Assembly (NCBI GenBank): GCA_977020255.1
Contig: CDROCS010006375.1
Coordinates: 1-64,000 of the forward strand
Direction of reading: 5' to 3'
Source: Obrimoposthia wandeli
Lineage: Eukaryota
Length of the DNA: 64,000 nt
The notes under the pieces were generated by a model that was not told the DNA's origin, made no database searches, and saw only the letters and a program-made list of their open reading frames with translations. Position numbers and translations under genes: made by a program. Within the stretch, counting starts at the first letter, position 1; the number at the start of each line of letters is the position of its first letter. Positions 1-64,000 of the stretch are shown one piece after another.

Positions 1-341
1 CTTACCAAGACTACACCTTTCGAGTCACTGCAAATAAAGCAGTTGCTGCCACTGTGGCACAGCAGGGTGTTGTGGCTGATTTTTATCAAATCAACGCACG
101 CTTCCACAATGCTGAGGAAGTTGCTGTGATCAATAATCAGTTAACCGATACAACTAACTTTACTCTGGCGATAGAGGCTGACAGCGGCAAGGTCATCGCA
201 ACATTTAAAGGTAGCTATAAATTACGCGGAAAGACCCTCACTCAGACGCCTGAGATCAGAATCGACTCTCTGCAATGGCAATGTAAAACCAATTTGCGTT
301 CAGCCATGCGCCCAAGCAGCTGCAAACGCCAAGACAAGTAA
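1..341 (+). CDS. pilA: Type IVa pilin (PilA-like), 5'-truncated by the window edge
   Basis: Frame is open from base 3: YQDYTFRVTANKAVAAT matches the pilin helix motif AYQDYTxR. The C-terminal D-region has two Cys (WQCKTNL...RPSSC). Confidence 0.8.
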   Translation, partial: YQDYTFRVTANKAVAATVAQQGVVADFYQINARFHNAEEVAVINNQLTDTTNFTLAIEADSGKVIATFKGSYKLRGKTLTQTPEIRIDSLQWQCKTNLRSAMRPSSCKRQDK

Positions 342-409
342 ACACTGTTAACAACCTGTTGGGCTAACTCACTATCAACAAGTGATAGGCTCGACAGATC
401 TCTAGCTTT

Positions 410-1444
410 TTAGGTACTCTGCCTAATCACTAACTCGGTACTCAAGTCCAACACTGGCTCTTCTAATGGCGTAGACCCTAAGCGAGCCAACATCATCTTG
501 GCCGCTTCCTTACCTATCTCATACAATGGTGTTTTAATAGTCGTCAACGGCGGATTGATGGCGCTTGCCCCGTCTAAATCGTTAAATCCCGCAACGGCTA
601 ATGTTTCAGGTATAGATATATTACGGCGCTGCGCCTCATAAATAACACCAAATGCCAGCTCATCACTGTTACAAAAAACCGCCTGAACTTGTGGCGACTG
701 CTCGAGTAATTGACCCAGCAACTCCCCTCCCAAACCAATAGTAATCGCCTCTTTTGAATTGACCACATTATTGGTCGCGTTAATACCCGCATGGGCCAGT
801 GCAGCGAGGAAGCCACGTAAACGTCGCTGTGATCGGCTGCCCATTTGGGCACCAATAAATCCAATGTTTCGATAACCGCGCTCGATCAAGTGTCGAGCCA
901 TACTGGCCCCCGCTGTGAAGTGCGAGAAACCAACATTCATGTCTATTGGCGGCGTATGCCCCACATCCATAATCTGCACCACAGGTAGCTTTGCCACTTT
1001 TAAACGTTTTTCAATACGCGGGGATAAGTCTAAACCCGTTACTATGATTCCATCTGGACTCAATGACATCAGTTTTAACAACAGCTTTTCTTCTTGCAGG
1101 ATTGAATAGTAACTATTGGCAAAGATAACTTCGTAGCCGTTGGCCGTACAGACATCGTAAATCCCTTTACTGACACGACTAAACACGGCGTGGGACATAG
1201 AGGGGATCAATACGGCAATGGTATGTGTTTTAGAGGTCGCGAGAGCCTTGGCGGCTCGATTGGGGATATAACCTAATTCATCGATGGCCAATTCCACCTT
1301 CTTACGTACAGCAGCGGACACTTTTTGCGGTAAGTTAATGACCCTAGAGACGGTAATGGCACTGACATTTGTCTCTCGAGCGACGTCCGCTAAAGTCACC
1401 CTTCCCGTCGCTCGCGAGCTGATAACACTCTCTACTTCAGTCAT
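410..1444 (-). CDS. gntR: LacI-family transcriptional regulator, gluconate-repressor (GntR) type
   Basis: HTH VTLADVARETNVSAITVSRVIN, hinge YIPNRAAKAL, periplasmic-binding fold C-terminus with PPLTTI. Confidence 0.85.
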   Translation of the reverse strand: MTEVESVISSRATGRVTLADVARETNVSAITVSRVINLPQKVSAAVRKKVELAIDELGYIPNRAAKALATSKTHTIAVLIPSMSHAVFSRVSKGIYDVCTANGYEVIFANSYYSILQEEKLLLKLMSLSPDGIIVTGLDLSPRIEKRLKVAKLPVVQIMDVGHTPPIDMNVGFSHFTAGASMARHLIERGYRNIGFIGAQMGSRSQRRLRGFLAALAHAGINATNNVVNSKEAITIGLGGELLGQLLEQSPQVQAVFCNSDELAFGVIYEAQRRNISIPETLAVAGFNDLDGASAINPPLTTIKTPLYEIGKEAAKMMLARLGSTPLEEPVLDLSTELVIRQST

Positions 1445-1496
1445 TTCTCTGATCCCAGTTAATACTAAAGGGTAACTATAATTGTCGAATACTTCA

Positions 1497-1510
1497 TGAT
1501 AGCGTTAACA
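1497..1510. promoter_or_regulatory. Putative LacI/GntR operator TGATAGCGTTAACA
   Basis: Imperfect palindrome with central CG, resembling GntR boxes, in the divergent gntR/MCP spacer. Confidence 0.5.
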
Positions 1511-1650
1511 GAACGATGGAGTAAACAACGAATTATGTTATGCGATCAGAACAATACTGATAAAAAAGCTACACAATGTTTCTTCTAATAAAACGATAGT
1601 GCTAAGTTATATACAAAATAAAATAACAATAACGTGCTTTGAGGCCTGGA

Positions 1651-3294
1651 ATGAAATCAATAAAAGCAAAGATACTCGTAATAGTCACGCTGCTCACGCT
1701 GATTATAGTCGCGGTACTGACCGCAATATCCGTCAATAGTCTCGTCGCCATGGGTGAGCGGGACACCGCCTTATTTAAGAAAGAAATTTACCAGATAAAG
1801 CGTGAAGAGCTAAAAAACTACATCGAAATCGCTCAAAAAGCAGTCACCGGATTAATCCCGGGACAAGATGAAGAAGAAATGCGCAATCGGCTGCGTAACT
1901 TGCTCTTTGCCGGTAACGGCTACCTTTTTAATATTTGAGCCAGGGGATTCCACACCATTTATGCACAGCGACCTCTAGAAGGTAAAAACCTGGCGCAACT
2001 CAAAGATACTAGAGGCACATTCATCATCTCCGAGCTAGTTAAAAAAGCCAACAATGGCGGCGGCTACCTTGAGTATTACTGGGACAACCCCGCAACCAAA
2101 ACCGAAGGGTTAAAACTGTCTTACGCCGACTTGCTAGGTGACTGGAATTACATGGTTGGTATAGGTGTCTATATCGACGATATTGACGCCAAGGTCGCCG
2201 TATTGGAAAATGATATAAAAAGTAACATTGACAGTTTTATCCTTAAGGTCATTATGATTTCAATTGTCGTGTTATTGATCGCCGCCCTGTTAATAACCGT
2301 GATCACTAGTCGCTTACTACGCCCCCTCGCCACTGTTGCTCTCTCACTGGAGGCGATTGCCCAAGGTGATGGTGACCTAACACAGCGTATTGAGTGTGAT
2401 ACGAAAGATGAAGCGGGCCGTGTCGCCGATGCTTTTAACCAATTTGTCACTCTCATCCATGCATTAGTGGAGCAAGTCAGCGTGTCGAGTAACGCTTTAA
2501 ATAGCACCGTCACAGAGTTGGATCAACTTCGAGAAAAAAGTGTAGACCGTCTACAGGTACAGCAAGAGCAACGTCTGAATGTAGTGGATGCAGTTAAACA
2601 ACTAATGACCTCTGCTCACGACATTTCACAAGACAGTGTTGAGGCCACCTCACAAGCTAAATCTGCCAACAGTGAGGCCGAGCAGGGCATCAAAGCCCTA
2701 GCGGATAACAGCAAGAAAATTGAAGAGCTGGCCGCAGGTATCGATAATGCTGCCTCCGTTATTACCCAGCTTGAGAAAGAAATTGAAGGAGTGGGCGCCG
2801 TCCTTAATGTCATTCAAGGCATCGCTGAGCAAACCAATTTATTGGCATTAAATGCGGCCATTGAGGCTGCCAGAGCAGGCGATCAAGGAAGAGGTTTTGC
2901 CGTCGTAGCCGATGAAGTGAGAGCACTGGCAGGGCGCACACGCCAGAGTATTGATGAAATTCACAATATGATGAAACGCTTAGAACAACGCTCACAAGAT
3001 GCCGTTCAAGTCATGAGCTTAAGCCAATCTAACAGCGTCGCCTGTTTAAATGCAGATTAAGTCGAGCATGCTATCGTCTCAGCAAAATTATCGAGCGATC
3101 AATCAACTCAACACTTGAAATCGAGAACATGATCAACAAGCTGTATGACTCAATCAATGAGCGATAGCATTGAGCGTATTGCTGAACTTGGAATATCCTC
3201 CGAAGAAGACACCAAGCAGTCATCGCACTACTCGCAAGAAATCGCTACACAAGCGAGTACGCTAACCCAATTAATCTCACAATTTAAAATGTAG
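1651..3294 (+). pseudogene. Methyl-accepting chemotaxis protein (Cache_2 + HAMP + MCP signal), disrupted
   Basis: Cache motif LEGKNL..KD..G...WDNP and signalling motif [31 protein letters not shown] are present. In-frame TGA at 1936-1938, TAA at 3058-3060, TGA at 3130-3132; an MCP-like tail (...QLISQFKM) ends at 3294. Confidence 0.85.
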
Positions 3295-3414
3295 AACACC
3301 GTTAACTTAACCTGCATGATTCTTTGTCGCGCGGGTTCCTAACAGGTCATACAATAACAAGTACCAGATTGACGTGAAGTTATAAGTCTTTGCTGATACT
3401 TTATGCTCATATAG

Positions 3415-3846
3415 TTAAAACTGAACAACTTCTGATAGCTTACTTAATATATGACTCCAGCCACCTTCATGATTTGACCGGCGCTGCTCATCGATAAATC
3501 TAACATGAGTGAGTTCAATATTGGTTTGATTATTGTCCAGTTGGGTAAACGTTAGAGTGACGACACTATCATCAACAGACTCTGGTGATTCCCAAGTAAA
3601 GGCCAGTGTTTTAGGACGATCGATGGTTAAGTACTTACCTGTATGCGGTATCTTCTTGTCACCTACTTGCATGACGATGGTAAATGCACCACCTTCCCTA
3701 GCGTCATTTTCTACTTGTGGGCATTCCATGGCCGCCATAGGCAGCATGAACTTCGCTAATACAATGGGATCTAGCCAGGCATCAAACAAAGCTGCCATTG
3801 GCGCATTTATTATTTTGCTAACGTGTACTGTTAAGTCCGACATCAT
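3415..3846 (-). CDS. SRPBCC/AHSA1-like domain protein
   Basis: LFDAWLDP, D.REGGAF, GKYLTIDRP..LAFTW, H.GGW pattern. Confidence 0.85.
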   Translation of the reverse strand: MMSDLTVHVSKIINAPMAALFDAWLDPIVLAKFMLPMAAMECPQVENDAREGGAFTIVMQVGDKKIPHTGKYLTIDRPKTLAFTWESPESVDDSVVTLTFTQLDNNQTNIELTHVRFIDEQRRSNHEGGWSHILSKLSEVVQF

Positions 3847-4180
3847 TTATCTCCGTTTCCATTACATCCGATAGCTTATCCAGACGTAGCTCCCAAATAG
3901 ATTTAAGTTCTTTAAACCATGCTTCAATAACATGAATACGTTTTAAATCCGCTTCTATCCAATGAGTTCTACCAACCGTCTTGCGGCGGATAAGCTCACA
4001 TCGCTCTAAGACTTTAATATGTTTGGATATAGCATTGAGCGACATATCATAATAAGAAGCCAAGTCGGTCACTCGACAAGGCCCTTCTTGACAGAGTCTT
4101 GTTAAAAGCGAACGACGTGTCGTATCACTCATCGACTTAAAAGCGTCAGATAATATTTTGTCATCACTATATTCAACCAT
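3818..4180 (-). CDS. ArsR/SmtB-family transcriptional regulator
   Basis: FKSMSDTTRRSLL...ISKHIKVLERCELI; overlaps the SRPBCC gene, a typical pairing. Confidence 0.85.
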   Translation of the reverse strand: MVEYSDDKILSDAFKSMSDTTRRSLLTRLCQEGPCRVTDLASYYDMSLNAISKHIKVLERCELIRRKTVGRTHWIEADLKRIHVIEAWFKELKSIWELRLDKLSDVMETEINDVGLNSTR

Positions 4181-4208
4181 AAGGATTAGTATACTCTTGA
4201 TTACTTTA

Positions 4209-4230
4209 TATTCAACCTATAGGTTGAATA
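4209..4230. promoter_or_regulatory. Perfect 22-bp palindrome TATTCAACCTATAGGTTGAATA, probable ArsR autoregulatory operator
   Basis: Self-complementary site about 30 bp upstream of the arsR start; a half-site TATTCAACCAT overlaps the start codon (4170-4180). Confidence 0.7.
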
Positions 4231-4351
4231 AGTTATTTTACCTGCGGATATTGAAAATATAATAAACCGAAAAATGAGGCATTATAGGCCCCTGCTAGCG
4301 CTTCCTTAAGGTGTACGCTCTATTGAGCCGCACATACAGTACCGCTAATGG

Positions 4352-4567
4352 TCAATCCTCATCTGATTCGACATATTGCAGAATGTCTCCCGGCTGGCAA
4401 GCCAGTGCCTTACAGATTGCCTCTAAAGTGGATAGGCGTACCGCTTTGGCCTTACCGGTTTTCAATATCGAAAGATTTTGCTCGGTAATACCTATCGCAC
4501 GCGCTAGCTCATTAGACTTCATATTTTTCTTGGCAAGTACCAAGTTTAAATTAACCACTATTGGCAT
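4352..4567 (-). CDS. Cro/C1-type HTH regulator (YozG-like)
   Basis: LARAIGITEQNLSILKTGKAKAVRLSTLEAICKALACQPGDIL. Confidence 0.9.
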   Translation of the reverse strand: MPIVVNLNLVLAKKNMKSNELARAIGITEQNLSILKTGKAKAVRLSTLEAICKALACQPGDILQYVESDED

Positions 4568-4570
4568 TAT

Positions 4571-5104
4571 TTACACCGTATACGCTTGTTCATCACTTAA
4601 CACTACTGCCTCGCGCATCACCCTTGCTAACAGCAATAACAATAGACCCACTATCAGTAAGCTAAGATCAGAGACGCCAAACTCGATGGTTATTTCGTGC
4701 GGCTGATCAGCACTGTTAAACGAAAAGATCAGGCTAATTAAAGGCGTGAATAATAGATTAGCGAGCCACCAGCAAACCACACTGACACCCAAGGCACGAA
4801 AGCAGTAGACGTTTTGCTCCGTAAAAAACACCTGTTGTTGGTACAGCTGAAATAGCCGCTTCAACTGGCTCACTGCAGACAAGACAGCTATGACTGGTAG
4901 GGCACTAACTGTAATTGCCATTAACTTAGATTGCAACGACAGTGATTGACCTTGCAAACTCGGTAAGTCATCAAAAAAACTAGCATCTAGGGCATTAAAA
5001 AAAGACCAATACAGCAGCGTTAATATGGGCACTGTTATCCATATAATTGAGCAAAATCTGCTAAACCTCGAGCTTACCTGTGATATTTTCCCTGCATTAT
5101 CCAT
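4571..5104 (-). CDS. DUF2975 membrane protein
   Basis: Four TM segments, F.EQNV..FR.LG and C-terminal A..L.DEQ..TV; sits directly upstream of a YozG-like HTH gene. Confidence 0.85.
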   Translation of the reverse strand: MDNAGKISQVSSRFSRFCSIIWITVPILTLLYWSFFNALDASFFDDLPSLQGQSLSLQSKLMAITVSALPVIAVLSAVSQLKRLFQLYQQQVFFTEQNVYCFRALGVSVVCWWLANLLFTPLISLIFSFNSADQPHEITIEFGVSDLSLLIVGLLLLLLARVMREAVVLSDEQAYTV

Positions 5105-5145
5105 AGCTACCTCCTTTTTAAATAAAAAGGATAGTAGCTAAATAA

Positions 5146-5183
5146 TTATCGATTAACAATAATTAATTATCGTTTTTCGATAA
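5146..5183. promoter_or_regulatory. Tandem operators TTATCG-N5-C(A/G)ATAA upstream of DUF2975/HTH
   Basis: TTATCGATTAACAATAA (5146-5162) and TTATCGTTTTTCGATAA (5167-5183), 21 bp apart. Confidence 0.6.
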
Positions 5184-5232
5184 TAAAAATCAAAAACCAA
5201 TCTCCCAATAAAAAGCATACGAGACAAGCCAG

Positions 5233-5862
5233 TTATCCATTTTGTGGTGCTTTATAAAACAGTAGACCCAAACTGATCAGCACATAAACCATACTCGTAG
5301 CGCGATTAAATATACGCTGGCGACGCACTGATTGAAGCCATTTGCGCAATTGTGCTCCCAAAGAGCAATAGCCACCGTAGATAAGTGCATCAATAATCAA
5401 TGCTGTGGGGATCAGTATGATTAATTGCTGCCATAGTGCATTCTCTGTATGAATAAACTGACTAAAGATAGCCACATTAACGAAAATAGCTTTGGGGTTG
5501 GTGATAGAGATAGTAAATGCAGTACGCATCACTCGTCCACGACTCAAAGAGATATTCCCCTTAAGGCTAGCCACACGACCGTCATCACGCCAAGTGGTAT
5601 AAGCAAGGTAGAGCATATAGCTAGCGCCTAATAATTTAACCACACTGAAAAGGGCGGGCTGCGTCATGATCAGCGCCGCCAACCCCGTTAGCCCTACTGT
5701 GATATGTAGTAGGGCTGCCAAGCCTATTCCGGGGATGGTCCACAATGCACGCTTGAGACCACTGCTTTGTGAAACACCTATACAATTGATAACATTAGGT
5801 CCCACTGGAGCAGTCGTCGCGGACCAGATAATCACAAACAAGAGCCAAGCTTGAACATCCAT
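5233..5862 (-). CDS. LysE/RhtB-family efflux translocator
   Basis: PVGPN, VKLLGASYMLYLA, TNPKA motifs; start taken at MDVQAW. Confidence 0.85.
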   Translation of the reverse strand: MDVQAWLLFVIIWSATTAPVGPNVINCIGVSQSSGLKRALWTIPGIGLAALLHITVGLTGLAALIMTQPALFSVVKLLGASYMLYLAYTTWRDDGRVASLKGNISLSRGRVMRTAFTISITNPKAIFVNVAIFSQFIHTENALWQQLIILIPTALIIDALIYGGYCSLGAQLRKWLQSVRRQRIFNRATSMVYVLISLGLLFYKAPQNG

Positions 5863-6368
5863 TATTAAATACTCTTTACTGATGACACTGCTGATGAAGG
5901 CCCACTTGACGCGATACACTAAATGTGTACTCGGCTAACTCAGAAGTTTCGAAAAATCAGCAATCTAATGGGTCCCTTAAGACAAAGCAAGCCATATCGC
6001 TAACAGTAACGATCTTGCGGCCATAGTGCGCATAATCACGGAAGATAACGTCATTTTGTCACCTTTATACCGAATAGTTGTAAAGGATCAACACGCGAGA
6101 GATTAACAAGTGTCTAGAGTTCACGGTAAAGAACAGGCGGGTACACATATCCAAAACAATGACGATGAAAGCTCAATGATATTTACATGCGTTCTATACA
6201 TAAGGTTGTGGAGGTAAGTAAACAATCGGCAAAATAGCGAATCTATAGTGTTATAACCAGCATTGGGTGTGTCTATAACTTTAAATATTGAGCCACTGCT
6301 TAATACTGCACGATGACGTGTGATAGTGATGCCGAGGACTCTCTAATAAGACGCCTCAGCTCACTGCT

Positions 6369-6399
6369 GTATTGACACTGCGTTTAGCAATGTCAATAC
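6369..6399 (-). terminator. Stem-loop downstream of the YHS gene
   Basis: GTATTGACA...TGTCAATAC inverted repeat just after the stop; no clear U-tract. Confidence 0.45.
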
Positions 6400-6406
6400 G
6401 CTCACG

Positions 6407-6916
6407 TTATAGTGCGGTAGCGGCTGTGTGTTCTATTTTCTGCCACTGCGTTTCTGCGCTGGCAATAGTACCCGCCTCGTCTTTGAGATAGAGCTGATAG
6501 ATTTCTTCGTTTAAGAAAACGTATAGCTTGCCATTAACGATACTGGCAAACTTCGGATCCCCATCAAACTTCTTTCCCACTGAGACACCAAAAGTACAAA
6601 AGCCACCATTTTGTGGCACGTACTGTGCGGGGTTCTTTTCGAACTCAGTCTGGCTGGCAGCATCGCTGAAATAATAAGCAACGCCATTGTGCTTAGAAGT
6701 AAAGCTCGCTAACCCCAAGGTAGCATTACCTTTAGTTATAGCGGCAACGGGATCAGCACCGTGCAGCCCTAGAGGAGCACCTGCTGCAGTTAGTCCTGGA
6801 GCAACGTTGTGCTCATCAACAGCCAACGCCACATTAGAGAGTGATGCCGTGAGTACTAATGCTGCTGCACAGAGGTTGCTACGGTTAAATAATTTTTGCG
6901 TTGATAACTTAGCCAT
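6407..6916 (-). CDS. Secreted YHS-domain (seleno)protein family member, Cys form
   Basis: Signal peptide; G.DPVA, YYFSDAA...FEKNP.QYVPQNGGFC, IVNGKLY motifs; Cys codon is TGT. Confidence 0.8.
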   Translation of the reverse strand: MAKLSTQKLFNRSNLCAAALVLTASLSNVALAVDEHNVAPGLTAAGAPLGLHGADPVAAITKGNATLGLASFTSKHNGVAYYFSDAASQTEFEKNPAQYVPQNGGFCTFGVSVGKKFDGDPKFASIVNGKLYVFLNEEIYQLYLKDEAGTIASAETQWQKIEHTAATAL

Positions 6917-7096
6917 CTTGTTCACCTATTGTAGTTTTCGCTGCTCACACTATTTTAATGAGCATTAGCAGCGGGTTTGAAATGAATTTAGCCGTTGTGT
7001 TGGGCTGAATCCATACTCAAACAATTGATACCATATGTAAATAACAAGAGCCTAACTTGCGACTAAAGGCAAACTAAGTGGGACGATATGTATCAT

Positions 7097-8017
7097 TTAT
7101 GTTATTTGGCGTAAATCTCTGGGAGCTAATCCGAACTTGCCCGAAAAAGCTCGAGTAAATGCAGACGCTGAGTGATAGCCCGTTTGGCTCGCTATTTGCT
7201 GAATACTTAAGCGGGACTCTGCTAACATAGACACCGCTTTTTGCAAACGCCATTCTGACAAATATGCCATGGGTCCCATACCCACTAACTGATTAAACTT
7301 ATGGGCAAAACGGCTGCGTGACATCGCCACGGCAGTCGCTAATGATTCAACTGTCCATGGATTTGCTGGTTGTTGGTGAATCAAATTTAACGATTTACCG
7401 ATGCGAGGATCCTGTAACCCTTCCAACAAAGTCAGCAGTGCCGGCTGTTCACTGATACCCGCTTTTAGCATTTCGATAAACACAATTTCTGATAGCCGTG
7501 TCACCGACGCTGCAGCGCCTAATTGATCCTCAAATATACGCTGCGAGATCAAGCGTAAAACCGCATCGAGAAGAGGGTGTTTAGCACGGCAGCTATTTGC
7601 TAAATGCAATACTTCTGGCAGCACCTGCAATATAGGGTGGTCCGCATGATCACGAAAACTGAGATGACCACAAACCATCTGAGTAGTCGCTCTAGAATCC
7701 CCATCACCGATCCTCAGTACTCCAGAACCTTGATAGCCACTGTCTAGCAGTACCTGCTCTAATGGCGCAGCAACGCTGTGCTCATTATCAAGCAATTGAT
7801 GACTCGTGCCATGCGGTATCATCATTAAATCCCCCACTTCGAGCAGCGTGACATTATCATTCACCTTCACCGCACAGCGTCCCTGTATCACCAGATGAAA
7901 CCTGGCGACACTTTGATATTGCGGTACGGTAACTCCCCAAGGGGCACAGAAATCTGTTCTAAAATACAATGCGCCTTTAAGACCTAAGGTATTAAATATG
8001 TCATCTAAGATATCCAT
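7097..8017 (-). CDS. AraC-family regulator with Cupin_6 domain (RclR-like)
   Basis: MDILDDIF..L, CAPWG, FHLVIQGRC; C-terminal PWTVESLA..MSRSRFA HTH. Confidence 0.85.
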   Translation of the reverse strand: MDILDDIFNTLGLKGALYFRTDFCAPWGVTVPQYQSVARFHLVIQGRCAVKVNDNVTLLEVGDLMMIPHGTSHQLLDNEHSVAAPLEQVLLDSGYQGSGVLRIGDGDSRATTQMVCGHLSFRDHADHPILQVLPEVLHLANSCRAKHPLLDAVLRLISQRIFEDQLGAAASVTRLSEIVFIEMLKAGISEQPALLTLLEGLQDPRIGKSLNLIHQQPANPWTVESLATAVAMSRSRFAHKFNQLVGMGPMAYLSEWRLQKAVSMLAESRLSIQQIASQTGYHSASAFTRAFSGKFGLAPRDLRQIT

Positions 8018-8545
8018 ATGTGCAAATACTCCCGTTAAACGATACGATACGCACAATATAGCTTTCTATAAGTAAATGTACAATTCAATGAAGTATTCCC
8101 CGTTTCAGTGAGTTAGCTAGGCTCAGCCCTATCCTTTAGAATGAATAAGAATCTGTATCAATTAATTATAAAACACTGGAAATCAGGTGCTTTCAATCTG
8201 TATGAGGACATTTCTGTTAATTTTTAACCCAATACTATTAAGCATAATGATTGTGTTTAATTCTGGAAACGCTCTGTAAACAAAGTAGCGAGGGAAAGTA
8301 AAAGCGAGGTTTATACTTCTGAAACGAGGGCATTGAACTTGTTTTTAACACCAGATTGCCAAGCGTTCTAATCGTGAAAACCTCACGAGAAAATAATTAG
8401 GTATACACAGAAGTAAAGGGGCGGTATTTATCATGTCATCAAGCCTATAAACCTCTAGTGAGTAAGTACTTAATAACCTGATAGAACCAATTAAATAAAA
8501 GAACACCAACTTCTAGGGAATAAAAATTGGTGCGGCTATTAGATA

Positions 8546-9511
8546 TTATCCCTTGGCGCGTAATTGACGAGCGTGAAAAACATAGCCTAACAAATTCAGT
8601 AGAACTTGGGCCGCTAAAATGCTCGTAGTACCTGTGTGGTCGTAATCAGGTGCCACTTCGCATAAATCAATGCCGACAACTTCACCCTGATTGGCAACTT
8701 GCTGTAACACTTCCATCACTTCGTAATACTGAAAACCGCCATGACTTGGGGTACCAGTGCCTGGCGCAATAGAGGGATCAAAGCCGTCGATATCGATAGT
8801 AATATAATAATTAACATCTTTAGGGATTAGTGCCATGACACCTTCAACACCCAAACGACGAACATCGCGAACTGAGAGTATGGTTGAGCCTGCATCTTCA
8901 GCCAGTTTGTGATCATCACGATTTGACGAAGAAACATTGCGAATACCCAACTGCGTCATGCCCGTAATAAACTCCTGCTCGGAAGCTCGACGCATCGGAT
9001 TACCATGACCAAATTTCACACCGTGGCGTTCATCGACAAAGTCTAAGTGAGCATCAATTTGAATAATATGCATTGGCCCCTGGCCTTCAAATGCACGGAT
9101 ACAAGGTGCATTGACGGAGTGGTCACCACCAACAATCACTGGGAGCGCACCTGCCTCTAACATTTTACGCACGCCATATTCAATATTGTCGTGACATTTA
9201 ACCGTGTCAGTGTGCACCATATCTGCATCGCCAATATCAACCATTTTGACACCATCTAAGTACATCGTATCTTCTTCGTACGAATACGCACCGCCATGGC
9301 CGAAAGAAAACAGTGTTGAAGCTTCTCGTATCGAACGCGGCCCCATTCTGGCACCTGAACGCCATTGGGTACCACAGTCAAAAGGAGCCCCCATAAAGGC
9401 GACGTCTGCTTTAATATTGTCCCAGTCTTCGCAGATGGGGCTCTTGGCGAAAGTACAGAAGCCTACAAACGGTAGGTTTAACCGTCCTTTTTCATAAGAA
9501 TTTTCACTCAT
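8546..9511 (-). CDS. speB: Agmatinase-family ureohydrolase (substrate unproven)
   Basis: GGDHS, DAHLD and DIDGFDPSIAPGTGTP Mn-binding motifs; start at MSENSY with GGAGG RBS. Confidence 0.85.
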   Translation of the reverse strand: MSENSYEKGRLNLPFVGFCTFAKSPICEDWDNIKADVAFMGAPFDCGTQWRSGARMGPRSIREASTLFSFGHGGAYSYEEDTMYLDGVKMVDIGDADMVHTDTVKCHDNIEYGVRKMLEAGALPVIVGGDHSVNAPCIRAFEGQGPMHIIQIDAHLDFVDERHGVKFGHGNPMRRASEQEFITGMTQLGIRNVSSSNRDDHKLAEDAGSTILSVRDVRRLGVEGVMALIPKDVNYYITIDIDGFDPSIAPGTGTPSHGGFQYYEVMEVLQQVANQGEVVGIDLCEVAPDYDHTGTTSILAAQVLLNLLGYVFHARQLRAKG

Positions 9512-9665
9512 ATTCTTTTCCTCCACAATACTAGGTCTTATTATTAGAGGTAGCTCCTCTGGGATGCACCTCTGTTTCATCGAGTCTTTACGATGATTAA
9601 CCTGAGTATTGCAAATGGAATTGCATTATAAAATATTAAAATTTAGATGCTGACATTCAATAATT

Positions 9666-10556
9666 TTATGTAATATTTAACTCTGAGAGTAAATCTTCGA
9701 CGAACACTTTGATAACATTAGGGATTGCCGCTGAATTGCGACTAGCTAGATAGAATGGCGAATCATGCGCTAGCCCTAAATGGGTAATTTCTCGCATTTG
9801 AGCGTTATCTGTCCATTGGCGAGCGTAATGACAGGGGAGAAAACCAATAAACTGACCGCTATTGATCAACATCGCCTGCGCTTCCATATTACTGACTAGC
9901 GCTTTGTTTTGAATACCTGGTAAATCATTTTGCTGTAAGTAGGCTCGGCTAGAAACAGGATACTGCTGTAAACTTTCCCAACTAATCTGCGCATCTTCTA
10001 GGGCAAATAATGGATGCTGAGCTGAACAGTAAAAACCGTGTTGCTCACGGTACAGTAATTGATAGTTAAGACTGGCCTCACGCCGTTGAAAAGGCCCTAT
10101 AGCAATATGTAGTGCCCCATTAAGTAGCTCTCGCTCTAGTGTATCCGGCGCCAAAATATCCACGTTGATCGCTACATCGTTCTGTCTTGAAAAAAAACGT
10201 CTAATAGCGCGCGCAACCGGAAAATCTGGGTTAGTGATCGTATTATCAATCAGCCCCAGTCGCAGCGACCCAGTCAATTTATTACGTAACTCTCCAAGAT
10301 CTGCTTCAAAATCGGAGACACTATTGAGCATAGCCCGGCATTTTTCGTATACTAGCAATCCCTTTTCGGTCAAATTAAATCCACTGCGCCCACGATGGCA
10401 CAACTGAAACCCTAAGCGTATTTCAAAATCACGGATATGTGTACTAATGGCTGGCTGACTCATACCAAGCAGCCCTTGAGCACTCACAAAACCACCACAT
10501 TCCACCACTGCACAGAAGGTTTTCATGTGCTTCATCGCATATTGGGCCATTTTCAT
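9666..10556 (-). CDS. LysR-family regulator (GbuR/GpuR-like)
   Basis: N-terminal HTH SQPAISTHIRDFEIRLGFQLCHRGRSGF; next to a ureohydrolase gene. Confidence 0.85.
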   Translation of the reverse strand: MKMAQYAMKHMKTFCAVVECGGFVSAQGLLGMSQPAISTHIRDFEIRLGFQLCHRGRSGFNLTEKGLLVYEKCRAMLNSVSDFEADLGELRNKLTGSLRLGLIDNTITNPDFPVARAIRRFFSRQNDVAINVDILAPDTLERELLNGALHIAIGPFQRREASLNYQLLYREQHGFYCSAQHPLFALEDAQISWESLQQYPVSSRAYLQQNDLPGIQNKALVSNMEAQAMLINSGQFIGFLPCHYARQWTDNAQMREITHLGLAHDSPFYLASRNSAAIPNVIKVFVEDLLSELNIT

Positions 10557-10749
10557 ATTCTCGCGTTACATTACAAAAAATAATATAAACATAATAAACA
10601 ATGTATTTTTTAATGGAAAGTCTTTTGCAATACTCGGGTGAATCAAGGGATCCTTTGAACAAATTAAGTTCAATCCATAGCGTGATAGCAATGAGATTTG
10701 CTACGAGGATCTAAACAATAAAAAAAACCCAAAATGCGAGGATCAACCT

Positions 10750-11769
10750 ATGTTGACTATTAGCAAGAACCTGAAGAAATTAGCCCTTGTTACAGCAATA
10801 ACAGCGCTGCCAACTTTTGCTGCCGCCGAAGAGTGGAAGTTTGCTATTGAAGAAATACCAGGCTCTATCATGGATACCTATGCGAATGAGTTTAAGCGTA
10901 TCATTGAAGAGAAAACCAACGGCGAAACGACCATTAACATCTACCCATTAGGCTCGCTAGGTACGCCTACTGAAATAGTAGAGCAGGCAACTGACGGCGT
11001 GATTCACTTCGCCAACGTCTCAGTCGGCAACTTAGGCACCATCGTTCCTGAATCTCAAGTACTACTCGTTCCCTACGCGCTACCTTCAGAGCCAAAGGCT
11101 ATTTCATCTATATTGACCCAAAGTAAAGTCCTCTACGAACAGCTTGGCAGCGACTTCAACACTAAAGGCCTACAGCTACACACTATGTATTCTGAAGGCG
11201 CGCAAGTTTGGACAACAAACAAACCGGTACACAACCCTGCTGACTTAAAGAACTTCAAAATGCGTGTCATGGTTTCACCTATTTTACTGAAAGCCTATAA
11301 AGATTTAGGGGCTAGCCCGACACCATTGCCTTTTGGTGAAGTTTACGGCGCATTGCAGCTAAAAACTGTTGACGGTCAGATCAATCCTGTACCAACTATC
11401 GAAGAAATGAAGTTCTACGAAGTAACTGATTATATGATTTGGGCGGGCGAACAAGAGCTTGTTACTACAATCGTTTCTGGTACTGACTGGTACGAAACCT
11501 TACCCGCCGCTAAGAAAGCGCTAATCAGCGAAACAATGACTGAAATGCGTGGTTTTATCGATCAGGTAGTGAGCGATTTCAACCAGGATAAGCTCGCAAA
11601 AATTAAAGCAGCTAAACCGAGCATTGAGTTCATCAAGCTATCACAAGCTGAACAAGCTGTGTTCCGTGAGCGCAGCAAAGCTACTCACCGTTCATTTGCT
11701 GATATTGCCGGTAAGCGCGGTCAAGAGCTATTGACGGCATTGATCAAAGAGATCGACTCAACAAAGTAA
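10750..11769 (+). CDS. dctP: TRAP transporter substrate-binding protein (TeaA/UehA-like)
   Basis: Signal peptide; WKFAIEE, KMRVM, GASPTPLPFGEVYGALQ..TVDGQ.NP. Confidence 0.9.
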   Translation: MLTISKNLKKLALVTAITALPTFAAAEEWKFAIEEIPGSIMDTYANEFKRIIEEKTNGETTINIYPLGSLGTPTEIVEQATDGVIHFANVSVGNLGTIVPESQVLLVPYALPSEPKAISSILTQSKVLYEQLGSDFNTKGLQLHTMYSEGAQVWTTNKPVHNPADLKNFKMRVMVSPILLKAYKDLGASPTPLPFGEVYGALQLKTVDGQINPVPTIEEMKFYEVTDYMIWAGEQELVTTIVSGTDWYETLPAAKKALISETMTEMRGFIDQVVSDFNQDKLAKIKAAKPSIEFIKLSQAEQAVFRERSKATHRSFADIAGKRGQELLTALIKEIDSTK

Positions 11770-11877
11770 CAATACCGTGAGCTTTCTCGCCAATGAGTAA
11801 AGCTCTAGCTACGAAAGTCCTCAGGGGGCACAGGAATGCGCCCCCCCGCTTTGTTGCAACATACCGGGGAATATCAC

Positions 11878-12510
11878 ATGTCTATCACCAGCCGACTCAG
11901 CGACAGCCTGAGCACTCTCGATTATTGGATCGACAAACTAGAAGCTTTTGTTCTAGGCTTCGCCATTATGACGATGGCCACTAATGCAATCGCCAATGTC
12001 TTTGGCCGTTACCTTTTTAATCAAAGCTTGTACTTTACCGATGAACTCAACCAGTTCCTTATAATAATTGTCACTTTTATGGGCCTTGGCTATATTACCC
12101 GCAAGGGAAAACACATCAGAATGTCGGCTTTTTACGATATGCTGGCACCGCGCTACAAACGCTGGTTTATGATCGTTATCGCCTTAGTCACTGCTACTAC
12201 TATGCTTATATTAGCTTGGTATGCCTTAGAATATGTGCAGAAAATTGCCAGCCGCGGCCGCGTCACTCCAGCGCTACAAGTACCGCTATACCTCACTTAT
12301 TTTTGGGTCGCCATCGGTTTTTTCCTCGCCGGTATTCAGTATTTACTGACCGCTTTGAAGAACCTTAGTGTGCAAGATAACAGTGTCTATATCTCTTACA
12401 GCACCTTAGATAGCTACGACGATCCAGAGCTGGAAGAATTACTCAAACATGCATCTACGGAAGAAAAACCTAGCACTGCGCCGGTCAATTCTAAGGAGAA
12501 TACACTATGA
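11878..12510 (+). CDS. dctQ: TRAP small permease
   Basis: NVFGRY, DELNQFL, HIRMSAFYD; overlaps the dctM start. Confidence 0.9.
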   Translation: MSITSRLSDSLSTLDYWIDKLEAFVLGFAIMTMATNAIANVFGRYLFNQSLYFTDELNQFLIIIVTFMGLGYITRKGKHIRMSAFYDMLAPRYKRWFMIVIALVTATTMLILAWYALEYVQKIASRGRVTPALQVPLYLTYFWVAIGFFLAGIQYLLTALKNLSVQDNSVYISYSTLDSYDDPELEELLKHASTEEKPSTAPVNSKENTL

Positions 12511-13787
12511 CAATGCTGATGCTCAGCGTCATGCTGATACTACTTTTAGCGGGTTTTCCAATGATGATGCCCTTACTGGGAGCAGCACTGGTCGCCTTTT
12601 TAGTGTTCTATCCAGATTTAAGTCTACAATTAGTGATTCAACAAATGATAGGTGGCGTCAAACCTGCCGCGCTAATTGCAGTCCCCATGTTTATTCTCGC
12701 CGCCGACATTATTACCCGCGGTCACTCAGCGGACCGACTCGTCGATGTAGTGATGCGTTTTATGGGCCATATTAGAGGGGGATTGGCAGTATCTGTCACC
12801 ACCGCTTGCGCCTTGTTTGGCGCCGTTTGTGGTTCGACGCAAGCCACTGTTGTTGCCATAGGTGGCGCCATGCGTCCGCGGATGCTACGCGCCGGTTATC
12901 ACGACTCGTTCTCTATTGCCCTAATTATCAATGCCGCTGACCTAGCCTATTTGATCCCGCCGTCCATCGGAATGATTATCTACGGTGTAATTTCGGGTAC
13001 GTCAATTTCGGAGCTATTCATTGCAGGTTTGGGCCCGGGCATATTAATTATTGTGCTCTTTTCGCTGTACTGCATGTGGTACGCCAAAAAGCACAATATC
13101 CCGATTGAGCCCAAGGCGAGTTGGAGTGAACGCTGGACTTCGCTACGCCGTGCTTTGTGGCCTGCCGGATTCCCAATGATTATTGTCGGCGGTATTTACG
13201 GAGGTATTTTCAGCCCTACTGAAGCAGCCGCTGTCTGTGTGTTATATGCCATTGTGCTCGAACTCTGTATTTTTCGCTCGATTAAGCTAAAGGACTTGGC
13301 AGATATAGCCGTTTCAACAGGGGCGATAACCTCTGTAGTGTTTATCCTAATTGCCGCAGGTGCCGCTTTCTCATGGCTACTGTCGTACGCGCAGATTCCA
13401 CAGGAAATTATTGCCTCGATCGGCTTGGAAGGCGCTAGCACATTGAAAACCTTAGTCGCTATTAACATCGCTTTCTTTGTCGGTTGTATGTTTGTCGACT
13501 CTATTGTGGTGATCTTAATTTTAGTACCTATCTTCGCCCCCTTAGTTAAGGCCGCGGGTCTAGATCCCGTATTAATTGGGGTGATGATAACTCTACAGGT
13601 AGCGATAGGTGCTGCGACACCGCCGTTTGGCTGTAACATATTCACTGCTGTAGCCGTGTTTAAACGGCCATTTATCGATGTTATTCGCGGAATACACCCA
13701 TTTTTGATCATCTTGTTTGTGGTCACAGTACTTCTGGTTAGCTTCCCTGAAATAGCATTATTCCCCCGCGACTTAGCCTTCCGATAA
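12507..13787 (+). CDS. dctM: TRAP large permease (TeaC-like)
   Basis: LIAVPMFILAA, LIPPSI, GGIFSPTEAA, TPPFG motifs. Confidence 0.92.
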   Translation: MTMLMLSVMLILLLAGFPMMMPLLGAALVAFLVFYPDLSLQLVIQQMIGGVKPAALIAVPMFILAADIITRGHSADRLVDVVMRFMGHIRGGLAVSVTTACALFGAVCGSTQATVVAIGGAMRPRMLRAGYHDSFSIALIINAADLAYLIPPSIGMIIYGVISGTSISELFIAGLGPGILIIVLFSLYCMWYAKKHNIPIEPKASWSERWTSLRRALWPAGFPMIIVGGIYGGIFSPTEAAAVCVLYAIVLELCIFRSIKLKDLADIAVSTGAITSVVFILIAAGAAFSWLLSYAQIPQEIIASIGLEGASTLKTLVAINIAFFVGCMFVDSIVVILILVPIFAPLVKAAGLDPVLIGVMITLQVAIGAATPPFGCNIFTAVAVFKRPFIDVIRGIHPFLIILFVVTVLLVSFPEIALFPRDLAFR

Positions 13788-13812
13788 ATATGTTTTAAAA
13801 GCTAGACCTCTT

Positions 13813-13835
13813 GCGCAGCATTGCTGCGCTTTTTT
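13813..13835 (+). terminator. Rho-independent terminator after dctM
   Basis: GCGCAGC-ATT-GCTGCGC followed by TTTTTT. Confidence 0.8.
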
Positions 13836-13844
13836 AACTTAACT

Positions 13845-14735
13845 TCAAATACTAGCTTGGGCTAAATGCTCTATCAAAGCATCAAGCATACTGCGTAGCA
13901 CCTTAGACATATGCTGCCGCGAGCTGTACAAACCATATATTCCCAGTTTTTGCGGTTGATATTGTGTCAATACTGGAACCAATTCGCCACTTTCAATGTA
14001 TTTAGTCACGCTAAACTTAGGCTGTAGCACAACCCCCATCCCCCGCAACGCTCCCTCTAGAATCAGTGATGGATCATTGGCAGTTAAGTTACCACTAACG
14101 GCGACACTCACGGGTTCTGAGCGATGAAGAAAGGACCATAAGCTTTTGCCGAAATGGGAGTAAGTAAGACAGTTGTGTTCGGATAACTCTTCGATACTTT
14201 TAGGCGTGCCATGTTGTTGCAGGTATTCCGGCGCAGCGCAAATAACCGAGTGACAATCGCCCAGTTTTCTAGCAATCAAGTTCGGGTCCAAATCGTTGGT
14301 GATACGTATCGCTAAATCAATGCGCTCTTTAATCAAATTGACCGCCTGATTACCCACATGTAAATCCACATCAACCTTCGGATAGCTCAGCAGAAAATCC
14401 TTGAACACCTGCATTAACACATCTTGGCCGAAACTGAGTGAGCAAGCTATGCGCAGAGAACCTTGAAGTTGAGTATCTTCGCTCTCAAAACCTGTGGCTA
14501 ACTGCTGTGCAACCTCTAATAGCGCTCTGCATTGTAGTAGCGAATGCTCACCTGCTGGAGAAAGACTTAGACGACGGGTTGAACGATGTAGTAAGCGAGC
14601 CCCCGCCCAATCCTCCATGGTATTCAAATAGCGGGTAACCATAGATCGAGACATCTCTAGGCTGTCGGCCGCGGCGATTAAACTACCCTGCTCCACTATA
14701 CTCACAAAGACTTTTGCGGCGATAACTCTGTCCAT
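13845..14735 (-). CDS. LysR-family regulator (CrgA/DmlR-like)
   Basis: MDRVIAAKVFV...LLHRSTRRLSL, NLIKERIDLAIR; divergent from the MBL gene. Confidence 0.9.
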   Translation of the reverse strand: MDRVIAAKVFVSIVEQGSLIAAADSLEMSRSMVTRYLNTMEDWAGARLLHRSTRRLSLSPAGEHSLLQCRALLEVAQQLATGFESEDTQLQGSLRIACSLSFGQDVLMQVFKDFLLSYPKVDVDLHVGNQAVNLIKERIDLAIRITNDLDPNLIARKLGDCHSVICAAPEYLQQHGTPKSIEELSEHNCLTYSHFGKSLWSFLHRSEPVSVAVSGNLTANDPSLILEGALRGMGVVLQPKFSVTKYIESGELVPVLTQYQPQKLGIYGLYSSRQHMSKVLRSMLDALIEHLAQASI

Positions 14736-14836
14736 TATTCAACCTATATACGCAACAGTTAGTTGCATTTTGTCCCGTTTATCGATCGAAAACTTTACCA
14801 TATACTGATCTCATATTCATTCATCAAGGGCTAAGT

Positions 14837-15724
14837 ATGACTATTTCATTGAAGCAGATAACCGTTACATCAGTACTATTATTGGGAATGCAATTCGCCG
14901 CCAGCTCTATAAGCGCAGCGCAGCTTGTGACTCAAGTATTTAATCCGGGCGCTAAAAGCCTATTCCCCGTCACTTCTACTTTAGTCACAGGACCTACTGA
15001 AGCGGTACTGATTGATGCTCAATTTCAGCGTGATGACGCCGAAAGCGTGTTACAAATGATTAAAGACAGTGGTAAAGAGCTCACAACTATTTACATCAGC
15101 CACGGCGATCCCGATTTTTATTTTGGTCTGGAGGTCATCAGTGCCGCTTATCCGGAAGCAAAAATTGTCACTTCCAGAGAATCACGTCAACACATCGAGA
15201 ATACTGTTAAAGGAAAAGTAGCTTATTGGGGTCCGATACTGGGCAAAAACGCCCCTCAAACAACGATAATCCCCGATGTTCTTCTAGGCGACACCATTGA
15301 GATCGACGGCGAAGAACTCAATATTGTAGGACTTAAAGGCAAAAATCCTGCCCATACATTTGTCTGGATTCCCTCACTGAAAACGGTCGCTGGCGGTGTG
15401 TTGGTCTACGATCAACTACATGTCTGGATGGCTGATAATCAAACACAAGAGTCTCTCAGGTTATGGCAGGAAAGCTTACAACAACTGCTGGCATTAGAAC
15501 CCAGTCAAGTCATTCCCGGCCACTATCTCGGCGCTTCAAGCTACTCCACAGCGAGCGTTAATTTTACACAGAACTATATTAACCGCTTTTCAGAGGCGGC
15601 CCGTAACACAAAAACATCAGTTGAGCTCATTGCTAAAATGAAAGCGCTCTACCCCGGTTTTGAAAATCTAAAAGATTTAGCACTCAGTGCTAAAGTGATC
15701 AGCGGTGAAATACAGTGGCCTTAG
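14837..15724 (+). CDS. Secreted MBL-fold metallo-hydrolase, Vmh-like
   Basis: Signal peptide; LIDAQF, SHGDPDFYFG, VIPGH, C-terminal KVISGEIQWP. Confidence 0.8.
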   Translation: MTISLKQITVTSVLLLGMQFAASSISAAQLVTQVFNPGAKSLFPVTSTLVTGPTEAVLIDAQFQRDDAESVLQMIKDSGKELTTIYISHGDPDFYFGLEVISAAYPEAKIVTSRESRQHIENTVKGKVAYWGPILGKNAPQTTIIPDVLLGDTIEIDGEELNIVGLKGKNPAHTFVWIPSLKTVAGGVLVYDQLHVWMADNQTQESLRLWQESLQQLLALEPSQVIPGHYLGASSYSTASVNFTQNYINRFSEAARNTKTSVELIAKMKALYPGFENLKDLALSAKVISGEIQWP

Positions 15725-15818
15725 TATATCTCTGAGTGAGTAACAGCTTTTACTGTCGAAGGAGGCGCAAAGCGTCTCCACTATCACTATTAATTCAGCG
15801 AAGACAAAAGAACCCACA

Positions 15819-16472
15819 ATGAGTGTCCCAACCTTCACTTTCATCTACGACACTTATTGTGGCTGGTGTTACGGCGCGCAGAAGATAATCACTGCGTTAG
15901 CAAGAAACGGCGCCACAATTGAGTGTTTACATCGTCAACTGTTTAGCGGTGCCCATAGCTTCGACATGACGGGGGAGATCGGTGAGAAAATCCTCAACGA
16001 AGACCTCAGAATAGCCAAACTTAGCGGTCAGCCTTTCAGCCAGTGTTACATCGACAACTTACTTGGCGTTAATACCGAAATCTTAGATTCTACTTTAACA
16101 GCGCGAGCAGCAGTACTCGCCCGTCCACACGGCACAACCGTAGAACTAGCGCTACTGAGGAAATTACAGCATGCCAGATATGTTGAGGGCGTATCGGCAA
16201 AAGACAGCGCATCTGTCGTACAGATACTGCTCGACTTAAAAGTCGGAAGCTCTCTACAAGATATCGAGATAGAACTACTCAGCACTAAAACGGTTGATGA
16301 TGCGGCACAAATGCAACATAAAGCAGCTTCTGTGCTCACTCAAAACAATGTATCGGGTGTACCTATATTAATAAAAAAAGAGTCGGGGGATGAATCACTT
16401 ATTAATTTGGCAAAATACTTTTCTTGCCCTGAAAAGGTCAGCGAGCTACTAGTAAAGTGTCATCGGCCATAG
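15819..16472 (+). CDS. DsbA-family thioredoxin-fold protein
   Basis: YDTYCGWCYG CxxC motif; C-terminal VSGVP. Confidence 0.8.
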   Translation: MSVPTFTFIYDTYCGWCYGAQKIITALARNGATIECLHRQLFSGAHSFDMTGEIGEKILNEDLRIAKLSGQPFSQCYIDNLLGVNTEILDSTLTARAAVLARPHGTTVELALLRKLQHARYVEGVSAKDSASVVQILLDLKVGSSLQDIEIELLSTKTVDDAAQMQHKAASVLTQNNVSGVPILIKKESGDESLINLAKYFSCPEKVSELLVKCHRP

Positions 16473-16773
16473 AGAATGGTTGCGCTATCATCCAAATACA
16501 TTATTAGGTATGCGTAAAACCGACAATTGGAGTATTACGACAAGGTTACTACCGCACTTTAGACACCGCTGCTGTGTCGACAGTCATCGCCATTTCCAGC
16601 ATTAGACCAAACGGACTACTAAAGGCAAAAAATTAGCCTCAATGGTCGCTTTTACCTTCATTATTTGGCCCCTTCTCTGTGTCATTCTCCCTTATGATTT
16701 ATCCATTAAAACGTTTTGAGCGATTTATTCTATCGTCACATCAAACGTGATCACAAACCATGAGGATGTAAGC

Positions 16774-17922
16774 ATGACAACACAGGCGCAATCAGGCTTT
16801 AGCTTTGGTACCCAAATCAGGAAGTCACCATATTTCGATGCAACAGTACGCTGGGGTGCCAAAGGGTTCTCGGTCTATAACCACATGTATATCCCACGTG
16901 ACTTTGGTGATCCAGTGGAAAACTTCTGGAACTTAGTCAATAACGCCATACTTTGTGATGTCGCCGTAGAGCGTCAGGTGGAGATCAGCGGTCCCGACGC
17001 CGCAGAGTTTGTGCAACTACTTACGCCAAGAGATATTTCCAAATGTGCTGTAGGGCAGTGTAAATATATACTGATTACCAATGCACAGGGGGGCATATTG
17101 AATGACCCTATTCTCCTGCGACTAGAAGAAAACCGTTTTTGGATATCCCTTGCTGACAGTGACGTATTACTCTGGGCACAGGGCGTTGCGGTGAACTCGG
17201 GATTAACTGTCAACATCAGTGAACCCGACGTTTCGCCGCTGCAACTACAGGGCCCTCAATCTGGCAAGATCATGCAAGCGCTGTTCGGTGATGACATCGC
17301 AGACCTTAAATACTATTGGCTTCGAGAGTATGACCTCGATGGTATTCCTCTTATTGTGTCTCGCACGGGCTGGTCTAGTGAACTGGGTTATGAACTCTAC
17401 TTACAGGATGGCTCCAAAGGGGATGAGCTGTGGGAAAAAATCATGACGGCGGGCCTTCCGTTTGGTCTTAAGCCTGGCCATACCTCAATGATTCGACGTA
17501 TTGAAGGCGCTATGCTGTCCTATCATGCCGACATGGATATCCATACTAATCCCTATGAGCTTGGCCTAGATCGTTTGATTGAATTAGATATCCCTGCAGA
17601 TTTCATCGGAAAATCTGCTCTAAAGAATATCCGTGAAGACGGCGTATCACGCAAGCATATTGGTTTAGTAATTGAAGGCCCTGCGATAACAGAACCTAAT
17701 ACGGCTTTCTGGCCACTAGAAAAAGATGGCGAGCTAGTAGGTCATGTCACTTCCGCTATCTTTTCGCCACGTCTTGAGAAAAACATTGCGCTGGCAATGG
17801 TCAAAACAGAAGTATCAGCTCTAGGTAATGTTTTCCAAGTACAGATGCCTAACGGGAAAACAATAGCCAAAGTCGTTAAAAAGCCCTTCTTTGATCCCAA
17901 TAAAAAAATCACGGCAACATAA
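16774..17922 (+). CDS. GcvT-family THF-dependent aminomethyltransferase/demethylase, DmdA-like
   Basis: VYNHM, DVAVERQVEISGPDA, NDPI, SLADSD, EPDVSPLQLQGP, SRTGWS; GAGGA RBS; no gcvH/gcvP nearby. Confidence 0.85.
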   Translation: MTTQAQSGFSFGTQIRKSPYFDATVRWGAKGFSVYNHMYIPRDFGDPVENFWNLVNNAILCDVAVERQVEISGPDAAEFVQLLTPRDISKCAVGQCKYILITNAQGGILNDPILLRLEENRFWISLADSDVLLWAQGVAVNSGLTVNISEPDVSPLQLQGPQSGKIMQALFGDDIADLKYYWLREYDLDGIPLIVSRTGWSSELGYELYLQDGSKGDELWEKIMTAGLPFGLKPGHTSMIRRIEGAMLSYHADMDIHTNPYELGLDRLIELDIPADFIGKSALKNIREDGVSRKHIGLVIEGPAITEPNTAFWPLEKDGELVGHVTSAIFSPRLEKNIALAMVKTEVSALGNVFQVQMPNGKTIAKVVKKPFFDPNKKITAT

Positions 17923-17947
17923 GCTAAAAATTCTGGAAACACCCAGT

Positions 17948-17980
17948 GATTAACCACGGCAAGGACTCTTGCGGTTAATC
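17948..17980 (+). other. Intergenic stem-loop between the demethylase and metF
   Basis: GATTAACC..GCAAG-GACT-CTTGC-GGTTAATC. Confidence 0.5.
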
Positions 17981-18032
17981 ACTGATAAATTACCCAACAA
18001 GGCATATTGCCTGACAGTACTTAGGATATATT

Positions 18033-18956
18033 ATGGGCCTGCTTTCCTTTCTGAGAAAACCTACTATTAGCAACACCGATCAATCGGCATCTCATCTGCT
18101 AGAGAGTTTTTTAGACAACTATTCGATTGAAGTAACACCGCGCACTGCAAACAAGGTTTCGTGTTTTAAAGATATTTTACCTAGAGGAAGCTGTGTCTAT
18201 ATTGCTCATATTAAAGGCACGCCAATCGAGGAGATGATTAGTACTGCTCGCCGCTTAGCGAATGAAGGCTTTACTGTCGTTCCTCATTTTCCCGCCCGTT
18301 TCATTGAGCACCGCGGTGAGTTAGCCCAGTGGATTGCTCAATACCAAGGTGAGGCAGGTGTAACCCGTGGCTTGCTCTTGGGCGGGGGGCTTACCACTGC
18401 GTTCGGAAAGTTCGATAACTCTATGCAAATGATCGAAACGGGACTTTTCGAAAAGTTCGATCAATTACAGGTGGCAGGCCACCCTGAAGGCAACAAAGCT
18501 ATTGATCCAAACGGTTCCGATGAAATGGTGATGCAGGCATTAAAATGGAAGTATGATTTTGCGCAGCGTACAGATACTCCTGTTGCCATCACAACTCAGT
18601 TTTGTTTTGAAGCGGCGCCCATTATTGCCTGGGCCGACCGACTAGCCAATGAGGGAGTCGATCTGCCGATCCACATCGGGATAGCCGGCCCCGCCAAGTT
18701 ACACACGTTGTTAAGATATGCGGTATCTTGCGGCGTGGGACCTAGCATGCAAGTACTACAGCGCAGGGCAAAAGATGTTTCTAAATTGCTACTACCTTAT
18801 GACCCTAAGAGTTTATTGACTGAACTTGCCTCTCACAAAGAGCGCAATCCGAATTTTGCTATCGAAAAAGTACATTTTTTCCCGCTGGGCGGTATTGAAG
18901 CCAACGCTAATTGGGTTGCTGATAACGTAGGGCCAACAGCGCGCCCTACTAGATAG
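18033..18956 (+). CDS. metF: Methylenetetrahydrofolate reductase (alphaproteobacterial/Sphingobium type)
   Basis: YSIEVTPR, VVPHFPAR, VAGHPEG, ITTQFCF, IHIGIAGP, CGVGPS, HFFPLGG. Confidence 0.8.
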   Translation: MGLLSFLRKPTISNTDQSASHLLESFLDNYSIEVTPRTANKVSCFKDILPRGSCVYIAHIKGTPIEEMISTARRLANEGFTVVPHFPARFIEHRGELAQWIAQYQGEAGVTRGLLLGGGLTTAFGKFDNSMQMIETGLFEKFDQLQVAGHPEGNKAIDPNGSDEMVMQALKWKYDFAQRTDTPVAITTQFCFEAAPIIAWADRLANEGVDLPIHIGIAGPAKLHTLLRYAVSCGVGPSMQVLQRRAKDVSKLLLPYDPKSLLTELASHKERNPNFAIEKVHFFPLGGIEANANWVADNVGPTARPTR

Positions 18957-19114
18957 TCATACGTTGATTGAACCTCAACCTCTCGCCGCAAACGTGACTA
19001 AACAGAGGACGCGCTACCGGGTAGTTCCATTTGTGCAAGGCACTTATAATAATTGATGTCATGGATCTAGCTCGTTAGAATCATATTTCAGGGATGCTAT
19101 ATGTGCTATTAAAC

Positions 19115-19594
19115 ATGAAAAATGTAATCTTAGATGCGCTAGATATCCGCATTTTAAGCGCCGTGCAACTGCATGGCCAAATAAGTAAAGCTCGACTGTC
19201 TGAACTGGTCAACCTTTCGCCTACTCCTTGCTGGCTACGGCTCGCCAAACTCAAGAAGGCAGGTTTCATTGCAGGTTATCGAGGGGACATTGCCATTGAC
19301 AAGATTCTCGACCTGACAAAAGTGATAGTGACCATTTCACTAAAGAGCCACAGTCGTGAAGTCTTTGAGCGTTTCGAACGCTGCATTCAAGGTATCGATG
19401 AGATAACCGAATGCAGTGCAACGGGTGGTGGCTCTGATTATGTGATGAAAGTCATCACCAGTAGCCTGCCTGAATTTCAACAATTGATTGAAACACTTCT
19501 CAGCGAGGAAATAGGTATTGACCGCTACTTTATTTACGTGATTACCCGAGAAGTAAAATCGGCCCCGTTAAATCTAGCCAAGCTGTTACAGTGA
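19115..19594 (+). CDS. Lrp/AsnC-family regulator
   Basis: LDALDIRIL...VNLSPTPCWLRLAKL..AGFI.GY; EC.ATGGGSDY. Confidence 0.88.
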   Translation: MKNVILDALDIRILSAVQLHGQISKARLSELVNLSPTPCWLRLAKLKKAGFIAGYRGDIAIDKILDLTKVIVTISLKSHSREVFERFERCIQGIDEITECSATGGGSDYVMKVITSSLPEFQQLIETLLSEEIGIDRYFIYVITREVKSAPLNLAKLLQ

Positions 19595-19747
19595 GAAGTG
19601 GATACTAACTTTCTAGTCGTCGTTTACCGTAAAAGCATGATAATGCTGCTGGCCTATTTTTTGTGATCATCCATTAATACTGTAAAATTCTAATAAAGTG
19701 AATACTCACTTTCATTATAAACCTTTATATCGTGCGATTATACGTCA

Positions 19748-21043
19748 TCAATCATTTGTACGATCAAGGTTAGGCAGTACCGCAGCGCCATCCAAAGTTT
19801 TCAAAAAAGCTTCAAGCTGTTCTAATTGACGTGAAGCCAAAGGTAAAGGTTCTATGTCTAAATGCTGTGCGTTTACCCCATTGTTCTGCACTTTAGCTTC
19901 ATCACTATATTGCGACACCGCCCGAGTGTAAAAATGCAGTACGTCGCCAAGAGTTGGTAAACTTCCGTTATGCATATAAGGTGCTGTTTGTGCGACATTA
20001 CGCAAAGTCGGAACTTTAAAGGCAAACGTGAGTTCAGCACTATCGCGCTTGGCAAAGCTTAACTCAGCACAATCAACATTGGGATCCTTGACATCAGAGA
20101 AGGATGAGCGGCAGTTAAATGCGCTATTGAGCGCTAGCTCAATACCACTTTGTCGACCTAACCCCAACGGCTCATTACTATCTTTAATGCCTGTCACTTG
20201 GAAGTCACCATTGCTAAACAATGCGCCATTGTGACAGCGCATACATTGGCCTCGCTGATCATCGATGAATAGCTTCAGTCCTTGCTGTTCATCACGATTC
20301 AACTTCTCAGAGCGCCCCTCACTGAGAAGTTCACGAGCAAAGCGATCAAAGCGCGAATCGACCGGAAACAATAGCGATTGGTAAGCCGCTAAGCTTTTCC
20401 CCATATTTGCGAAAACACGATTAACCTGGTTTTGCTGTTGCGTACTCAGTAACTCCCAATTTTCTTGCCACTTTGGATTATTTCCTGCAGGTGTTGCGTG
20501 CTTAGGTAATCCTTCGAATGAGGGTAACTCTGCAAAGATTTCACGATAGCGCTGACCATAGAAAGTAACCATCAACTTAGCCAGCTGCACTCTGTTAGCA
20601 CCGTGCTCCGCGGGGTCTTCCATGGGTCCCAGTGCTTGCGCCCACAAGCTATCGGCCCTGCCATCCCAAAATTGCCAAGGTTGCCAAGCAGCGCCCAACA
20701 GTGCTGGAGAATGGCGCTTGGTGGGCGCTATACCAAAAGAAAGTGGCTGCGGGTCGGCAAAACCGCTGCTGGGAAAATGACAGCTGGCACAAGAGACTTG
20801 GCCATTGCCACTCAAGCGTTTATCAAAAAACAGAGCCTCTCCCAACGCCGCGGCCTCGGGGTCATCCCAGTACTTGTTACCCGTGCTTACTACCCATTGT
20901 TTTAATTGGTCGCGCGGGGGTAACACTAAACTATTAATACGTGCCAGTTCTTGTTCAGACCAGCTCAAGGACGCTTGACGCTGAAACACACCCGCCCAAG
21001 CAAGTAGCCCAAGCACAGCGGCACACAGCACTAGTCTCCACAT
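19748..21043 (-). CDS. Periplasmic di-heme cytochrome c peroxidase superfamily protein (MauG/BthA/MbnH type)
   Basis: Two CxxCH motifs (CASCH, CMRCH), QFWDGRA, FKVPTLRNV..TAPYMHNG...VLHFY; N-terminal membrane/signal segment. Confidence 0.88.
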   Translation of the reverse strand: MWRLVLCAAVLGLLAWAGVFQRQASLSWSEQELARINSLVLPPRDQLKQWVVSTGNKYWDDPEAAALGEALFFDKRLSGNGQVSCASCHFPSSGFADPQPLSFGIAPTKRHSPALLGAAWQPWQFWDGRADSLWAQALGPMEDPAEHGANRVQLAKLMVTFYGQRYREIFAELPSFEGLPKHATPAGNNPKWQENWELLSTQQQNQVNRVFANMGKSLAAYQSLLFPVDSRFDRFARELLSEGRSEKLNRDEQQGLKLFIDDQRGQCMRCHNGALFSNGDFQVTGIKDSNEPLGLGRQSGIELALNSAFNCRSSFSDVKDPNVDCAELSFAKRDSAELTFAFKVPTLRNVAQTAPYMHNGSLPTLGDVLHFYTRAVSQYSDEAKVQNNGVNAQHLDIEPLPLASRQLEQLEAFLKTLDGAAVLPNLDRTND

Positions 21044-21478
21044 TTAAGGCTGTAACTCGAAAGCAACTACTAGCGGTTCTGACATATCAGGGATTTGTAC
21101 ACTGACTGTCCAATCGCCCCACATCTGAAACTTTAGCCCCTGAATATCAAAAAGTATCTGCTGGCGGTTGTTCTGCGTTAAGTTCATTGCAATGGGCTGT
21201 GTCGGCAATCCATGACCATGGGCAGGCATGCCGCCAGAAATACGCACTTGGCTCGCCTTGATCGCGGTTAAATCTGCCTGATTAGACAGTGCTGTTAATT
21301 GTGCTTGCCACTGGTAAATGTGATTTAACTGCGGCGTTTGCTTAGCGCGTAACGTCAATTGGTAATCAGCTGTCGCTACGCTGTAAGAAGCCTCTTCGGC
21401 GTAAACAACCCGATAAGGCTGTAATAAAGCCACTAAGGTAATAGCGATGAAGGCCGTGCGTAATAAGAATTTTTTCAT
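21044..21478 (-). CDS. Secreted YtkA/FixH-like protein
   Basis: Signal peptide (MKKFLL...VYA), GGMPAHGHGLPT and FQMWGDW; abuts the peroxidase start. Confidence 0.7.
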   Translation of the reverse strand: MKKFLLRTAFIAITLVALLQPYRVVYAEEASYSVATADYQLTLRAKQTPQLNHIYQWQAQLTALSNQADLTAIKASQVRISGGMPAHGHGLPTQPIAMNLTQNNRQQILFDIQGLKFQMWGDWTVSVQIPDMSEPLVVAFELQP

Positions 21479-21618
21479 TTTTTCTCTCTGTAATAGATCG
21501 AGATAAATGTGCAGATCACAGGGCATGATACAAATATTCCCCCAAGGCCTAATAGGTCCTTAAAGCAAAAACCACTGCCAGAAGATACGTACTATGCCCT
21601 GCTTATTTCGATCTTAGT

Positions 21619-22359
21619 TTAAGCTTGCAGACGGATAAAGCGCTGTACGGCAAAACCGCATAAACTACCCAATAGAATGAAAAATAACGCCATCCCGATA
21701 CTCGTCATCAAAAAGAATTGACTGGTCAATTGAGTAAGGGCAACCACTGCCGCTGGCTCCGTATTGGCAAAACCATGACTTTCAGGGAGGGGAGCGCCCA
21801 CAATATGCGGCAAAGCAACAAAAAGTACACCGACAAATTTGTATTTAGTCTCTAGGTAATACAGGCCTGCAAGACCCAGCACACTTGAGGCAGCACAGAA
21901 CATCCACCACTGTTGCCGGTTGATCAGTTCGGCGGCCACTGTACCTGGGACTTCTGGATGTAGACCGAATAGAGCGGGAGCAATAAAAAGCGCTAATAGT
22001 GCCGCAACGCCCCAAAGAGCACCAGAGCGAATGGATATAGGCGGCTTATTCGCTTTCAAATTATGCAGAGCCATCATCGAAATCATCACGAGTGAATAGG
22101 CAATTGCAATAGCGATGTTAGCGCTGACAGTGGCAAAAATTCTCGGAGTACCGTCTTCAGGCGACCAAGGCTGTTCGTCAGATTCCGCTGCTTGAGACAC
22201 ACTCTCTCCATGGGAGTGTGATACTGGCGAATCCAGAACTTCGTAAGTTTCAGCACCGTAGATTATTGGGCTGATTTGGGTTTGTTGAAAAAGGCCGTAT
22301 AACAAGCCGGTGATTATCCCGACAGCGATTGATGCCAGTAGAATATTTCTTAATACCAC
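21619..22359 (-). CDS. cbtA: Cobalt transporter subunit CbtA
   Basis: PIIYGAETYE, His motif HSHGE, W.P.DG..R, GLHPEVPG, RQQWW, ALPHIVGAP. Confidence 0.88.
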   Translation of the reverse strand: MVLRNILLASIAVGIITGLLYGLFQQTQISPIIYGAETYEVLDSPVSHSHGESVSQAAESDEQPWSPEDGTPRIFATVSANIAIAIAYSLVMISMMALHNLKANKPPISIRSGALWGVAALLALFIAPALFGLHPEVPGTVAAELINRQQWWMFCAASSVLGLAGLYYLETKYKFVGVLFVALPHIVGAPLPESHGFANTEPAAVVALTQLTSQFFLMTSIGMALFFILLGSLCGFAVQRFIRLQA

Positions 22360-22639
22360 GTTTGTATCTCCCAGTGATAGGACACAGATAGACAGCTAAT
22401 GCAGTCGTTTAACTGTCTTTTAATAACTTAGTGCGAGAGATTGTGAACGATAGCGTGCGATCATATGGCGCTAGCAATAGCTTGGATGTCCGTATTGTAC
22501 CCCTCATTCCAGAGAAAGGCCTATACGGATGCTGCCATTACCCAGGCTTTATGCTGACCTTATTGTCGCTCGCTACTATTCCTGCACCCCACGACTAGCG
22601 ATGAGTCGTAAACGAGACAGCGCTAGTGGCTTTTACGCT

Positions 22640-22822
22640 CTAATGACAGGGGAAAGCAAAGGCATGTCGCGCATCATGTGCCGCGTTATGCATCGCATCC
22701 ATCGGCGCAAAGCCGACAACCAAGAATAGCGCTATTCCAAAAGTAATAGCTGCGCCTAACTGTACAGCAGTTGATAGCGGTAGTATTTGTAGCCCACTTG
22801 AGGCCGTTATTTGTTTTTGCAT
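22640..22822 (-). CDS. cbtB: Cobalt transporter subunit CbtB
   Basis: One TM plus C-terminal HNAAHDARHAFAFPCH; start probably ATG 22822 (GTG 22843 is an alternative). Confidence 0.9.
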   Translation of the reverse strand: MQKQITASSGLQILPLSTAVQLGAAITFGIALFLVVGFAPMDAMHNAAHDARHAFAFPCH

Positions 22823-22869
22823 TGTAAGCTCCGTTACACTCACCCGTGTAATTGATAATTAGAAGGACT

Positions 22870-22990
22870 CATCAGGCTGGTTCCGGGCTACCGACTAATT
22901 GACTTAGTAGAATACCGTTGCGGGGGCAGCGAAGGTGGCGCATGGTCACTGCGCTTCATACTTCCCATTTACTTTTAAGAATCTCCGATT
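22870..22990 (-). ncRNA. Cobalamin riboswitch (short form)
   Basis: Minus strand reads AATGGGAAG...CTGCCCCCGCAACGGT...AGCCCGGAACCAGCCT directly upstream of cbtB. Confidence 0.9.
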
Positions 22991-23416
22991 AAGTCACACA
23001 TCTAACTGTGGATAACTAAGCGTACAACGGCGCGAAGGATATAACGCGTAGTGGCTAGCTTGTCTCTCTTTCTGATAAAAGAGAGAGTGCTTAGATATCT
23101 ATCCTAGGCTACGAAGAAAAACTTGGACTCAGCGTTAACGGTTTAGTCAGACAGCTTATATGTCTGCCATTGCGGCCATGTTTGCGAGTCCCTCTTTGCG
23201 CCAAGGTGTGTGCCTTATTCAGAGGTTCCATCTAACACCTCAAGAGTGGGCGCAACCTTATCACAAAGGCCCTCTACTCGCCTCCTATGTTTCTCACTCT
23301 CAGCTGAAAAGCATTCATGCACGACCCACTGGCACCAACGGTTTCGCCAATGAGTACCTTGACAAAAATGGGGCAAAAGTATCTTATCTTGCAACCGCCT
23401 ATGTGAGAAATACTCT

Positions 23417-24895
23417 ATGCTCAGCTTTCTTTCAAAATTATCCACTGATAGCGAATTCAGTCTGCAAAAGCAGCTGCGCTCACAGCTGACGGCGGCGATA
23501 ATCGAAGGGCATATACCCTGCGCAACACCACTGCCCTCTACCCGAAAGCTAGCTCAGCAACTAGGTGTGTCGCGCAATACTGTCATCCACACTTATCAGC
23601 AGTTAATCGATGATGGTTATCTGGTTTCTCGACAGCGCGCCGGCTACTACATCAATCAGGAGATGGTGCGTGATAGCATTCGCAACAACAGCTCACCTGC
23701 GTGCGAGCGCAGCGCCCAACTGCCTGTCTGGTCTGATTTCCTCAGACGCCAACCGAGCAGCGAAAAACTCAATAAACTGCACAACTGGCAATCTTATCCC
23801 TATCCTTTTATCTACGGCCAACTAGACCCTGCTCTATTTCCCACTAATCACTGGCGTGAATGCTGCCGTGATTCGGTAACGGTACAATCTATTAAAGAGT
23901 GGACGGGGGATAGATACGATGACGATGACGCCTTGCTTATTGAGCAAATCCGCTCGCGTATCTTGCCCCGGCGTGGCGTGTGGGCGGAAACAGATGAAAT
24001 TCTTATCACAGTAGGCTCTCAGCATGGTCTATACATGACGTCACAGCTGCTACTCGATGCTACGACAACCTTTGGCATCGAAGACCCAGGCTACCCAGAC
24101 GCCGCACGGATAGCGCGCCAAACGGATACTAAAATTCGTCCGCTGGACGTCGATGATGATGGTCTGATTGTCGACGAACAGTTAATAGGCTGTAATGTCA
24201 TATTCACTACCCCCAGCCATCAGTTCCCCACCACAGTTACTCTTCCGCTAAGCAGACGCCGTGCTTTACTTGATCAGGCGCGACGAGATAATTTCCTGAT
24301 CATTGAAGATGACTACGAAAGTGAGACCAGCTTTGCCGTTAAACCGACTCCCGCACTGAAGAGCCTAGATCGCGACCAACGGGTCATCTATCTAGGCAGT
24401 TTGTCGAAAACCCTCTCCCCTGGCTTGCGTTTGGGTTACATGGTGGCGAACAGAGAGCTGATTGCCGAACTGCGCGAGTTTCGCCGTATGATGTTGCGCC
24501 ACCCTCCGATGAACAACCAGCGGGCGGTCGGTTTATTTTTGGCTCGTGGTTATCACGACTCACTGATTAACAATTTAGTGAATATCTACAGAGAGCGCTG
24601 GCAAGAAGTCGCGCAAGCGCTAAAAGCTCACATGCCAAATGCCGCTAAACCACCCGCCTTTGGCGGCTCTGCGTACTGGGTAAAAGGCGGGCCCGATTTG
24701 GACGCCCGCGAACTCAAGCGCCTGGCACTTGTGCAGGGGGTAATTATTGAATCGGGTGATATTTATTTTTATCACCAAGACTGCCCGCTAAACTTCTTTC
24801 GCATCGGCTATTCCTCGATTGCCACAGAGCGGATCAAACCGGGGATTGATCGGTTGGCAAAAGCGATTGAGCAATTAGGGGGCGGCAGGAATTAA
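23417..24895 (+). CDS. MocR/GabR-family PLP-dependent regulator, TauR-like
   Basis: LPSTRKLA..LGVSRNTV HTH, YPYPFIYGQ, TPSHQFPT, IIEDDY, SKTLSPGLRLGY. Confidence 0.88.
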   Translation: MLSFLSKLSTDSEFSLQKQLRSQLTAAIIEGHIPCATPLPSTRKLAQQLGVSRNTVIHTYQQLIDDGYLVSRQRAGYYINQEMVRDSIRNNSSPACERSAQLPVWSDFLRRQPSSEKLNKLHNWQSYPYPFIYGQLDPALFPTNHWRECCRDSVTVQSIKEWTGDRYDDDDALLIEQIRSRILPRRGVWAETDEILITVGSQHGLYMTSQLLLDATTTFGIEDPGYPDAARIARQTDTKIRPLDVDDDGLIVDEQLIGCNVIFTTPSHQFPTTVTLPLSRRRALLDQARRDNFLIIEDDYESETSFAVKPTPALKSLDRDQRVIYLGSLSKTLSPGLRLGYMVANRELIAELREFRRMMLRHPPMNNQRAVGLFLARGYHDSLINNLVNIYRERWQEVAQALKAHMPNAAKPPAFGGSAYWVKGGPDLDARELKRLALVQGVIIESGDIYFYHQDCPLNFFRIGYSSIATERIKPGIDRLAKAIEQLGGGRN

Positions 24896-25086
24896 TATGC
24901 CTGTTGTATGACCTCGATATAGGAGCCCTCCTACACTTTATCCGGCATTTTTAAAGTTTCTCTAACAATGCATGTTTAACCTATGTTCTGGCGATATTCA
25001 CGCCAAATAACACTCAGCTAATCACTGCTATTTACAGTCACTGTCCTCCCACTAAAAGCCTCACTCAACAGCACTTTGCCAACAAG

Positions 25087-25118
25087 GTGGATCTAAAAGC
25101 CGAATACGTTGGGTCTAT
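25087..25118 (+). promoter_or_regulatory. TauR-type direct repeats GTGGATCTAA / TTGGGTCTAT
   Basis: Two imperfect repeats 22 bp apart upstream of the dehydrogenase; they resemble the R. capsulatus TauR site CTGGACYTAA. Confidence 0.5.
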
Positions 25119-25194
25119 AAAGAAAAACCGCCACTGCCTATAGTGCAAAAAAGAGCCAACAAGCTCCTAACCCCATAGGCAGAGGACAGCGCTG

Positions 25195-26727
25195 ATGCGT
25201 ACCGAATCAATTAAAATCAGAAACCACATCAATGGCGTTTGGCTCGATGAGAGCAACGGTGAATACGCCCCGTTGCACAACCCCTCGACAGGAGCCGTCA
25301 TAGGTGAGGTTCCGCTTTCCTCAACTGAAACTTCTCGCCAAGCGGTTGCCGCTGCAGCAGAGGCTTACCCTGCATGGCGTGCCCTACCACTGCCCAAGCG
25401 AATGAACTACATCTTTAAACTGCATCAAGCGATGCAAGACAACTTGGAAATGCTGGCTGTGGCCATCGCTACTGATCAGGCAAAACATATCGCCGAAGCA
25501 CGTGGTGAAGTGGGTAGAGTCATTGAAATTGTTCAGATGGCTTGCAGCATCCCCACGATGCTACAAGGCGAAACAGTGCAAGGCATCGCCAACAACATCA
25601 ACGGTCGATTGATCAAAGCGCCTCTGGGTGTTTTTTGTGGTGTTGCACCTTTCAACTTCCCAGCGTTAGTATTTGGCTGGTTTATTCCCTTCGCCATTGG
25701 TAGCGGCAATACGTTTGTCTACAAGCCATCGACAGAGTCACCGCTGTTCATGCAAAAAATGATGCAGCTACTGGTAGATATAGGCTTACCAAACGGCGTC
25801 GTCAATATCGTCCACGGCGATCGTGAAACGGTAGAAGCGTGGTACGACGACGACAATGTCGCAGGTGTTTGCCTAGTCGGTTCAACGCCAACCGCTAAAG
25901 CGATTGCTGAAGGCTGTGGTCGCAACGGCAAGAAAACCATGCTTTTAGGCGGCGCAAAAAACTTCTGTGTTGCCATGGAAGACGCACCGATGGACCTGCT
26001 GATAGAAAACGTGTTGATGTCAGGCTACGGCTCTGCGGGCCAGCGCTGCTTAGCGGTTTCCAACATCGCGGTGGTACCAGAAATTTACGACGAATTCGTT
26101 GAGAAGCTGCTTGAAGCATCGAAAAACATCACCCTAGGTGATGCAATGGACCCAGATGTCTTTATGGGTCCCGTTATATCTGCCAGCGCTCGCGCTCGCA
26201 TTCACAAATACATTGATTTGGGGATAGAAGCCGGCGCCACTCTTGCCTTAGATGGGCGCAATCCAACCGTAGCGGCAGAAAACAGTGATGGATACTTTGT
26301 TGGCCCCACTATCTTCACGGACGTCACCCCTTGTATGCCTATTGCCAGCGATGAGATCTTTGGCCCCGTACTAAGCGTAATGAAAGTAGGCTGCATCGAC
26401 GGTGCATTACGCATGATCAAAAACCACGACATGGGCAACGGTGCAGTGATCTTCACCCAAAACAGTTATTACACTGAGAAGTTCATCAATGAAGCAGATG
26501 TCGGCATGGTTGGCGTTAACGTCGGTGTTTGTGCTCCACATCCTTACCTTCCCTTCGGCGGAATTAAAGGCTCACTGATTGGCAATAACAAAGTACAGGG
26601 AAAGGATGCGATCGATTTCTTTACACAGAGTAAAGTAGCCACTGTGCGCACGGTCGATCCAAAAGCAAACGCTGTAGCAGCTCCTGCGGCTACAGATAGC
26701 GGTGTTCGCAGCTGTGTAGCTGGCTAA
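25195..26727 (+). CDS. mmsA: CoA-acylating (methyl)malonate-semialdehyde dehydrogenase-like ALDH
   Basis: PFNFP, GGAKN, AGQRCL, EIFGPV, VGVNVG, FGGIKGS. Confidence 0.75.
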   Translation: MRTESIKIRNHINGVWLDESNGEYAPLHNPSTGAVIGEVPLSSTETSRQAVAAAAEAYPAWRALPLPKRMNYIFKLHQAMQDNLEMLAVAIATDQAKHIAEARGEVGRVIEIVQMACSIPTMLQGETVQGIANNINGRLIKAPLGVFCGVAPFNFPALVFGWFIPFAIGSGNTFVYKPSTESPLFMQKMMQLLVDIGLPNGVVNIVHGDRETVEAWYDDDNVAGVCLVGSTPTAKAIAEGCGRNGKKTMLLGGAKNFCVAMEDAPMDLLIENVLMSGYGSAGQRCLAVSNIAVVPEIYDEFVEKLLEASKNITLGDAMDPDVFMGPVISASARARIHKYIDLGIEAGATLALDGRNPTVAAENSDGYFVGPTIFTDVTPCMPIASDEIFGPVLSVMKVGCIDGALRMIKNHDMGNGAVIFTQNSYYTEKFINEADVGMVGVNVGVCAPHPYLPFGGIKGSLIGNNKVQGKDAIDFFTQSKVATVRTVDPKANAVAAPAATDSGVRSCVAG

Positions 26728-26818
26728 CATAAGGCACTTCAACTCGCTTTAATGAGATGAAGTGCTACCCTTACATATAAAACTGACTCATAACAATAAA
26801 TAACAGCGGTTATCTTCC

Positions 26819-27913
26819 ATGACATCAAATAACAGTTATGTCCAATTTAAGAATGTTAAAAAAAGCTATGACCAAAAAATACTGGTTGTTAAAGATTTTA
26901 ATCTCGACATTAAAAAAGGTGAATTTGTTACTCTGCTAGGTCCATCTGGATCAGGTAAGACAACCTGCCTGATGATGCTGGCGGGCTTTGAAAGCGTCAC
27001 CAGTGGCGAGATTGTGATCAATGGCGAGCCGGTCAATAATATTGCCCCCTACCATCGAAACATCGGCATGGTCTTTCAACACTATGCACTATTCCCCCAT
27101 ATGACCATTGCAGAGAACCTCGCGTATCCGCTGCAGGTCAGAAAGATGCCCAGCCACGAAATCGACAAAAAAGTCGCCGACTCTCTGGCATTAGTAGAAT
27201 TAAACCATTTCGGCAAGCGCTACCCCGCTCAGCTATCTGGCGGTCAGAAACAGCGTGTTGCTCTGGCCCGTTCGCTTATTTTCGAGCCCAGCATTGTTTT
27301 AATGGATGAGCCCCTAGGCGCACTGGATAAAAACTTACGCGAACAGATGCAGTTTGAAATAAAGCGCTTGCACGATGACCTAGGTTTCACCGCGGTATAT
27401 GTCACCCACGATCAAACTGAAGCGCTAACGATGTCAGATCGCATTGCCGTTTTTGAGGACGGCGTAGTACAGCAATGCGCCACGCCTATCGAGCTATATG
27501 AAAAACCAAGTAACTCTTTTGTCGCCGATTTTATTGGCGAGAACAATAGAATCAAAGGGCATATTACTGCTATAGACGGTGACTTGGCAGTAGTGACACT
27601 GACCTCCGGTACTGTTGCTAACGCTTACGTGAGCCCAGGGCTTAACGTCGGCGATGCCTGTGTATTAGCGATTCGTCCAGAAAACTTATTCATTGCCAAC
27701 CCCACGCGCCAATTGGCGAATAGCATTGAAGCGAGTTTCGTTACCCGCCTCTATGTCGGTGACTCTATCCGTTACTTCTTCAAGCTACCCGACGGTGATG
27801 ACCTCATGATCAAAGCATTGAATGACCAAGACGCCCCGCTTTTTGACGAGGGGGCCAAGGTCTCTCTGACATGGGCCGTGGATAAAGGTCTCGCACTAGA
27901 TTCAACACCCTAA
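26819..27913 (+). CDS. ABC transporter ATP-binding protein, PotA/polyamine family
   Basis: GPSGSGKT, LSGGQKQRVALARS, LMDEP, YVTHDQ, TOBE tail. Confidence 0.9.
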   Translation: MTSNNSYVQFKNVKKSYDQKILVVKDFNLDIKKGEFVTLLGPSGSGKTTCLMMLAGFESVTSGEIVINGEPVNNIAPYHRNIGMVFQHYALFPHMTIAENLAYPLQVRKMPSHEIDKKVADSLALVELNHFGKRYPAQLSGGQKQRVALARSLIFEPSIVLMDEPLGALDKNLREQMQFEIKRLHDDLGFTAVYVTHDQTEALTMSDRIAVFEDGVVQQCATPIELYEKPSNSFVADFIGENNRIKGHITAIDGDLAVVTLTSGTVANAYVSPGLNVGDACVLAIRPENLFIANPTRQLANSIEASFVTRLYVGDSIRYFFKLPDGDDLMIKALNDQDAPLFDEGAKVSLTWAVDKGLALDSTP

Positions 27914-27979
27914 AACAATCAAAACCTTGCAATAAACCAGACTAAGCACGTTCCTAACAAAAAAAACAGAGGAATTACG

Positions 27980-29038
27980 ATGAGAAAATTATCACACTTA
28001 GCCGCAGCGATTGCCCTCAGTGCGGCTTGCGCCAGTACTGCGATGGCAGAGCAAATGACAGCGGTGTCTTTCGGAGGCTCTTACGGTGCTGCGCAACAAA
28101 AGCACATGATAGATCCTTTCACCGCCAAAACGGGTCACAAGATTCTTTTTGAAAACTACTCGGGCGGTATCGCCGAAATCAAAGCGCAGGTAGAAAGTGG
28201 CAATATCCTATGGGATGTCGTTGATATCGAAGTGATCGATTTAGAGCGCGCCTGTTCTGAAGGTTTATTAGAAGTCTTTCCCCACGACACCTTGCCAGCT
28301 GGTGATGACGGTGTGGCGGCTGCAGATGACTTTGCTGTAGAAGCACTTGCTAATGAATGTGGTGTCGGCAACATCGTCTGGACGATTCTATTCGCCTACA
28401 ACAATGACACTATCAAAGGGGGCAAGCCTACTAAAATAGAAGACCTCTTCGATATTGCTACCTTCCCAGGCAAACGCGCCTTGCGCAAGCGCCCACAGGT
28501 CAATTTAGAATGGGCTCTGCTGGCTGATGGTGTGGAGCCAAGTGAGCTCTACGATGTACTAAGTACCGATGAAGGACAGCAGCGCGCCTTTACCAAGCTT
28601 TCATCAATCAAAGATGACATCGTATGGTTTGATAGCTGGTCTCAGGCACCACAACTGTTAAACGATGGCGGTGCGGTGATGGCTCAGTCGGCAAATGGTC
28701 GAATTTTCTCAGCGATTCAAGAAGACAAAAAACCGTTTGAAATGGTTTGGGACTCTCATGTATACGACTTAGATGTTTGGGCTATTGTTAAAGGCAGTAA
28801 GAAAAAAGCACTCGCAGAAGACTTCATCCGCTTCGCTACTAGCTCTAAGCCAGAAGCTGGAATGCAAGATGTTGCCTACGGACCAACGCGTGAGTCCTCT
28901 TACGCCTACGTCGATGAAGCGGTGTTATCAAAACTACCCTCTGCTCATTTAAGCGAAGGCGTTCAAGCGTCCGGGATTTTTTGGGCGGATTACGGCGAGT
29001 CGCTAGGTGAAAAGTTCAATGAGTGGCTATTGAAGTAA
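27980..29038 (+). CDS. ABC substrate-binding protein, PotD/PotF-like
   Basis: Signal peptide, SFGGSYG, WDVVD, FPGKRALRK. Confidence 0.88.
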   Translation: MRKLSHLAAAIALSAACASTAMAEQMTAVSFGGSYGAAQQKHMIDPFTAKTGHKILFENYSGGIAEIKAQVESGNILWDVVDIEVIDLERACSEGLLEVFPHDTLPAGDDGVAAADDFAVEALANECGVGNIVWTILFAYNNDTIKGGKPTKIEDLFDIATFPGKRALRKRPQVNLEWALLADGVEPSELYDVLSTDEGQQRAFTKLSSIKDDIVWFDSWSQAPQLLNDGGAVMAQSANGRIFSAIQEDKKPFEMVWDSHVYDLDVWAIVKGSKKKALAEDFIRFATSSKPEAGMQDVAYGPTRESSYAYVDEAVLSKLPSAHLSEGVQASGIFWADYGESLGEKFNEWLLK

Positions 29039-29050
29039 AACGTTAACTGG

Positions 29051-29141
29051 GCGCCCTTCAGGTGAGCAATGTACGAGAAAAAACAGAGACTTAATGACAT
29101 TCTGTCTTTTCAGTACTCGTAGTGCGATACCTGACAGGCGC
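29051..29141 (+). other. Long imperfect hairpin after the SBP gene
   Basis: Nested complements GCGCC/GGCGC, TCAGGT/ACCTGA, TACGAG/CTCGTA, ACAGA/TCTGT. Confidence 0.6.
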
Positions 29142-29304
29142 TTTGATCTCTGCGTTTAAATAACGCGATGATCAACTAATTTAGATCTAAGAAGTTATCG
29201 CAAAGCGCCCTCACATAGCTATGACGGCACGCTGCGACGGTCTTCAAAATAATACTAAGGCAGCTGATTACCCGTAGCTTCCCGTATTTTGTAAAGGTAG
29301 GTTC

Positions 29305-30570
29305 ATGAGTACTGTAACGCTAGATAATTCCAATAATAGACTTAGCAAGCAAGAAATAAAGGACAGCCAAAAAAACCAGCGCAGACGTAAACTGATCGCG
29401 CTGTTTTTTGTTACCCCCCTGGTTTTATTTATTATTGCCTCTTTTATTCTGCCCATTGGTACTATGTTGTACCGTAGTTTTTATCACCCCACTGTAGCTC
29501 AGCTAATTCCACTAACGTTATCTGAATTGGCGAAGTGGGACGAGGGAGGTGAAGCACTCCCTAATACCGCGACCATCATCATCTTTAGCCAAGAACTTAA
29601 GGCGCTCGCCAAAGAGCGTAAGGCTGGCAAACTCGCTGAGGAAATAAACCGCTCTTTACCTGGCAGCTCCAGCTTAATTAAATCCAGCGCGCGAAAAATT
29701 GGCAAGACATCAGACGCAGACTTAGCGCAAAGTGGTGATCAACTCTTATTCGCTCTGAAAAAACCGAAGTGGAGCAACCCCGAATTATGGCGTGCCATTA
29801 AAAGGTCCGGTGCGGTTTTTACTGATAGGTATTACCTAACCGCGTTAGATTTGAAGCGTAACAGCGCGGGAGAAATCGTACAGCGTGAAACACAAATATA
29901 CCTCAAGCTATTTTGGAAGAGCCTTAAGATAGCGTTCTATATCACTCTCCTAACCATTATTATCGGCTATCCGCTGTCCTATTATCTATCCACAGCGCCG
30001 ACTAAAACCGCCAACATTCTAATGGTATTTGTCTTATTGCCTTTTTGGACATCGCTTTTAGTGCGAACCACTTCGTGGATAGCACTCTTACAGACCAACG
30101 GGGTTGTGAATTCCACATTACAGAGTTTGCATATCATTACCGAACCCATCGACATGCTCTACAGCCAGTTTTCCACGATTCTGGCGATGACTCACATATT
30201 GTTGCCCTTTATGATATTACCGCTCTATAGCGTAATGAAAGGCATAGATCCAAGTTACTTTAGAGCGGCATTGTCGTTAGGTGGAAAGCCGATCCCCGCC
30301 TTTATTCGCATCTATATGCCTATGACAGTACCGGGCATCAGCGCGGGAGCTCTGCTAGTTTTTATCATCTCTATCGGCTACTACATAACCCCTGCGCTTG
30401 TCGGTGGCACGGACGGCCAGATGATCAGTAATATTATCGCTTTTCACATGCAGTCTTCTAATAACTGGGAATTAGCCGCCGCACTAGGTTCACTCTTGTT
30501 GGGGCTTATCATCATAATTTACTGGATCTACGACCGTTTAGTAGGTGTCAGCAACATTAAATTAGGATAG
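29305..30570 (+). CDS. ABC permease, PotB-like, with large periplasmic insert
   Basis: LLPFWTSLLVRT, HILLPFMILPLY, ITPALVGG. Confidence 0.9.
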   Translation: MSTVTLDNSNNRLSKQEIKDSQKNQRRRKLIALFFVTPLVLFIIASFILPIGTMLYRSFYHPTVAQLIPLTLSELAKWDEGGEALPNTATIIIFSQELKALAKERKAGKLAEEINRSLPGSSSLIKSSARKIGKTSDADLAQSGDQLLFALKKPKWSNPELWRAIKRSGAVFTDRYYLTALDLKRNSAGEIVQRETQIYLKLFWKSLKIAFYITLLTIIIGYPLSYYLSTAPTKTANILMVFVLLPFWTSLLVRTTSWIALLQTNGVVNSTLQSLHIITEPIDMLYSQFSTILAMTHILLPFMILPLYSVMKGIDPSYFRAALSLGGKPIPAFIRIYMPMTVPGISAGALLVFIISIGYYITPALVGGTDGQMISNIIAFHMQSSNNWELAAALGSLLLGLIIIIYWIYDRLVGVSNIKLG

Positions 30571-30574
30571 CACT

Positions 30575-31417
30575 ATGTTTCCATCGTACTTTACTATTTG
30601 GCAAAAACTGGGAATCTACAGCTTACGTCTTGTCGCTTGGGCAACGCTGGCATTTTTGATGATTCCAATCTTGGTGATTATTCCTTTGTCTTTTAACGCA
30701 GAGCCATACTTCACCTTCACTCAAGGCATGCTAAGTTTCGATCCTGATGCTTATTCGCTAAAGTGGTACCAAGTTATCTGGAACGATGACAAGTGGATAC
30801 TGGCGATTAAAAACAGCTTCTACATTGGTTTTTGGGCCACTGTAATAGCCACTGTCTTTGGCACATTCGCCGCGATTGGTCTGACTAAAGCTGAAATGCC
30901 ATTGCAAAGCGCCTTCATGGCGCTACTCATTTCACCGATGATAGTTCCACTAATCATTACCGCAGCGGGCATGTTCTTCTTCTACAGCCAGTTAAATTTA
31001 GCGGGAAGCTACACCGGAGTCATCATTGCTCACGCGGCGCTGGGAACGCCTTTCGTGATTATCACGGTCAACGCCTCGCTATCGGGGTTTGATTACTCGC
31101 TAGTGCGCGCGTCAATGGGTTTAGGTGCCAAGCCTGTTTACACATTTTTCAAAGTCATTATGCCGTTGATTCGCCCAGGCGTTATCTCAGGTGCGCTCTT
31201 TGCCTTTATCACCTCGTTCGATGAAGTGGTAGTAGTGTTGTTTTTAGCAGGTCCTGAGCAGCGCACGATTCCACGCCAGATGTTCTCGGGTCTAAGAGAG
31301 CAAATTAATCCCACCATACTGGCAGTTGCCGTTTTACTAGTCGTCGTGTCAGCGCTGATGTTAATCACCATGGAATTACTGCGCGCGCGCGGTGAAAAAA
31401 TCCGCACGGGAACCTAA
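30575..31417 (+). CDS. ABC permease, PotC-like
   Basis: YSLKWY, SPMIVPLII, HAALGTPFV, FITSFDE. Confidence 0.9.
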   Translation: MFPSYFTIWQKLGIYSLRLVAWATLAFLMIPILVIIPLSFNAEPYFTFTQGMLSFDPDAYSLKWYQVIWNDDKWILAIKNSFYIGFWATVIATVFGTFAAIGLTKAEMPLQSAFMALLISPMIVPLIITAAGMFFFYSQLNLAGSYTGVIIAHAALGTPFVIITVNASLSGFDYSLVRASMGLGAKPVYTFFKVIMPLIRPGVISGALFAFITSFDEVVVVLFLAGPEQRTIPRQMFSGLREQINPTILAVAVLLVVVSALMLITMELLRARGEKIRTGT

Positions 31418-31447
31418 GTCTACATCACAGGGAGTCTGTGATATTCA

Positions 31448-31482
31448 GCTTCAAGGTGAACGCTCACCTTGAAGCATTTTTT
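31448..31482 (+). terminator. Rho-independent terminator after the ABC operon
   Basis: GCTTCAAGGTGA-ACGC-TCACCTTGAAGC then ATTTTTT. Confidence 0.8.
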
Positions 31483-31686
31483 ATCCATAAGGCGATCAAT
31501 ACTTAAGCCTTTCTACGCAAAATTTCAGTGACCACCGATCAGCCCCCATAGATATAAGGTAACCTGATTCACCAAAAGGCGGCACAGGAGATCTAAACAC
31601 TTTTACAAATAGCCTATAGAGCGATACCCTACTGTAATTAAAATGACAGTACCTCAACATTTCGATACATCGGCTGACAATATTCT

Positions 31687-32109
31687 ATGAGAAAGTTTGA
31701 AGACTCACTCCCGTTACAACTATTACGTGCGCGTGAGGCGACAATGTTATTTTTTCGCCCGCTACTCAACGAGCACTCTCTCACTGAGCAACAGTGGCGT
31801 ATCTTACGCGCGTTACTAAACTACCCGGAAATAGAGTCCAAAGAACTAGCTAAGCGCTGCTGTATTTTAAGCCCGAGCCTCACTGGGATCATCAAGCGGC
31901 TAGAACAGCAAGGCTATATCAAGCGTCGCAAGTGTACTGAAGATCAGCGCCGTACCTTGATTAGCTTATCTGCTGAAGCTCAAGTACTAATCGAAGGCTT
32001 AAGCCCAGAAGTCGAAGCCCGCTACAACGCCTTTGCCAGCCGTTATAGTGAAGAGAAGCTCGAAGCATTAATGGACATGCTCAAAGACCTCTCAGAATTA
32101 AAACCATAG
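31687..32109 (+). CDS. hpaR: Homoprotocatechuate degradation repressor (MarR family)
   Basis: SLPLQLLRARE...FRP.L....LTEQQWRILR; adjacent to hpa genes. Confidence 0.92.
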   Translation: MRKFEDSLPLQLLRAREATMLFFRPLLNEHSLTEQQWRILRALLNYPEIESKELAKRCCILSPSLTGIIKRLEQQGYIKRRKCTEDQRRTLISLSAEAQVLIEGLSPEVEARYNAFASRYSEEKLEALMDMLKDLSELKP

Positions 32110-32204
32110 CCTTAATAGAGTTCTAGCGAGGATTTTTCAGCTAAATATCACGCGCTCAAACCTAATGACAGAGTGATATTTAGCAAAAGGTGTTTCACCA
32201 AATT

Positions 32205-32220
32205 AGTTAACATGTTAAGT
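32205..32220. promoter_or_regulatory. Putative HpaR operator upstream of hpaD
   Basis: AGTTAACATGTTAAGT; the same motif recurs at other hpa promoters. Confidence 0.7.
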
Positions 32221-32275
32221 TATTGCCTACTTCAAATTTAACAATGATAAAACTGGCTTCGCCAAGAGGTTTAAG

Positions 32276-33127
32276 ATGGGAAAGATTGTAGTTGCGGCAA
32301 AAATAACCCACGTTCCAACCATGCTGTTATCGGAAAGACCTGGCAAGTTAGAAGGCACTAGACAGCAGGCGATCGATGGTCACAAAGAAATTGCCCGCCG
32401 TGCTCGTGAAGCCGGCGCCGATACGGTTATCGTCATCGATACTCACTGGCTGGTAAACGCCGGTTACCACATCAATTCCAATGCTAATTTCAAAGGTTGT
32501 TTTACCAGCCACGAGTTCCCTCACTTTATCCAAAACATGGAATATCAGTACAGCGGTAATCCAGCACTGGGAGACCTGATTGCTGAAAAAGCGACAGAGA
32601 AAGGTGTTTTCACCTTATCTCATCAAGTAGAAACCCTCAATTTAGAGTACGGTACGCTTGTACCAATGCGCTATATGAACCCAGAATCTGATCTCAAAGT
32701 AGTTTCTATTGCCGGCTGGTGTTCAGTGCACAGTCTCGATAGCTCACGAAAGCTCGGCGAGGCAATTCGCGAAGCAGTTGAAGCGAGCGATAGCAACGTT
32801 ATGCTACTCGCCTCAGGTTCGCTATCTCACCGTATTTGGAATAACGAAGACTACGAAGCCAACAACGGCACCTTCACTATTTCCAAAGAGTTCAACCGCC
32901 AAGTAGACTTGCGAGTACTTGATTTATGGCAACAGGGTGAAACGGAAACCTTCTTGAAAATGCTACCCGACTACGCAGCACTGTGCTCGGGCGAGGGTGG
33001 AATGCACGACACTGCAATGCTTTTTGGCGCTCTGGGTTGGGATAAATACCAAGGTAAAGGCGAAATTATCGGTGAATACTTCCCAAGCTCCGGCACGGGC
33101 CAGGTAAACGTTGTGTTTAGTCTATAA
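32276..33127 (+). CDS. hpaD: 3,4-dihydroxyphenylacetate 2,3-dioxygenase
   Basis: AAKITHVP, DTHWLVN, LEYGTLVPMRYM, ASGSLSH, GEGGMHD. Confidence 0.92.
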   Translation: MGKIVVAAKITHVPTMLLSERPGKLEGTRQQAIDGHKEIARRAREAGADTVIVIDTHWLVNAGYHINSNANFKGCFTSHEFPHFIQNMEYQYSGNPALGDLIAEKATEKGVFTLSHQVETLNLEYGTLVPMRYMNPESDLKVVSIAGWCSVHSLDSSRKLGEAIREAVEASDSNVMLLASGSLSHRIWNNEDYEANNGTFTISKEFNRQVDLRVLDLWQQGETETFLKMLPDYAALCSGEGGMHDTAMLFGALGWDKYQGKGEIIGEYFPSSGTGQVNVVFSL

Positions 33128-33198
33128 CAAACCCTACTCGACTCACCTAGTGCGCTCAGCCCTCCTCTGAGCGTACTTCTACGACGCGAGGCAACAAT

Positions 33199-33627
33199 AT
33201 GCTAATAAAAGAAACCTCTCTGGACTGGCAGGCAGCCCAACAACTGTGCCGCTCTGCATGCGATTACGCCATCTCACAACAGTTAAAAGTTTGTGTTTGG
33301 GTACTAGACAGCCACGGTCAGCCGCTGGCGATGTTGCGCTGTAATCATACGCCCTTACTCTCAACTGATATCGCTAAAGATAAAGCCTATACCGCGGTAA
33401 GCTTTGGTTTTGCTACTCACTTATGGCAACAGCGCCTGGCAGACAAACCGCTGCTGCAAGCAGGATTAACTCAACGTCCGGGTATGGTTCTGTTTGGTGG
33501 AGGCCTAGCACTGTACAACAACGACCTATTAGTCGGCGCTATTGGTGTATCAGGAGCCAGTGAGGCGCAAGATCAAGCCTGTGCCAGAGCTGGCGTCGCT
33601 GAATTTGATCAGCTATCCGCTCACTAA
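33199..33627 (+). CDS. GlcG/HbpS-family heme-binding protein
   Basis: VLDSHG, IAKDKAYTA, GGLAL....VGAIGVSG...QD..CA. Confidence 0.85.
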   Translation: MLIKETSLDWQAAQQLCRSACDYAISQQLKVCVWVLDSHGQPLAMLRCNHTPLLSTDIAKDKAYTAVSFGFATHLWQQRLADKPLLQAGLTQRPGMVLFGGGLALYNNDLLVGAIGVSGASEAQDQACARAGVAEFDQLSAH

Positions 33628-33726
33628 CTGTCATATTAAGGGGTTAGATAGGCGGCTATGTGATTTTTAATTAGGTGTAAATTGGCACCGCATCCATATC
33701 AATATTAGTCATGTGTGCTCTGCGCG

Positions 33727-33748
33727 AAAACAGCGCTGATAGCGCTGT
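33727..33748 (-). terminator. Terminator of the hpaG-E-F transcript
   Basis: CAGCGCT-ATC-AGCGCTG followed by TTTT on the minus strand. Confidence 0.65.
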
Positions 33749-33768
33749 CATAGATAACATATTTCGAT

Positions 33769-34161
33769 TTACTTTTTCTGCGCTGCCAATTTCTGATGAA
33801 TATTGTTTTGCTTGTAATTACGCAGCGCATTTAACTCAATCAGTTCAAAACCTATACTCATAAAACGCCGCTCAAAAGCGGGTTGTAATGCTGCGGTAAA
33901 GGCTGCAAATATTTGATCTGCAGCCTCTTTAAGCACTTGTGGCTCTCGCCCTGCACCTACCTTCGCCGTCAAGTGTACGAACGTATTGTCAGGGTCGCCC
34001 TCGGCGATACGATAATGCTCACAACGTATCGCACGCGTGCGAATACCGCCCAACGGGAAAACTCCAGTGGCAATTGCCGTGTTATTTAGTTGCTCAAATA
34101 AGGCTGGGATATCTAAGTCCTCGTCCAAGTTGGCAGAGTACTCCATGATAAAATGTGGCAT
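33769..34161 (-). CDS. hpaF: 5-carboxymethyl-2-hydroxymuconate delta-isomerase
   Basis: N-terminal PHFIMEYSAN, FPLGGIRTRA, YKQNNIH. Confidence 0.92.
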   Translation of the reverse strand: MPHFIMEYSANLDEDLDIPALFEQLNNTAIATGVFPLGGIRTRAIRCEHYRIAEGDPDNTFVHLTAKVGAGREPQVLKEAADQIFAAFTAALQPAFERRFMSIGFELIELNALRNYKQNNIHQKLAAQKK

Positions 34162-34259
34162 AACAGCTCCTCAATAATAGATTGTATAAAGAGAAAAGCT
34201 AGCGACGACTTTCGCCGTAACTAGCTCTATAATTTTTAACAGCTATTTATCGCGCTAGA

Positions 34260-35783
34260 TTAGCGCCCAAGTACTGGCACGCTGTGCAGGTCATGGGCGA
34301 TACAGACATTTTTAGTTTCCATATAGAAATCAAAACTCCAATCGCCGCCATCACGGCCAACACCCGACATTTTAACCCCACCAAATGGCGAGGGTAAATT
34401 GCGGTTGTTCTCAGAATTGACCCACAGCATACCCGCTTCGACCTTGTTTGCCATGCGCATTGCGCGGCCCGTATTAGCCGTCCAAATATAGCCAGCTAGA
34501 CCATAGATAGTATCGTTTGCCAATGCTATCGCCTGTTCTTCGCTCTCAAATTCAATGGCAGTCAATACTGGACCAAAGATCTCTTCCTGAGCGATACGCA
34601 TGTCGTTTTTCGCATCGACGAATAAAGTGGGAGTAACATAGTTACCCGGACCCATTTCATCGCGCAGCGAGCGACCACCTACGGCTATCGTGGCACCGTC
34701 TTGCTTGGCAATTTCAAAGTAGCTGGTCACTTTATCGTAGTGGCCGGTGTGCACCAACGGTCCGACTTCCGTTTGAGGATCCAGCGGATGTCCAACCTTG
34801 AGGTTGGCGACTCTATCTTTAAGGGCTGTAATAAACTTATCTTTAATACCACTTTGAATCAGTAGACGGCTAGAGCTAGTACAGCGCTGGCCATTCAGAC
34901 TGTAGATCATGAAAACGACAGCATCTAAAGCTCGCTCAAAATCTGCATCATCAAACACTATTACAGGGTTTTTACCGCCCAGCTCTAAATGTAAGCGCTT
35001 CAGAGTAGAAGCAGTCTGTGCCTGAATCCGTTTGCCTGTGGCCGAATCACCTACCAACGCGACGGCTTTAATTGCCGGGTGTTCAGTAAGCGCCTTGCCC
35101 ACTTCACTACCATAGCCGTTGACCATATTCCAAACACCCTTGGGCAGACCGGCTGCATCAGCACACTCAGCCAAGATAGCAGCGGTCAATGGCGATAACT
35201 CTGCCGGTTTGTGTACCACAGTACAACCGGCGGCCAGTGCTGGTGCTATCTTCCAAGTAGATAGCATAAACGGCGTATTCCACGGCGTGATGATCGCTAC
35301 CGGCCCAATAGGGTTGCGCACTGTAAAGTTAGTGTGCTGATCCTGATGCAGCGATAAACCATTGCGTGCCTCAGGTGCCTTATCGGCAAAGAAACGAAAG
35401 TTAGCCGCCCCGCGGACCGCTGCTTGGCGCATGAAGCGCAAAGCCTGACCGCAGTCCGTTGACTCTATCAGAGCAATTTCTTCGGCGCGCTTTTCTATCT
35501 CATCCCCTAGTTTGTGGAGAATTTTTTTGCGTTGTGCTCCCGGCATTTCCGCCCATTGCTGGGCCGCATTTTTAGCCGCTTCACAGGCCGCATCAACATC
35601 CGCCACTGTGCCCTCTACCACTTTACCTAAGACACTATTATCAATAGGCGTTGTATTGTCGAAAGTTTTCCCCTCGCTGCCCAACGTCCATTCACCATTG
35701 ATAAAGTGCCCTAAAGTGTTCTCTTTAAAGCGCGCTAAATATGCATCTGCTTTGGCAATGTTTTCATTCAATACTTCGCTCAT
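34260..35783 (-). CDS. hpaE: 5-carboxymethyl-2-hydroxymuconate semialdehyde dehydrogenase
   Basis: ITPWNTPFMLSTWK, IYSLNGQRCTSSSR, GVGRDGG..SFDFY. Confidence 0.9.
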   Translation of the reverse strand: MSEVLNENIAKADAYLARFKENTLGHFINGEWTLGSEGKTFDNTTPIDNSVLGKVVEGTVADVDAACEAAKNAAQQWAEMPGAQRKKILHKLGDEIEKRAEEIALIESTDCGQALRFMRQAAVRGAANFRFFADKAPEARNGLSLHQDQHTNFTVRNPIGPVAIITPWNTPFMLSTWKIAPALAAGCTVVHKPAELSPLTAAILAECADAAGLPKGVWNMVNGYGSEVGKALTEHPAIKAVALVGDSATGKRIQAQTASTLKRLHLELGGKNPVIVFDDADFERALDAVVFMIYSLNGQRCTSSSRLLIQSGIKDKFITALKDRVANLKVGHPLDPQTEVGPLVHTGHYDKVTSYFEIAKQDGATIAVGGRSLRDEMGPGNYVTPTLFVDAKNDMRIAQEEIFGPVLTAIEFESEEQAIALANDTIYGLAGYIWTANTGRAMRMANKVEAGMLWVNSENNRNLPSPFGGVKMSGVGRDGGDWSFDFYMETKNVCIAHDLHSVPVLGR

Positions 35784-35821
35784 GGCTAGTCCTCTCGCTG
35801 TGTTTGGGTTCGCTAGGCGAA

Positions 35822-36592
35822 TTAGTATTTATCACCGTAGAATTGCTTCTCAGAGACAATGTGCGTTTGTAGTGCACCAATTTTTTCGATTTCACAAACC
35901 ACGACATCACCAGGCTGCATATCTTTTAGCCCTTTGGGCGTGCCTGTAGCAATCATGTCTCCAGGGTGTAGTGTCAGAGTCTTGCTTAAATGCTCGATCA
36001 AGAACGGCAAGTCAAAAATCATGTCAGCGGTAGTACCCTCTTGAGTTAGCTCGCCATTAACACGGGTAGTTAATGCCAAGTTACTGACATCGCCAACATC
36101 TTCTCTATCGATCAACCAAGGTCCTATTGGGCACAGCGAATCACGGCTCTTTACTCTGAGATTTGGCCGATAGTAGTTCTCTAAGTAGTCGCGGATCGCG
36201 AAGTCATTACACACGGTATAACCTTGAACGTGCTCCATCGCGTTTTCACGGCTGATATTTTTACCCGCTTTACCAATCACTGCCACCAGCTCGCATTCGT
36301 AGTGTTGGAACTCAATATTGTCGGGACGGTAGGCGTTTTGCTTGTGCCCCGTCAGCGTATTGGCACCTTTAAGGAAAACCAAAGGCTCTGTCGGTGGCGC
36401 GAAAGCTAATTCACTGGCGTGATCGGCATAGTTGAGACCTAACGCAAAAATAGTTCCAGGATCTTTAACTGGGCACAGCCAAGTGACTTCAGCTTCGTTT
36501 AATTGATTACCCTCTGGCGTTAACAGACGATTGTTTTCATCGACGCTGATATCTAATTCAACGTTGTTATGTAAGACGCGTGCACGTTTCAT
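35822..36592 (-). CDS. hpaG: HpaG isomerase/decarboxylase, C-terminal subunit (FAA hydrolase family)
   Basis: GLNYADHASEL, IRDYLENYYRPNLRVKSRD, ATGTPKG. Confidence 0.9.
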   Translation of the reverse strand: MKRARVLHNNVELDISVDENNRLLTPEGNQLNEAEVTWLCPVKDPGTIFALGLNYADHASELAFAPPTEPLVFLKGANTLTGHKQNAYRPDNIEFQHYECELVAVIGKAGKNISRENAMEHVQGYTVCNDFAIRDYLENYYRPNLRVKSRDSLCPIGPWLIDREDVGDVSNLALTTRVNGELTQEGTTADMIFDLPFLIEHLSKTLTLHPGDMIATGTPKGLKDMQPGDVVVCEIEKIGALQTHIVSEKQFYGDKY

Positions 36593-36602
36593 TATCTATT
36601 CC

Positions 36603-37253
36603 TCAGCCTGCCATTTGGTTTGTTAGTTCAGCCACACCTGCAATAGCCGATGTCACGCTATCACCTTTGTTAAGCTTATTACGTTCACCCTTAAAGCCCA
36701 CGGCAACTACGTCGCCCGGCTCTAATGTCATGATATAGGAGATAATGCTGATTAATTCAGGCACGTTACGCTCGCACTGTGACAGAGCAAATTCACTGAC
36801 TGTTGTGCCATTTACCTGTGTAATGACACTGAGCTGATCAAGGCTGCTGACTTGCGCCACTGGCATAACCGCTTTGCCAATGGGAGCGCTACCATCTAGG
36901 CACTTTCCCTTAATATCTGGGCGGTAGTAACTCTGCTCTGGCAGTGAAAAATCATGCATGAGTGTATAACCAGTAACATAGTCTAATGCTTGCTCTTTAC
37001 TAACACGACAGCATTGGACACCTATAACGACCGCCAAACTAGCGCCGACCACCATTGACTCCTCATCTTGAGGCCATTCGATAATGGCACTGTCAGTGCT
37101 CCAAGTATTATGTGGCTTAAAATAGAGTACCGGCTGTGTTGGTACGGCTTTATAAGGAGCCTCACTAAAGGTAGTCTCCATGGCGGCCAGTTGTTGCGCG
37201 TCGTTTAACGCGACACAGACCAATTTACCTTTGACTATAGAATGTGTGTTCAT
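36603..37253 (-). CDS. hpaG: HpaG isomerase/decarboxylase, N-terminal subunit
   Basis: APYKAVP.QPVLYFKP.NT, SYYRPDIKGKC.D. Confidence 0.88.
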   Translation of the reverse strand: MNTHSIVKGKLVCVALNDAQQLAAMETTFSEAPYKAVPTQPVLYFKPHNTWSTDSAIIEWPQDEESMVVGASLAVVIGVQCCRVSKEQALDYVTGYTLMHDFSLPEQSYYRPDIKGKCLDGSAPIGKAVMPVAQVSSLDQLSVITQVNGTTVSEFALSQCERNVPELISIISYIMTLEPGDVVAVGFKGERNKLNKGDSVTSAIAGVAELTNQMAG

Positions 37254-37262
37254 CTTCTTTAC

Positions 37263-37280
37263 CTATTAATCTGTTAATAG
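37263..37280. promoter_or_regulatory. Putative HpaR operator at an internal hpaG promoter
   Basis: CTATTAA-TCTG-TTAATAG overlapping the hpaI stop; same TTAA-N4-TTAA core. Confidence 0.5.
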
Positions 37281-38104
37281 CCGCTGGACTGGCCAGCATC
37301 GGTGCTGTTGACACCCTGCTTAAATTGTTTAGCCAATGCTCTGGCCGCGTTACCCAGTAAAAGAGTGTCCACTCCTACACCGACAAATTTAGCGCCTTTG
37401 GCGACGTAGCCATTAGCTTTGTCTGCATTGATGCACAGCAGACCTGCTGCTTTACCCGCCGCATTGATAGTCGCTATACCTTGCTCTATGGCTGCTACAA
37501 CGTCTGGATGATCCGGATTGCCTACATACCCCATTGAGGCAGATAGGTCGGAGGGGCCAATGAATACCGCATCGACACCGTCAACCGCGGCAATCTCCGC
37601 TAAGTTCGCCATCGCTGTAGTGGTCTCGGCCTGCACGATCAGGCAAATTTCATCATTGGCTTTTTGTAAGTAGCCGGCCACGTTATTCCACTTAGCCGCG
37701 CGTGCCAGTGAACTACCTAAGCCGCGAATACCCTGTGGCGGATATTTTACCGCTTGTACCAATTCACGCGCCTGCTCGGCACTATCACACATGGGTATCA
37801 ACAAGCTCTGCGCACCGATATCCAATAATCGCTTTAGCAATGCCGTGCGCCCCTCTTCTGGACGAACCACAGCAGAGACGGGATAAGGTGCTATCGCCTG
37901 TAAATGGCGCATTGTTGAATCAAGCTCAAAAGGCGCATGCTCACCATCAATTAATAGCCAATCAAAGCCGGCACCGGCCAGTATCTCGGCACAACTTGAA
38001 TCGGGTAACCCCATCCACAATCCCCAAAGTGGTTCGTCACCTTGCAGCGCTTTCTTGAATTGGTTGATCGGTAAGTCAGTGTTGTAATTGGGTTGTTCAG
38101 ACAC
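37274..38104 (-). CDS. hpaI: 4-hydroxy-2-oxoheptanedioate aldolase
   Basis: GFDWLLIDGEHAP, DIGAQSLLIP, FIGPSDLSA; GTG start with AGGAGG RBS. Confidence 0.92.
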   Translation of the reverse strand: MSEQPNYNTDLPINQFKKALQGDEPLWGLWMGLPDSSCAEILAGAGFDWLLIDGEHAPFELDSTMRHLQAIAPYPVSAVVRPEEGRTALLKRLLDIGAQSLLIPMCDSAEQARELVQAVKYPPQGIRGLGSSLARAAKWNNVAGYLQKANDEICLIVQAETTTAMANLAEIAAVDGVDAVFIGPSDLSASMGYVGNPDHPDVVAAIEQGIATINAAGKAAGLLCINADKANGYVAKGAKFVGVGVDTLLLGNAARALAKQFKQGVNSTDAGQSSGY

Positions 38105-38115
38105 AGGAACCTCCT

Positions 38116-38919
38116 TTAAACAAACTTGACCGAGATACCGCCGAGTGGGCCGTAATCCGCGTGTACTGTGTCGCCAGCCTTTACTGGTACTGGGCGAGTG
38201 AACGACCCTGACAAAACAACCTGTCCGGGTTCTAACGCAACACCGTGCGGTGCAAAGCGCTTGCAGACCCAGCAAATTCCGTTGGCTGGATGACCTAATA
38301 CACCAGCCGCAATGCCTGTCTCTTCGATCTGACCGTTAAGGTATAACAAGGCACCTGCCCATCGCATGTCTATATCCATGGGTTTCACAGGTCGACCACC
38401 CAAAATAATGCCGGCATTGGCCGCATTATCGGAGATGGTATCTAATACTTTACGGGTATAACCGCTTTCAGGGTCAGTGCGATGACAGCGGGCCGCTATC
38501 AGCTCAAGGGAGGGGATTACGTAATCAGTGGCGTTTAATACATCAAAGATAGTGATGTCATCGCCTTCTAAGCGATCTTTTAAAACAAACGCCAACTCAA
38601 CTTCGATACGTGGGTCGAGAAAATCATCGACCTTTATTTCGGCGCCATCGGCAAAGAACATACTATCGAGTAACACGCCGTAATCTGGCTGATCTATATT
38701 AACCGCCATCTGCATAGCTCGTGAGGTTAAGCCTATTTTGTAACCTTTAACTTTATCCCCTTCTGCGATTTTACGATCCACCCAGGTCTTCTGGATCTTG
38801 TAGGCATCGTCCATATCCATATCTGGGTAATCTAGAGTCAGCGCAGGAATTTGTTTACGCTGGTTTTCCGCTTGGTAAAGACGCTCTGCAGCATCTTTTA
38901 TCTGTTGTGGTGTGAGCAT
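38116..38919 (-). CDS. hpaH: 2-oxo-hept-3-ene-1,7-dioate hydratase
   Basis: GYKIGLTSRAMQ, PRIEVELAF, DTISDNAANAG, GVLGHPANG. Confidence 0.93.
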   Translation of the reverse strand: MLTPQQIKDAAERLYQAENQRKQIPALTLDYPDMDMDDAYKIQKTWVDRKIAEGDKVKGYKIGLTSRAMQMAVNIDQPDYGVLLDSMFFADGAEIKVDDFLDPRIEVELAFVLKDRLEGDDITIFDVLNATDYVIPSLELIAARCHRTDPESGYTRKVLDTISDNAANAGIILGGRPVKPMDIDMRWAGALLYLNGQIEETGIAAGVLGHPANGICWVCKRFAPHGVALEPGQVVLSGSFTRPVPVKAGDTVHADYGPLGGISVKFV

Positions 38920-38978
38920 ATTTATACCTTTATCGTTACACAGCGCTGACGGCTGTAGAAGTACTTGAATTCAAATAT

Positions 38979-38994
38979 ACTTAATATGTTAACT
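38979..38994. promoter_or_regulatory. Putative HpaR operator upstream of hpaH
   Basis: ACTTAATATGTTAACT. Confidence 0.7.
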
Positions 38995-39044
38995 AAATAC
39001 CAGTGTTAATTGTTATCACCATTCTTGCTGCCTACGACTGATAA

Positions 39045-39068
39045 CACCGTCCACCTAAGTGGACGGTG
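39045..39068 (-). terminator. Stem-loop after gabD
   Basis: CACCGTCCAC-CTAA-GTGGACGGTG. Confidence 0.6.
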
Positions 39069-39076
39069 CCCTAGCG

Positions 39077-40537
39077 TTACAGCCCGCCCATGCAAATATA
39101 TTTTGTTTCCAAATAATCATCTAGACCGTACTTGGAGCCCTCTCGGCCTTGACCCGATTCTTTCATACCGCCAAATGGAATAACCTCGGCGCTAATGGCC
39201 GTTTCATTCACCCCGACCATGCCGTACTCTATTGCTTCAGATACACGCCAGACACGACCAATATTCTGGCTGTAAAGATAAGCTGCCAAACCAAAATCTG
39301 TATCATTAGCCATAGCGATAGCTTGCTCTTCGGTCTCAAATTTAAAAACAGGTGCGACAGGGCCAAAGATCTCTTCTTTAAATACTCTCATTTGAGGGGT
39401 CACTTCCGTCAAGATAGTGGGCTGATAGAAATTACCGACACGATCAGCTACCTGGCCACCGATAACTACCTTGGCGCCCTCAGCTACAGCACTCTCGACT
39501 TTGGCATGGATTTCAGCCAGCGCTTTTTCAGTGATGACAGGTCCATGTGTCGTCTGCTCATCAAAGCCTTCACCTAGACGGAACTGTTTAACCGCAGCAC
39601 TGAATTTTTCGACGAAAGCATCGTAAATTCCCGCTTGAACAATCAATCTATTGGCGCAAATACAGGTCTGGCCTGAGTTGCGATACTTAGACACTAGCGC
39701 CCCTTCAATAGCCGCATCCAGATCTGCGTCATCAAAAATAATCACTGGCGCGTTACCACCAAGCTCCATCGAAGTACGCTTGACCGTATCGGCGCACTGC
39801 TTCATCAGTAATTTCCCCACGGGAGTTGATCCCGTGAAGGTGACTTTCTTAACGATTTTATTAGACGTCATTTCACCACCGACCGCTACCGCGTTGGCAC
39901 TGGCCAGCACTGAGAAAAGCCCATCGGGTAATCCTGCGCGTTTAGCAAGCTCTGCCATTGCCAGTGCCGAGAGTGGCGTTTCCGCTGCAGGCTTGAGTAC
40001 AATTGCGCAACCCACTGCCAGCGCCGGAGCCACTTTACGCGCGATCATTGCATTGGGAAAATTCCAGGGAGTGATCGCAGCGACAACACCCACGGGCTGC
40101 TTCACGACTATTGCGCGGCGGTTAGCTTGTGCTGTCGGGATAACATCACCGTAAACACGCTTGCCCTCTTCGGCAAACCATTTCAAGTACGACGCTCCGT
40201 AGGCAATCTCACCGGCGGCTTCAAATAACGGCTTGCCCTGTTCAAGGGTCATGATAGCCGCTAGATCTTGCTGATTTTCCAACAACAGAGCGTGCCATTT
40301 CTCTAATATTTGCGAGCGTGAAGCTGCCGCTAACGCCTTCCAGCTTTGCATAGCTGTTTGCGCAGCCTCAATCGCTCGGCGAGTTTCAATTTGGCCGACG
40401 CTGGCAACATCGGTAATTTTTTCACCGGTTGCAGGATTGTAGACTGCGAATGTCTCCGCGCTATCGGCATCAACCCACTGCCCGTTTATGAATGCCTGCG
40501 TGCGTAATAAGCTGCTATCTTTTAATACTAATTTCAT
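39077..40537 (-). CDS. gabD: NAD(P)-dependent succinate-semialdehyde dehydrogenase
   Basis: KWFAEEGKRVYG, SMELGGNAP, RNSGQTCICANR, GREGSKYG. Confidence 0.9.
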   Translation of the reverse strand: MKLVLKDSSLLRTQAFINGQWVDADSAETFAVYNPATGEKITDVASVGQIETRRAIEAAQTAMQSWKALAAASRSQILEKWHALLLENQQDLAAIMTLEQGKPLFEAAGEIAYGASYLKWFAEEGKRVYGDVIPTAQANRRAIVVKQPVGVVAAITPWNFPNAMIARKVAPALAVGCAIVLKPAAETPLSALAMAELAKRAGLPDGLFSVLASANAVAVGGEMTSNKIVKKVTFTGSTPVGKLLMKQCADTVKRTSMELGGNAPVIIFDDADLDAAIEGALVSKYRNSGQTCICANRLIVQAGIYDAFVEKFSAAVKQFRLGEGFDEQTTHGPVITEKALAEIHAKVESAVAEGAKVVIGGQVADRVGNFYQPTILTEVTPQMRVFKEEIFGPVAPVFKFETEEQAIAMANDTDFGLAAYLYSQNIGRVWRVSEAIEYGMVGVNETAISAEVIPFGGMKESGQGREGSKYGLDDYLETKYICMGGL

Positions 40538-40597
40538 GACTGAGGTATCTCTCATCTGCGTTTAAAATCGGGGAGATTTAATCGTTGTGATGACACT

Positions 40598-40637
40598 TTA
40601 GCTAAAATTAGTTAACTTGTTAACTAATTTTAGCTAA
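40598..40637. repeat. Perfect 19-bp inverted repeat (2-nt spacer) containing an HpaR-type box
   Basis: TTAGCTAAAATTAGTTAAC-TT-GTTAACTAATTTTAGCTAA, upstream of gabD. Confidence 0.85.
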
Positions 40638-40674
40638 TTATCTGTATCGCGACAAAGCAGAGCCCATTAAAACC

Positions 40675-41628
40675 TTAGTGCGATACCCCCTCCACACCCA
40701 GCAACCAAATAACTACATTAATGCCCACAAACGCTAGTAACGTCGCTGGAAGTAACACTGCTGAGCAGAGGTGCCCCATTTGGTAACGCAAGCCAAACAC
40801 TGCAAAAATACTAAACATTGGCATACAGGCCAGCACGAGCGCCACTGCTTGAAAAAGCGGTGACATAGGAGGAAGTAAATAAATCATCAGGGCGATACAC
40901 AGTGGATGTAACACTAACTTCCCGATGACTATCAGTGAAATATCACCTAACATGCCTTGGGGCTTAACCCCTACCAACATGCCACCGATCGTAAATAGTG
41001 CTAGTGCACCGACTGTGGCGGCCAGCATATTAATACCAGTATTCACCACCTCTGGTGGCTTGATACCGGTAAGCGCACTGAGTAAACCCAAACCAATAGC
41101 GAGTACCACAGGGTTTTTTAACAACCTGGGCAGCGTTGCACGCAGTGAGCCAAAAAAGCTATCACTGGCATGTTGCCCAGTATCAGCCAGTGCTAGAGCC
41201 AGAGGTAAGATAAAGAAATTTTCGATGATAAGCGTTAACGAAAAAGGCACTAGGGCCGCATCACCAAATAGCTGAGTGATGATAGGAAACCCTATCATCA
41301 AGCTGTTTGACATACTGGCGCCTAAACCAAACATGGCACTTTGGGTCAAATCCTTGCCGCGAATTTTGGCGATAGAAAATACTAAAACAAAAGATAAAAG
41401 TGATCCTAGGCCAAAGATAATTAAGTAATCATAATGCAGAATATCTTGAAAAGAGCGACCACTCAGCGCTTTGAATATAGCAGCAGGCAAGCCAAAGTGA
41501 ATAATGAACCAAGCGAAATTTGATATCGCCTCACGACTCAAATAACCATTCCTGACAACGAGGAACCCCATCGCTATGAGTAAGAAAATAGGACTGGTGA
41601 GTGTCAGAATATACCCGAAGTTTTGCAT
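40675..41628 (-). CDS. AEC-family (auxin efflux carrier-like) transporter
   Basis: LPAAIF, MSNSLMIGFPI, KNPVV, KLVLHP; about 10 TM segments. Confidence 0.88.
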   Translation of the reverse strand: MQNFGYILTLTSPIFLLIAMGFLVVRNGYLSREAISNFAWFIIHFGLPAAIFKALSGRSFQDILHYDYLIIFGLGSLLSFVLVFSIAKIRGKDLTQSAMFGLGASMSNSLMIGFPIITQLFGDAALVPFSLTLIIENFFILPLALALADTGQHASDSFFGSLRATLPRLLKNPVVLAIGLGLLSALTGIKPPEVVNTGINMLAATVGALALFTIGGMLVGVKPQGMLGDISLIVIGKLVLHPLCIALMIYLLPPMSPLFQAVALVLACMPMFSIFAVFGLRYQMGHLCSAVLLPATLLAFVGINVVIWLLGVEGVSH

Positions 41629-41663
41629 AGTAGGCTAGTAGCACAGAAGTTGAAGGGATTTGA

Positions 41664-41707
41664 GCTTACATCAACATAGTTAATAAGTTAACTATGTTGA
41701 TGTAAGC
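41664..41707. repeat. Perfect 20-bp inverted repeat (4-nt spacer) containing an HpaR-type box
   Basis: GCTTACATCAACATAGTTAA-TAAG-TTAACTATGTTGATGTAAGC, upstream of the AEC gene. Confidence 0.85.
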
Positions 41708-42233
41708 ATGACCGAGCGCTATACCAGTCATTGAAGTAATAATGTGTGCGCTTAAACTTAAACCATTCTTAGATTAGGCTCTCAACCCATTAACGATCGT
41801 CCTAGAATTTGTTTACCAACATCGTCAGCGCACACTGAAACTTCAGTAATTTAAGGAGACGGATGCGCTCATCTGGAATCACTCGCGGTTCTTCGGCGCG
41901 CCGCTGCATTTACTGAAAAAGCGGTAGTACTTCCTGAAGCGGCACTGATAGTAGTTAGACCTAAGCATTGTCTGGCCACCTCTGCTGTTATTATCATTAT
42001 TGGCAATAGTTATGTTGTGGATATATTACAGTTTGCATAACTTGCAATGAATTAGGTTGCAGGTGGATGGATCTTTCGTATGCTATATTGTACTTTTGAT
42101 AGGGCGCATATCTATTGAACTTCGATAGCTTTAATTTATTTTACTTATTTATTAAATACCTATGACTTTTTCATTTAGTTTCCCTGCAGTAATACTTGTA
42201 TTTTGGCACTTTAAATTCATCATCAGGCCTATT

Positions 42234-43187
42234 ATGAATATCTCGCACTCGTCAGAAAAAACGGTGATACCCGCAGAAATACCCAATATTCATATTGGCG
42301 AAGTGTACGATCAACGCTACGTCGAAGCAGAAATTCATTACGAGAGCCTCGAAAAACTGGCGTCATTTTTTGGCCGCAACATGCCTGTTCACTATCACGA
42401 TCGGTTTTATCAGCTACATGTGATACTCGAAGGTACGGTAAGAGTACATTTAGATGAAGTGAGCTACAGCGCCCAGGGCCCAATGTTCTTTCTCACACCG
42501 CCCACTGTTCCCCACAGTTTTTTAATTGAAGATCAGGCCACTGGCCATGTCATAACCGTACGTCAGCAGTTAGTTTGGGAGTTACTCGGTGATATTGACC
42601 AACAACAGTGGCAAGGCGCTATAAACAGACCACTGTGCGTCGAACTACAAACCAGTAATGATAAAAATAATGCTGCAGCGCAGCGGATGCTGCTATTGCT
42701 CAGCATGATGTCCGTCGAAGACACACCTGATAATTTACAACACCATCGCGCGCAGCGGGCGTTGTTACAACTCATTCTCATCGACATTTCACGCTTAGCG
42801 GATCAAGGCTCTGCACAGCAAAATACACAAAAAGAAGACGTAAGAGTTTTCCATCGCTTCAATAAACTGATCGAGGAGCACTTTAAAGAGCATTTGCCCT
42901 TGCCCGGCTACACAGCTCAGATAGGGGTAACGGAAGCACGTTTGAACAGTATTTGCCGCCGCCTTGCAGGACAGCCATCAAAACGTTTAATCATGGACAG
43001 GTTAATTCAGGAAGCTCGCAGGCGCTTAACCTACTCCAGCGCGCCGGTCACCGAAATTGGCTATCAATTAGGGTTCAAGGATCCGGCTTATTTTGCCCGT
43101 TTTTTCCGTCGTAATACAGGAGTAACCGCCAGTGATTTTCGCGAGCAAAAACAGCGCATAATACATAGCCCAACCATCAAAGTGTAA
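42234..43187 (+). CDS. hpaA: 4-hydroxyphenylacetate catabolism activator (AraC family)
   Basis: IPNIHIGEVYDQRY, FFGRNMPVHYHDRFYQLH, LGFKDPAYFARFF. Confidence 0.9.
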   Translation: MNISHSSEKTVIPAEIPNIHIGEVYDQRYVEAEIHYESLEKLASFFGRNMPVHYHDRFYQLHVILEGTVRVHLDEVSYSAQGPMFFLTPPTVPHSFLIEDQATGHVITVRQQLVWELLGDIDQQQWQGAINRPLCVELQTSNDKNNAAAQRMLLLLSMMSVEDTPDNLQHHRAQRALLQLILIDISRLADQGSAQQNTQKEDVRVFHRFNKLIEEHFKEHLPLPGYTAQIGVTEARLNSICRRLAGQPSKRLIMDRLIQEARRRLTYSSAPVTEIGYQLGFKDPAYFARFFRRNTGVTASDFREQKQRIIHSPTIKV

Positions 43188-44096
43188 CTTACCTCTGGTA
43201 CCCATCCTTATGAAAAGTACCCATAAAGCCACGGAAATGAGCCGTTAACTCAGTAACATAATCCATCCTTTTAAAAATTTTACCTCAATACAACATTATT
43301 GACGTAGCTTTGCTGTTATTAAAAATTGCTGTATTACGCCCTTTGTCATCATTTTCCGTCAACATCCTAGGCTGCGGCCAAGTCGCCTACTCCAATCACT
43401 TTGCCAGTCGTAGCAAGGATACATTCGCCAATGCACATTACGACATGTGTAGAAGGGGATTCCACTGCTAGATAATTACACCGCCCTATTTCAATGTACC
43501 ACTTGGGCGGTTTATGAAGGAGGTGGTCACTTTATCTGGCAGGTAAAGTAAAGGCTATCGTCATAAAAGCGAAACGGAACCTCTAGTATTCTTCAGGGGA
43601 AACTATGCAGTGCCAGCACAGCATCCACTGACGATGAACGTCCTGAAAAAGCAAAAATGGCAGCGAAATCTTTTTTGTTAGTGATTACTTACTATATTCT
43701 TTACGCCCTATATACCGCATATTTAGCAACACGATTAATTCTAAAATCAATCAAGCGTACGATGTTACCACTGAGAGTGGCGCACCCTCGCAGGTTGTAT
43801 AGCTAATCCGCTATTACCATTAATACCTTGACAGAAATGGTATGTAACCAGATGTATCACTACGACAAACAGCGGATTGGATGGTGAGTAAAGGCTTGGT
43901 CTACTATCCTGATAAAGCACCTTAGCTGCGACGAAAAAAGGGCCGAAGATGGCAAAAGAGCTACGAACACTTACGTTAGATAAAGAGGGTCGGCTACTGG
44001 TCGATTTGATACGTGACCAAGCTAGTACGATGAAGTCTGGCATGAAAGCATTGATACAATCATTGACACAAATGAAAGTTAGCGCTGTCATAAAAC

Positions 44097-44876
44097 TTAT
44101 GTCAGTACTAATTCAGAAATCCGACTCGCCGCCTGTTGTAAGTTTATCAGGTGATCTTCGATAATCTGCGCCGAACTAACAGCACTATCATCCCACACTA
44201 AATTAATGGCCCCTATAGGGCCATTTTCTGTGATAAGTGCAATCGCGACTGCAAGGGAGGGATTACTCTCCGGTAAAATTTGCGGGATATAATCTTCTTT
44301 GTAACGCAAACTATAACCCCGCTCAGCACAGGCAGTCATTTCACTCTTCCAACGCTGTTCTTGTAAATAGCGCCTCTCCATCAAGTCTCCATAATGAGCT
44401 ATATCGGCAAGCGTATCTGTGATTTTTAACGCGTCACAAGAGAGTAAATAGGCTCTCCCCAAAGCTGTCATTACCAGAGAAGGCTTATAACCTGCGACAT
44501 ACAAATTCACACCGCTGTTTGCCTGGGTGCGGGTCGAATCGGCAATGTACAAACATTGATCCGCATTTAACAGGGCCAAATCTACCGCGCAGCCACTGAG
44601 CTGACTTAGAGCCTTTAACGTAGCGCTTGCCTTACCCGCCAAAACTTCGGCTGCCTCTCGCTTAGGTGCTGTAGGCATGCCCAACCAAACATAGCGTCTG
44701 TCATTCAATCGTTTACGTAACCAGCCACGATACAAATAAGTATCTAAACAACGCAGTACAGCCTGCTTTGAATAACCGCAGATATTAATCAACTCCAGCA
44801 AGCTGAGCTGACGATGCTGCTGCATAAGCTCGGCAATCTCTAATCCTTTGCTCAAGTTCTGATTTAGTTCCGGCAC
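44097..44876 (-). CDS. IclR-family regulator
   Basis: N-terminal HTH LSKGLEI, TALGRAYL, GAINL; divergent from the sulfatase. Confidence 0.7.
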   Translation of the reverse strand: MPELNQNLSKGLEIAELMQQHRQLSLLELINICGYSKQAVLRCLDTYLYRGWLRKRLNDRRYVWLGMPTAPKREAAEVLAGKASATLKALSQLSGCAVDLALLNADQCLYIADSTRTQANSGVNLYVAGYKPSLVMTALGRAYLLSCDALKITDTLADIAHYGDLMERRYLQEQRWKSEMTACAERGYSLRYKEDYIPQILPESNPSLAVAIALITENGPIGAINLVWDDSAVSSAQIIEDHLINLQQAASRISELVLT

Positions 44877-44977
44877 GTTAAACTCCTAATCGCTATTCCG
44901 TTACACGGACTTATGATTTTATCCCCAGCTTATCTCACTATATAATTTCAGTTTTAAAATATACAGTGGTGGATGGC

Positions 44978-46588
44978 ATGGCGAAGAACATATTATTTAT
45001 TATGTGTGACCAACTCAGGTTTGACTACCTCAGTTGTTATGGTCATCCACACTTGAAAACACCCAATATTGATGCCCTGGCCGCCCGCGGTGTTAAGTTT
45101 GACAATGCCTATGTGCAATCTCCTATTTGTGGTCCCTCGCGGATGAGCTATTACACTGGGCGATATGTGAGATCGCACGGCTCAACGTGGAACGGCACAC
45201 CGCTGCGTATTGGTGAGCCCACGCTGGGGAGTCACTTGAGCGAAATAGGGGTGAGAAACGTCCTTTTAGGTAAAACGCACATGCGTGCCGATAGACAAGG
45301 GATGGAGAAACTGGGAATTGATCCGCAATCTGAAATTGGTATTTTCAATGCGCAGTGCGGTTTCGAAGTATTCGAGCGCGACGATGGCCTTCATCCTGAC
45401 GAATCTAGCGGCCCAAGTCCGCGTTACAATACTTATCTCAACGAAAACGGTTTCGACGGTGATAACCCTTGGCAGTCCTGGGCCAATTCCGCGCAAGGAC
45501 GAGATGGCGAACTACTCTCTGGCTGGCTGATGGAGAATGCCGATAAACCGGCGCGTATCCCCCAATACTATTCTGAGACGCCCTACCTTACACGTCGGGC
45601 CATGGATTTTATCGATCAAGCTGATGAGACCCCTTGGTGTCTGCACTTGTCATTTATCAAACCGCATTGGCCATACATGGCTCCGGCGCCTTATCACAAC
45701 ATGTACAGCAAAGAACATATGACCCCAGCTAATCGCACAGAGCAGGAGCGGCGCGACGCACACCCTCTGCACAAAGCTTATATAGAGCACTTCGCCTCCG
45801 CAACGTTTCACCGCGAAGAAGTACGTGAAAAAGTCATTCCCACCTACATGGGCCTGATCAAACAAATCGACGATCAAATGGGGGTCCTCTTTAATCATTT
45901 GGAAGAGCGAGGCATCGCCGATGAAACCATGATTGTATTTACTGCCGATCACGGTGACTATCTTGGAGATCACTGGATGGGCGAAAAAGAGCTGTTCCAC
46001 GAGGCGTCAGTCAAAGTGCCATTGATCATCTTCAACCCAGACAAGTCCGCCGATAAAACGCGAGGTAGTAGTTCTGCTCAGCTAGTTGAATCTATCGATT
46101 TAGCGCCCACCTTTATTGAATACATGGGAGGTACTCCTAAATACAACATTTTGGAGGGCAAATCGCTGCTTTCTCTACTTGGCGGCGACAAGTCACCACT
46201 ACGTCAGTACGCCTTCTCGGAATACGACTATTCTATGCGCCAAGCCAGTCAAGTGCTTGCAGTAGCACCTGATGATGCAAGGATGGTGATGGTGCGCGAT
46301 AGCCGCTTCAAATACACCTATATTCAAGACATGCCAGCAATGTTATTCGATTTAAACAGTGACCCTCAAGAGCTGTTTAACATCGCTGGCAACCCTGAAC
46401 ACCGTGATACTTGTCAGCGTTTTGAGCAAGCACTCTTACAATGGTCTCTTAAACATCACAACAAAATCACCATTTCCAGCGATGAAATAACTGCAAACCG
46501 AGGTCGTGAAGTTGAAGCCGGGATCCTGATTGGTTACTGGGATAATGATGACTTAAACAGAGCTATTATCAGGGGAAGAGACCTATAA
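44978..46588 (+). CDS. Cys-type (formylglycine) sulfatase, dimeric arylsulfatase/PMH-related clade
   Basis: NILFIMCDQLR, CGPSRMSYYTGRY (CxPxR), GKTH, KPHWP, ADHGD, GEK; no signal peptide. Confidence 0.88.
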   Translation: MAKNILFIMCDQLRFDYLSCYGHPHLKTPNIDALAARGVKFDNAYVQSPICGPSRMSYYTGRYVRSHGSTWNGTPLRIGEPTLGSHLSEIGVRNVLLGKTHMRADRQGMEKLGIDPQSEIGIFNAQCGFEVFERDDGLHPDESSGPSPRYNTYLNENGFDGDNPWQSWANSAQGRDGELLSGWLMENADKPARIPQYYSETPYLTRRAMDFIDQADETPWCLHLSFIKPHWPYMAPAPYHNMYSKEHMTPANRTEQERRDAHPLHKAYIEHFASATFHREEVREKVIPTYMGLIKQIDDQMGVLFNHLEERGIADETMIVFTADHGDYLGDHWMGEKELFHEASVKVPLIIFNPDKSADKTRGSSSAQLVESIDLAPTFIEYMGGTPKYNILEGKSLLSLLGGDKSPLRQYAFSEYDYSMRQASQVLAVAPDDARMVMVRDSRFKYTYIQDMPAMLFDLNSDPQELFNIAGNPEHRDTCQRFEQALLQWSLKHHNKITISSDEITANRGREVEAGILIGYWDNDDLNRAIIRGRDL

Positions 46589-46796
46589 ACTTGTGAAGTA
46601 ATTGTCTTTTTCACTAGCCCATTTAGCAGTTCACTAATCAGCGAGCTGCTAAGCTGGTCAATGGGAGTGATGCGTCAAAGGGAAGCGATATAACGATCAT
46701 TCTTTTATGGAATGATCTAATACATTGACTTTAAACCTGAGGTTACCCAAAGTGATAGGGTCAATAATTAAACAATCGCCAATACGTAGCTTGAAT

Positions 46797-47492
46797 ATGC
46801 CAACTTCAGATTTACTCCCCTTCCAATTTCAACGCCAAAGCCTGTCACTGATTAATAGCCTGCTGCCGATCAGTGATGCGGTGTTTTTTTTGGTCGAGCC
46901 CAATATGCAACATCGGGCTGCCGTCATATTTAATGGTGAACAGGCGATGGAAAAACGCTATACCAACGACTTCAGTCAAATGGATCCACTACACCCTGAC
47001 AGGTTTCGCGATAGCGATGTGCGTGTCGCGACTATCGATTCACAAATAGCACCTCACTTGCTCAAACAGAGCCGCTACTATCAAGAGTTTATGCAACCAC
47101 ACCAGCATCGCTATGTTGCCGATATGTTTTTTCGTAATGAACAGCAGATCATTGCCGTACTCAGCATTTTGCGCAATGAGTTGCTCAGTGACTTTTCTCA
47201 TCAAGAATTAGCACTGCTAAAAAACATCCAACCTTTCATGGAATACAGTTTGAATACGGTTTACCTGCCGCAACGACAGCAGCAAAAAAATAGCTTACAA
47301 CAGCAGTATCAACTGACAGCACGCGAATTAGATGTATTAGAACTACTTATTCGCGGTACCACAAATAAAGAAATAGCCCAATCTCTTAACCTCGGGCTCG
47401 CGACGGTAAAGACCCATCTGCATCATATTTTCAGTAAAACCTCTGTTAACAACCGCAGCGAGTTGATCGGCAGAATACTACAACAACTGTAA
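46797..47492 (+). CDS. LuxR-type HTH regulator without receiver domain
   Basis: C-terminal LTARELDVLELL..G.TNKEIA..L.LG.ATVKTHL. Confidence 0.85.
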   Translation: MPTSDLLPFQFQRQSLSLINSLLPISDAVFFLVEPNMQHRAAVIFNGEQAMEKRYTNDFSQMDPLHPDRFRDSDVRVATIDSQIAPHLLKQSRYYQEFMQPHQHRYVADMFFRNEQQIIAVLSILRNELLSDFSHQELALLKNIQPFMEYSLNTVYLPQRQQQKNSLQQQYQLTARELDVLELLIRGTTNKEIAQSLNLGLATVKTHLHHIFSKTSVNNRSELIGRILQQL

Positions 47493-47636
47493 TTCACAGC
47501 TGCGGTACTGTTTACTTAATCAAGCGAATTGAATGTCGATCTCAACCTTTTGATGGATGCCCTCTGCGCGCTATAAAATTAATACTGTCGTTTTAGCTAG
47601 TCCACTAGCCGCTATCTACAACGACAGGTAAAGACG

Positions 47637-48953
47637 ATGCACAGTGAAACACAAGCTCTTCTCGCACGCCGACACAAGGTACTCGGTCCGCACACGCCAT
47701 TATTTTACGATGAGCCCCTACAGCTGGTTCGCGGGGAAGGTGTCTGGTTATACGATCAGCAGGGTAAACGCTATTTAGATGTCTATAATAATGTCCCTCA
47801 CGTCGGTCACTGTAATCCAAGAGTTGTTGAGGCGATGCATCGCCAAGCTAGTACTCTAAATATTCATACCCGCTATCTACACAATAATATTGTCGATTAT
47901 CTAGAGCGACTGTGCGCTACTTTTGACCCCTCTTTAAGCATGGCAATGCTGACCTGTACCGGCAGCGAGGCAAATGAATTAGCATTGCGTATGGCACGTC
48001 ACTTCACTGGCGGCCAAGGTATTATCGTCACAGATTTTGCCTACCACGGTAATACAGAGGCCGTTGCAGAGCTTGGTACTGGGTTTATGCCTGAAGCTAA
48101 AACAACTAAGCGGGTAAAGGCATTTTCAATACCCGACAGCTATCGTGGTCTGCAAGGTGTTGCTGAAGATCAATTAGCTGATGCCTATGCCGCACAAATA
48201 AGCAGAGCGATTGAGGAGTTCCAGCAACAGGGTGTTCCCTTTGCTGGCATGTTAATTTGCCCAGACTTTGCCAATGAAGGCTTACTTAATGTGCCGCAAA
48301 GCTTTCTCGAGAAAGCGGCGGCGATCGTCCGTCAAGCAGGCGGGGTGATGATCTGCGATGAAGTGCAAGCGGGTTTTGGCCGCACCGGAGCTCATATGTG
48401 GGCTCACCAACATTACAATTTTGTCCCCGATATTGTCACGCTGGGTAAGCCAATGGGTAATGGCCACCCACTAGCGGGAGTTATTTCCAGACCTGAGCTG
48501 ATTGAACCTTTTAGTAAAACAGCCATGTACTTCAACACTTTTGGTGGCACACCTGTCTCTTGCGCCGTCGGCATTGCCGTATTGGATGCCTTAGAAGAAG
48601 ACAACTTGTTACACAATGCAATAACCACGGGTAGTTATGTTGCCAAAGGTCTAAACACACTAAAAAGTAAATACTCACTTATCGGTGAAGTCCGTGACAG
48701 AGGGCTTTTCTTCGCGGTTGAATTAGTCGAAGATTTAATCGATAAAACGCCCGCAACACAACAAGCTCGCCTGTTAGTAAACCTTATGCGGCAAAAAGGC
48801 GTGCTGATCAGTGTGATCGGTGTCCACAACTCAATTCTTAAACTGCGTCCACCGATGCCGTTTCAACCAGAACATGCCGACCTATTACTGGCAACATTAG
48901 ATGACGCCCTGATGCAAATCACTACCATTAGTAACGACTACAGGGAGCAATGA
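47637..48953 (+). CDS. Class III PLP enzyme, ETNPPL/PHYKPL (phospho-lyase)-like
   Basis: YLDVYNNVPHVGHC, NIHTRYLH, AYHGNT, DEVQAGFGRTG, TLGKPMGNGHP, FNTFGG. Confidence 0.85.
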   Translation: MHSETQALLARRHKVLGPHTPLFYDEPLQLVRGEGVWLYDQQGKRYLDVYNNVPHVGHCNPRVVEAMHRQASTLNIHTRYLHNNIVDYLERLCATFDPSLSMAMLTCTGSEANELALRMARHFTGGQGIIVTDFAYHGNTEAVAELGTGFMPEAKTTKRVKAFSIPDSYRGLQGVAEDQLADAYAAQISRAIEEFQQQGVPFAGMLICPDFANEGLLNVPQSFLEKAAAIVRQAGGVMICDEVQAGFGRTGAHMWAHQHYNFVPDIVTLGKPMGNGHPLAGVISRPELIEPFSKTAMYFNTFGGTPVSCAVGIAVLDALEEDNLLHNAITTGSYVAKGLNTLKSKYSLIGEVRDRGLFFAVELVEDLIDKTPATQQARLLVNLMRQKGVLISVIGVHNSILKLRPPMPFQPEHADLLLATLDDALMQITTISNDYREQ

Positions 48954-48954
48954 T

Positions 48955-49986
48955 ATGGATCACTTTTATCAACTGAGCCCAGCTAAACAGGCGGAAAAAC
49001 TACAGCTCCTCGCCAGCGTGGCCCTTGCTAACTGGAATATCCAACCCTCTAACATAACGCTGATCAAGTACCGTGAGAACGCTGTATTCAAAGTGGAGAC
49101 AGGCAGTGACAAATTTGCCCTGCGTATTCATCGCCCAGGTTATCACAGCAATCTCGCCCTTCAGTCTGAGCTAGCGTGGATAGCGGCACTAGAGGAAGCA
49201 GGTATACCAGTACCTGCAGTTATAGCCACCTGTGAGCATAAACTCTGTATCAGTGTGCAGGTTGAAGGTGTACCTGAAGCACGTGATGTCGACCTGTTTG
49301 CTTGGGTGGAAGGAGAGACACTCGGTAGTGTGGAAAGTGGTGTCGCACAAGATACTCAAGAGCTTTGCGCTACTTATGCTTACATTGGTGAACTCGCCGC
49401 GAAGCTACACAACCAATCAAGTACTTGGGACTTGCCAAAAAATTTCCAACGCCACGCTTGGGATTGTGATGCTCTGGTGGGTGATCAGCCGTTTTGGGGG
49501 CCTTTTTGGCAATTACCTGAATTAACTAAGCAACAGCGATCATTGCTCTTAAGCGCGCGAGCGCAAGTTCAAAAAAATCTCTGCACTCTGGAAAAGACAG
49601 CACGTAATTACAGCATGATACATGCGGATTTTGTTCCTGAAAACCTAATGAAAGAAGGGGATAACATTCGCCTCATTGATTTTGATGACGCAGGTTTTGG
49701 CTGGCACATGTTCGAGCTTGCCACCGCATTGTATTTCATCACTCAAGACACCCATTATGTCGCTGTAAAAGAGGCGCTCTTTGCTGGCTATCGTAAACAT
49801 CGGCCACTACCAGAGACGGACATTACATTGCTCGATACTTTTTTAGCGGCCAGAGGGTTCAGTTATTTAGGTTGGATTATGGATCGAGGCGAGACCGAAA
49901 CGGCACAACAAATGAGCCAATCACTGATCGACTTAGCCTGTTATCACGCCAAGCGTTTACTCGAAAAAAAACAGGATCAAGCATGA
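48955..49986 (+). CDS. APH/choline-kinase-fold phosphotransferase (hydroxylysine/homoserine kinase II-like)
   Basis: RENAVF, ALRIHRPG, HADFVPEN, LIDFDD. Confidence 0.85.
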   Translation: MDHFYQLSPAKQAEKLQLLASVALANWNIQPSNITLIKYRENAVFKVETGSDKFALRIHRPGYHSNLALQSELAWIAALEEAGIPVPAVIATCEHKLCISVQVEGVPEARDVDLFAWVEGETLGSVESGVAQDTQELCATYAYIGELAAKLHNQSSTWDLPKNFQRHAWDCDALVGDQPFWGPFWQLPELTKQQRSLLLSARAQVQKNLCTLEKTARNYSMIHADFVPENLMKEGDNIRLIDFDDAGFGWHMFELATALYFITQDTHYVAVKEALFAGYRKHRPLPETDITLLDTFLAARGFSYLGWIMDRGETETAQQMSQSLIDLACYHAKRLLEKKQDQA

Positions 49987-51395
49987 ACATACACTACTCT
50001 CTATTAATTAATGGTAAGGCTGTAAACGGCGATGCAGGTGAATTCAGCGTATTAAATCCAGCTTCGGAGCAAGTTATAGCAAGCGTATCACTGGCAAGTG
50101 AGCAACAACTTGATAAAGCAGTAAAAGCAGCTTCACAAGCGTTTGAGCACTGGCAACACAGCAGTCATCAAACACGACAAACATTGATTAACGATATTGC
50201 CGACCTGATAGAAAAAAATAGCGAAGAATTAGCCTGTATTATCGTCAGGGAACAAGGAAAGCCTTTGCCACTTGCCCGCATGGAAGTTCAGGGAGCCATT
50301 GGTTGGACTCGATATAGTGCCGGGTTAGACCTTCCTGTCGAAGTCATTGAAGATAGTGAACATAAACGTATTGAATGTCACCGAAAACCACTGGGAGTTA
50401 TCGCCTCTATCACCCCGTGGAATTGGCCAATGATGATAGCGATCTGGCACATTATTCCAGCACTTAGAAGCGGCAACACTGTGGTGTGCAAACCCTCGAG
50501 CTTAACGCCATTAAGCACCCTTCGCTTGACCGAACTCATGAATAAAGTACTGCCTGCAGGTGTGATTAATTGTGTGACGGGGGATGCGGACATAGGCAAT
50601 GCTATCAGTCGCCATAGCGATATTCAAAAGATAGTTTTTACCGGCTCAACCGCTACCGGACAGCATATCATGCGCAGTGCCGCCGATAATCTGATACGCC
50701 TAACCCTTGAGCTCGGGGGGAATGATGCTGCCATTGTACTTAGCGACTGTGATATTGATGCTATCGCAGGTGATTTATTCCAAAGCGCATTCTTAAATAT
50801 GGGTCAAACCTGCGCTTGCCTAAAACGTTTATATGTTCATCGCAGCCAATACGAAGAGGTATGTAATAAACTCACCGCTATTGCCAAAAGCCAAGTCGTG
50901 GGAGACGGGATGCAACCTGATGTCAATTTCGGGCCGGTACAAAACGCTCAACAACTTAACACTGTCATTCGTTTAGTCGACGATGCCCGTAACAAAGGCG
51001 CTAAAATATTGTGTGGCGGGAAACCTTTAGCTAAAGCTGGCTATTTTTACCCGCCAACCATCGTCGCCAATATCAGTAATGGCAGCCTGCTTGTGGATGA
51101 AGAACAGTTCGGTCCTGTGCTACCTATTATCATCTATGACACAGTAGATGAGGCTATTCGCATGGCAAATGATAGTACACTCGGTTTAGGAGGTTCTGTG
51201 TGGTCACAAAACACACACGAAGCACAGCGGGTTGCACGTCTATTAGAATGCGGTACTGTCTGGATCAACGGACATGCAGAAGTCCTACCCCATGTCCCAT
51301 TTGGAGGCTGTAAGATGTCTGGTTTTGGTGTGGAATTTGGCCACGAAGGCTTGCTTGAATACACTCGCCCACAAATAATTAATATAACTAAATGA
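49983..51395 (+). CDS. Aldehyde dehydrogenase
   Basis: TPWNWP, LELGGND, GQTCAC, EQFGP, FGGCKMSG; ATGA overlap with the kinase. Confidence 0.9.
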   Translation: MNIHYSLLINGKAVNGDAGEFSVLNPASEQVIASVSLASEQQLDKAVKAASQAFEHWQHSSHQTRQTLINDIADLIEKNSEELACIIVREQGKPLPLARMEVQGAIGWTRYSAGLDLPVEVIEDSEHKRIECHRKPLGVIASITPWNWPMMIAIWHIIPALRSGNTVVCKPSSLTPLSTLRLTELMNKVLPAGVINCVTGDADIGNAISRHSDIQKIVFTGSTATGQHIMRSAADNLIRLTLELGGNDAAIVLSDCDIDAIAGDLFQSAFLNMGQTCACLKRLYVHRSQYEEVCNKLTAIAKSQVVGDGMQPDVNFGPVQNAQQLNTVIRLVDDARNKGAKILCGGKPLAKAGYFYPPTIVANISNGSLLVDEEQFGPVLPIIIYDTVDEAIRMANDSTLGLGGSVWSQNTHEAQRVARLLECGTVWINGHAEVLPHVPFGGCKMSGFGVEFGHEGLLEYTRPQIINITK

Positions 51396-51440
51396 TAGCT
51401 ATCTTTCGTGGGTGATGGGACGTTTTATCAGTAGAAGGTC

Positions 51441-51465
51441 AAGGAGCTAAACGCTCCTTGGTTTT
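51441..51465. terminator. Terminator between the convergent ALDH and USP genes
   Basis: AAGGAGC-TAAAC-GCTCCTT then GGTTTT. Confidence 0.6.
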
Positions 51466-51483
51466 ACAAACTTATCCATATAT

Positions 51484-52320
51484 TCAATAAGACATAAACA
51501 CGGTCATTTTGGTCTTGTTAAAAATACGGTTGGATAGCGATGTAGAGTGACGTCTTCTAAACTTACTGTGCTCATAAGCACCCATGACTAACAAGGTGGG
51601 CTCTACACTGTTTAAGTAGTCGATCATCAACGTCTCTACATTCTCTCCTTTCTTTGCTTTGAGAATGACCGTTTGAGTATTGATACCGTGACGCTGCAAG
51701 ATATCTTCGAGATTGATACCCGTTAGTTGGTGGCTACTTTTACCTATATCCACGGTTAAAATTGTCACTAACTTCTTAGTCTCTAAGATGTTCATTGCAT
51801 CTGATAATGCTCTTGCCGCAGCACGACGGCCATCCCAGGCGATAATCGCGTGATCGTTAAAGTTCTCTACGGCATGGTCTTTAGGGATGACCAGTACGGG
51901 TCTACCACTACTGAGAGCTATTTTGTCTGGGTCTAAATCAAGATGGTCTGGATTGTTGATAACATCCCTGCGGCCAATCACGGTAATATCAAACAAGCTA
52001 GAGTAATCGGCAACCGCGGTATCTGGATCTCCACGTTCCGCAATCCAGTGTAACTTGTCCTCATCAACGACCGCCGCTGTCGCTGCGTAAAACTGCCTTT
52101 GGAGTTTTGCACGCTCTTCTTCTTCCAGCGCTGCTATCGCGCTAAATACAGCTTTGGGCATCCACGATTGAGCATTTTTTCCCGCGGGTGTGAGGTTACA
52201 TTGAGTTAAAATTCCCGTCAGATGCGCTTGATACTTTTGCTGCATCAACATCCCAGCTTTTAACGCCGCCTGAGAAGATTCTGTACCATTGAAAGTCACT
52301 AATATATTCTTAATACTCAT
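51484..52320 (-). CDS. Tandem-domain universal stress protein
   Basis: IKNILV, SGRPVLVIP, IIAWDG...ARAL, LLVMGAYEHS. Confidence 0.88.
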   Translation of the reverse strand: MSIKNILVTFNGTESSQAALKAGMLMQQKYQAHLTGILTQCNLTPAGKNAQSWMPKAVFSAIAALEEEERAKLQRQFYAATAAVVDEDKLHWIAERGDPDTAVADYSSLFDITVIGRRDVINNPDHLDLDPDKIALSSGRPVLVIPKDHAVENFNDHAIIAWDGRRAAARALSDAMNILETKKLVTILTVDIGKSSHQLTGINLEDILQRHGINTQTVILKAKKGENVETLMIDYLNSVEPTLLVMGAYEHSKFRRRHSTSLSNRIFNKTKMTVFMSY

Positions 52321-52341
52321 GATCTTACCTCTTCTAACTAT

Positions 52342-53583
52342 TCACACTATTCCTTTGACAACGATTCCGTCGGCTACCCATTGATCAAAAATTGTTAGCG
52401 CTAACTCGCTGAAGGGAGCATCGTTAATATGGGCATCTAAGTCACTGACCTGCACGTTGCTACTCAGCTGTGCGGCGATTTCATCTAGGAACACTTCTAA
52501 TGCCTCTGGGGCGTGTAAATCTGCGCCAGGTCTATCCCACTCTTCGATCCCTTGTCGCGGTAAAATAACATGTACAGGCGCAGTCGCGGCGTTTAAGCGT
52601 TTGGCGATCTCAACCGCACTTTCGCGACGTTGCTGAGCATCTAACACGACAGAACCTAACAGACGATTGTGAGCATGATAGTGGTCTGGGTTGAACTTTG
52701 ACGGTAGCGGCTGCCACTCGGGAAGATCAACCAAGTCCATGCAGCCGGGTGCCCATAACTGCGGTATCCCCTGTGCACCTGCGTTTAGCATTCGCGATTC
52801 ACCGGCATTAATCGCGGAACCGTGCACCCAGTTCCCCAGCTCTTGAGGGGCAAAATCCATCACCGCCGCGAAAGCACCCTGCTCCGCCAGCGATTCGAAT
52901 GCTCTGCCGCCCATACCTGTGGCATGAAAGACGGCTACCTCGTAACCACGCGCTTCGAGGGCGGGCTTAAGCGTCACCATATATTTTAAACAAGACTTAC
53001 CAAGCGATGTCATACCAATCAGCGGTTTACTGTTTTGCGGCGGCTCGACTGCTCGACACGCACCCACCACAGCACCACCGGCCTGACTAAGCGATGACTT
53101 GCAAATCGAGTTCAAACCATACAAGCCACCAGCCCAAAGAATCATTTGGGTATCTGCTGCGAGACGATCTGCACCGATTAGAGGAGAGAATGCGACTGTC
53201 GATATAATGTATTTCGGAACGCCCATTGGTAGCGCTGTAGCGACATCTAATGCAAGATCAGTCCCCATGGTGCCGCCCATCGAAATAAAACCATCAAACT
53301 TCTTTTCTCGATACAATTGCGTGGTCAGTGCGACAGCGCCTTTTGCCATCAATTGCATCGCCGAATTTTCATCACCGGATGCAATCACTTCTTCGATAGT
53401 CACGCCCGCCGCATGAGCCACATCCTGCTTGGTATAATCCAGTGTGCTACTAGTGCGTCCCAACACACTAATGTCCATCAAAACAACGTTCGCCTGCTGG
53501 CTTTGGATACGCTCGGCTAAATAGTTAAGCTCATCGGTTTTAGTATCAAAAGTACCGACAATCAATATAGTGACATCTCTCAT
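52342..53583 (-). CDS. Tm-1-like ATP-binding domain protein (UPF0261)
   Basis: VGTFDTK.DEL, GGTMGT, LPMGVPK, VFHATGMGG. Confidence 0.88.
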   Translation of the reverse strand: MRDVTILIVGTFDTKTDELNYLAERIQSQQANVVLMDISVLGRTSSTLDYTKQDVAHAAGVTIEEVIASGDENSAMQLMAKGAVALTTQLYREKKFDGFISMGGTMGTDLALDVATALPMGVPKYIISTVAFSPLIGADRLAADTQMILWAGGLYGLNSICKSSLSQAGGAVVGACRAVEPPQNSKPLIGMTSLGKSCLKYMVTLKPALEARGYEVAVFHATGMGGRAFESLAEQGAFAAVMDFAPQELGNWVHGSAINAGESRMLNAGAQGIPQLWAPGCMDLVDLPEWQPLPSKFNPDHYHAHNRLLGSVVLDAQQRRESAVEIAKRLNAATAPVHVILPRQGIEEWDRPGADLHAPEALEVFLDEIAAQLSSNVQVSDLDAHINDAPFSELALTIFDQWVADGIVVKGIV

Positions 53584-53599
53584 TCTTCGCTCCTACTCG

Positions 53600-55096
53600 T
53601 TACAACTGTATCCAGGCGGTTTTTAGATCTATGTACTTATCCAGCGCATGCAGTGACTTATCGACACCATTACCTGACTGCTTATGCCCTCCAAGCGGTA
53701 CAGTGCTATCTGCACCACCGTATGTGTTGACATGAACAACCCCAGCTTTAACAGCTTTTATCATACGGTGTGCTCGTGAGAGGTTGTCTGTCCAGATAGC
53801 CGCAGCCAAGCCAAACTCAGTGCTATTGGCTATTTCTATCGCCTCTTGTTCTGTGTCGAAGGGAATAACCGCCAATATAGGACCAAATGCTTCAGTGTGA
53901 GCAATATCCATATCGGGAGTCACTCGATCAAAAATCGTCGGTTGCATATAGCTGCCTCCAGATTCAAGATGTAGCTGCTGCCCCCCCGTGACCAAATCAG
54001 CTCCCTGTTGAATTGCGGTCTCGACAAACTTTAAGTTGCGCGCTAACTGTGCACTGTTAGCGACACAACCTATCTGCTGGGTTAGATCAAGCGGATCACC
54101 AATTTTCAGCCCTTGGGCAACTGTTTTTAGTTTTTCGACAAACGCTTGATGGATCGATCGTTCAACCAGTATTTTAGAACCGGCGATACAAACCTGTCCC
54201 GAATTTCTAAAAATCCCCATCGCAGACACCTGCGCCGCTTTATCTAAATCAGCGGCATCGGCAAAGATAATATTCGGTGACTTGCCACCGAGTTCTAAAT
54301 AAACTTTCTTTAAATTAGAATCCGCGGCGCTATGTAACAGCTGACGGCCTATACCACCGGACCCTGTAAAAGCGAGCACATCGATATCCATATGCTTAGC
54401 CATCGCATCGCCGGCTTCATGGCCGTAGCCTGTGACGACATTAAGCACGCCATCTGGAAGGCCTGCCTCAGATGCTAGCTGTGCTAAGCGCAGCACCGAT
54501 AGGGAGGCGTGTTCAGAAGGCTTGAGGATAACCGAGTTACCCGCAGCCAATGCCGGTGCTATTTTCCAACTGGCGATCATTAAAGGAAAATTCCAAGGCA
54601 CTATTGCGGCAACTACGCCGACCGGCTCACGATGAATGAGCCCTAATACATTATCTTGGGTGGGGGCTATTTCGCCGTAAACTTTATCGATAGCCTCTGC
54701 GTAATAGCGGAACGTTCCCGCAGCGCTGCCGGGTTCACCTTTTAGCGCCATCGCTAATTCTGTGCCGTTATCACGCACGCCCAATACAGCTAGCTCTAAG
54801 GTATGCTCTTCAATTAATGTCGCTAATTTTAGAAGTATCGTTTTGCGCTGCTGAGGGCTTTGTTTTGCCCAAATACCGCTGTCGTAGCTTTGTCGAGCGG
54901 CAGCAACGGCTAGATCGACATCTACTATTGTTGCTCTAGCAATACTACTGATACGGCGGCCATCTATTGGGCTAATGACGTCGATAGACTCCCCTGATTT
55001 TGCCGTTACTTGCTGACCGTTTATCAATAATGACTGCGCGGGTATAACCTGCTGGCGTAATTGATCTACTTGTTGTTGCTGCATTGCTAACCTCAT
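53600..55096 (-). CDS. Aldehyde dehydrogenase (PuuC-like), copy 1
   Basis: VPWNFP, LELGGKSP, NSGQVC; signature LAVLGVRDNGT. Confidence 0.9.
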   Translation of the reverse strand: MRLAMQQQQVDQLRQQVIPAQSLLINGQQVTAKSGESIDVISPIDGRRISSIARATIVDVDLAVAAARQSYDSGIWAKQSPQQRKTILLKLATLIEEHTLELAVLGVRDNGTELAMALKGEPGSAAGTFRYYAEAIDKVYGEIAPTQDNVLGLIHREPVGVVAAIVPWNFPLMIASWKIAPALAAGNSVILKPSEHASLSVLRLAQLASEAGLPDGVLNVVTGYGHEAGDAMAKHMDIDVLAFTGSGGIGRQLLHSAADSNLKKVYLELGGKSPNIIFADAADLDKAAQVSAMGIFRNSGQVCIAGSKILVERSIHQAFVEKLKTVAQGLKIGDPLDLTQQIGCVANSAQLARNLKFVETAIQQGADLVTGGQQLHLESGGSYMQPTIFDRVTPDMDIAHTEAFGPILAVIPFDTEQEAIEIANSTEFGLAAAIWTDNLSRAHRMIKAVKAGVVHVNTYGGADSTVPLGGHKQSGNGVDKSLHALDKYIDLKTAWIQL

Positions 55097-55264
55097 ATTT
55101 AAAATCTAATAAATGGAGTGACCGCTGCAGCTTAGTGAGAGGTTTGTCGAGTTCGCCGCTACAGATCAAAGAGCCTGCCTCAAATCGTATTCTTCTCGCT
55201 ACGATTGGCTAATTCCGACAACCTTCTAGTTATAAACTAAGGCTGCGTATCTAATATACTTTTG

Positions 55265-56752
55265 TTAACTAGTCGCTACGGCCCTCGCTCTTTTACGCCA
55301 CAGCGAAATAAAGTGGAGCACGATAGACCCAACTATTAACGCAAAAAGCACGGCGGCAACAGGTCTATTGATAAAGTCATAGAACGTATCTACCCGGGGC
55401 AAGCTTGTTCTCAATTTCACTTCCATAATGCCACCTAGCACCATGCCTAGGATGATGGGAACTATCGGTAACTCTAAGCGTTTAAGAATAAAACCAAACA
55501 CCCCGAAAACAGCTGCCATCACACAGTCAGTAAAAGAGTTACGCAGTGAGTAAACACCGACAAAGGATAGAATTAGAATCAACATCCCAAGAAATCGATT
55601 AGGGATAAGCACCACCTTAAGTAGCCACTTACTTGTTCCCATCAAAAAGACTAACGCCAACACATTGAGCGCCAGTAAACACAGATACAAAGCGAGGATA
55701 AAATCGGGCTGATTAATAAATAGCTGTGGTCCCGGCACCACGTTGTGTACATAAAAAACTGAGAGCATCATCGCTGTTAGTGCCTCTCCCGGAATACCTA
55801 AAGCCAGCAGCGGAATAAGCGCAGCAGCAGGCACTGCGTTGTTTGCCGCCTCTGAAGCCACTAAACCTTCAGGGGATCCCCTACCAAATTCATCGGGGTT
55901 CTTTGATATTTTCTGAGCAAAGTTATAGGAAAAAAACTGCGCTAAAAATTCACCGACACCTGGAATAATGCCCATGAACACACCAAAACCCGACGAGGGG
56001 ATAAAGACTTTTGGCATCTTAAATACTTCTTTTAGGCCCTCAAACAAGCCGCCTTTTAGCTCAGGTTCTACCACTTGATCATCCCCTTTCATCAGCAAAA
56101 CAAATGCCTGACTCAAAGCAAACAATCCTAGAACAACCACAATCAAGTTAATTCCTGAAGACAGCCAAGTCTGATCGAAGGTAAAACGTTTAGTGTACTG
56201 AATGGGCTCTAGCCCTATCGTGTTAAGGAAGATACCAAGGCACAATAAAAACCCGGCGATCATGTGTTGACCACTGTGCGAGATAACGACCAGCACCATA
56301 CCCAAAATACAGGCGAGGAAAATTTCTCGTGATCCAAACATCGGTGCCACTTTAGCCAGCAGTGGTGATAGCGCTATCAAAGCAATGACAGATATGATGC
56401 CACCTAAAAATGAAGCGCCGTAAGACAGCGCTAATGCTCTAGCAGCCTCACCGCGACATGTCATTGGATAACCATCGTAAGTCGTTAATGCATTAACTGG
56501 CGTACCTGGGGTGTTACAGAGGATTGCCGGTATTGCGCCACCAAACATAGCAGAACCGTATATCCCTAATAACAAGGTCAAACCAACAATAGGCTCCATA
56601 GCAAAAGTAGCGGGTAAGAGGATGGCGATCGCTATCGCAGGCCCCACGCCTGGTATCGCGCCAATGACGACACCGCCAAAAGACCCCATTAATAGTGCCA
56701 GTAAAACGTCAACCCGATAGAGCAGTTCTAAACTGGAAAGCAAAGTATCCAT
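55265..56752 (-). CDS. tctA: Tripartite tricarboxylate transporter large subunit
   Basis: GAIPGVG, IPAIL.NTPGTP, EAANNA, LGIPG. Confidence 0.9.
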   Translation of the reverse strand: MDTLLSSLELLYRVDVLLALLMGSFGGVVIGAIPGVGPAIAIAILLPATFAMEPIVGLTLLLGIYGSAMFGGAIPAILCNTPGTPVNALTTYDGYPMTCRGEAARALALSYGASFLGGIISVIALIALSPLLAKVAPMFGSREIFLACILGMVLVVISHSGQHMIAGFLLCLGIFLNTIGLEPIQYTKRFTFDQTWLSSGINLIVVVLGLFALSQAFVLLMKGDDQVVEPELKGGLFEGLKEVFKMPKVFIPSSGFGVFMGIIPGVGEFLAQFFSYNFAQKISKNPDEFGRGSPEGLVASEAANNAVPAAALIPLLALGIPGEALTAMMLSVFYVHNVVPGPQLFINQPDFILALYLCLLALNVLALVFLMGTSKWLLKVVLIPNRFLGMLILILSFVGVYSLRNSFTDCVMAAVFGVFGFILKRLELPIVPIILGMVLGGIMEVKLRTSLPRVDTFYDFINRPVAAVLFALIVGSIVLHFISLWRKRARAVATS

Positions 56753-56789
56753 AAGCGTCTCTGTTATATTTATTTTATGCTATTTATTT

Positions 56790-57371
56790 TTAAAGCTTTA
56801 AAATCATAAAGTTGCGAATATACTCGGGCAAATGGTTATACAATTCTCCACCGGGGATTTTTACCTCAAGTAGCGATTTGAATAACACCACTATGGCGAT
56901 ACTCAATAAACATGCCGCCCAGTAGATGTTTTTTTGCCGATAACCCAAACGCCATGTTAATACGACGCTAAAGAGTACTGTGCTCGGTAGATAACCCAGC
57001 TCTGGCACCAACCAAACGTAAGCTAAAAACCACAGTGGGTATTCAACAACCACCAGCCACGCTGTGAGTTCCTTTAACAGCTGCTCTCTTTGTGTTTTAT
57101 CACGTTGTAGCCAGCTGCTAATCAGGAAGCAACTGGCAAAAAAACCCATACCGGCAAGAGATATAGCAGACCAAAAACCCGGTTGCGAAACAAAGGGTTT
57201 ATTAGAGGGGAATTTCGCCTGAGTTGATATATTAGACAGCAACCAAAATGAGAACAGTGCTAAGAGCAACGCAAACACCCACTGTGCAGGATGATGATGC
57301 TGCTCTATCAACTGCTGGATTTTGCGCGGTTCACTCTGTACTTTATTAGAAGTATTTGGGTTGCTGCTCAT
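56790..57371 (-). CDS. tctB: Tripartite tricarboxylate transporter small subunit
   Basis: Four TM segments, QPGFW, LGYLPST, LFKSLL..KIPGG; directly upstream of tctA. Confidence 0.8.
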   Translation of the reverse strand: MSSNPNTSNKVQSEPRKIQQLIEQHHHPAQWVFALLLALFSFWLLSNISTQAKFPSNKPFVSQPGFWSAISLAGMGFFASCFLISSWLQRDKTQREQLLKELTAWLVVVEYPLWFLAYVWLVPELGYLPSTVLFSVVLTWRLGYRQKNIYWAACLLSIAIVVLFKSLLEVKIPGGELYNHLPEYIRNFMILKL

Positions 57372-57381
57372 TGCTGTCTCC

Positions 57382-58731
57382 TTAGACTGTAGCCAAGCCC
57401 GCATCTAGCGCGGCGATGATTTTCTCGACATCTGCTGTCGTGATGATAAGTGGCGGCGATAGAATAATAATATTGCCTGAAATACGTAGCATTACCCCTG
57501 CTTCGTAGGTCCCCTCATTCACCGCAGCCATTACCTCTTTTGCCGCCGGCTTTTTACTCTCGCGGTCACTCACCAACTCTAGCGAGCACATCAAACCAAT
57601 ACCGCGTACGTCGCCAATAACAGAATACTTTTGCTTGAGCTTTTCTAACCCTGCTTTGAGCTCTATTCCTCTTGCCGCTGCATTATCCTTAACATTTAAA
57701 CGCTTAGTTTCGCGCAACGCTGCTAGTGCAGCTGCACAGCCTACCGGGTGTCCTGAATAAGTGTAACCGTGCCCAATATCGCCAAAGCTATCTTTGTTAG
57801 ACTCGAATGCTTGGGCAATTTTATCGTTGATTAACGCTGCACCAAACGGAAAATAGGCGTTGCTAATACCTTTGGCGGTGGCCATCATATCTGGCTTCAC
57901 ACCCCACAGGCGCGAACCACTCCATTCGCCCGTTCTACCAAACGCAGTAATCACTTCATCGGCAATAAGCAAGATGCCATGTTTGTCGCAAATTTCACGA
58001 ACCCTAGGCATGAAGCTTTCATGAGGGACAATAACACCGCCAGCACCGAGTACCGGTTCCATGATAAATGCGGCAATGGTATCGGCACTCTGGAAACCTA
58101 TTTCTTCTTCAAGCATTTTGATACAGGCATCAGCCACTTGCTTAGCGTCATCTAACTGGAAAGGGTTGCGATAGACCCAAGGCGCGGCAATATGAAAGAC
58201 GCCCGGCATTAATGGTTCGTAATTACGACGAAACTTAGCGTTACCATTAACGGAAGCTCCGCCAAAGTGAGTACCGTGGTAACCCTTTTTCAAGGCGATG
58301 AATTTGGTGCGGTCTCGATCACCTTTCAATTTGTGATACTGGCGCGCCAAACGCAGGCATGTCTCGACAGAGTCGGAGCCGCCCGAGGTAAAGAAAGAGC
58401 GAGTCATGCCATCTTCTTTGAACCATTCGATCAATTCGGCTGATAATTCCACTAGTGGAGCCGTTGTAGTGCCGCGAAAAGATGAATAATAAGGCAGCAC
58501 TTCTAATTGGTGAGTGATGGCATCTTTGATTGGCTGGCAAGAGTAACCCAAGTTGGCATTCCATAAACCACCCACCGAATCCAGCACGGTATTACCATCG
58601 ATGTCTGTTATTTCTACACCTTGGGCCGAAACGATGACTTTGGGCGGGTTTGCGAGCATGTCCGCTGGATGCGCCATGGCGTGCCAAAAATTCTTTGCGT
58701 TATTCTCTTTGATGAAAGCTTTATTTTCCAT
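57382..58731 (-). CDS. Class III (omega-amine) aminotransferase
   Basis: GGLWN, GYHGTH, EPVLGAGG, DEVITAFGRTG, ATAKG, HGYTYSGHP. Confidence 0.9.
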   Translation of the reverse strand: MENKAFIKENNAKNFWHAMAHPADMLANPPKVIVSAQGVEITDIDGNTVLDSVGGLWNANLGYSCQPIKDAITHQLEVLPYYSSFRGTTTAPLVELSAELIEWFKEDGMTRSFFTSGGSDSVETCLRLARQYHKLKGDRDRTKFIALKKGYHGTHFGGASVNGNAKFRRNYEPLMPGVFHIAAPWVYRNPFQLDDAKQVADACIKMLEEEIGFQSADTIAAFIMEPVLGAGGVIVPHESFMPRVREICDKHGILLIADEVITAFGRTGEWSGSRLWGVKPDMMATAKGISNAYFPFGAALINDKIAQAFESNKDSFGDIGHGYTYSGHPVGCAAALAALRETKRLNVKDNAAARGIELKAGLEKLKQKYSVIGDVRGIGLMCSLELVSDRESKKPAAKEVMAAVNEGTYEAGVMLRISGNIIILSPPLIITTADVEKIIAALDAGLATV

Positions 58732-58776
58732 GACATCCTCTTTTAAATAGGGCTTTCGCAGCTACTTAGCCACGTT

Positions 58777-59424
58777 TTATTGTTTGATTTTATCTGCTAT
58801 ATCCGCGTAACTTTTTGTCGGTTCCAGCACGTCGAACCACTGTGTCTGCATGCCGATCGCGATAGCACCATCGATATTGCGCTGTTGATCGTCAATAAAT
58901 AGGCACTGCTCAGGAGCCAAATCGAGTCCTTGAAGTACCTGTTGATAGGCGCGGGCATCGGGCTTTAGTATTTCGGTATAGGTGGCGTCCACCACTAGTT
59001 CAAAATCGTCCATAAAAGTCAGCTTTTGACGAAGGTCTGCGCCGTAAAACAAATCCAACTCATTGGATAGAATAGCCAGACGTAGACCCTGTTTTTTTGC
59101 CTGTTCAATGCAGTTTAAAAATTCTGGGCGAATAATTTCCAAAGGATGACTGCCGCGCGCCTGTTGGACAAAAGCGTTCATGCTATCCCAGTGCAAACCG
59201 AGTAACTCGCCTGTTTCACGGGCACGATGTAGCCAGTAATCACGTTCGGTAATTTCATCTGCCTGCATTTTTCGCCAAACATCATCCAACTCTGGCTCAA
59301 ACGGACCCCGCCACTGCAGCGTTCCAGGGGTCAGTCCTAATTCTTTTTCGGTGAGCGGATGTGTTTCAAACATTGTTTTTGAAATAACGCCTCCAAAATC
59401 AAAAACTAATGCGGCAATGCTCAT
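58777..59424 (-). CDS. HAD-superfamily hydrolase, copy 1
   Basis: FDFGGV, ILSN, KPD...Y, FIDD...N. Confidence 0.85.
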   Translation of the reverse strand: MSIAALVFDFGGVISKTMFETHPLTEKELGLTPGTLQWRGPFEPELDDVWRKMQADEITERDYWLHRARETGELLGLHWDSMNAFVQQARGSHPLEIIRPEFLNCIEQAKKQGLRLAILSNELDLFYGADLRQKLTFMDDFELVVDATYTEILKPDARAYQQVLQGLDLAPEQCLFIDDQQRNIDGAIAIGMQTQWFDVLEPTKSYADIADKIKQ

Positions 59425-60212
59425 AGCATTCTCCGCTTGTTTTTGGTGAGAAAGGCATCACTGAGAGTACCTCCAAGCGCTTTGGTAACGTCAACGGCAG
59501 CTTGAATGACCAAGGTGGCAATCTCATCTTCGCGCTCACTATTCATACGCGAAGCCGGGCTGGCCACTGCAACAGCACCTATCGGTGTTCCTGTCGCATC
59601 AAAGAAAGGTGCCGCAATACCATAAACTTCACTCTCATAAGTTTGATTGGAAACGGCGTAGCCTTTTAGCCGTGTTTCCAAGAGCTCAATTTTTAGTGCC
59701 TCCAGACTATCGACAGTTTCACTGGTGTATTTTTCCAGTTCATCAACCATTAACTCCTCAAAGCGATCTTTACTCGAAAAAGCCAAATAGGACAGCCCGG
59801 ATGCTGTCGCGTGAATAGGCAGCGGCTCATCGTCTTGTAAATGAACCCGAATGACTCGCGTTGACGCAGAGATACCAATGGACATCATATTGGTGTCGAT
59901 ACCGGCAGAGAGTGAGGCGTGTGCCGTTTCTTCTGTGGATTGAGTGAGCTGGTGTAATATCGGTTCAACAATACTGACCATCGGCGAATTGGTCTCGCGG
60001 ATTCTCGCCAGCTGTAAAAAGCCAATTCCCAAGCGATAATCGCGTGTTTCTAAATTTTGTTCGATAAACGCGTGTTTTTGTAATGCAACAAGTAAGCGTC
60101 GCGTGCCAGCCTTATCTATCTTTGCCATACGCGACAACTCGGACAGTCCTATTTCCGGTCTCTGGGTACTAAACAGCCCAAGAAGTTTCATCGCCTTATC
60201 TACAGTTTGCAT
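59421..60212 (-). CDS. IclR-family regulator
   Basis: TVDKAMKLL..F, LPIHATASG, YGIAAP, GAVAVA. Confidence 0.9.
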   Translation of the reverse strand: MQTVDKAMKLLGLFSTQRPEIGLSELSRMAKIDKAGTRRLLVALQKHAFIEQNLETRDYRLGIGFLQLARIRETNSPMVSIVEPILHQLTQSTEETAHASLSAGIDTNMMSIGISASTRVIRVHLQDDEPLPIHATASGLSYLAFSSKDRFEELMVDELEKYTSETVDSLEALKIELLETRLKGYAVSNQTYESEVYGIAAPFFDATGTPIGAVAVASPASRMNSEREDEIATLVIQAAVDVTKALGGTLSDAFLTKNKRRML

Positions 60213-60396
60213 TTTTTCTCCACGCTAAACCTTTCTATCGCTGATGCTGAATCGCCGCAATAACCGACCGATTCCGCTTTAGAATTATGTTGACAGCTAA
60301 AAAAAGAAAATGCAATAATTATTTGAACCACTGGTTCTAATAATGAACCGATAAGTTAATTAATCACCTACACACGATAATATTGAGGGATAGACA

Positions 60397-61341
60397 ATGA
60401 AAAAAATAAATACCTTAGTCTCAGCCGTGATTGCCTCGAGCTGTCTAATGATGGGCACAGCCCAGGCCGAGTATCCAAACAAACCAGTATCGATCGTTGT
60501 GCCTTTCCCGCCGGGTGATTTAGAAGATGTGACCAGTCGTATGATTGCCAATACGTTTCAAGATATGTACAAAGTACCTGCTGCGGTCATCAATAAGCCA
60601 GGTGGCGGCGGTGGCCCTTTTCCGGGCGCCGTTAGTGTTGCGCAGGCGAAACCAGACGGCTACACCATAGGTTCCTTCGTTATAGGCGTGCCGTTAGTCG
60701 GCCCTAAAATAGGTATTCCCGAGCTGACTCCTGACCCTTTTGAGCCTATCGGAATTTATCTAACCTACCCCTTTGTCATTGTCGCCTCTAAAAATGCGCC
60801 GTATCAAACACTGGAAGAGATGGCGGAACACGCCAAGAGCAACAAACTAATATTGGGTCATTTTGGTGCGCCGCTGATACCTTCAAAAGTGACAATCGCT
60901 CTAGCCAAAAAAATGGATTTCAATTGGGCTTCTGAAGCGGGCTTTGACGCTCTAGATTGCAATACGTTAGCGTCAGGTGATGTCGATGTCATGAACACGA
61001 CACTACAGCTTGTACTACCTTGTTTGGACAAGGTTAATATTTTAGCAACTGTCACAGAAGAGCGAATCAGTACCATCCCTGAGGTTCGTACCGTAGGTGA
61101 GCTTTTCCCTGACTTAAAAATTGGTTTGTGGAACGGTATCTTTGTTCATAAAGACACCCCACAAGAAGCGCGGACTAAAATTGCAGCGGCAGTAAAAAAG
61201 ACTGTGTTAAGTAACCAAGCACAAGACCTATCCGCTAAAACAGGTGCTTCGATTTATTGGAAGGACACTGCGCAAGCCAATCAACAGATAGACACCGATA
61301 AAAAAACATTTGCTAGCTTGCAGGTACTTTTAAACGATTGA
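60397..61341 (+). CDS. tctC: Tripartite tricarboxylate transporter substrate-binding protein (Bug/TctC)
   Basis: YPNKPVSIVVPFPPG, NKPGGGG, KPDGYT. Confidence 0.9.
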   Translation: MKKINTLVSAVIASSCLMMGTAQAEYPNKPVSIVVPFPPGDLEDVTSRMIANTFQDMYKVPAAVINKPGGGGGPFPGAVSVAQAKPDGYTIGSFVIGVPLVGPKIGIPELTPDPFEPIGIYLTYPFVIVASKNAPYQTLEEMAEHAKSNKLILGHFGAPLIPSKVTIALAKKMDFNWASEAGFDALDCNTLASGDVDVMNTTLQLVLPCLDKVNILATVTEERISTIPEVRTVGELFPDLKIGLWNGIFVHKDTPQEARTKIAAAVKKTVLSNQAQDLSAKTGASIYWKDTAQANQQIDTDKKTFASLQVLLND

Positions 61342-61375
61342 TCTAACTTGATCATTCACTGCTAAATTATCAACT

Positions 61376-61403
61376 GGCGCAAGTGACCTTGCGCCGTTTT
61401 TTT
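61376..61403 (+). terminator. Rho-independent terminator after tctC
   Basis: GGCGCAAG-TGAC-CTTGCGCC then GTTTTTTT. Confidence 0.8.
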
Positions 61404-61417
61404 GCTGTGACTTTTAC

Positions 61418-62914
61418 TTAGTTTGGGTCGAGCGATATCCATGCTGTTTTCAAATTAATGTACTTATCAAAAGCATGTAGCGAGCGGTCCACTCCATTGC
61501 CTGATTGCTTTACTCCACCCAATGGCACCGTTTGATCGGCACCGCTAAAGCAATTGACCTGTACTACTCCTGCCTTAATTGCCTTAACCATTTTATGTGC
61601 AGTGGCCAAGTTGGAGGTCCAGACCACAGAGGACAGCCCATATATCGTGCTGTTGGCGATCTCAATCGCCTGTTCCATGGTATCGAAACTTAAAATAGAG
61701 AGCACTGGGCCAAAGACTTCTTCTTGAGCGAGCGACATTTGGCTAGTCACCTCACTAAACACGGTCGGCGCGTAGTAGCTGCCACCACTTTCGGACAGCA
61801 GCTTTTTCCCGCCTAGTAATAAATTTGCGCCCTCGGCAATACCCTGCTGCACCTTAGCCTCTATCACCTTCAACTGCGCAGCGTTAGCGATAGCACCCGT
61901 AGTTGATTGCAACTCTAAGGGGTCGCCAATGTGTAACGCTCTGGCATGATCCAGTATTTTTTCGATCAACAACTCCTTCACACTGTGATGCACAATGACT
62001 CTTGATGCGGCGACACACACTTGCCCTGAATTCCTAAAAATTGACGCGGCAGTCTCTTTCGCTACCCGGTCCAAATTAGCGGCGTCGGCAAAAATAATGT
62101 TAGCCGACTTACCACCTAACTCTAAATAGACCCGTTTCATATTGGACTGTGCCGCGTACTCCATCAGGCGTCTACCGACACCCCCTGAACCGGTAAAAGC
62201 TAACACGTCAACATCCATATGTAGACCCAGCGCTTGTCCGCTCTTTTGGCCAAGGCCTGTCACTACATTTAAGACGCCAGATGGAAGTCCCGCTTGAGCA
62301 GCTAACTCTGCGATTTTTAGTAGCGTTAATGAGGCACTTTCGGAAGGTTTTAATACAACACAATTACCTGCCGCTAACGCCGGCCCCAGCTTCCAGGCGC
62401 CTATCATCAGTGGGAAATTCCAAGGTACGATCAAACCAACCACACCAACGGGTTCTCGATGAATCAGACCTAACACCTGATCACTACTCGGTGCTATCTC
62501 GCCATATAGTTTATCCGCTGCTTCTGCGTAATAGCGAATAGTCGCCGCTGCACTCAAGGGTTCCCCTTTTAGGGCCGTTTTAATATCAGTTCCGTTATCG
62601 CGCACCCCAAGCACCGCTATCTCTAGTGCGTGTTGCTCGATCAAATCTGCCCACTTACGCATCACTTTTGCGCGAAACGCAGGGCCTGCATTGGCCCATT
62701 CACCATGGGCAAAAGCGCTTCGCGCTGCCCTTACCGCGTGATCAACATCTACGTCATTAGAATCAACGATGGAAGTAAACACTTTCCCATCGATGGGGCT
62801 CTCAACGTCTAAACGTTGTTCATCTACCCCAGCTAAATGCTGGTTATTGATGAAATTCATTGCCGGCGCCACCTGTTGCTCTCGCAGAGTGTCAATCTCA
62901 CTTTGATCTAACAT
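61418..62914 (-). CDS. Aldehyde dehydrogenase (PuuC-like), copy 2
   Basis: Near-identical signature IAVLGVRDNGT..ALKGEP; LELGGKS, NSGQVC. Confidence 0.9.
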   Translation of the reverse strand: MLDQSEIDTLREQQVAPAMNFINNQHLAGVDEQRLDVESPIDGKVFTSIVDSNDVDVDHAVRAARSAFAHGEWANAGPAFRAKVMRKWADLIEQHALEIAVLGVRDNGTDIKTALKGEPLSAAATIRYYAEAADKLYGEIAPSSDQVLGLIHREPVGVVGLIVPWNFPLMIGAWKLGPALAAGNCVVLKPSESASLTLLKIAELAAQAGLPSGVLNVVTGLGQKSGQALGLHMDVDVLAFTGSGGVGRRLMEYAAQSNMKRVYLELGGKSANIIFADAANLDRVAKETAASIFRNSGQVCVAASRVIVHHSVKELLIEKILDHARALHIGDPLELQSTTGAIANAAQLKVIEAKVQQGIAEGANLLLGGKKLLSESGGSYYAPTVFSEVTSQMSLAQEEVFGPVLSILSFDTMEQAIEIANSTIYGLSSVVWTSNLATAHKMVKAIKAGVVQVNCFSGADQTVPLGGVKQSGNGVDRSLHAFDKYINLKTAWISLDPN

Positions 62915-62929
62915 TTTGCTACCCCTAAA

Positions 62930-63607
62930 TTATTGACCTAAACCTAACAGCCTTCTGGCATCTGCTATGCAGCGTCGAGGTTTAAAAACATCCAACTGTA
63001 AACCGTGCATGCCCACAGCATCCGCTCCCTGTGCGTTGATCAATTGGTCATCGATAAATACGCACTCTTGTGGCGCTAGCTGTAACTCATCCAGACACAG
63101 CTGGTATGCCTGAGGGTCAGGTTTTAGGATATGGGTATAAGTCGCATCGACGATCACATCGACAACGTCAAGGAAAGGTAGCTTTTCACGGATATCAGCA
63201 CCAAAAAACAAATCGAGCTCATTGGAGAGTATCGCCACTTTACGACCGGCATGGTGCGCTTCATACATTAGTTCAATCATTTCTAAACGCATGATAGACA
63301 TAGGATTCTGGCCACGGGCACGCTTGACGAAATCAACCATAGTGGTCCAGGTTTCTCCCACCAGCTCCCCCACTTCTTTTGTTCTGACTAACCAGTAATC
63401 ACGTTGACTAATCAACCCCGCTTCCATATCGCGCCACAACGGATCATTGGCGGGATCAAAGGGGCCCATCCACGTCAATGTATTGGGTTTAAGACCAAGC
63501 TCTCGCTCGGTTTGGGCATGCGTTTCAAACATGGTTAACGAAATGACGCTACCAAAATCAAGCACCAGTGCTTTTGCACTAGTTGGCTCCGCTGTAAGTT
63601 TACTCAT
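62930..63607 (-). CDS. HAD-superfamily hydrolase, copy 2
   Basis: LDFGSV, ILSNELDLF, KPDP.AY, FIDD; ATGA-coupled to the upstream ORF. Confidence 0.85.
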   Translation of the reverse strand: MSKLTAEPTSAKALVLDFGSVISLTMFETHAQTERELGLKPNTLTWMGPFDPANDPLWRDMEAGLISQRDYWLVRTKEVGELVGETWTTMVDFVKRARGQNPMSIMRLEMIELMYEAHHAGRKVAILSNELDLFFGADIREKLPFLDVVDVIVDATYTHILKPDPQAYQLCLDELQLAPQECVFIDDQLINAQGADAVGMHGLQLDVFKPRRCIADARRLLGLGQ

Positions 63608-64000
63608 GTCATGTGATACCAATTGTTAATCATTTGATCGATCTCTGCTGATCGGTAACGCGCCTCTAGGCGAGCAAAGACGTCGTTAACTTGAGCTGTA
63701 CTGGCACTAATTTCTGAAGTAATTACGTCTAAATCATAAACAGAACCGACTGTCGGCAAAACTTCATCGATATGTAACGTTTTACTGTGACGATGCTGCA
63801 GCAAATGTTGATAGGCACCACGATAAAGTGCAGGGTCGTAATCGTCGTTATCACCTTCGGGCTCGATACCCAGTGATAGCGCTAACACTTTAATTTGTTG
63901 CCACATAAAATCGACCACCGCAGGTGGCGCATCCGCCGCTTCTCTTTGATGTTTAGGCTGAGCAATACTTTGAGCGCGACAAGCTACAATATGTTGACGC
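63604..64000 (-). CDS. C-terminal part of an unidentified protein, 5'-truncated by the window edge
   Basis: Frame is open from 63999 to the stop at 63604; its stop overlaps the HAD start (ATGA), so it is probably real and co-translated. Confidence 0.7.
   Translation of the reverse strand, partial: RQHIVACRAQSIAQPKHQREAADAPPAVVDFMWQQIKVLALSLGIEPEGDNDDYDPALYRGAYQHLLQHRHSKTLHIDEVLPTVGSVYDLDVITSEISASTAQVNDVFARLEARYRSAEIDQMINNWYHMT

What the first reader, a model, noticed from the sequence alone, without database searches (positions are those of the whole stretch)
19748..22990. B12-riboswitch cobalt-uptake locus extended by a Tyr-ligated di-heme enzyme and a His/Trp partner protein
Seen: all on one strand, cobalamin riboswitch > cbtB > cbtA > secreted YtkA-like protein (GGMPAHGHG, MWGDW) > abutting di-heme protein. 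The di-heme protein keeps the bridging Trp (FWDGR) and has Tyr (VLHFY) where MauG has its axial Tyr (ILFY) and classical peroxidases have Met. Established: His/Tyr di-heme enzymes modify partner-protein Trp (MauG makes TTQ; MbnH makes kynurenine in the copper-binding MbnP). Inference: a possible cobalt analogue of MbnPH, in which the enzyme matures a periplasmic metal chaperone that feeds CbtAB under B12 control. I know of no description of this system.
Basis: partly seen in the sequence, partly recalled or inferred. Interest (0 to 1): 0.85.

Follow-up and report, generated by a model that had tools for sequence, protein, structure and literature searches.

The report
B12-switched cobalt importer with di-heme helper pair
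A vitamin-B12-sensing RNA switch sits ahead of a proposed cobalt importer (CbtB/CbtA) joined to a secreted metal-binding protein and a MauG-type two-heme oxidising enzyme; the same four-gene layout recurs in several marine bacteria and may be an undescribed, enzyme-assisted route of metal uptake.

Summary
On the minus strand lie a cobalamin riboswitch, cbtB, cbtA, a secreted 144-aa protein and an abutting 431-aa di-heme protein.

- **Riboswitch:** it scores 25.1 bits, below Rfam's 31.5 cut-off. The same hit sits at the same place in all five other linked loci, two of them above the cut-off.
- **Di-heme protein:** Tyr372 aligns without gaps to MauG's axial ligand Tyr294. Tyr372, Trp126 and both CxxCH motifs are invariant in 120 homologues.
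- **Conservation:** the four-gene order recurs in six other loci from gamma- and alpha-proteobacteria. Their di-haems form one clade (97/97).
- **Wider module:** the partner and di-heme genes are an older two-gene pair found widely without cbtAB. It usually comes with a DoxX-like membrane protein, and in three loci the two proteins are fused.

The partner is a YtkA-like (copper-chaperone-type) beta-sandwich, not an MbnP homologue. Its conserved Met/His ligands look Cu(I)-like. Only Trp120 is largely specific to the cobalt-linked clade. Trp modification, cobalt binding and B12-controlled co-transcription remain untested, because no RNA-seq runs exist.

I found no published description. A first-reader note (s1-208512) flags the same layout on another piece of this genome record. 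Verdict: a real, conserved, rare locus and a new variant of the MauG/MbnH-plus-partner theme.

The parts
22858..23004 (-). Cobalamin riboswitch aptamer (short form, with almost no P6 extension)
   Evidence: RF00174, 25.1 bits, full-length model match, E 4.6e-4. Below the gathering score, but the same hit lies just upstream of cbtB in L001, L004, L027, L007 and L006.
22640..22822 (-). cbtB, 60 aa, one transmembrane helix and a His-rich C-terminus
   Evidence: Pfam CbtB 1.1e-16. NCBIfam TIGR02459 64.2 bits against a 64.4 cut-off. The ATG at 22822 has a GGAG upstream. The mechanical ORF starts at a GTG at 22843.
22360..22639 (-). Non-coding spacer between cbtB and cbtA (281 nt counting 22640, the last base of the cbtB stop codon), with predicted structure
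   Evidence: No ORF and no repeat elsewhere in the window. MFE -89.9 kcal/mol, z -2.88. No Rfam hit other than the riboswitch. Relatives have about 8-60 nt here.
21619..22359 (-). cbtA, 246 aa, polytopic membrane protein with an HSHG loop
   Evidence: Pfam CbtA 6.4e-31, full length. NCBIfam TIGR02458 147.5 bits against a 182.9 cut-off. Hydrophobic segments found.
21479..21618 (-). Spacer between cbtA and the partner gene (137 nt folded), with a predicted long hairpin
   Evidence: MFE -41.4 kcal/mol, z -2.99. No terminator-like site by the simple scan.
21044..21478 (-). Secreted YtkA-like metal-binding beta-sandwich, the 'partner' (144 aa). Trp57, Met84, His87, His89, Met119, Trp120 and Trp123 are conserved.
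   Evidence: 13-sequence alignment A1 (its numbering is +1). Family-wide alignment. AF2 model pLDDT 88, all-beta. Best PDB fold hits are H. pylori CrdA and FetP, both weak. Motif coordinates.
19748..21043 (-). MauG-type (His/Tyr) di-heme enzyme, 431 aa, with an N-terminal hydrophobic anchor. Heme motifs at 20777-20791 and 20231-20245, bridging Trp126 in FWDGR at 20657-20671, Tyr372 in VLHFY at 19928-19942.
   Evidence: Pfam CCP_MauG 2.9e-38. NCBIfam best hits are the MbnH family (151.7 bits) and MauG (122.9 bits), both far below their cut-offs. Tyr372 aligns with MauG Tyr294. Invariance in 120 homologues. AF2 pLDDT 87, top fold hits MauG.

Best explanation
This is a B12-repressible metal-uptake operon. 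A cobalamin riboswitch controls cbtB-cbtA, the proposed cobalt permease, and most likely also the two genes downstream.

Those two genes encode an obligate periplasmic pair. One is a soluble YtkA-like beta-sandwich with a Met/His/Trp site. The other is a membrane-anchored MauG-type di-heme enzyme with a His/Tyr-ligated electron-transfer heme.

The pair is an older module that normally travels with a DoxX-like membrane protein. It was recruited once to cbtAB in marine proteobacteria.

My preferred mechanism is inferred, not shown. The di-heme uses H2O2, or O2 plus electrons, to reach a high-valent state. It then oxidises its partner protein at an exposed Trp next to the metal ligands; Trp120 is the largely clade-specific candidate and Trp123 the family-wide one. 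This would create or retune a metal site that captures scarce metal and passes it to CbtAB, much as MbnH matures MbnP.

I put the architecture (four genes as one functional unit with a physically interacting pair) at about 0.8, and the Trp-modification step at about 0.35.
For: - The components are identified.
- The same gene order and strand recur in L001/L005, L004, L006, L007, L027 and the P0010 contig.
- A riboswitch sits at the same place in 6 of 6 loci that have DNA.
- Genes are tightly packed in L006, L007 and L027, and the stop and start codons abut in the window.
- MauG-type features are present: Tyr372 aligns with MauG Tyr294. Tyr, bridging Trp and both heme motifs are invariant. Gln136, Pro140 and Glu146 are invariant.
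- Canonical enzymes are His/Met and MauG-type enzymes are His/Tyr (PMC11892367, PMC6405878).
- Every di-heme homologue I looked up has a partner homologue directly upstream.
- Natural partner-di-heme fusions exist in L023, L025 and L013.
- The cbtAB-linked di-haems form one clade, 97/97, beside the DoxX-linked ones.
- MbnH installs kynurenine from a Trp of a WxW motif in a His/Met copper site of MbnP (PMC11951088). The partner here has Met-Trp-Gly-x-Trp plus Met-x-x-His-x-His.
Against: - No transcript data exist.
- The 137-nt and 281-nt structured spacers, and a hairpin in the same gap of L004, leave room for separate or attenuated expression.
- The partner is not homologous to MbnP.
- Trp57 and Trp123 are equally conserved in stand-alone homologues.
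- Trp120 is absent from most di-heme-linked partners, so it cannot be the general substrate.
- Fusing an enzyme to a single-use substrate is unusual.
- Met/His ligands suit Cu(I) better than Co(II).
- CbtAB's cobalt role is itself only 'proposed', and both proteins fall just below the NCBIfam cut-offs.
Confidence: 0.4

Rival explanations
1. Metal redox rather than protein modification. The YtkA-like protein presents a bound metal ion, and the di-heme oxidises or reduces that ion, or exchanges electrons with it. Examples would be Co(II)/Co(III) or Cu(I)/Cu(II). Redox would then be coupled to capture or permeation, as in the EfeUOB or Fet3/Ftr1 logic.
For: - Stable 1:1 fusions of the two proteins occur in three loci, which fits a permanent catalytic partnership.
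- The module always accompanies a membrane protein: a DoxX-like one, from a quinone-linked family, or CbtAB.
- The metal ligands are conserved family-wide, whereas the candidate target Trp120 is not.
- The peroxidatic-site residues are conserved.
Against: - All MauG-type enzymes with a known substrate act on protein Trp residues (PMC11892367, PMC11951088).
- No electron donor or acceptor is encoded in the cbtAB-linked loci.
- Low-potential His/Tyr haems are poor conventional electron carriers.
Confidence: 0.25
2. The pair handles copper, not cobalt. It is a generic YtkA-type copper chaperone with a peroxidase. Its place beside cbtAB then reflects copper/cobalt cross-talk, or a CbtAB substrate range wider than cobalt.
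For: - YtkA/CtaK domains act in copper delivery in Bacillus (PMC13344008).
- The Met2His2 motif is unchanged between cbtAB-linked and other partners.
- In L024 and L013 the module sits next to galactose-oxidase-like copper radical oxidase genes.
- The best PDB fold hit is the copper-resistance protein CrdA.
Against: - A cobalamin riboswitch is conserved in all six cbtAB-linked loci.
- The linked clade is monophyletic and has its own partner signature, FQMWG, which suggests specialisation.
Confidence: 0.15
3. An ordinary periplasmic peroxidase, with or without a chance neighbour. The di-heme simply removes H2O2, and the small protein is unrelated to its function.
For: - The databases annotate the protein as cytochrome c peroxidase.
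- BthA, a His/Tyr enzyme, still turns over H2O2 (PMC6405878).
Against: - Tyr, not Met, is invariant at the axial position.
- Adjacency to the partner is strict across phyla, and the two are fused in places.
- Linkage to cbtAB and the riboswitch is conserved.
Confidence: 0.06

Closest known systems
MbnH/MbnP (methanobactin operons; PDB 6e1c, 7L6G)
   Same: A MauG-type His/Tyr di-heme is encoded next to a secreted Trp-rich His/Met metal-binding protein in a metal-uptake locus. MbnH is the best full-length PDB sequence hit (E 5e-27) and the best NCBIfam family.
   Different: The score lies far below the MbnH family cut-off (151.7 against 362.9 bits). The partner is YtkA-like, not an MbnP homologue. 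Its motif is W-G-x-W rather than WxW. The locus has no mbn genes and no TonB receptor, is controlled by a B12 riboswitch, and pairs with CbtAB. Kynurenine has not been tested.
MauG / pre-methylamine dehydrogenase
   Same: Tyr372 aligns ungapped with the axial ligand Tyr294. The bridging Trp and the Gln/Pro/Glu spacing of the peroxide-binding heme pocket are kept. MauG gives the top structural hits.
   Different: Identity is only 27-28%. There are no mau genes. The NCBIfam MauG score is 122.9 against a 443.9 cut-off. The substrate protein is unrelated.
BthA of Burkholderia (PDB 6nx0)
   Same: An orphan His/Tyr di-heme with no known substrate. BthA has a disulfide near the six-coordinate heme, and this clade has invariant Cys311/Cys325 at similar spacing (PMC6405878).
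   Different: BthA has Ser in place of the bridging Trp and sits beside a phosphatase-like gene. It is only a weak sequence match (E 2e-15).
YtkA-like domain proteins (B. subtilis CtaK, C-terminal domain of YcnJ)
   Same: The same domain family, shown by transitive homology, and the same extracytoplasmic metal-chaperone setting next to a membrane permease (PMC13344008).
   Different: Those proteins deliver copper to cytochrome oxidase and have no heme-enzyme partner. The window protein falls below the Pfam cut-off (17 against 25.9 bits).
B12-riboswitch cbtAB cobalt-transporter loci (comparative-genomic prediction; my own knowledge of Rodionov et al. 2003)
   Same: A riboswitch followed by cbtB and cbtA in the usual order.
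   Different: Two extra periplasmic genes are attached. The window also has unusually long structured spacers.
EfeUOB iron uptake (functional analogy only; my own knowledge)
   Same: One metal-regulated operon encodes a permease, a periplasmic metal-binding protein and a periplasmic heme peroxidase.
   Different: None of the proteins is homologous. EfeB is a DyP-type mono-heme enzyme.

Membership tests
MauG-type (His/Tyr) branch of the bacterial di-heme peroxidase superfamily | Two CxxCH heme-binding motifs in a CCP_MauG fold | tested here: met
   CASCH and CMRCH are present. Pfam PF03150 2.9e-38. AF2 model with MauG/CCP top hits.
MauG-type (His/Tyr) branch of the bacterial di-heme peroxidase superfamily | Tyr in place of Met at the axial position of the six-coordinate heme | tested here: met
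   Tyr372 aligns ungapped with MauG chain residue 294 and with the MbnH Tyr. It is invariant in 121 of 121 sequences. Actual ligation is inferred from sequence only.
MauG-type (His/Tyr) branch of the bacterial di-heme peroxidase superfamily | Formation of a bis-Fe(IV) state with H2O2 (near-IR band) and poor peroxidase turnover | not testable with these tools
   Needs purified protein.
MauG or MbnH orthologue (NCBIfam TIGR03791 / TIGR04039) | Score at or above the curated family cut-off | tested here: not met
   151.7 against 362.85 bits (MbnH family) and 122.9 against 443.85 bits (MauG).
MbnPH-type system | The partner is an MbnP-family protein with the WxW motif | tested here: not met
   No NCBIfam hit, and the only Pfam hit is a weak YtkA match. 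The motif is M-W-G-D-W.
MbnPH-type system | The partner Trp is converted to kynurenine and is needed for metal binding | not testable with these tools
   Needs co-expression and mass spectrometry.
YtkA-like domain (PF13115) | Pfam gathering score | tested here: not met
   17 bits against 25.9, E 0.0097.
YtkA-like domain (PF13115) | Homology through intermediates, plus a beta-sandwich fold | tested here: met
   Hits P0013-P0024 carry PF13115 at E 5e-11 to 3e-6. They share the GGMPAHGHGLPT and F-x-M-x-G-x-W motifs. The AF2 model is an all-beta sandwich, pLDDT 88.
CbtA/CbtB proposed cobalt transporter | Pfam family cut-offs | tested here: met
   CbtA 108.5 against 30.7 bits, CbtB 61.1 against 27 bits.
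CbtA/CbtB proposed cobalt transporter | NCBIfam curated cut-offs | tested here: not met
   CbtA 147.5 against 182.9 bits, CbtB 64.2 against 64.4 bits. Both are divergent members.
CbtA/CbtB proposed cobalt transporter | Transports cobalt | not testable with these tools
   The families themselves are labelled 'proposed'.
Cobalamin riboswitch RF00174 | Rfam gathering score | tested here: not met
   25.1 against 31.5 bits in the window. Met in the orthologous positions of L001 (42.7) and L004 (42.3).
Cobalamin riboswitch RF00174 | Full-length aptamer match with the B12 box, placed directly upstream of a B12-related gene, conserved in orthologous loci | tested here: met
   Model positions 1-189 matched, with a high-confidence core (GCUGCCCCCGCAAC and AGCCCGGAACCAGCC blocks). 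The placement is the same in 6 of 6 loci.

The most novel reading that the evidence does not exclude
This would be the first enzyme-assisted cobalt-acquisition pathway. A MauG-type di-heme would use high-valent iron chemistry to do one of two things. It could build a Trp-derived ligand on a YtkA-like periplasmic protein. Or it could oxidise, reduce or strip cobalt from the strong organic complexes that hold nearly all cobalt in sea water. Either way it would feed CbtAB under B12 feedback. By extension, the much larger YtkA-like/di-heme/DoxX-like module would be an unrecognised, widespread family of redox-assisted metal uptake systems.
Probability: 0.2. Interest if true: 0.85.

Novelty: new variant of a known kind. 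Interest (0 to 1): 0.68.

Why it matters
CbtAB has been a 'proposed' cobalt transporter for about two decades (by my recollection), with no known accessory factors. MauG-type di-heme enzymes are prized for long-range bis-Fe(IV) protein oxidation, yet only two substrates are established (preMADH and MbnP).

This locus gives a defined candidate substrate, a 144-aa secreted protein, for a large and uniformly Tyr-ligated di-heme clade. Gene fusions show that the two proteins work together. B12 regulation gives a physiological cue.

Expressing the pair would quickly show whether a new Trp-derived cofactor or a new metal-redox step exists. It would also show whether marine bacteria use it to scavenge picomolar cobalt.

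Tried and rejected
- **Rfam at gathering threshold:** no hit in the window. The riboswitch was recovered only with the E-value threshold and by comparison with relatives.
- **RNA-seq test of co-transcription:** only DNA runs hold this sequence.
- **Fold searches with the partner model:** these returned generic Ig-like folds (MHC class II, beta-2-microglobulin). CrdA and FetP were the only metal-related matches, at TM about 0.4-0.5, so no precise structural family follows.
- **A redox-partner swap in Granulosicoccaceae:** I considered that the FAD oxidoreductase following the partner-like gene there had replaced the di-heme. I rejected this because it has no signal peptide and looks like an unrelated cytoplasmic neighbour.
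- **The 281-nt cbtB-cbtA spacer as a repeat or mobile element:** no copy elsewhere in the window, no ORF and no Rfam family.
- **Primary MbnH paper:** it could not be fetched by DOI, so I used reviews.
- **Literature searches:** YtkA, CbtA or riboswitch combined with MauG or cytochrome c peroxidase gave nothing relevant.
- **Model geometry:** Distances between the conserved Met/His/Trp residues, and docking in the fusion proteins, could not be measured.
Full report
**1. What is in the window.**
ORF listing and Pfam place four genes on the minus strand:
- cbtB (PF09489, 1.1e-16);
- cbtA (PF09490, 6.4e-31, full-length match);
- a 144-aa secreted protein with a weak YtkA-like hit (E 0.0097);
- a 431-aa CCP_MauG protein (2.9e-38).

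The partner's real start is the ATG at 21478 (MKKFLL..., a signal peptide ending VYA/EE). Its TAA stop is followed at once by the di-heme's ATG. The unit is bounded by a convergent Lrp-type gene (19094-19594, +) and a divergent MocR/GntR-type gene (23417-24895, +).

**2. The riboswitch.**
Nothing reaches Rfam's gathering score in the window. A permissive scan of 22300-23600 gives one hit: RF00174 at 22858-23004 (-), the full model, 25.1 bits, E 4.6e-4. The conserved core blocks align at high posterior probability, and almost all of the variable P6 region is missing.

In the relatives the same family hits directly upstream of cbtB:

| Locus | Bits |
|---|---|
| L001 | 42.7 |
| L004 | 42.3 |
| L027 | 30.2 |
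| Window | 25.1 |
| L007 | 24.0 |
| L006 | 23.4 |

A related locus without cbtAB (L030) has no such hit. Six of six placements make the element credible despite the low score. The short form resembles the P6-lacking class of cobalamin riboswitches known from marine sequences (my own knowledge).

**3. The di-heme is MauG-type.**
- A 66-residue query around VLHFY finds MauG as the best solved relative. It aligns without gaps, so that Tyr372 falls on residue 294 of the 373-residue MauG chain. Tyr294 is the axial ligand whose Y294H variant is in PDB 3orv (PMC6405878).
- The full-length search puts MbnH (6e1c) first, and its Tyr also aligns with Tyr372.
- Published work states that canonical enzymes are His/Met and MauG-type enzymes are His/Tyr at this heme (PMC11892367, PMC6405878).
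- Among the 120 best homologues (39-67% identity), Tyr372, Trp126 of FWDGR and both CxxCH motifs are invariant.
- A 30-sequence alignment adds invariant Gln136, Pro140, Glu146, Cys311 and Cys325. By my recollection the Gln/Pro/Glu spacing equals that of MauG's Gln103/Pro107/Glu113. The Cys pair recalls the BthA disulfide (PMC6405878).
- NCBIfam ranks the MbnH family (151.7 bits) and MauG (122.9 bits) first, both far below their cut-offs. The protein belongs to the MauG-type branch but is an orthologue of neither.
- The AF2 model is confident (pLDDT 87, pTM 0.87), and MauG chains lead the Foldseek list.

**4. The partner.**
- A word-indexed search found 12 close homologues, then YtkA-annotated proteins.
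- An exhaustive profile search of 1.84 billion cluster representatives found 7 hits at E <= 1e-30, 315 at E <= 1e-10 and 1029 at E <= 1e-3. The cobalt-linked type is therefore rare within a moderate-sized family.
- In true protein numbering, Trp57, Gly82-Gly83-Met84, His87, His89, Met119, Trp120 and Trp123 are invariant in the close set.
- Across the wider family, the GGMP-A-H-G-H-G-LPT and F-x-M-x-G-x-W motifs persist. Position 120 is variable there; Trp occurs only in the cbtAB-linked clade plus L030 and L032.
- The AF2 model is an eight-strand beta sandwich (pLDDT 88). Fold hits are generic Ig-like folds, with the copper proteins CrdA and FetP as the only metal-related matches.
- YtkA/CtaK domains are implicated in copper delivery in Bacillus (PMC13344008).

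**5. Conservation of the four-gene unit.**
Searches of loci with the window's four proteins show cbtB-cbtA-partner-di-heme, same order and strand, in:
- L001/L005 (Oceanospirillaceae MAG);
- L004 (another Oceanospirillaceae MAG);
- L006 (Pseudomonadales MAG);
- L007 (Sneathiella, an alpha-proteobacterium);
- L027;
- the contig carrying P0010, which shows cbtA, the partner and the di-heme; no cbtB gene was called there and no DNA was available to check.

In L006, L007 and L027 the genes are tightly packed. In the window, L001 and L004 the gap between cbtA and the partner is 100-250 nt. It holds a stable hairpin in the window and a terminator-like hairpin in L004. The simple scan found no terminator in the window's gaps. 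Co-transcription is therefore likely but not shown, and no RNA-seq run holds this sequence.

**6. The pair is older and wider than its cobalt link.**
- Partner-first loci from the genome collection show a di-heme directly downstream in 15 of 23 cases. The exceptions are all Granulosicoccaceae, where the next gene is an unrelated cytoplasmic FAD oxidoreductase or a UvrD helicase.
- Five di-heme-first look-ups (Teredinibacter, Brevundimonas, Thalassotalea and two metagenome contigs) all have a partner homologue directly upstream.
- In L023, L025 and L013 the two proteins share one reading frame with a short linker and no second signal peptide. This is Rosetta-stone evidence of physical cooperation.
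- In L028 and L030-L032 a third gene follows. It encodes a DoxX-family membrane protein of about 345 aa, with roughly eight hydrophobic segments and a mature N-terminus HVRWF.
- In L024 and L013 the module lies beside galactose-oxidase-like genes.
- A maximum-likelihood tree of 24 di-haems puts the six cbtAB-linked ones in one clade (97/97). That clade lies inside a 100/100 clade shared with the DoxX-linked ones (midpoint root). The simplest reading is a single recruitment of the pair to cbtAB, followed by spread between gamma- and alpha-proteobacteria.

**7. Mechanism.**
Shown here:
- the identity of the parts;
- the MauG-type signature;
- obligate pairing, with fusions;
- conserved cbtAB and riboswitch linkage.

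Inferred: that the di-heme acts on the partner, and how.

*The MbnPH-like model.* MbnH makes kynurenine from a Trp in a WxW motif of a His/Met copper site (PMC11951088). This is the best precedent, and the partner offers Met119-Trp120-Gly-x-Trp123 next to Met84/His87/His89.

*Points against it.* The fusions argue otherwise, as does the family-wide conservation of Trp57 and Trp123 even in stand-alone homologues. Trp120 is also missing from most di-heme-linked partners.

*Alternatives.* These points keep a metal-redox role and a copper-specific role alive.

*Metal identity.* It is unresolved. The riboswitch and CbtAB point to cobalt. The ligand set and the family history point to copper.

**8. 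Novelty.**
Full-text searches found nothing relevant when YtkA, CbtA/CbtB, cobalt or riboswitch were combined with MauG or cytochrome c peroxidase. The 2019 superfamily network paper describes MauG, BthA and canonical clusters only. Within what the library covers, the system appears undescribed.

A first-reader note on another piece of the same genome record (s1-208512) flags the same architecture. That is a second sighting, not independent support.

Noticed in passing
window 22360-22640 (-): The spacer between cbtB and cbtA is 281 nt, whereas relatives have about 8-60 nt. It has no ORF, no copy elsewhere in the window and no Rfam hit, yet it folds better than shuffles (z -2.88). It could be a processing or stability element, or an insertion.
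   Followed up: partly
window 21482-21618 (-); L004 7901-7930: The gap between cbtA and the partner forms a long hairpin (z -2.99). L004 has a 13-bp terminator-like hairpin in the same gap. This may be a partial terminator or stabiliser that sets the ratio of membrane to periplasmic products.
   Followed up: partly
L028 7289-8335, L030 7392-8423, L031 6396-7439, L032 6413-7027: The closest non-cbtAB relatives carry a third gene after the di-heme. It encodes a DoxX-family membrane protein of about 345 aa with roughly eight hydrophobic segments. Its predicted mature N-terminus is His-Val-Arg-Trp-Phe, a possible N-terminal-His metal site. DoxX shares a Pfam clan with MauE of the mau cluster.
   Followed up: partly
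L023 4155-6023, L025 7578-9506, L013 7725-9464: These are natural fusions of the YtkA-like domain to the di-heme enzyme. L023 also has a His-rich N-terminal stretch. L013 is interrupted by a stop at 9111-9113.
   Followed up: partly
L024 4238-7937; L013 3509-7792: In Marinobacter salarius and a Myxococcota MAG the module sits just downstream of galactose/glyoxal-oxidase-like Kelch proteins and a second CCP_MauG domain fused to a beta-propeller. This recalls the Streptomyces GlxA, copper chaperone and heme peroxidase trio (my own knowledge).
   Followed up: no
L007 7619-7951; L027 7627-7983: The alpha-proteobacterial versions hold an extra conserved ORF of 110-118 aa between cbtA and the partner. 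It has no signal peptide and no Pfam or NCBIfam family.
   Followed up: no
L027 1019-6238: A five-gene Opp/Nik-type ABC transporter (SBP_bac_5, two permeases, two ATPases) ends 90 nt before the riboswitch on the same strand. It may be a second nickel/cobalt-type uptake system in the neighbourhood.
   Followed up: no
L014 7805-9508 and about 9517-10770: A Spirochaetales MAG has two tandem di-heme genes after one partner gene.
   Followed up: no
L032 2216-2530 (-): A short MbnB/TglH/ChrH-family gene with a DUF3750 gene lies 2.5 kb upstream of the Thalassotalea partner/di-heme/DoxX-like module.
   Followed up: no
one search hits such as P0152, P0153, P0155 (238-299 aa): Some family members carry two tandem partner-type domains. 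Others (P0230, 582 aa) look like further fusions.
   Followed up: no

What the first reader, a model, noticed from the sequence alone, without database searches (positions are those of the whole stretch)
51484..64000. Uncharacterised catabolic cluster: IclR, split TTT transporter, omega-aminotransferase, HADs, ALDHs, Tm-1-like protein and USP
Seen: tctC is divergent while tctB/tctA sit inside the operon iclR-HAD-aminotransferase-tctB-tctA-ALDH-Tm1-USP; a second unit (unknown ORF-HAD-ALDH) enters from the right. Established: UPF0261/Tm-1-like proteins have no known bacterial function, and TTT systems usually import carboxylates. Inference: a complete pathway (import, dephosphorylation or hydrolysis, transamination, oxidation) for an unknown nitrogenous acid, which could reveal the function of Tm-1-like proteins. 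I recognise no described pathway with this content.
Basis: partly seen in the sequence, partly recalled or inferred. Interest (0 to 1): 0.72.

Follow-up and report, generated by a model that had tools for sequence, protein, structure and literature searches.

The report
Phenolic-amine breakdown operon with Tm-1-like kinase
A marine bacterium's widely conserved gene cluster most likely turns tyramine- or dopamine-type compounds into hydroxyphenylacetic acids for ring cleavage, and it contains a relative of the only Tm-1-like protein with a known activity (a phenol kinase), whose role in this pathway nobody has described.

Summary
The minus-strand operon is iclR, HAD, class-III omega-aminotransferase, tctB, tctA, ALDH, UPF0261, tandem USP, with a divergent tctC. 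A second unit enters from the right.

The core (aminotransferase, IclR, TctCBA, ALDH, UPF0261) recurs with 58-74% identical orthologues in about 50 of 80 fetched loci. These come from Rhodobacteraceae, Rhizobiaceae, Granulosicoccaceae, Thiothrix and Oceanospirillaceae.

The interpretation needs revision in two places.
- UPF0261 is no longer functionless. MarK (JBC 2025, PDB 9MPY) is an ATP-dependent phenol kinase, and the window protein keeps its ATP lysine and phenol-binding His/Gly.
- The context points to aromatic substrates. The window carries a complete homoprotocatechuate meta-cleavage set at 31.7-40.6 kb. Sixteen loci place a MarR gene right after UPF0261, most followed by hpa genes. 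One operon continues into p-hydroxyphenylacetate 3-hydroxylase and HpaD. Sinorhizobium fredii has the homogentisate route alongside.

My reading is arylethylamine to arylacetaldehyde to hydroxyphenylacetate. An organic anion is imported (TTT, replaced by TRAP in one locus). Transient phenol phosphorylation by UPF0261 and removal by HAD would follow the acetovanillone Hpe/Acv precedent. The imported ligand and the kinase substrate remain inferred.

I rate this a new variant of a known kind, of moderate to high interest.

The parts
59421..60212 (-). IclR-family regulator, first gene of the operon
   Evidence: PF09339 and PF01614. Orthologues at 34-50% identity lie next to the aminotransferase in about 46 loci.
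60290..60344 (+). tctC promoter-like site (TTGACA-18-AATAAT, TG-extended) overlapped by a 27-bp palindrome (ATTATTTGAACCA T TGGTTCTAATAAT); candidate IclR operator
   Evidence: These are consensus and repeat scans only. Function is inferred.
58777..59424 (-). HAD-IA hydrolase (HAD1), motif I DFGGV (Asp+2 = Gly); proposed phosphatase for aryl phosphate esters
   Evidence: PF00702/PF13419; TIGR01509 above its cut-off; sequence; 55% identical to HAD2. Present in about 17 of 80 loci.
57382..58731 (-). class-III omega-amine:pyruvate-type aminotransferase
   Evidence: PF00202; NF005683, 732 bits against 575. The best solved relatives are omega-transaminases 6S54 and 5LH9. Orthologues at 59-72% identity occur in 49 loci.
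56790..57404 (-). TctB small membrane subunit of the TTT transporter
   Evidence: PF07331
55265..56752 (-). TctA large membrane subunit of the TTT transporter
   Evidence: PF01970, 434 bits
53600..55096 (-). NAD(P)-dependent aldehyde dehydrogenase (ALDH1), proposed arylacetaldehyde dehydrogenase
   Evidence: PF00171. The best solved relatives are KauB 6B4R and the Pseudomonas syringae entries 5IUU/5IUV/5IUW. I recall the latter as indole-3-acetaldehyde dehydrogenase AldA; that name comes from my own knowledge. Orthologues lie directly before UPF0261 in 62 loci.
52342..53583 (-). UPF0261 / Tm-1-like ATP-binding protein, proposed MarK-like phenol kinase
   Evidence: PF06792 and PF23189; NF002676 above its cut-off. 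Full-length match to MarK 9MPY (E 4e-47) and to Tm-1. K15, G195, H220 and H305 are invariant in 75 orthologues.
51484..52320 (-). tandem universal stress protein, last gene of the operon; found only in the closest relatives
   Evidence: PF00582, 35 bits, two stretches. The same gene follows UPF0261 on the P0001 contig. It is absent from the other 80 loci.
60397..61341 (+). TctC periplasmic binding protein, divergent; terminator-like hairpin at 61375-61396
   Evidence: PF03401. Only distant solved relatives, 92 bits or less. Terminator scan.
61418..62914 (-). ALDH2, paralogue of ALDH1 (60% identity), last gene of the second unit
62930..63622 (-). HAD2, paralogue of HAD1 (55% identity), motif I DFGSV
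63604..64000 (-). C-terminal part of a 285-aa P-loop protein (Walker A GLSGVGKS) that starts at contig position 64461. Upstream of it, outside the window, lie a thiamine-diphosphate decarboxylase, a HisC-like aminotransferase and a MarR regulator.
   Evidence: AlphaFold2 model with pLDDT 92.5, and only weak matches to P-loop kinase-like folds. The six-gene unit is conserved on contigs C688 and C1143.
31687..40555 (.). Context: homoprotocatechuate meta-cleavage cluster (MarR, HpaD_Fe, CHMI, HpaE, HpaG, HpaI, HpaH, succinate-semialdehyde dehydrogenase), the proposed sink for the operon's product
   Evidence: TIGR02298 508 bits against 316; TIGR02299 817 against 638; TIGR01780 691 against 646. 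tblastn against the Pelagimonas hpa genes. MarR.
47637..51395 (+). Context: phospho-lyase-like class-III enzyme, APH-family kinase and ALDH3. The same first two genes lie inside or beside the UPF0261 operon in about 12 other loci.
44097..46588 (.). Context: an IclR-like regulator and a PehA-like Cys-type sulfatase/phosphoesterase, apparently cytoplasmic. Orthologues lie after UPF0261 in L071 and L015.
   Evidence: The cytoplasmic location rests on my reading of the N-terminus only; no signal-peptide predictor was run.

Best explanation
The operon is one funnel of a catabolic island (window about 31.7 kb to contig 67.7 kb) that converts hydroxyphenyl-ethylamine-type compounds into (di)hydroxyphenylacetate. 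That product is then degraded by the homoprotocatechuate meta-cleavage genes in the same window.

Proposed steps:
1. TctC/TctBA imports an organic anion. The most likely ligands are a hydroxyphenylacetate, an aromatic amino acid such as L-DOPA or tyrosine, or a sulfate- or phosphate-conjugated amine.
2. The class-III aminotransferase converts the primary arylethylamine (tyramine or dopamine type) to the arylacetaldehyde.
3. ALDH1 oxidises the aldehyde to the arylacetate.
4. UPF0261 acts as a MarK-like ATP-dependent kinase on a phenolic hydroxyl of a pathway intermediate. The HAD (in other genomes an RNase-Z-like MBL hydrolase or a PehA-like esterase) removes the phosphate later. This is the phosphorylate-transform-dephosphorylate logic shown for acetovanillone (HpeHI or MarK, then HpeCBA, then the HAD phosphatase HpeD).
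5. IclR represses from the palindrome over the tctC promoter. The USP is a lineage-specific accessory, perhaps modulating the transporter.

Shown: gene content, conservation, homology to MarK, and linkage to hpa and homogentisate genes.

Inferred: substrate identity, which intermediate is phosphorylated, the TTT ligand, and the roles of HAD, USP and IclR.
For: Conservation:
- The core of aminotransferase, IclR, TctCBA, ALDH and UPF0261 recurs in about 50 of 80 loci across alpha- and gammaproteobacteria.

Aromatic sink:
- The window carries HpaD_Fe, HpaE, CHMI, HpaG, HpaH, HpaI and SSADH.
- In 16 loci UPF0261 is followed by a MarR gene. Most of these continue into hpa genes (11 loci have HpaG), and six include an aromatic-amino-acid-decarboxylase-like gene.
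- In L001 the genes after UPF0261 are p-hydroxyphenylacetate 3-hydroxylase oxygenase (NF045920, 747 bits against 650) and HpaD_Fe (453 against 316).
- In S. fredii the homogentisate genes follow.
- In 151 sampled genomes, 17 of 20 with HpaD also have the UPF0261 orthologue, against 47 of 151 overall (odds ratio 19, p 1e-7, uncorrected for phylogeny).
- UPF0261 orthologues at about 60% identity in other contexts sit beside a PobA-like hydroxylase, a BphC-like dioxygenase, an Amidohydro_2 protein and a CoA ligase.

Kinase:
- The window protein matches MarK 9MPY over its full length (E 4e-47). The ATP lysine (K15), the phenol ligands (G195, H220) and the stacking histidine (H305) are invariant.

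Precedent for a kinase paired with a HAD phosphatase:
- PMC9618137.

Hydrolases:
- HAD, an RNase-Z-like MBL hydrolase or a PehA-like esterase is present in many loci.

ALDH1:
- Its close solved relatives include the P. syringae entry 5IUU, which I recall as indole-3-acetaldehyde dehydrogenase AldA (the name is from my own knowledge).

Organic-anion import:
- TTT in most loci, with a TRAP DctPQM transporter in the same position in L071.
Against: - No experiment links any gene of this clade to a substrate.
- TTT and TRAP systems take up anions, whereas tyramine and dopamine are cations, so the imported ligand does not follow simply from the enzymes.
- Three of seven MarK pocket positions differ: T196 to K/S/T, I285 to an invariant Asp, H348 to an invariant Trp. 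No Acv/Hpe-type carboxylase is nearby. The kinase substrate is therefore not acetovanillone-like and may not be a phenol.
- HAD is absent from most loci. HAD2 sits in a unit without UPF0261.
- The aminotransferase's nearest solved relatives are, from my own knowledge of those entries, enzymes acting on aliphatic omega-amino acids and diamines. ALDH1 is nearest to KauB and PuuC.
- In the window, hpa lies 12 kb away and is not adjacent. Many hpa-adjacent loci are related Rhodobacteraceae and so are not independent events.
- Some loci link UPF0261 to N-demethylases, a Rieske oxygenase or MttB. These also fit aliphatic methylated amines.
Confidence: 0.5

Rival explanations
1. Aliphatic omega-amino-acid or hydroxy-amino-acid catabolism. 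Candidates are GABA, 5-aminovalerate, 6-aminohexanoate, 4-amino-3-hydroxybutyrate from carnitine-type betaines, and hydroxylysine. TTT imports the amino acid. The aminotransferase and ALDH make a dicarboxylate. UPF0261 phosphorylates an aliphatic hydroxyl or has an accessory role. Proximity to hpa would reflect only shared succinate-semialdehyde and pyruvate metabolism.
For: - TTT or TRAP import implies a carboxylate.
- The aminotransferase's closest solved relatives are omega-transaminases that, from my own knowledge, act on omega-amino acids and diamines.
- ALDH1 is closest to KauB and PuuC.
- N-demethylases (DAO-GCV_T, OYE/TMADH-like, MttB, Rieske) occur in about 15-20 loci, as in betaine catabolism.
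- An amino-alcohol kinase and phospho-lyase module is linked to the cluster.
Against: - It does not explain the operon fusion with p-hydroxyphenylacetate 3-hydroxylase and HpaD in L001.
- It does not explain the MarR and hpa operon adjacency, which includes an aromatic decarboxylase.
- It does not explain the homogentisate genes in S. fredii.
- It does not explain the aromatic neighbours of orthologues in other contexts.
- ALDH1 is not SSADH-like (376 bits against 591 for PuuC), and the hpa cluster has its own SSADH.
Confidence: 0.2
2. Conjugated biogenic amines. The imported anion is an O-sulfated (or O-phosphorylated) phenolic amine such as tyramine or dopamine O-sulfate from an animal or algal host. 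It is transaminated and oxidised as the ester, then deconjugated in the cytoplasm by the PehA-like sulfatase or the HAD. UPF0261 would have a salvage or regulatory role.
For: - A Cys-type PehA-like sulfatase/phosphoesterase, apparently cytoplasmic, with its own IclR-like regulator lies between the hpa genes and the amine modules in the window.
- Orthologues at 52-61% identity lie beside UPF0261 in L071, L015 and L033.
- An anion transporter fits a sulfate ester. The contig comes from a 1.35-Gb host assembly, so the bacterium is probably host-associated.
Against: - The sulfatase is present in only a few loci.
- Nothing shows that it acts on aryl sulfates.
- This reading gives no reason for a conserved kinase.
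Confidence: 0.12
3. Aminophosphonate catabolism. 2-Aminoethylphosphonate or its N-methyl derivatives are imported and transaminated to phosphonoacetaldehyde. The HAD then cleaves this as a phosphonatase, or the ALDH oxidises it.
For: - HAD motif I lacks the second Asp, as phosphonatase does (the phosphonatase motif is from my own knowledge).
- The aminotransferase gives weak hits to the PbfA family.
- N-demethylases occur in some loci.
- The substrate would be anionic, and aminophosphonates are abundant in marine invertebrates (own knowledge).
Against: - The HADs give no hit to a phosphonatase model among 23 NCBIfam matches.
- HAD is missing from most loci.
- ALDH1 scores 290 bits against a cut-off of 636 for PhnY.
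- There is no link to phn genes, and the aromatic context is left unexplained.
Confidence: 0.05

Closest known systems
MarK (Saro_1862) of Novosphingobium aromaticivorans, the UPF0261 aromatic kinase, PDB 9MPY (PMC12624787)
   Same: - Same two-domain UPF0261 architecture, with a full-length alignment at E 4e-47.
- The ATP-contact Lys, the phenol-binding Gly and His, and the stacking His are conserved.
- Both are encoded in a catabolic operon that also holds a HAD-superfamily hydrolase.
   Different: - It belongs to a different subfamily (NF002676).
- Pocket positions T196, I285 and H348 are replaced: K/S/T at 196, an invariant Asp at 286 and an invariant Trp at 349.
- There is no AcvCDE/HpeCBA carboxylase.
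- The partners are an aminotransferase, an ALDH and a TTT transporter. The HAD is type IA rather than NagD-like.
Hpe/Acv pathway for hydroxyphenylethanones (HpeHI kinase, HpeCBA carboxylase, HpeD phosphatase; PMC9618137)
   Same: It provides the logic proposed here: phosphorylate a phenol, transform the side chain, then dephosphorylate with a HAD enzyme.
   Different: Here the side-chain chemistry is transamination and aldehyde oxidation, not carboxylation. No step has been demonstrated.
Tyramine/dopamine catabolon feeding homoprotocatechuate (Pseudomonas putida U tyn and hpa genes; E. coli tynA-feaB-hpa). This comparison rests on my own knowledge; I did not read the papers here.
   Same: An arylethylamine is converted to the arylacetaldehyde, then to (di)hydroxyphenylacetate, and then enters HpaD-type meta-cleavage. 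The amine-funnel genes are clustered with the hpa genes.
   Different: An omega-aminotransferase replaces the amine oxidase. The cluster adds a TTT or TRAP anion transporter, a UPF0261 kinase, a HAD or MBL hydrolase, optional N-demethylases and an amino-alcohol kinase and phospho-lyase module.
Tomato Tm-1 (PDB 3WRY, 3WRX)
   Same: The UPF0261 fold and the ATP-binding N-terminal domain (E 3e-45).
   Different: Tm-1 carries a C-terminal TIM-barrel domain and acts by binding a viral replicase. The window protein has no PF09370 partner, either fused or adjacent.
AruH-AruI-KauB arginine transaminase route of Pseudomonas aeruginosa (own knowledge), as an analogue for the second unit
   Same: An aminotransferase, an acetolactate-synthase-like 2-oxoacid decarboxylase and a KauB-like ALDH act in series.
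   Different: The aminotransferase is HisC-like. The decarboxylase belongs to family PRK08266, not to the AruI equivalog (376 bits against a cut-off of 500). The unit adds a P-loop protein and a HAD.

Membership tests
UPF0261 / MarK-type ATP-dependent aromatic kinase | PF06792 N-terminal and PF23189 C-terminal domains over the full length | tested here: met
   156 and 208 bits; NF002676, 591 bits against 556
UPF0261 / MarK-type ATP-dependent aromatic kinase | Lysine contacting the ATP phosphate (MarK K16, Tm-1 K20) | tested here: met
   K15 aligns with MarK K16 and is invariant in 75 orthologues
UPF0261 / MarK-type ATP-dependent aromatic kinase | Phenol-oxygen ligands Gly195 and His219, and stacking His304 | tested here: met
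   G195, H220 and H305 align with them and are invariant
UPF0261 / MarK-type ATP-dependent aromatic kinase | Ketone ligand His348 and hydrophobic wall Thr196/Phe283/Ile285 | tested here: not met
   W349, K196 (K/S/T across the clade), L284 and D286 occupy these positions
UPF0261 / MarK-type ATP-dependent aromatic kinase | Operon with the AcvCDE/HpeCBA biotin carboxylase | tested here: not met
   No such gene was recognised among the recurrent neighbour families that I annotated in 82 loci. Several recurrent families were left unannotated.
UPF0261 / MarK-type ATP-dependent aromatic kinase | ATP-dependent phosphorylation of a phenolic hydroxyl, producing ADP | not testable with these tools
   Needs an enzyme assay
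Tripartite tricarboxylate transporter (TTT) | TctA, TctB and TctC components all encoded | tested here: met
   PF01970, PF07331 and PF03401. tctC is divergent here but contiguous with tctBA in other loci.
Class-III omega-amine:pyruvate aminotransferase | PF00202 fold and membership of a curated subfamily | tested here: met
   323 bits; NF005683, 732 against 575; 6S54 at E 5e-134. The amino acceptor and substrate were not tested.
HAD phosphatase | Motif I DxDx(T/V) with a nucleophile Asp and a general-acid Asp+2 | tested here: not met
   HAD1 reads DFGGV and HAD2 reads DFGSV. The nucleophile Asp is present, and Asp+2 is Gly. From my own knowledge, E. coli YihX (glucose-1-phosphatase) has the same variant, so phosphatase activity on good leaving groups remains possible.
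Homoprotocatechuate (hpa) meta-cleavage pathway in the same window | HpaD, HpaE, CHMI, HpaG, HpaH and HpaI present | tested here: met
   TIGR02298 and TIGR02299 above their cut-offs. tblastn hits for the other genes.
Homoprotocatechuate (hpa) meta-cleavage pathway in the same window | 4-hydroxyphenylacetate 3-hydroxylase (HpaB type) | tested here: not met
   No PF03241 match in the whole assembly. The alternative C2-type oxygenase of L001 gave no tblastn hit in the window contig stretches or in the C688 and C1143 fragments that I searched; it was not sought in the rest of the assembly.
Phosphonatase (PhnX) route for aminoethylphosphonate | HAD matching the phosphonoacetaldehyde hydrolase model; a PhnY-type ALDH | tested here: not met
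   No phosphonatase model among the 23 NCBIfam hits of HAD1. PhnY model 290 bits against 636.
Universal stress protein, ATP-binding class | Usp domain with the G-2x-G-9x-G(S/T) nucleotide motif | tested here: inconclusive
   PF00582, 35 bits, two stretches. Reading the sequence by eye, I did not see the motif. No formal motif scan was run.

The most novel reading that the evidence does not exclude
UPF0261 proteins of this clade are phenol kinases that put a temporary phosphate on tyramine- or dopamine-type amines, or on their hydroxyphenylacetate products.

Under this reading the reactive phenolic aldehydes are handled as anionic phosphate esters, which resemble the omega-amino acids that the aminotransferase's relatives prefer. 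The phosphate is removed afterwards by a HAD, an RNase-Z-like MBL hydrolase or a PehA-like esterase.

This would be a widespread 'phosphate protecting-group' strategy for catabolising biogenic amines in marine and rhizosphere bacteria. The neighbouring unit, with a new P-loop kinase-like family next to a paralogous HAD and ALDH, would be a second instance.
Probability: 0.25. Interest if true: 0.8.

Novelty: new variant of a known kind. Interest (0 to 1): 0.6.

Why it matters
UPF0261/Tm-1-like proteins are found in all domains of life, yet only one has a demonstrated activity, and that was shown on an evolved E16K variant.

This clade is abundant. Its gene context is tight and informative, and it offers cultivable carriers for testing.

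If the kinase acts on phenolic amines or hydroxyphenylacetates, three things would follow.
- A second native function for the family would be defined.
- It would show how marine and root-associated bacteria consume host and algal neuroactive amines such as tyramine, dopamine, octopamine and hordenine.
- Transient phosphorylation would extend from a lignin-monomer curiosity to a more general catabolic tactic.

The cluster also supplies an uncharacterised TctC ligand class and an IclR sensor that could serve as a biosensor.

Tried and rejected
- Literature. Searches for UPF0261, PF06792, Tm-1-like, tyramine/dopamine catabolon and hordenine catabolism returned only the MarK paper as a functional assignment. 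Nothing describes this cluster.
- Wasted look-ups. Two encoding-contig queries used match coordinates rather than full ORFs and returned nothing.
- TctC against solved structures. Only distant relatives, 92 bits or less, so there is no ligand inference.
- Asp286 and Trp349 as amine-binding residues. Rejected as evidence, because both are invariant in orthologues that have no aminotransferase nearby.
- Phosphonate reading. Considered because of the HAD motif and the decarboxylase in the second unit, and rejected on the family scores.
- Indolepyruvate or phenylpyruvate decarboxylase for the second unit's thiamine-diphosphate enzyme. Not supported: it belongs to PRK08266, and its nearest named relative is AruI-like.
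- Foldseek on the 285-aa P-loop protein. Only weak matches to kinase-like P-loop folds (TM 0.56 or less), so its function stays open.
- Prior notes of this scan held nothing on UPF0261 or hpa.
- The large representative-protein search was not used, because no claim here rests on an absence of relatives.

Full report
**Observation**

On the minus strand lie iclR (59421-60212), a HAD-IA hydrolase (58777-59424), a class-III aminotransferase (57382-58731), tctB (56790-57404), tctA (55265-56752), an ALDH (53600-55096), a two-domain UPF0261 protein (52342-53583) and a weak tandem Usp protein (51484-52320). The aminotransferase scores 732 bits on NF005683 against a cut-off of 575. The UPF0261 protein scores 591 on NF002676 against 556. 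tctC (60397-61341) is divergent. Overlaps and short gaps argue for one transcript.

A near-consensus promoter for tctC (60290-60319) is overlapped by a 27-bp palindrome (60318-60344). This is a candidate IclR operator. It is inferred only.

The second unit contains ALDH2 (61418-62914) and HAD2 (62930-63622). These are paralogues of ALDH1 and HAD1, at 60% and 55% identity.

**Origin of the DNA**

The window is the first 64 kb of a 78.8-kb bacterial contig inside a 1.35-Gb assembly, presumably a host with associated bacteria. The nearest UPF0261 proteins, at 79-83% identity, come from Pseudomonadales MAGs and 'Osedax symbiont Rs2'.

Extending to the right shows that the 'unknown ORF' is a 285-aa protein with a Walker A motif (GLSGVGKS). 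It is preceded by an acetolactate-synthase-like thiamine-diphosphate decarboxylase (PRK08266), a HisC-like aminotransferase and a MarR regulator. This six-gene unit recurs at 75-90% protein identity on two other contigs of the assembly without the first operon next to it. It is therefore a separate operon.

The P-loop protein belongs to a family of more than 600 'hypothetical proteins'. It models confidently (pLDDT 92.5). It gives only weak matches to kinase-like P-loop folds such as gluconokinase and adenylate kinase (atlas lead).

**Conservation**

A word-based search found thousands of UPF0261 relatives. The top 120 are 61-83% identical. Contigs of three of them show the same gene set.

A scan of species-representative genomes returned 80 loci with 10-kb flanks. 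I analysed these by tblastn with the window proteins and by unsupervised clustering of all ORFs. The families occur in the following numbers of loci:
- UPF0261: 74
- ALDH, directly upstream of UPF0261: 62
- TctA: 54
- the aminotransferase: 49
- IclR: 46
- TctC: 42
- TctB: 41

The usual layout is AT-(HAD)-IclR divergent from TctC-TctB-TctA-ALDH-UPF0261. One inversion of the AT-HAD-IclR-TctC block gives the window's 'split' transporter. HAD is present in about 17 loci. The USP occurs only in the closest relatives.

Recurrent accessories:
- A DAO-FAO_M-GCV_T demethylase and an OYE/TMADH-like flavoprotein flank UPF0261 in about 15 loci.
- A second class-III enzyme with an APH-family kinase occurs in about 12 loci. 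This is the same pair that lies at 47.6-50.0 kb in the window, at 50% and 39% identity.
- A glutamine-synthetase-like enzyme with a P450 occurs in about 10 loci.
- An RNase-Z-like MBL hydrolase sits beside the aminotransferase in 9 loci that lack a HAD.
- A MarR gene directly follows UPF0261 in 16 loci.

**What is known about UPF0261**

MarK of Novosphingobium aromaticivorans is a UPF0261 protein that phosphorylates the phenolic hydroxyl of acetovanillone and related aldehydes and ketones. It uses ATP and produces ADP. The structure 9MPY shows substrate contacts at G195, T196, H219, F283, I285, H304 and H348, and an ATP-site Lys16 (PMC12624787).

The window protein aligns with MarK over its full length (E 4e-47) and with Tm-1. 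It retains K15, G195, H220 and H305, which are invariant in all 75 orthologues. At the other pocket positions it has K196 (K/S/T in the clade), L284, an invariant D286 and an invariant W349. It is thus a plausible kinase with a different substrate.

In the related Hpe pathway the phosphate is removed by HpeD, a HAD-superfamily enzyme, after the side chain has been transformed (PMC9618137).

**Evidence for an aromatic substrate**

1. The window itself has MarR, HpaD_Fe (508 bits against 316), CHMI, HpaE (817 against 638), HpaG, HpaI, HpaH and SSADH at 31.7-40.6 kb.
2. In Pelagimonas varians and about ten other Rhodobacteraceae loci, MarR and then CHMI, HpaE, HpaD (LigB type and/or TIGR02295 type), SSADH, a PLP decarboxylase of the aromatic-amino-acid type, HpaG, HpaH and HpaI follow UPF0261 directly.
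3. In metagenomic locus L001 the operon runs TctCBA, ALDH, UPF0261, p-hydroxyphenylacetate 3-hydroxylase oxygenase (NF045920, 747 against 650), HpaD_Fe (453 against 316). A matching flavin reductase is nearby.
4. In S. fredii the cluster is followed by hmgA, fumarylacetoacetase, an FAD hydroxylase with DUF2783, and a GST. This is a homogentisate route.
5. Orthologues at about 60% identity in quite different loci sit next to a PobA-like hydroxylase with a CoA-transferase, a BphC-like dioxygenase, an Amidohydro_2 decarboxylase-like protein or a CoA ligase.
6. Among 151 sampled genomes of one Rhodobacterales family, 47 have the UPF0261 orthologue and 20 have HpaD_Fe. Seventeen have both (odds ratio 19, Fisher p 1e-7). 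This is not corrected for shared ancestry.
7. ALDH1's close solved relatives include the P. syringae entry 5IUU, which I recall as the indole-3-acetaldehyde dehydrogenase AldA, beside KauB.

**The transporter**

TTT is replaced by a TRAP DctPQM system in the same position in a Granulosicoccus locus. Both classes take up organic anions, so the imported compound is very probably anionic. This does not fit free tyramine or dopamine.

The candidates are hydroxyphenylacetates (compare HpaX in E. coli, from my own knowledge), aromatic amino acids that are decarboxylated inside the cell, and sulfate- or phosphate-conjugated amines.

An apparently cytoplasmic Cys-type PehA-like sulfatase/phosphoesterase lies in the window at 44966-46588. 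Orthologues at 52-61% identity lie beside UPF0261 in three loci.

Two Rhizobiaceae loci have IclR, TctCBA and UPF0261 without the aminotransferase or ALDH, next to a Rieske oxygenase. This hints that the transported ligand may itself be the kinase substrate.

No HpaB-type hydroxylase was found in the assembly. This favours catechol-type inputs (dopamine or DOPA giving 3,4-dihydroxyphenylacetate) for the window organism, but a negative result in a mixed draft assembly is weak evidence.

**Most likely mechanism**

The operon converts arylethylamines to arylacetates and also takes up a related aromatic anion. The products enter the hpa pathway.

UPF0261 phosphorylates a phenolic hydroxyl of one intermediate, and a hydrolase (HAD here) removes the phosphate. 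The HADs' motif I (DFGGV, DFGSV) lacks the general-acid Asp. From my own knowledge, this variant is tolerated when the leaving group is good, as with an aryl or anomeric phosphate.

Neighbouring modules would deliver the same aldehyde hub:
- The amino-alcohol kinase and phospho-lyase pair would take beta-hydroxylated amines.
- The demethylases would take N-methylated amines.
- The second unit would take an amino acid via its 2-oxo acid.

I put about 0.85 on 'amine to aldehyde to acid catabolism with anion uptake'. I put about 0.65 on aromatic hydroxyphenylacetate products, and about 0.4 on phenol phosphorylation by UPF0261. Overall confidence in the combined statement is 0.5.

**Rivals and comparison with known systems**

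The rivals are aliphatic omega- or hydroxy-amino acids, sulfated amines and aminophosphonates. They are weighed in the sections of this report.

The overall flow resembles the known tyramine/dopamine catabolon feeding homoprotocatechuate. The differences are the aminotransferase in place of an amine oxidase, the anion transporter, the UPF0261 kinase and the hydrolases. I found no description of this combination, so I class it as a new variant of a known kind.

Noticed in passing
window 31687-40555: A complete homoprotocatechuate meta-cleavage cluster: MarR, HpaD_Fe, an HbpS-like protein, CHMI, HpaE, two HpaG halves, HpaI, HpaH and SSADH. An AraC regulator (42162-43187) and a Mem_trans permease (40675-41628) lie beside it.
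   Followed up: partly
window 44097-46588: An IclR-like regulator and a 540-aa Cys-type sulfatase with no obvious signal peptide. Its best NCBIfam model is the PehA phosphoric/sulfuric ester hydrolase, below the cut-off. Orthologues lie beside UPF0261 in Granulosicoccus and in two alphaproteobacterial loci.
   Followed up: partly
window 63604-64000 and contig G000:C6375 to 64461 (L085:2604-3461): A 285-aa protein with Walker A GLSGVGKS. It belongs to a family of more than 600 unannotated proteins found in Pseudomonadota, Chloroflexota and Deinococcota. The AlphaFold2 model is confident, but it finds only weak relatives with kinase-like P-loop folds. The gene overlaps HAD2 by 19 nt.
   Followed up: partly
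G000:C688:3019-9355 and G000:C1143:259200-265000: Two further copies of the MarR, HisC-like aminotransferase, thiamine-diphosphate decarboxylase, P-loop protein, HAD, ALDH unit, at 75-90% protein identity. They lie on other bacterial contigs of the same 1.35-Gb assembly, so several related bacteria, or replicons, are present.
   Followed up: partly
loci L004, L006, L011, L016, L035, L039, L076, L077, L078, L083: A glutamine-synthetase-like enzyme (nearest models are type III GS and gamma-glutamylputrescine synthetase, both below cut-off) paired with a cytochrome P450 recurs beside the cluster. From my own knowledge, this recalls the gamma-glutamylation and P450 logic of isopropylamine catabolism.
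   Followed up: no
contig G000:C6375 68000-75700 (L085:7053-9969, L086:1841-5678): To the right of the second unit lie a SoxA-like GCV_T protein, a DAP-epimerase-fold protein, a DAO oxidoreductase, an AsnC regulator and an amino-acid ABC transporter. This is a separate amine or amino-acid module.
   Followed up: no
L028:14659-17265: In a Granulosicoccaceae MAG the TctCBA, UPF0261, OYE unit lies next to a LysR regulator, a non-pyrrolysine MttB-family methyltransferase and a GbdR-like AraC/DJ-1 regulator. This suggests a link to quaternary-amine demethylation.
   Followed up: no
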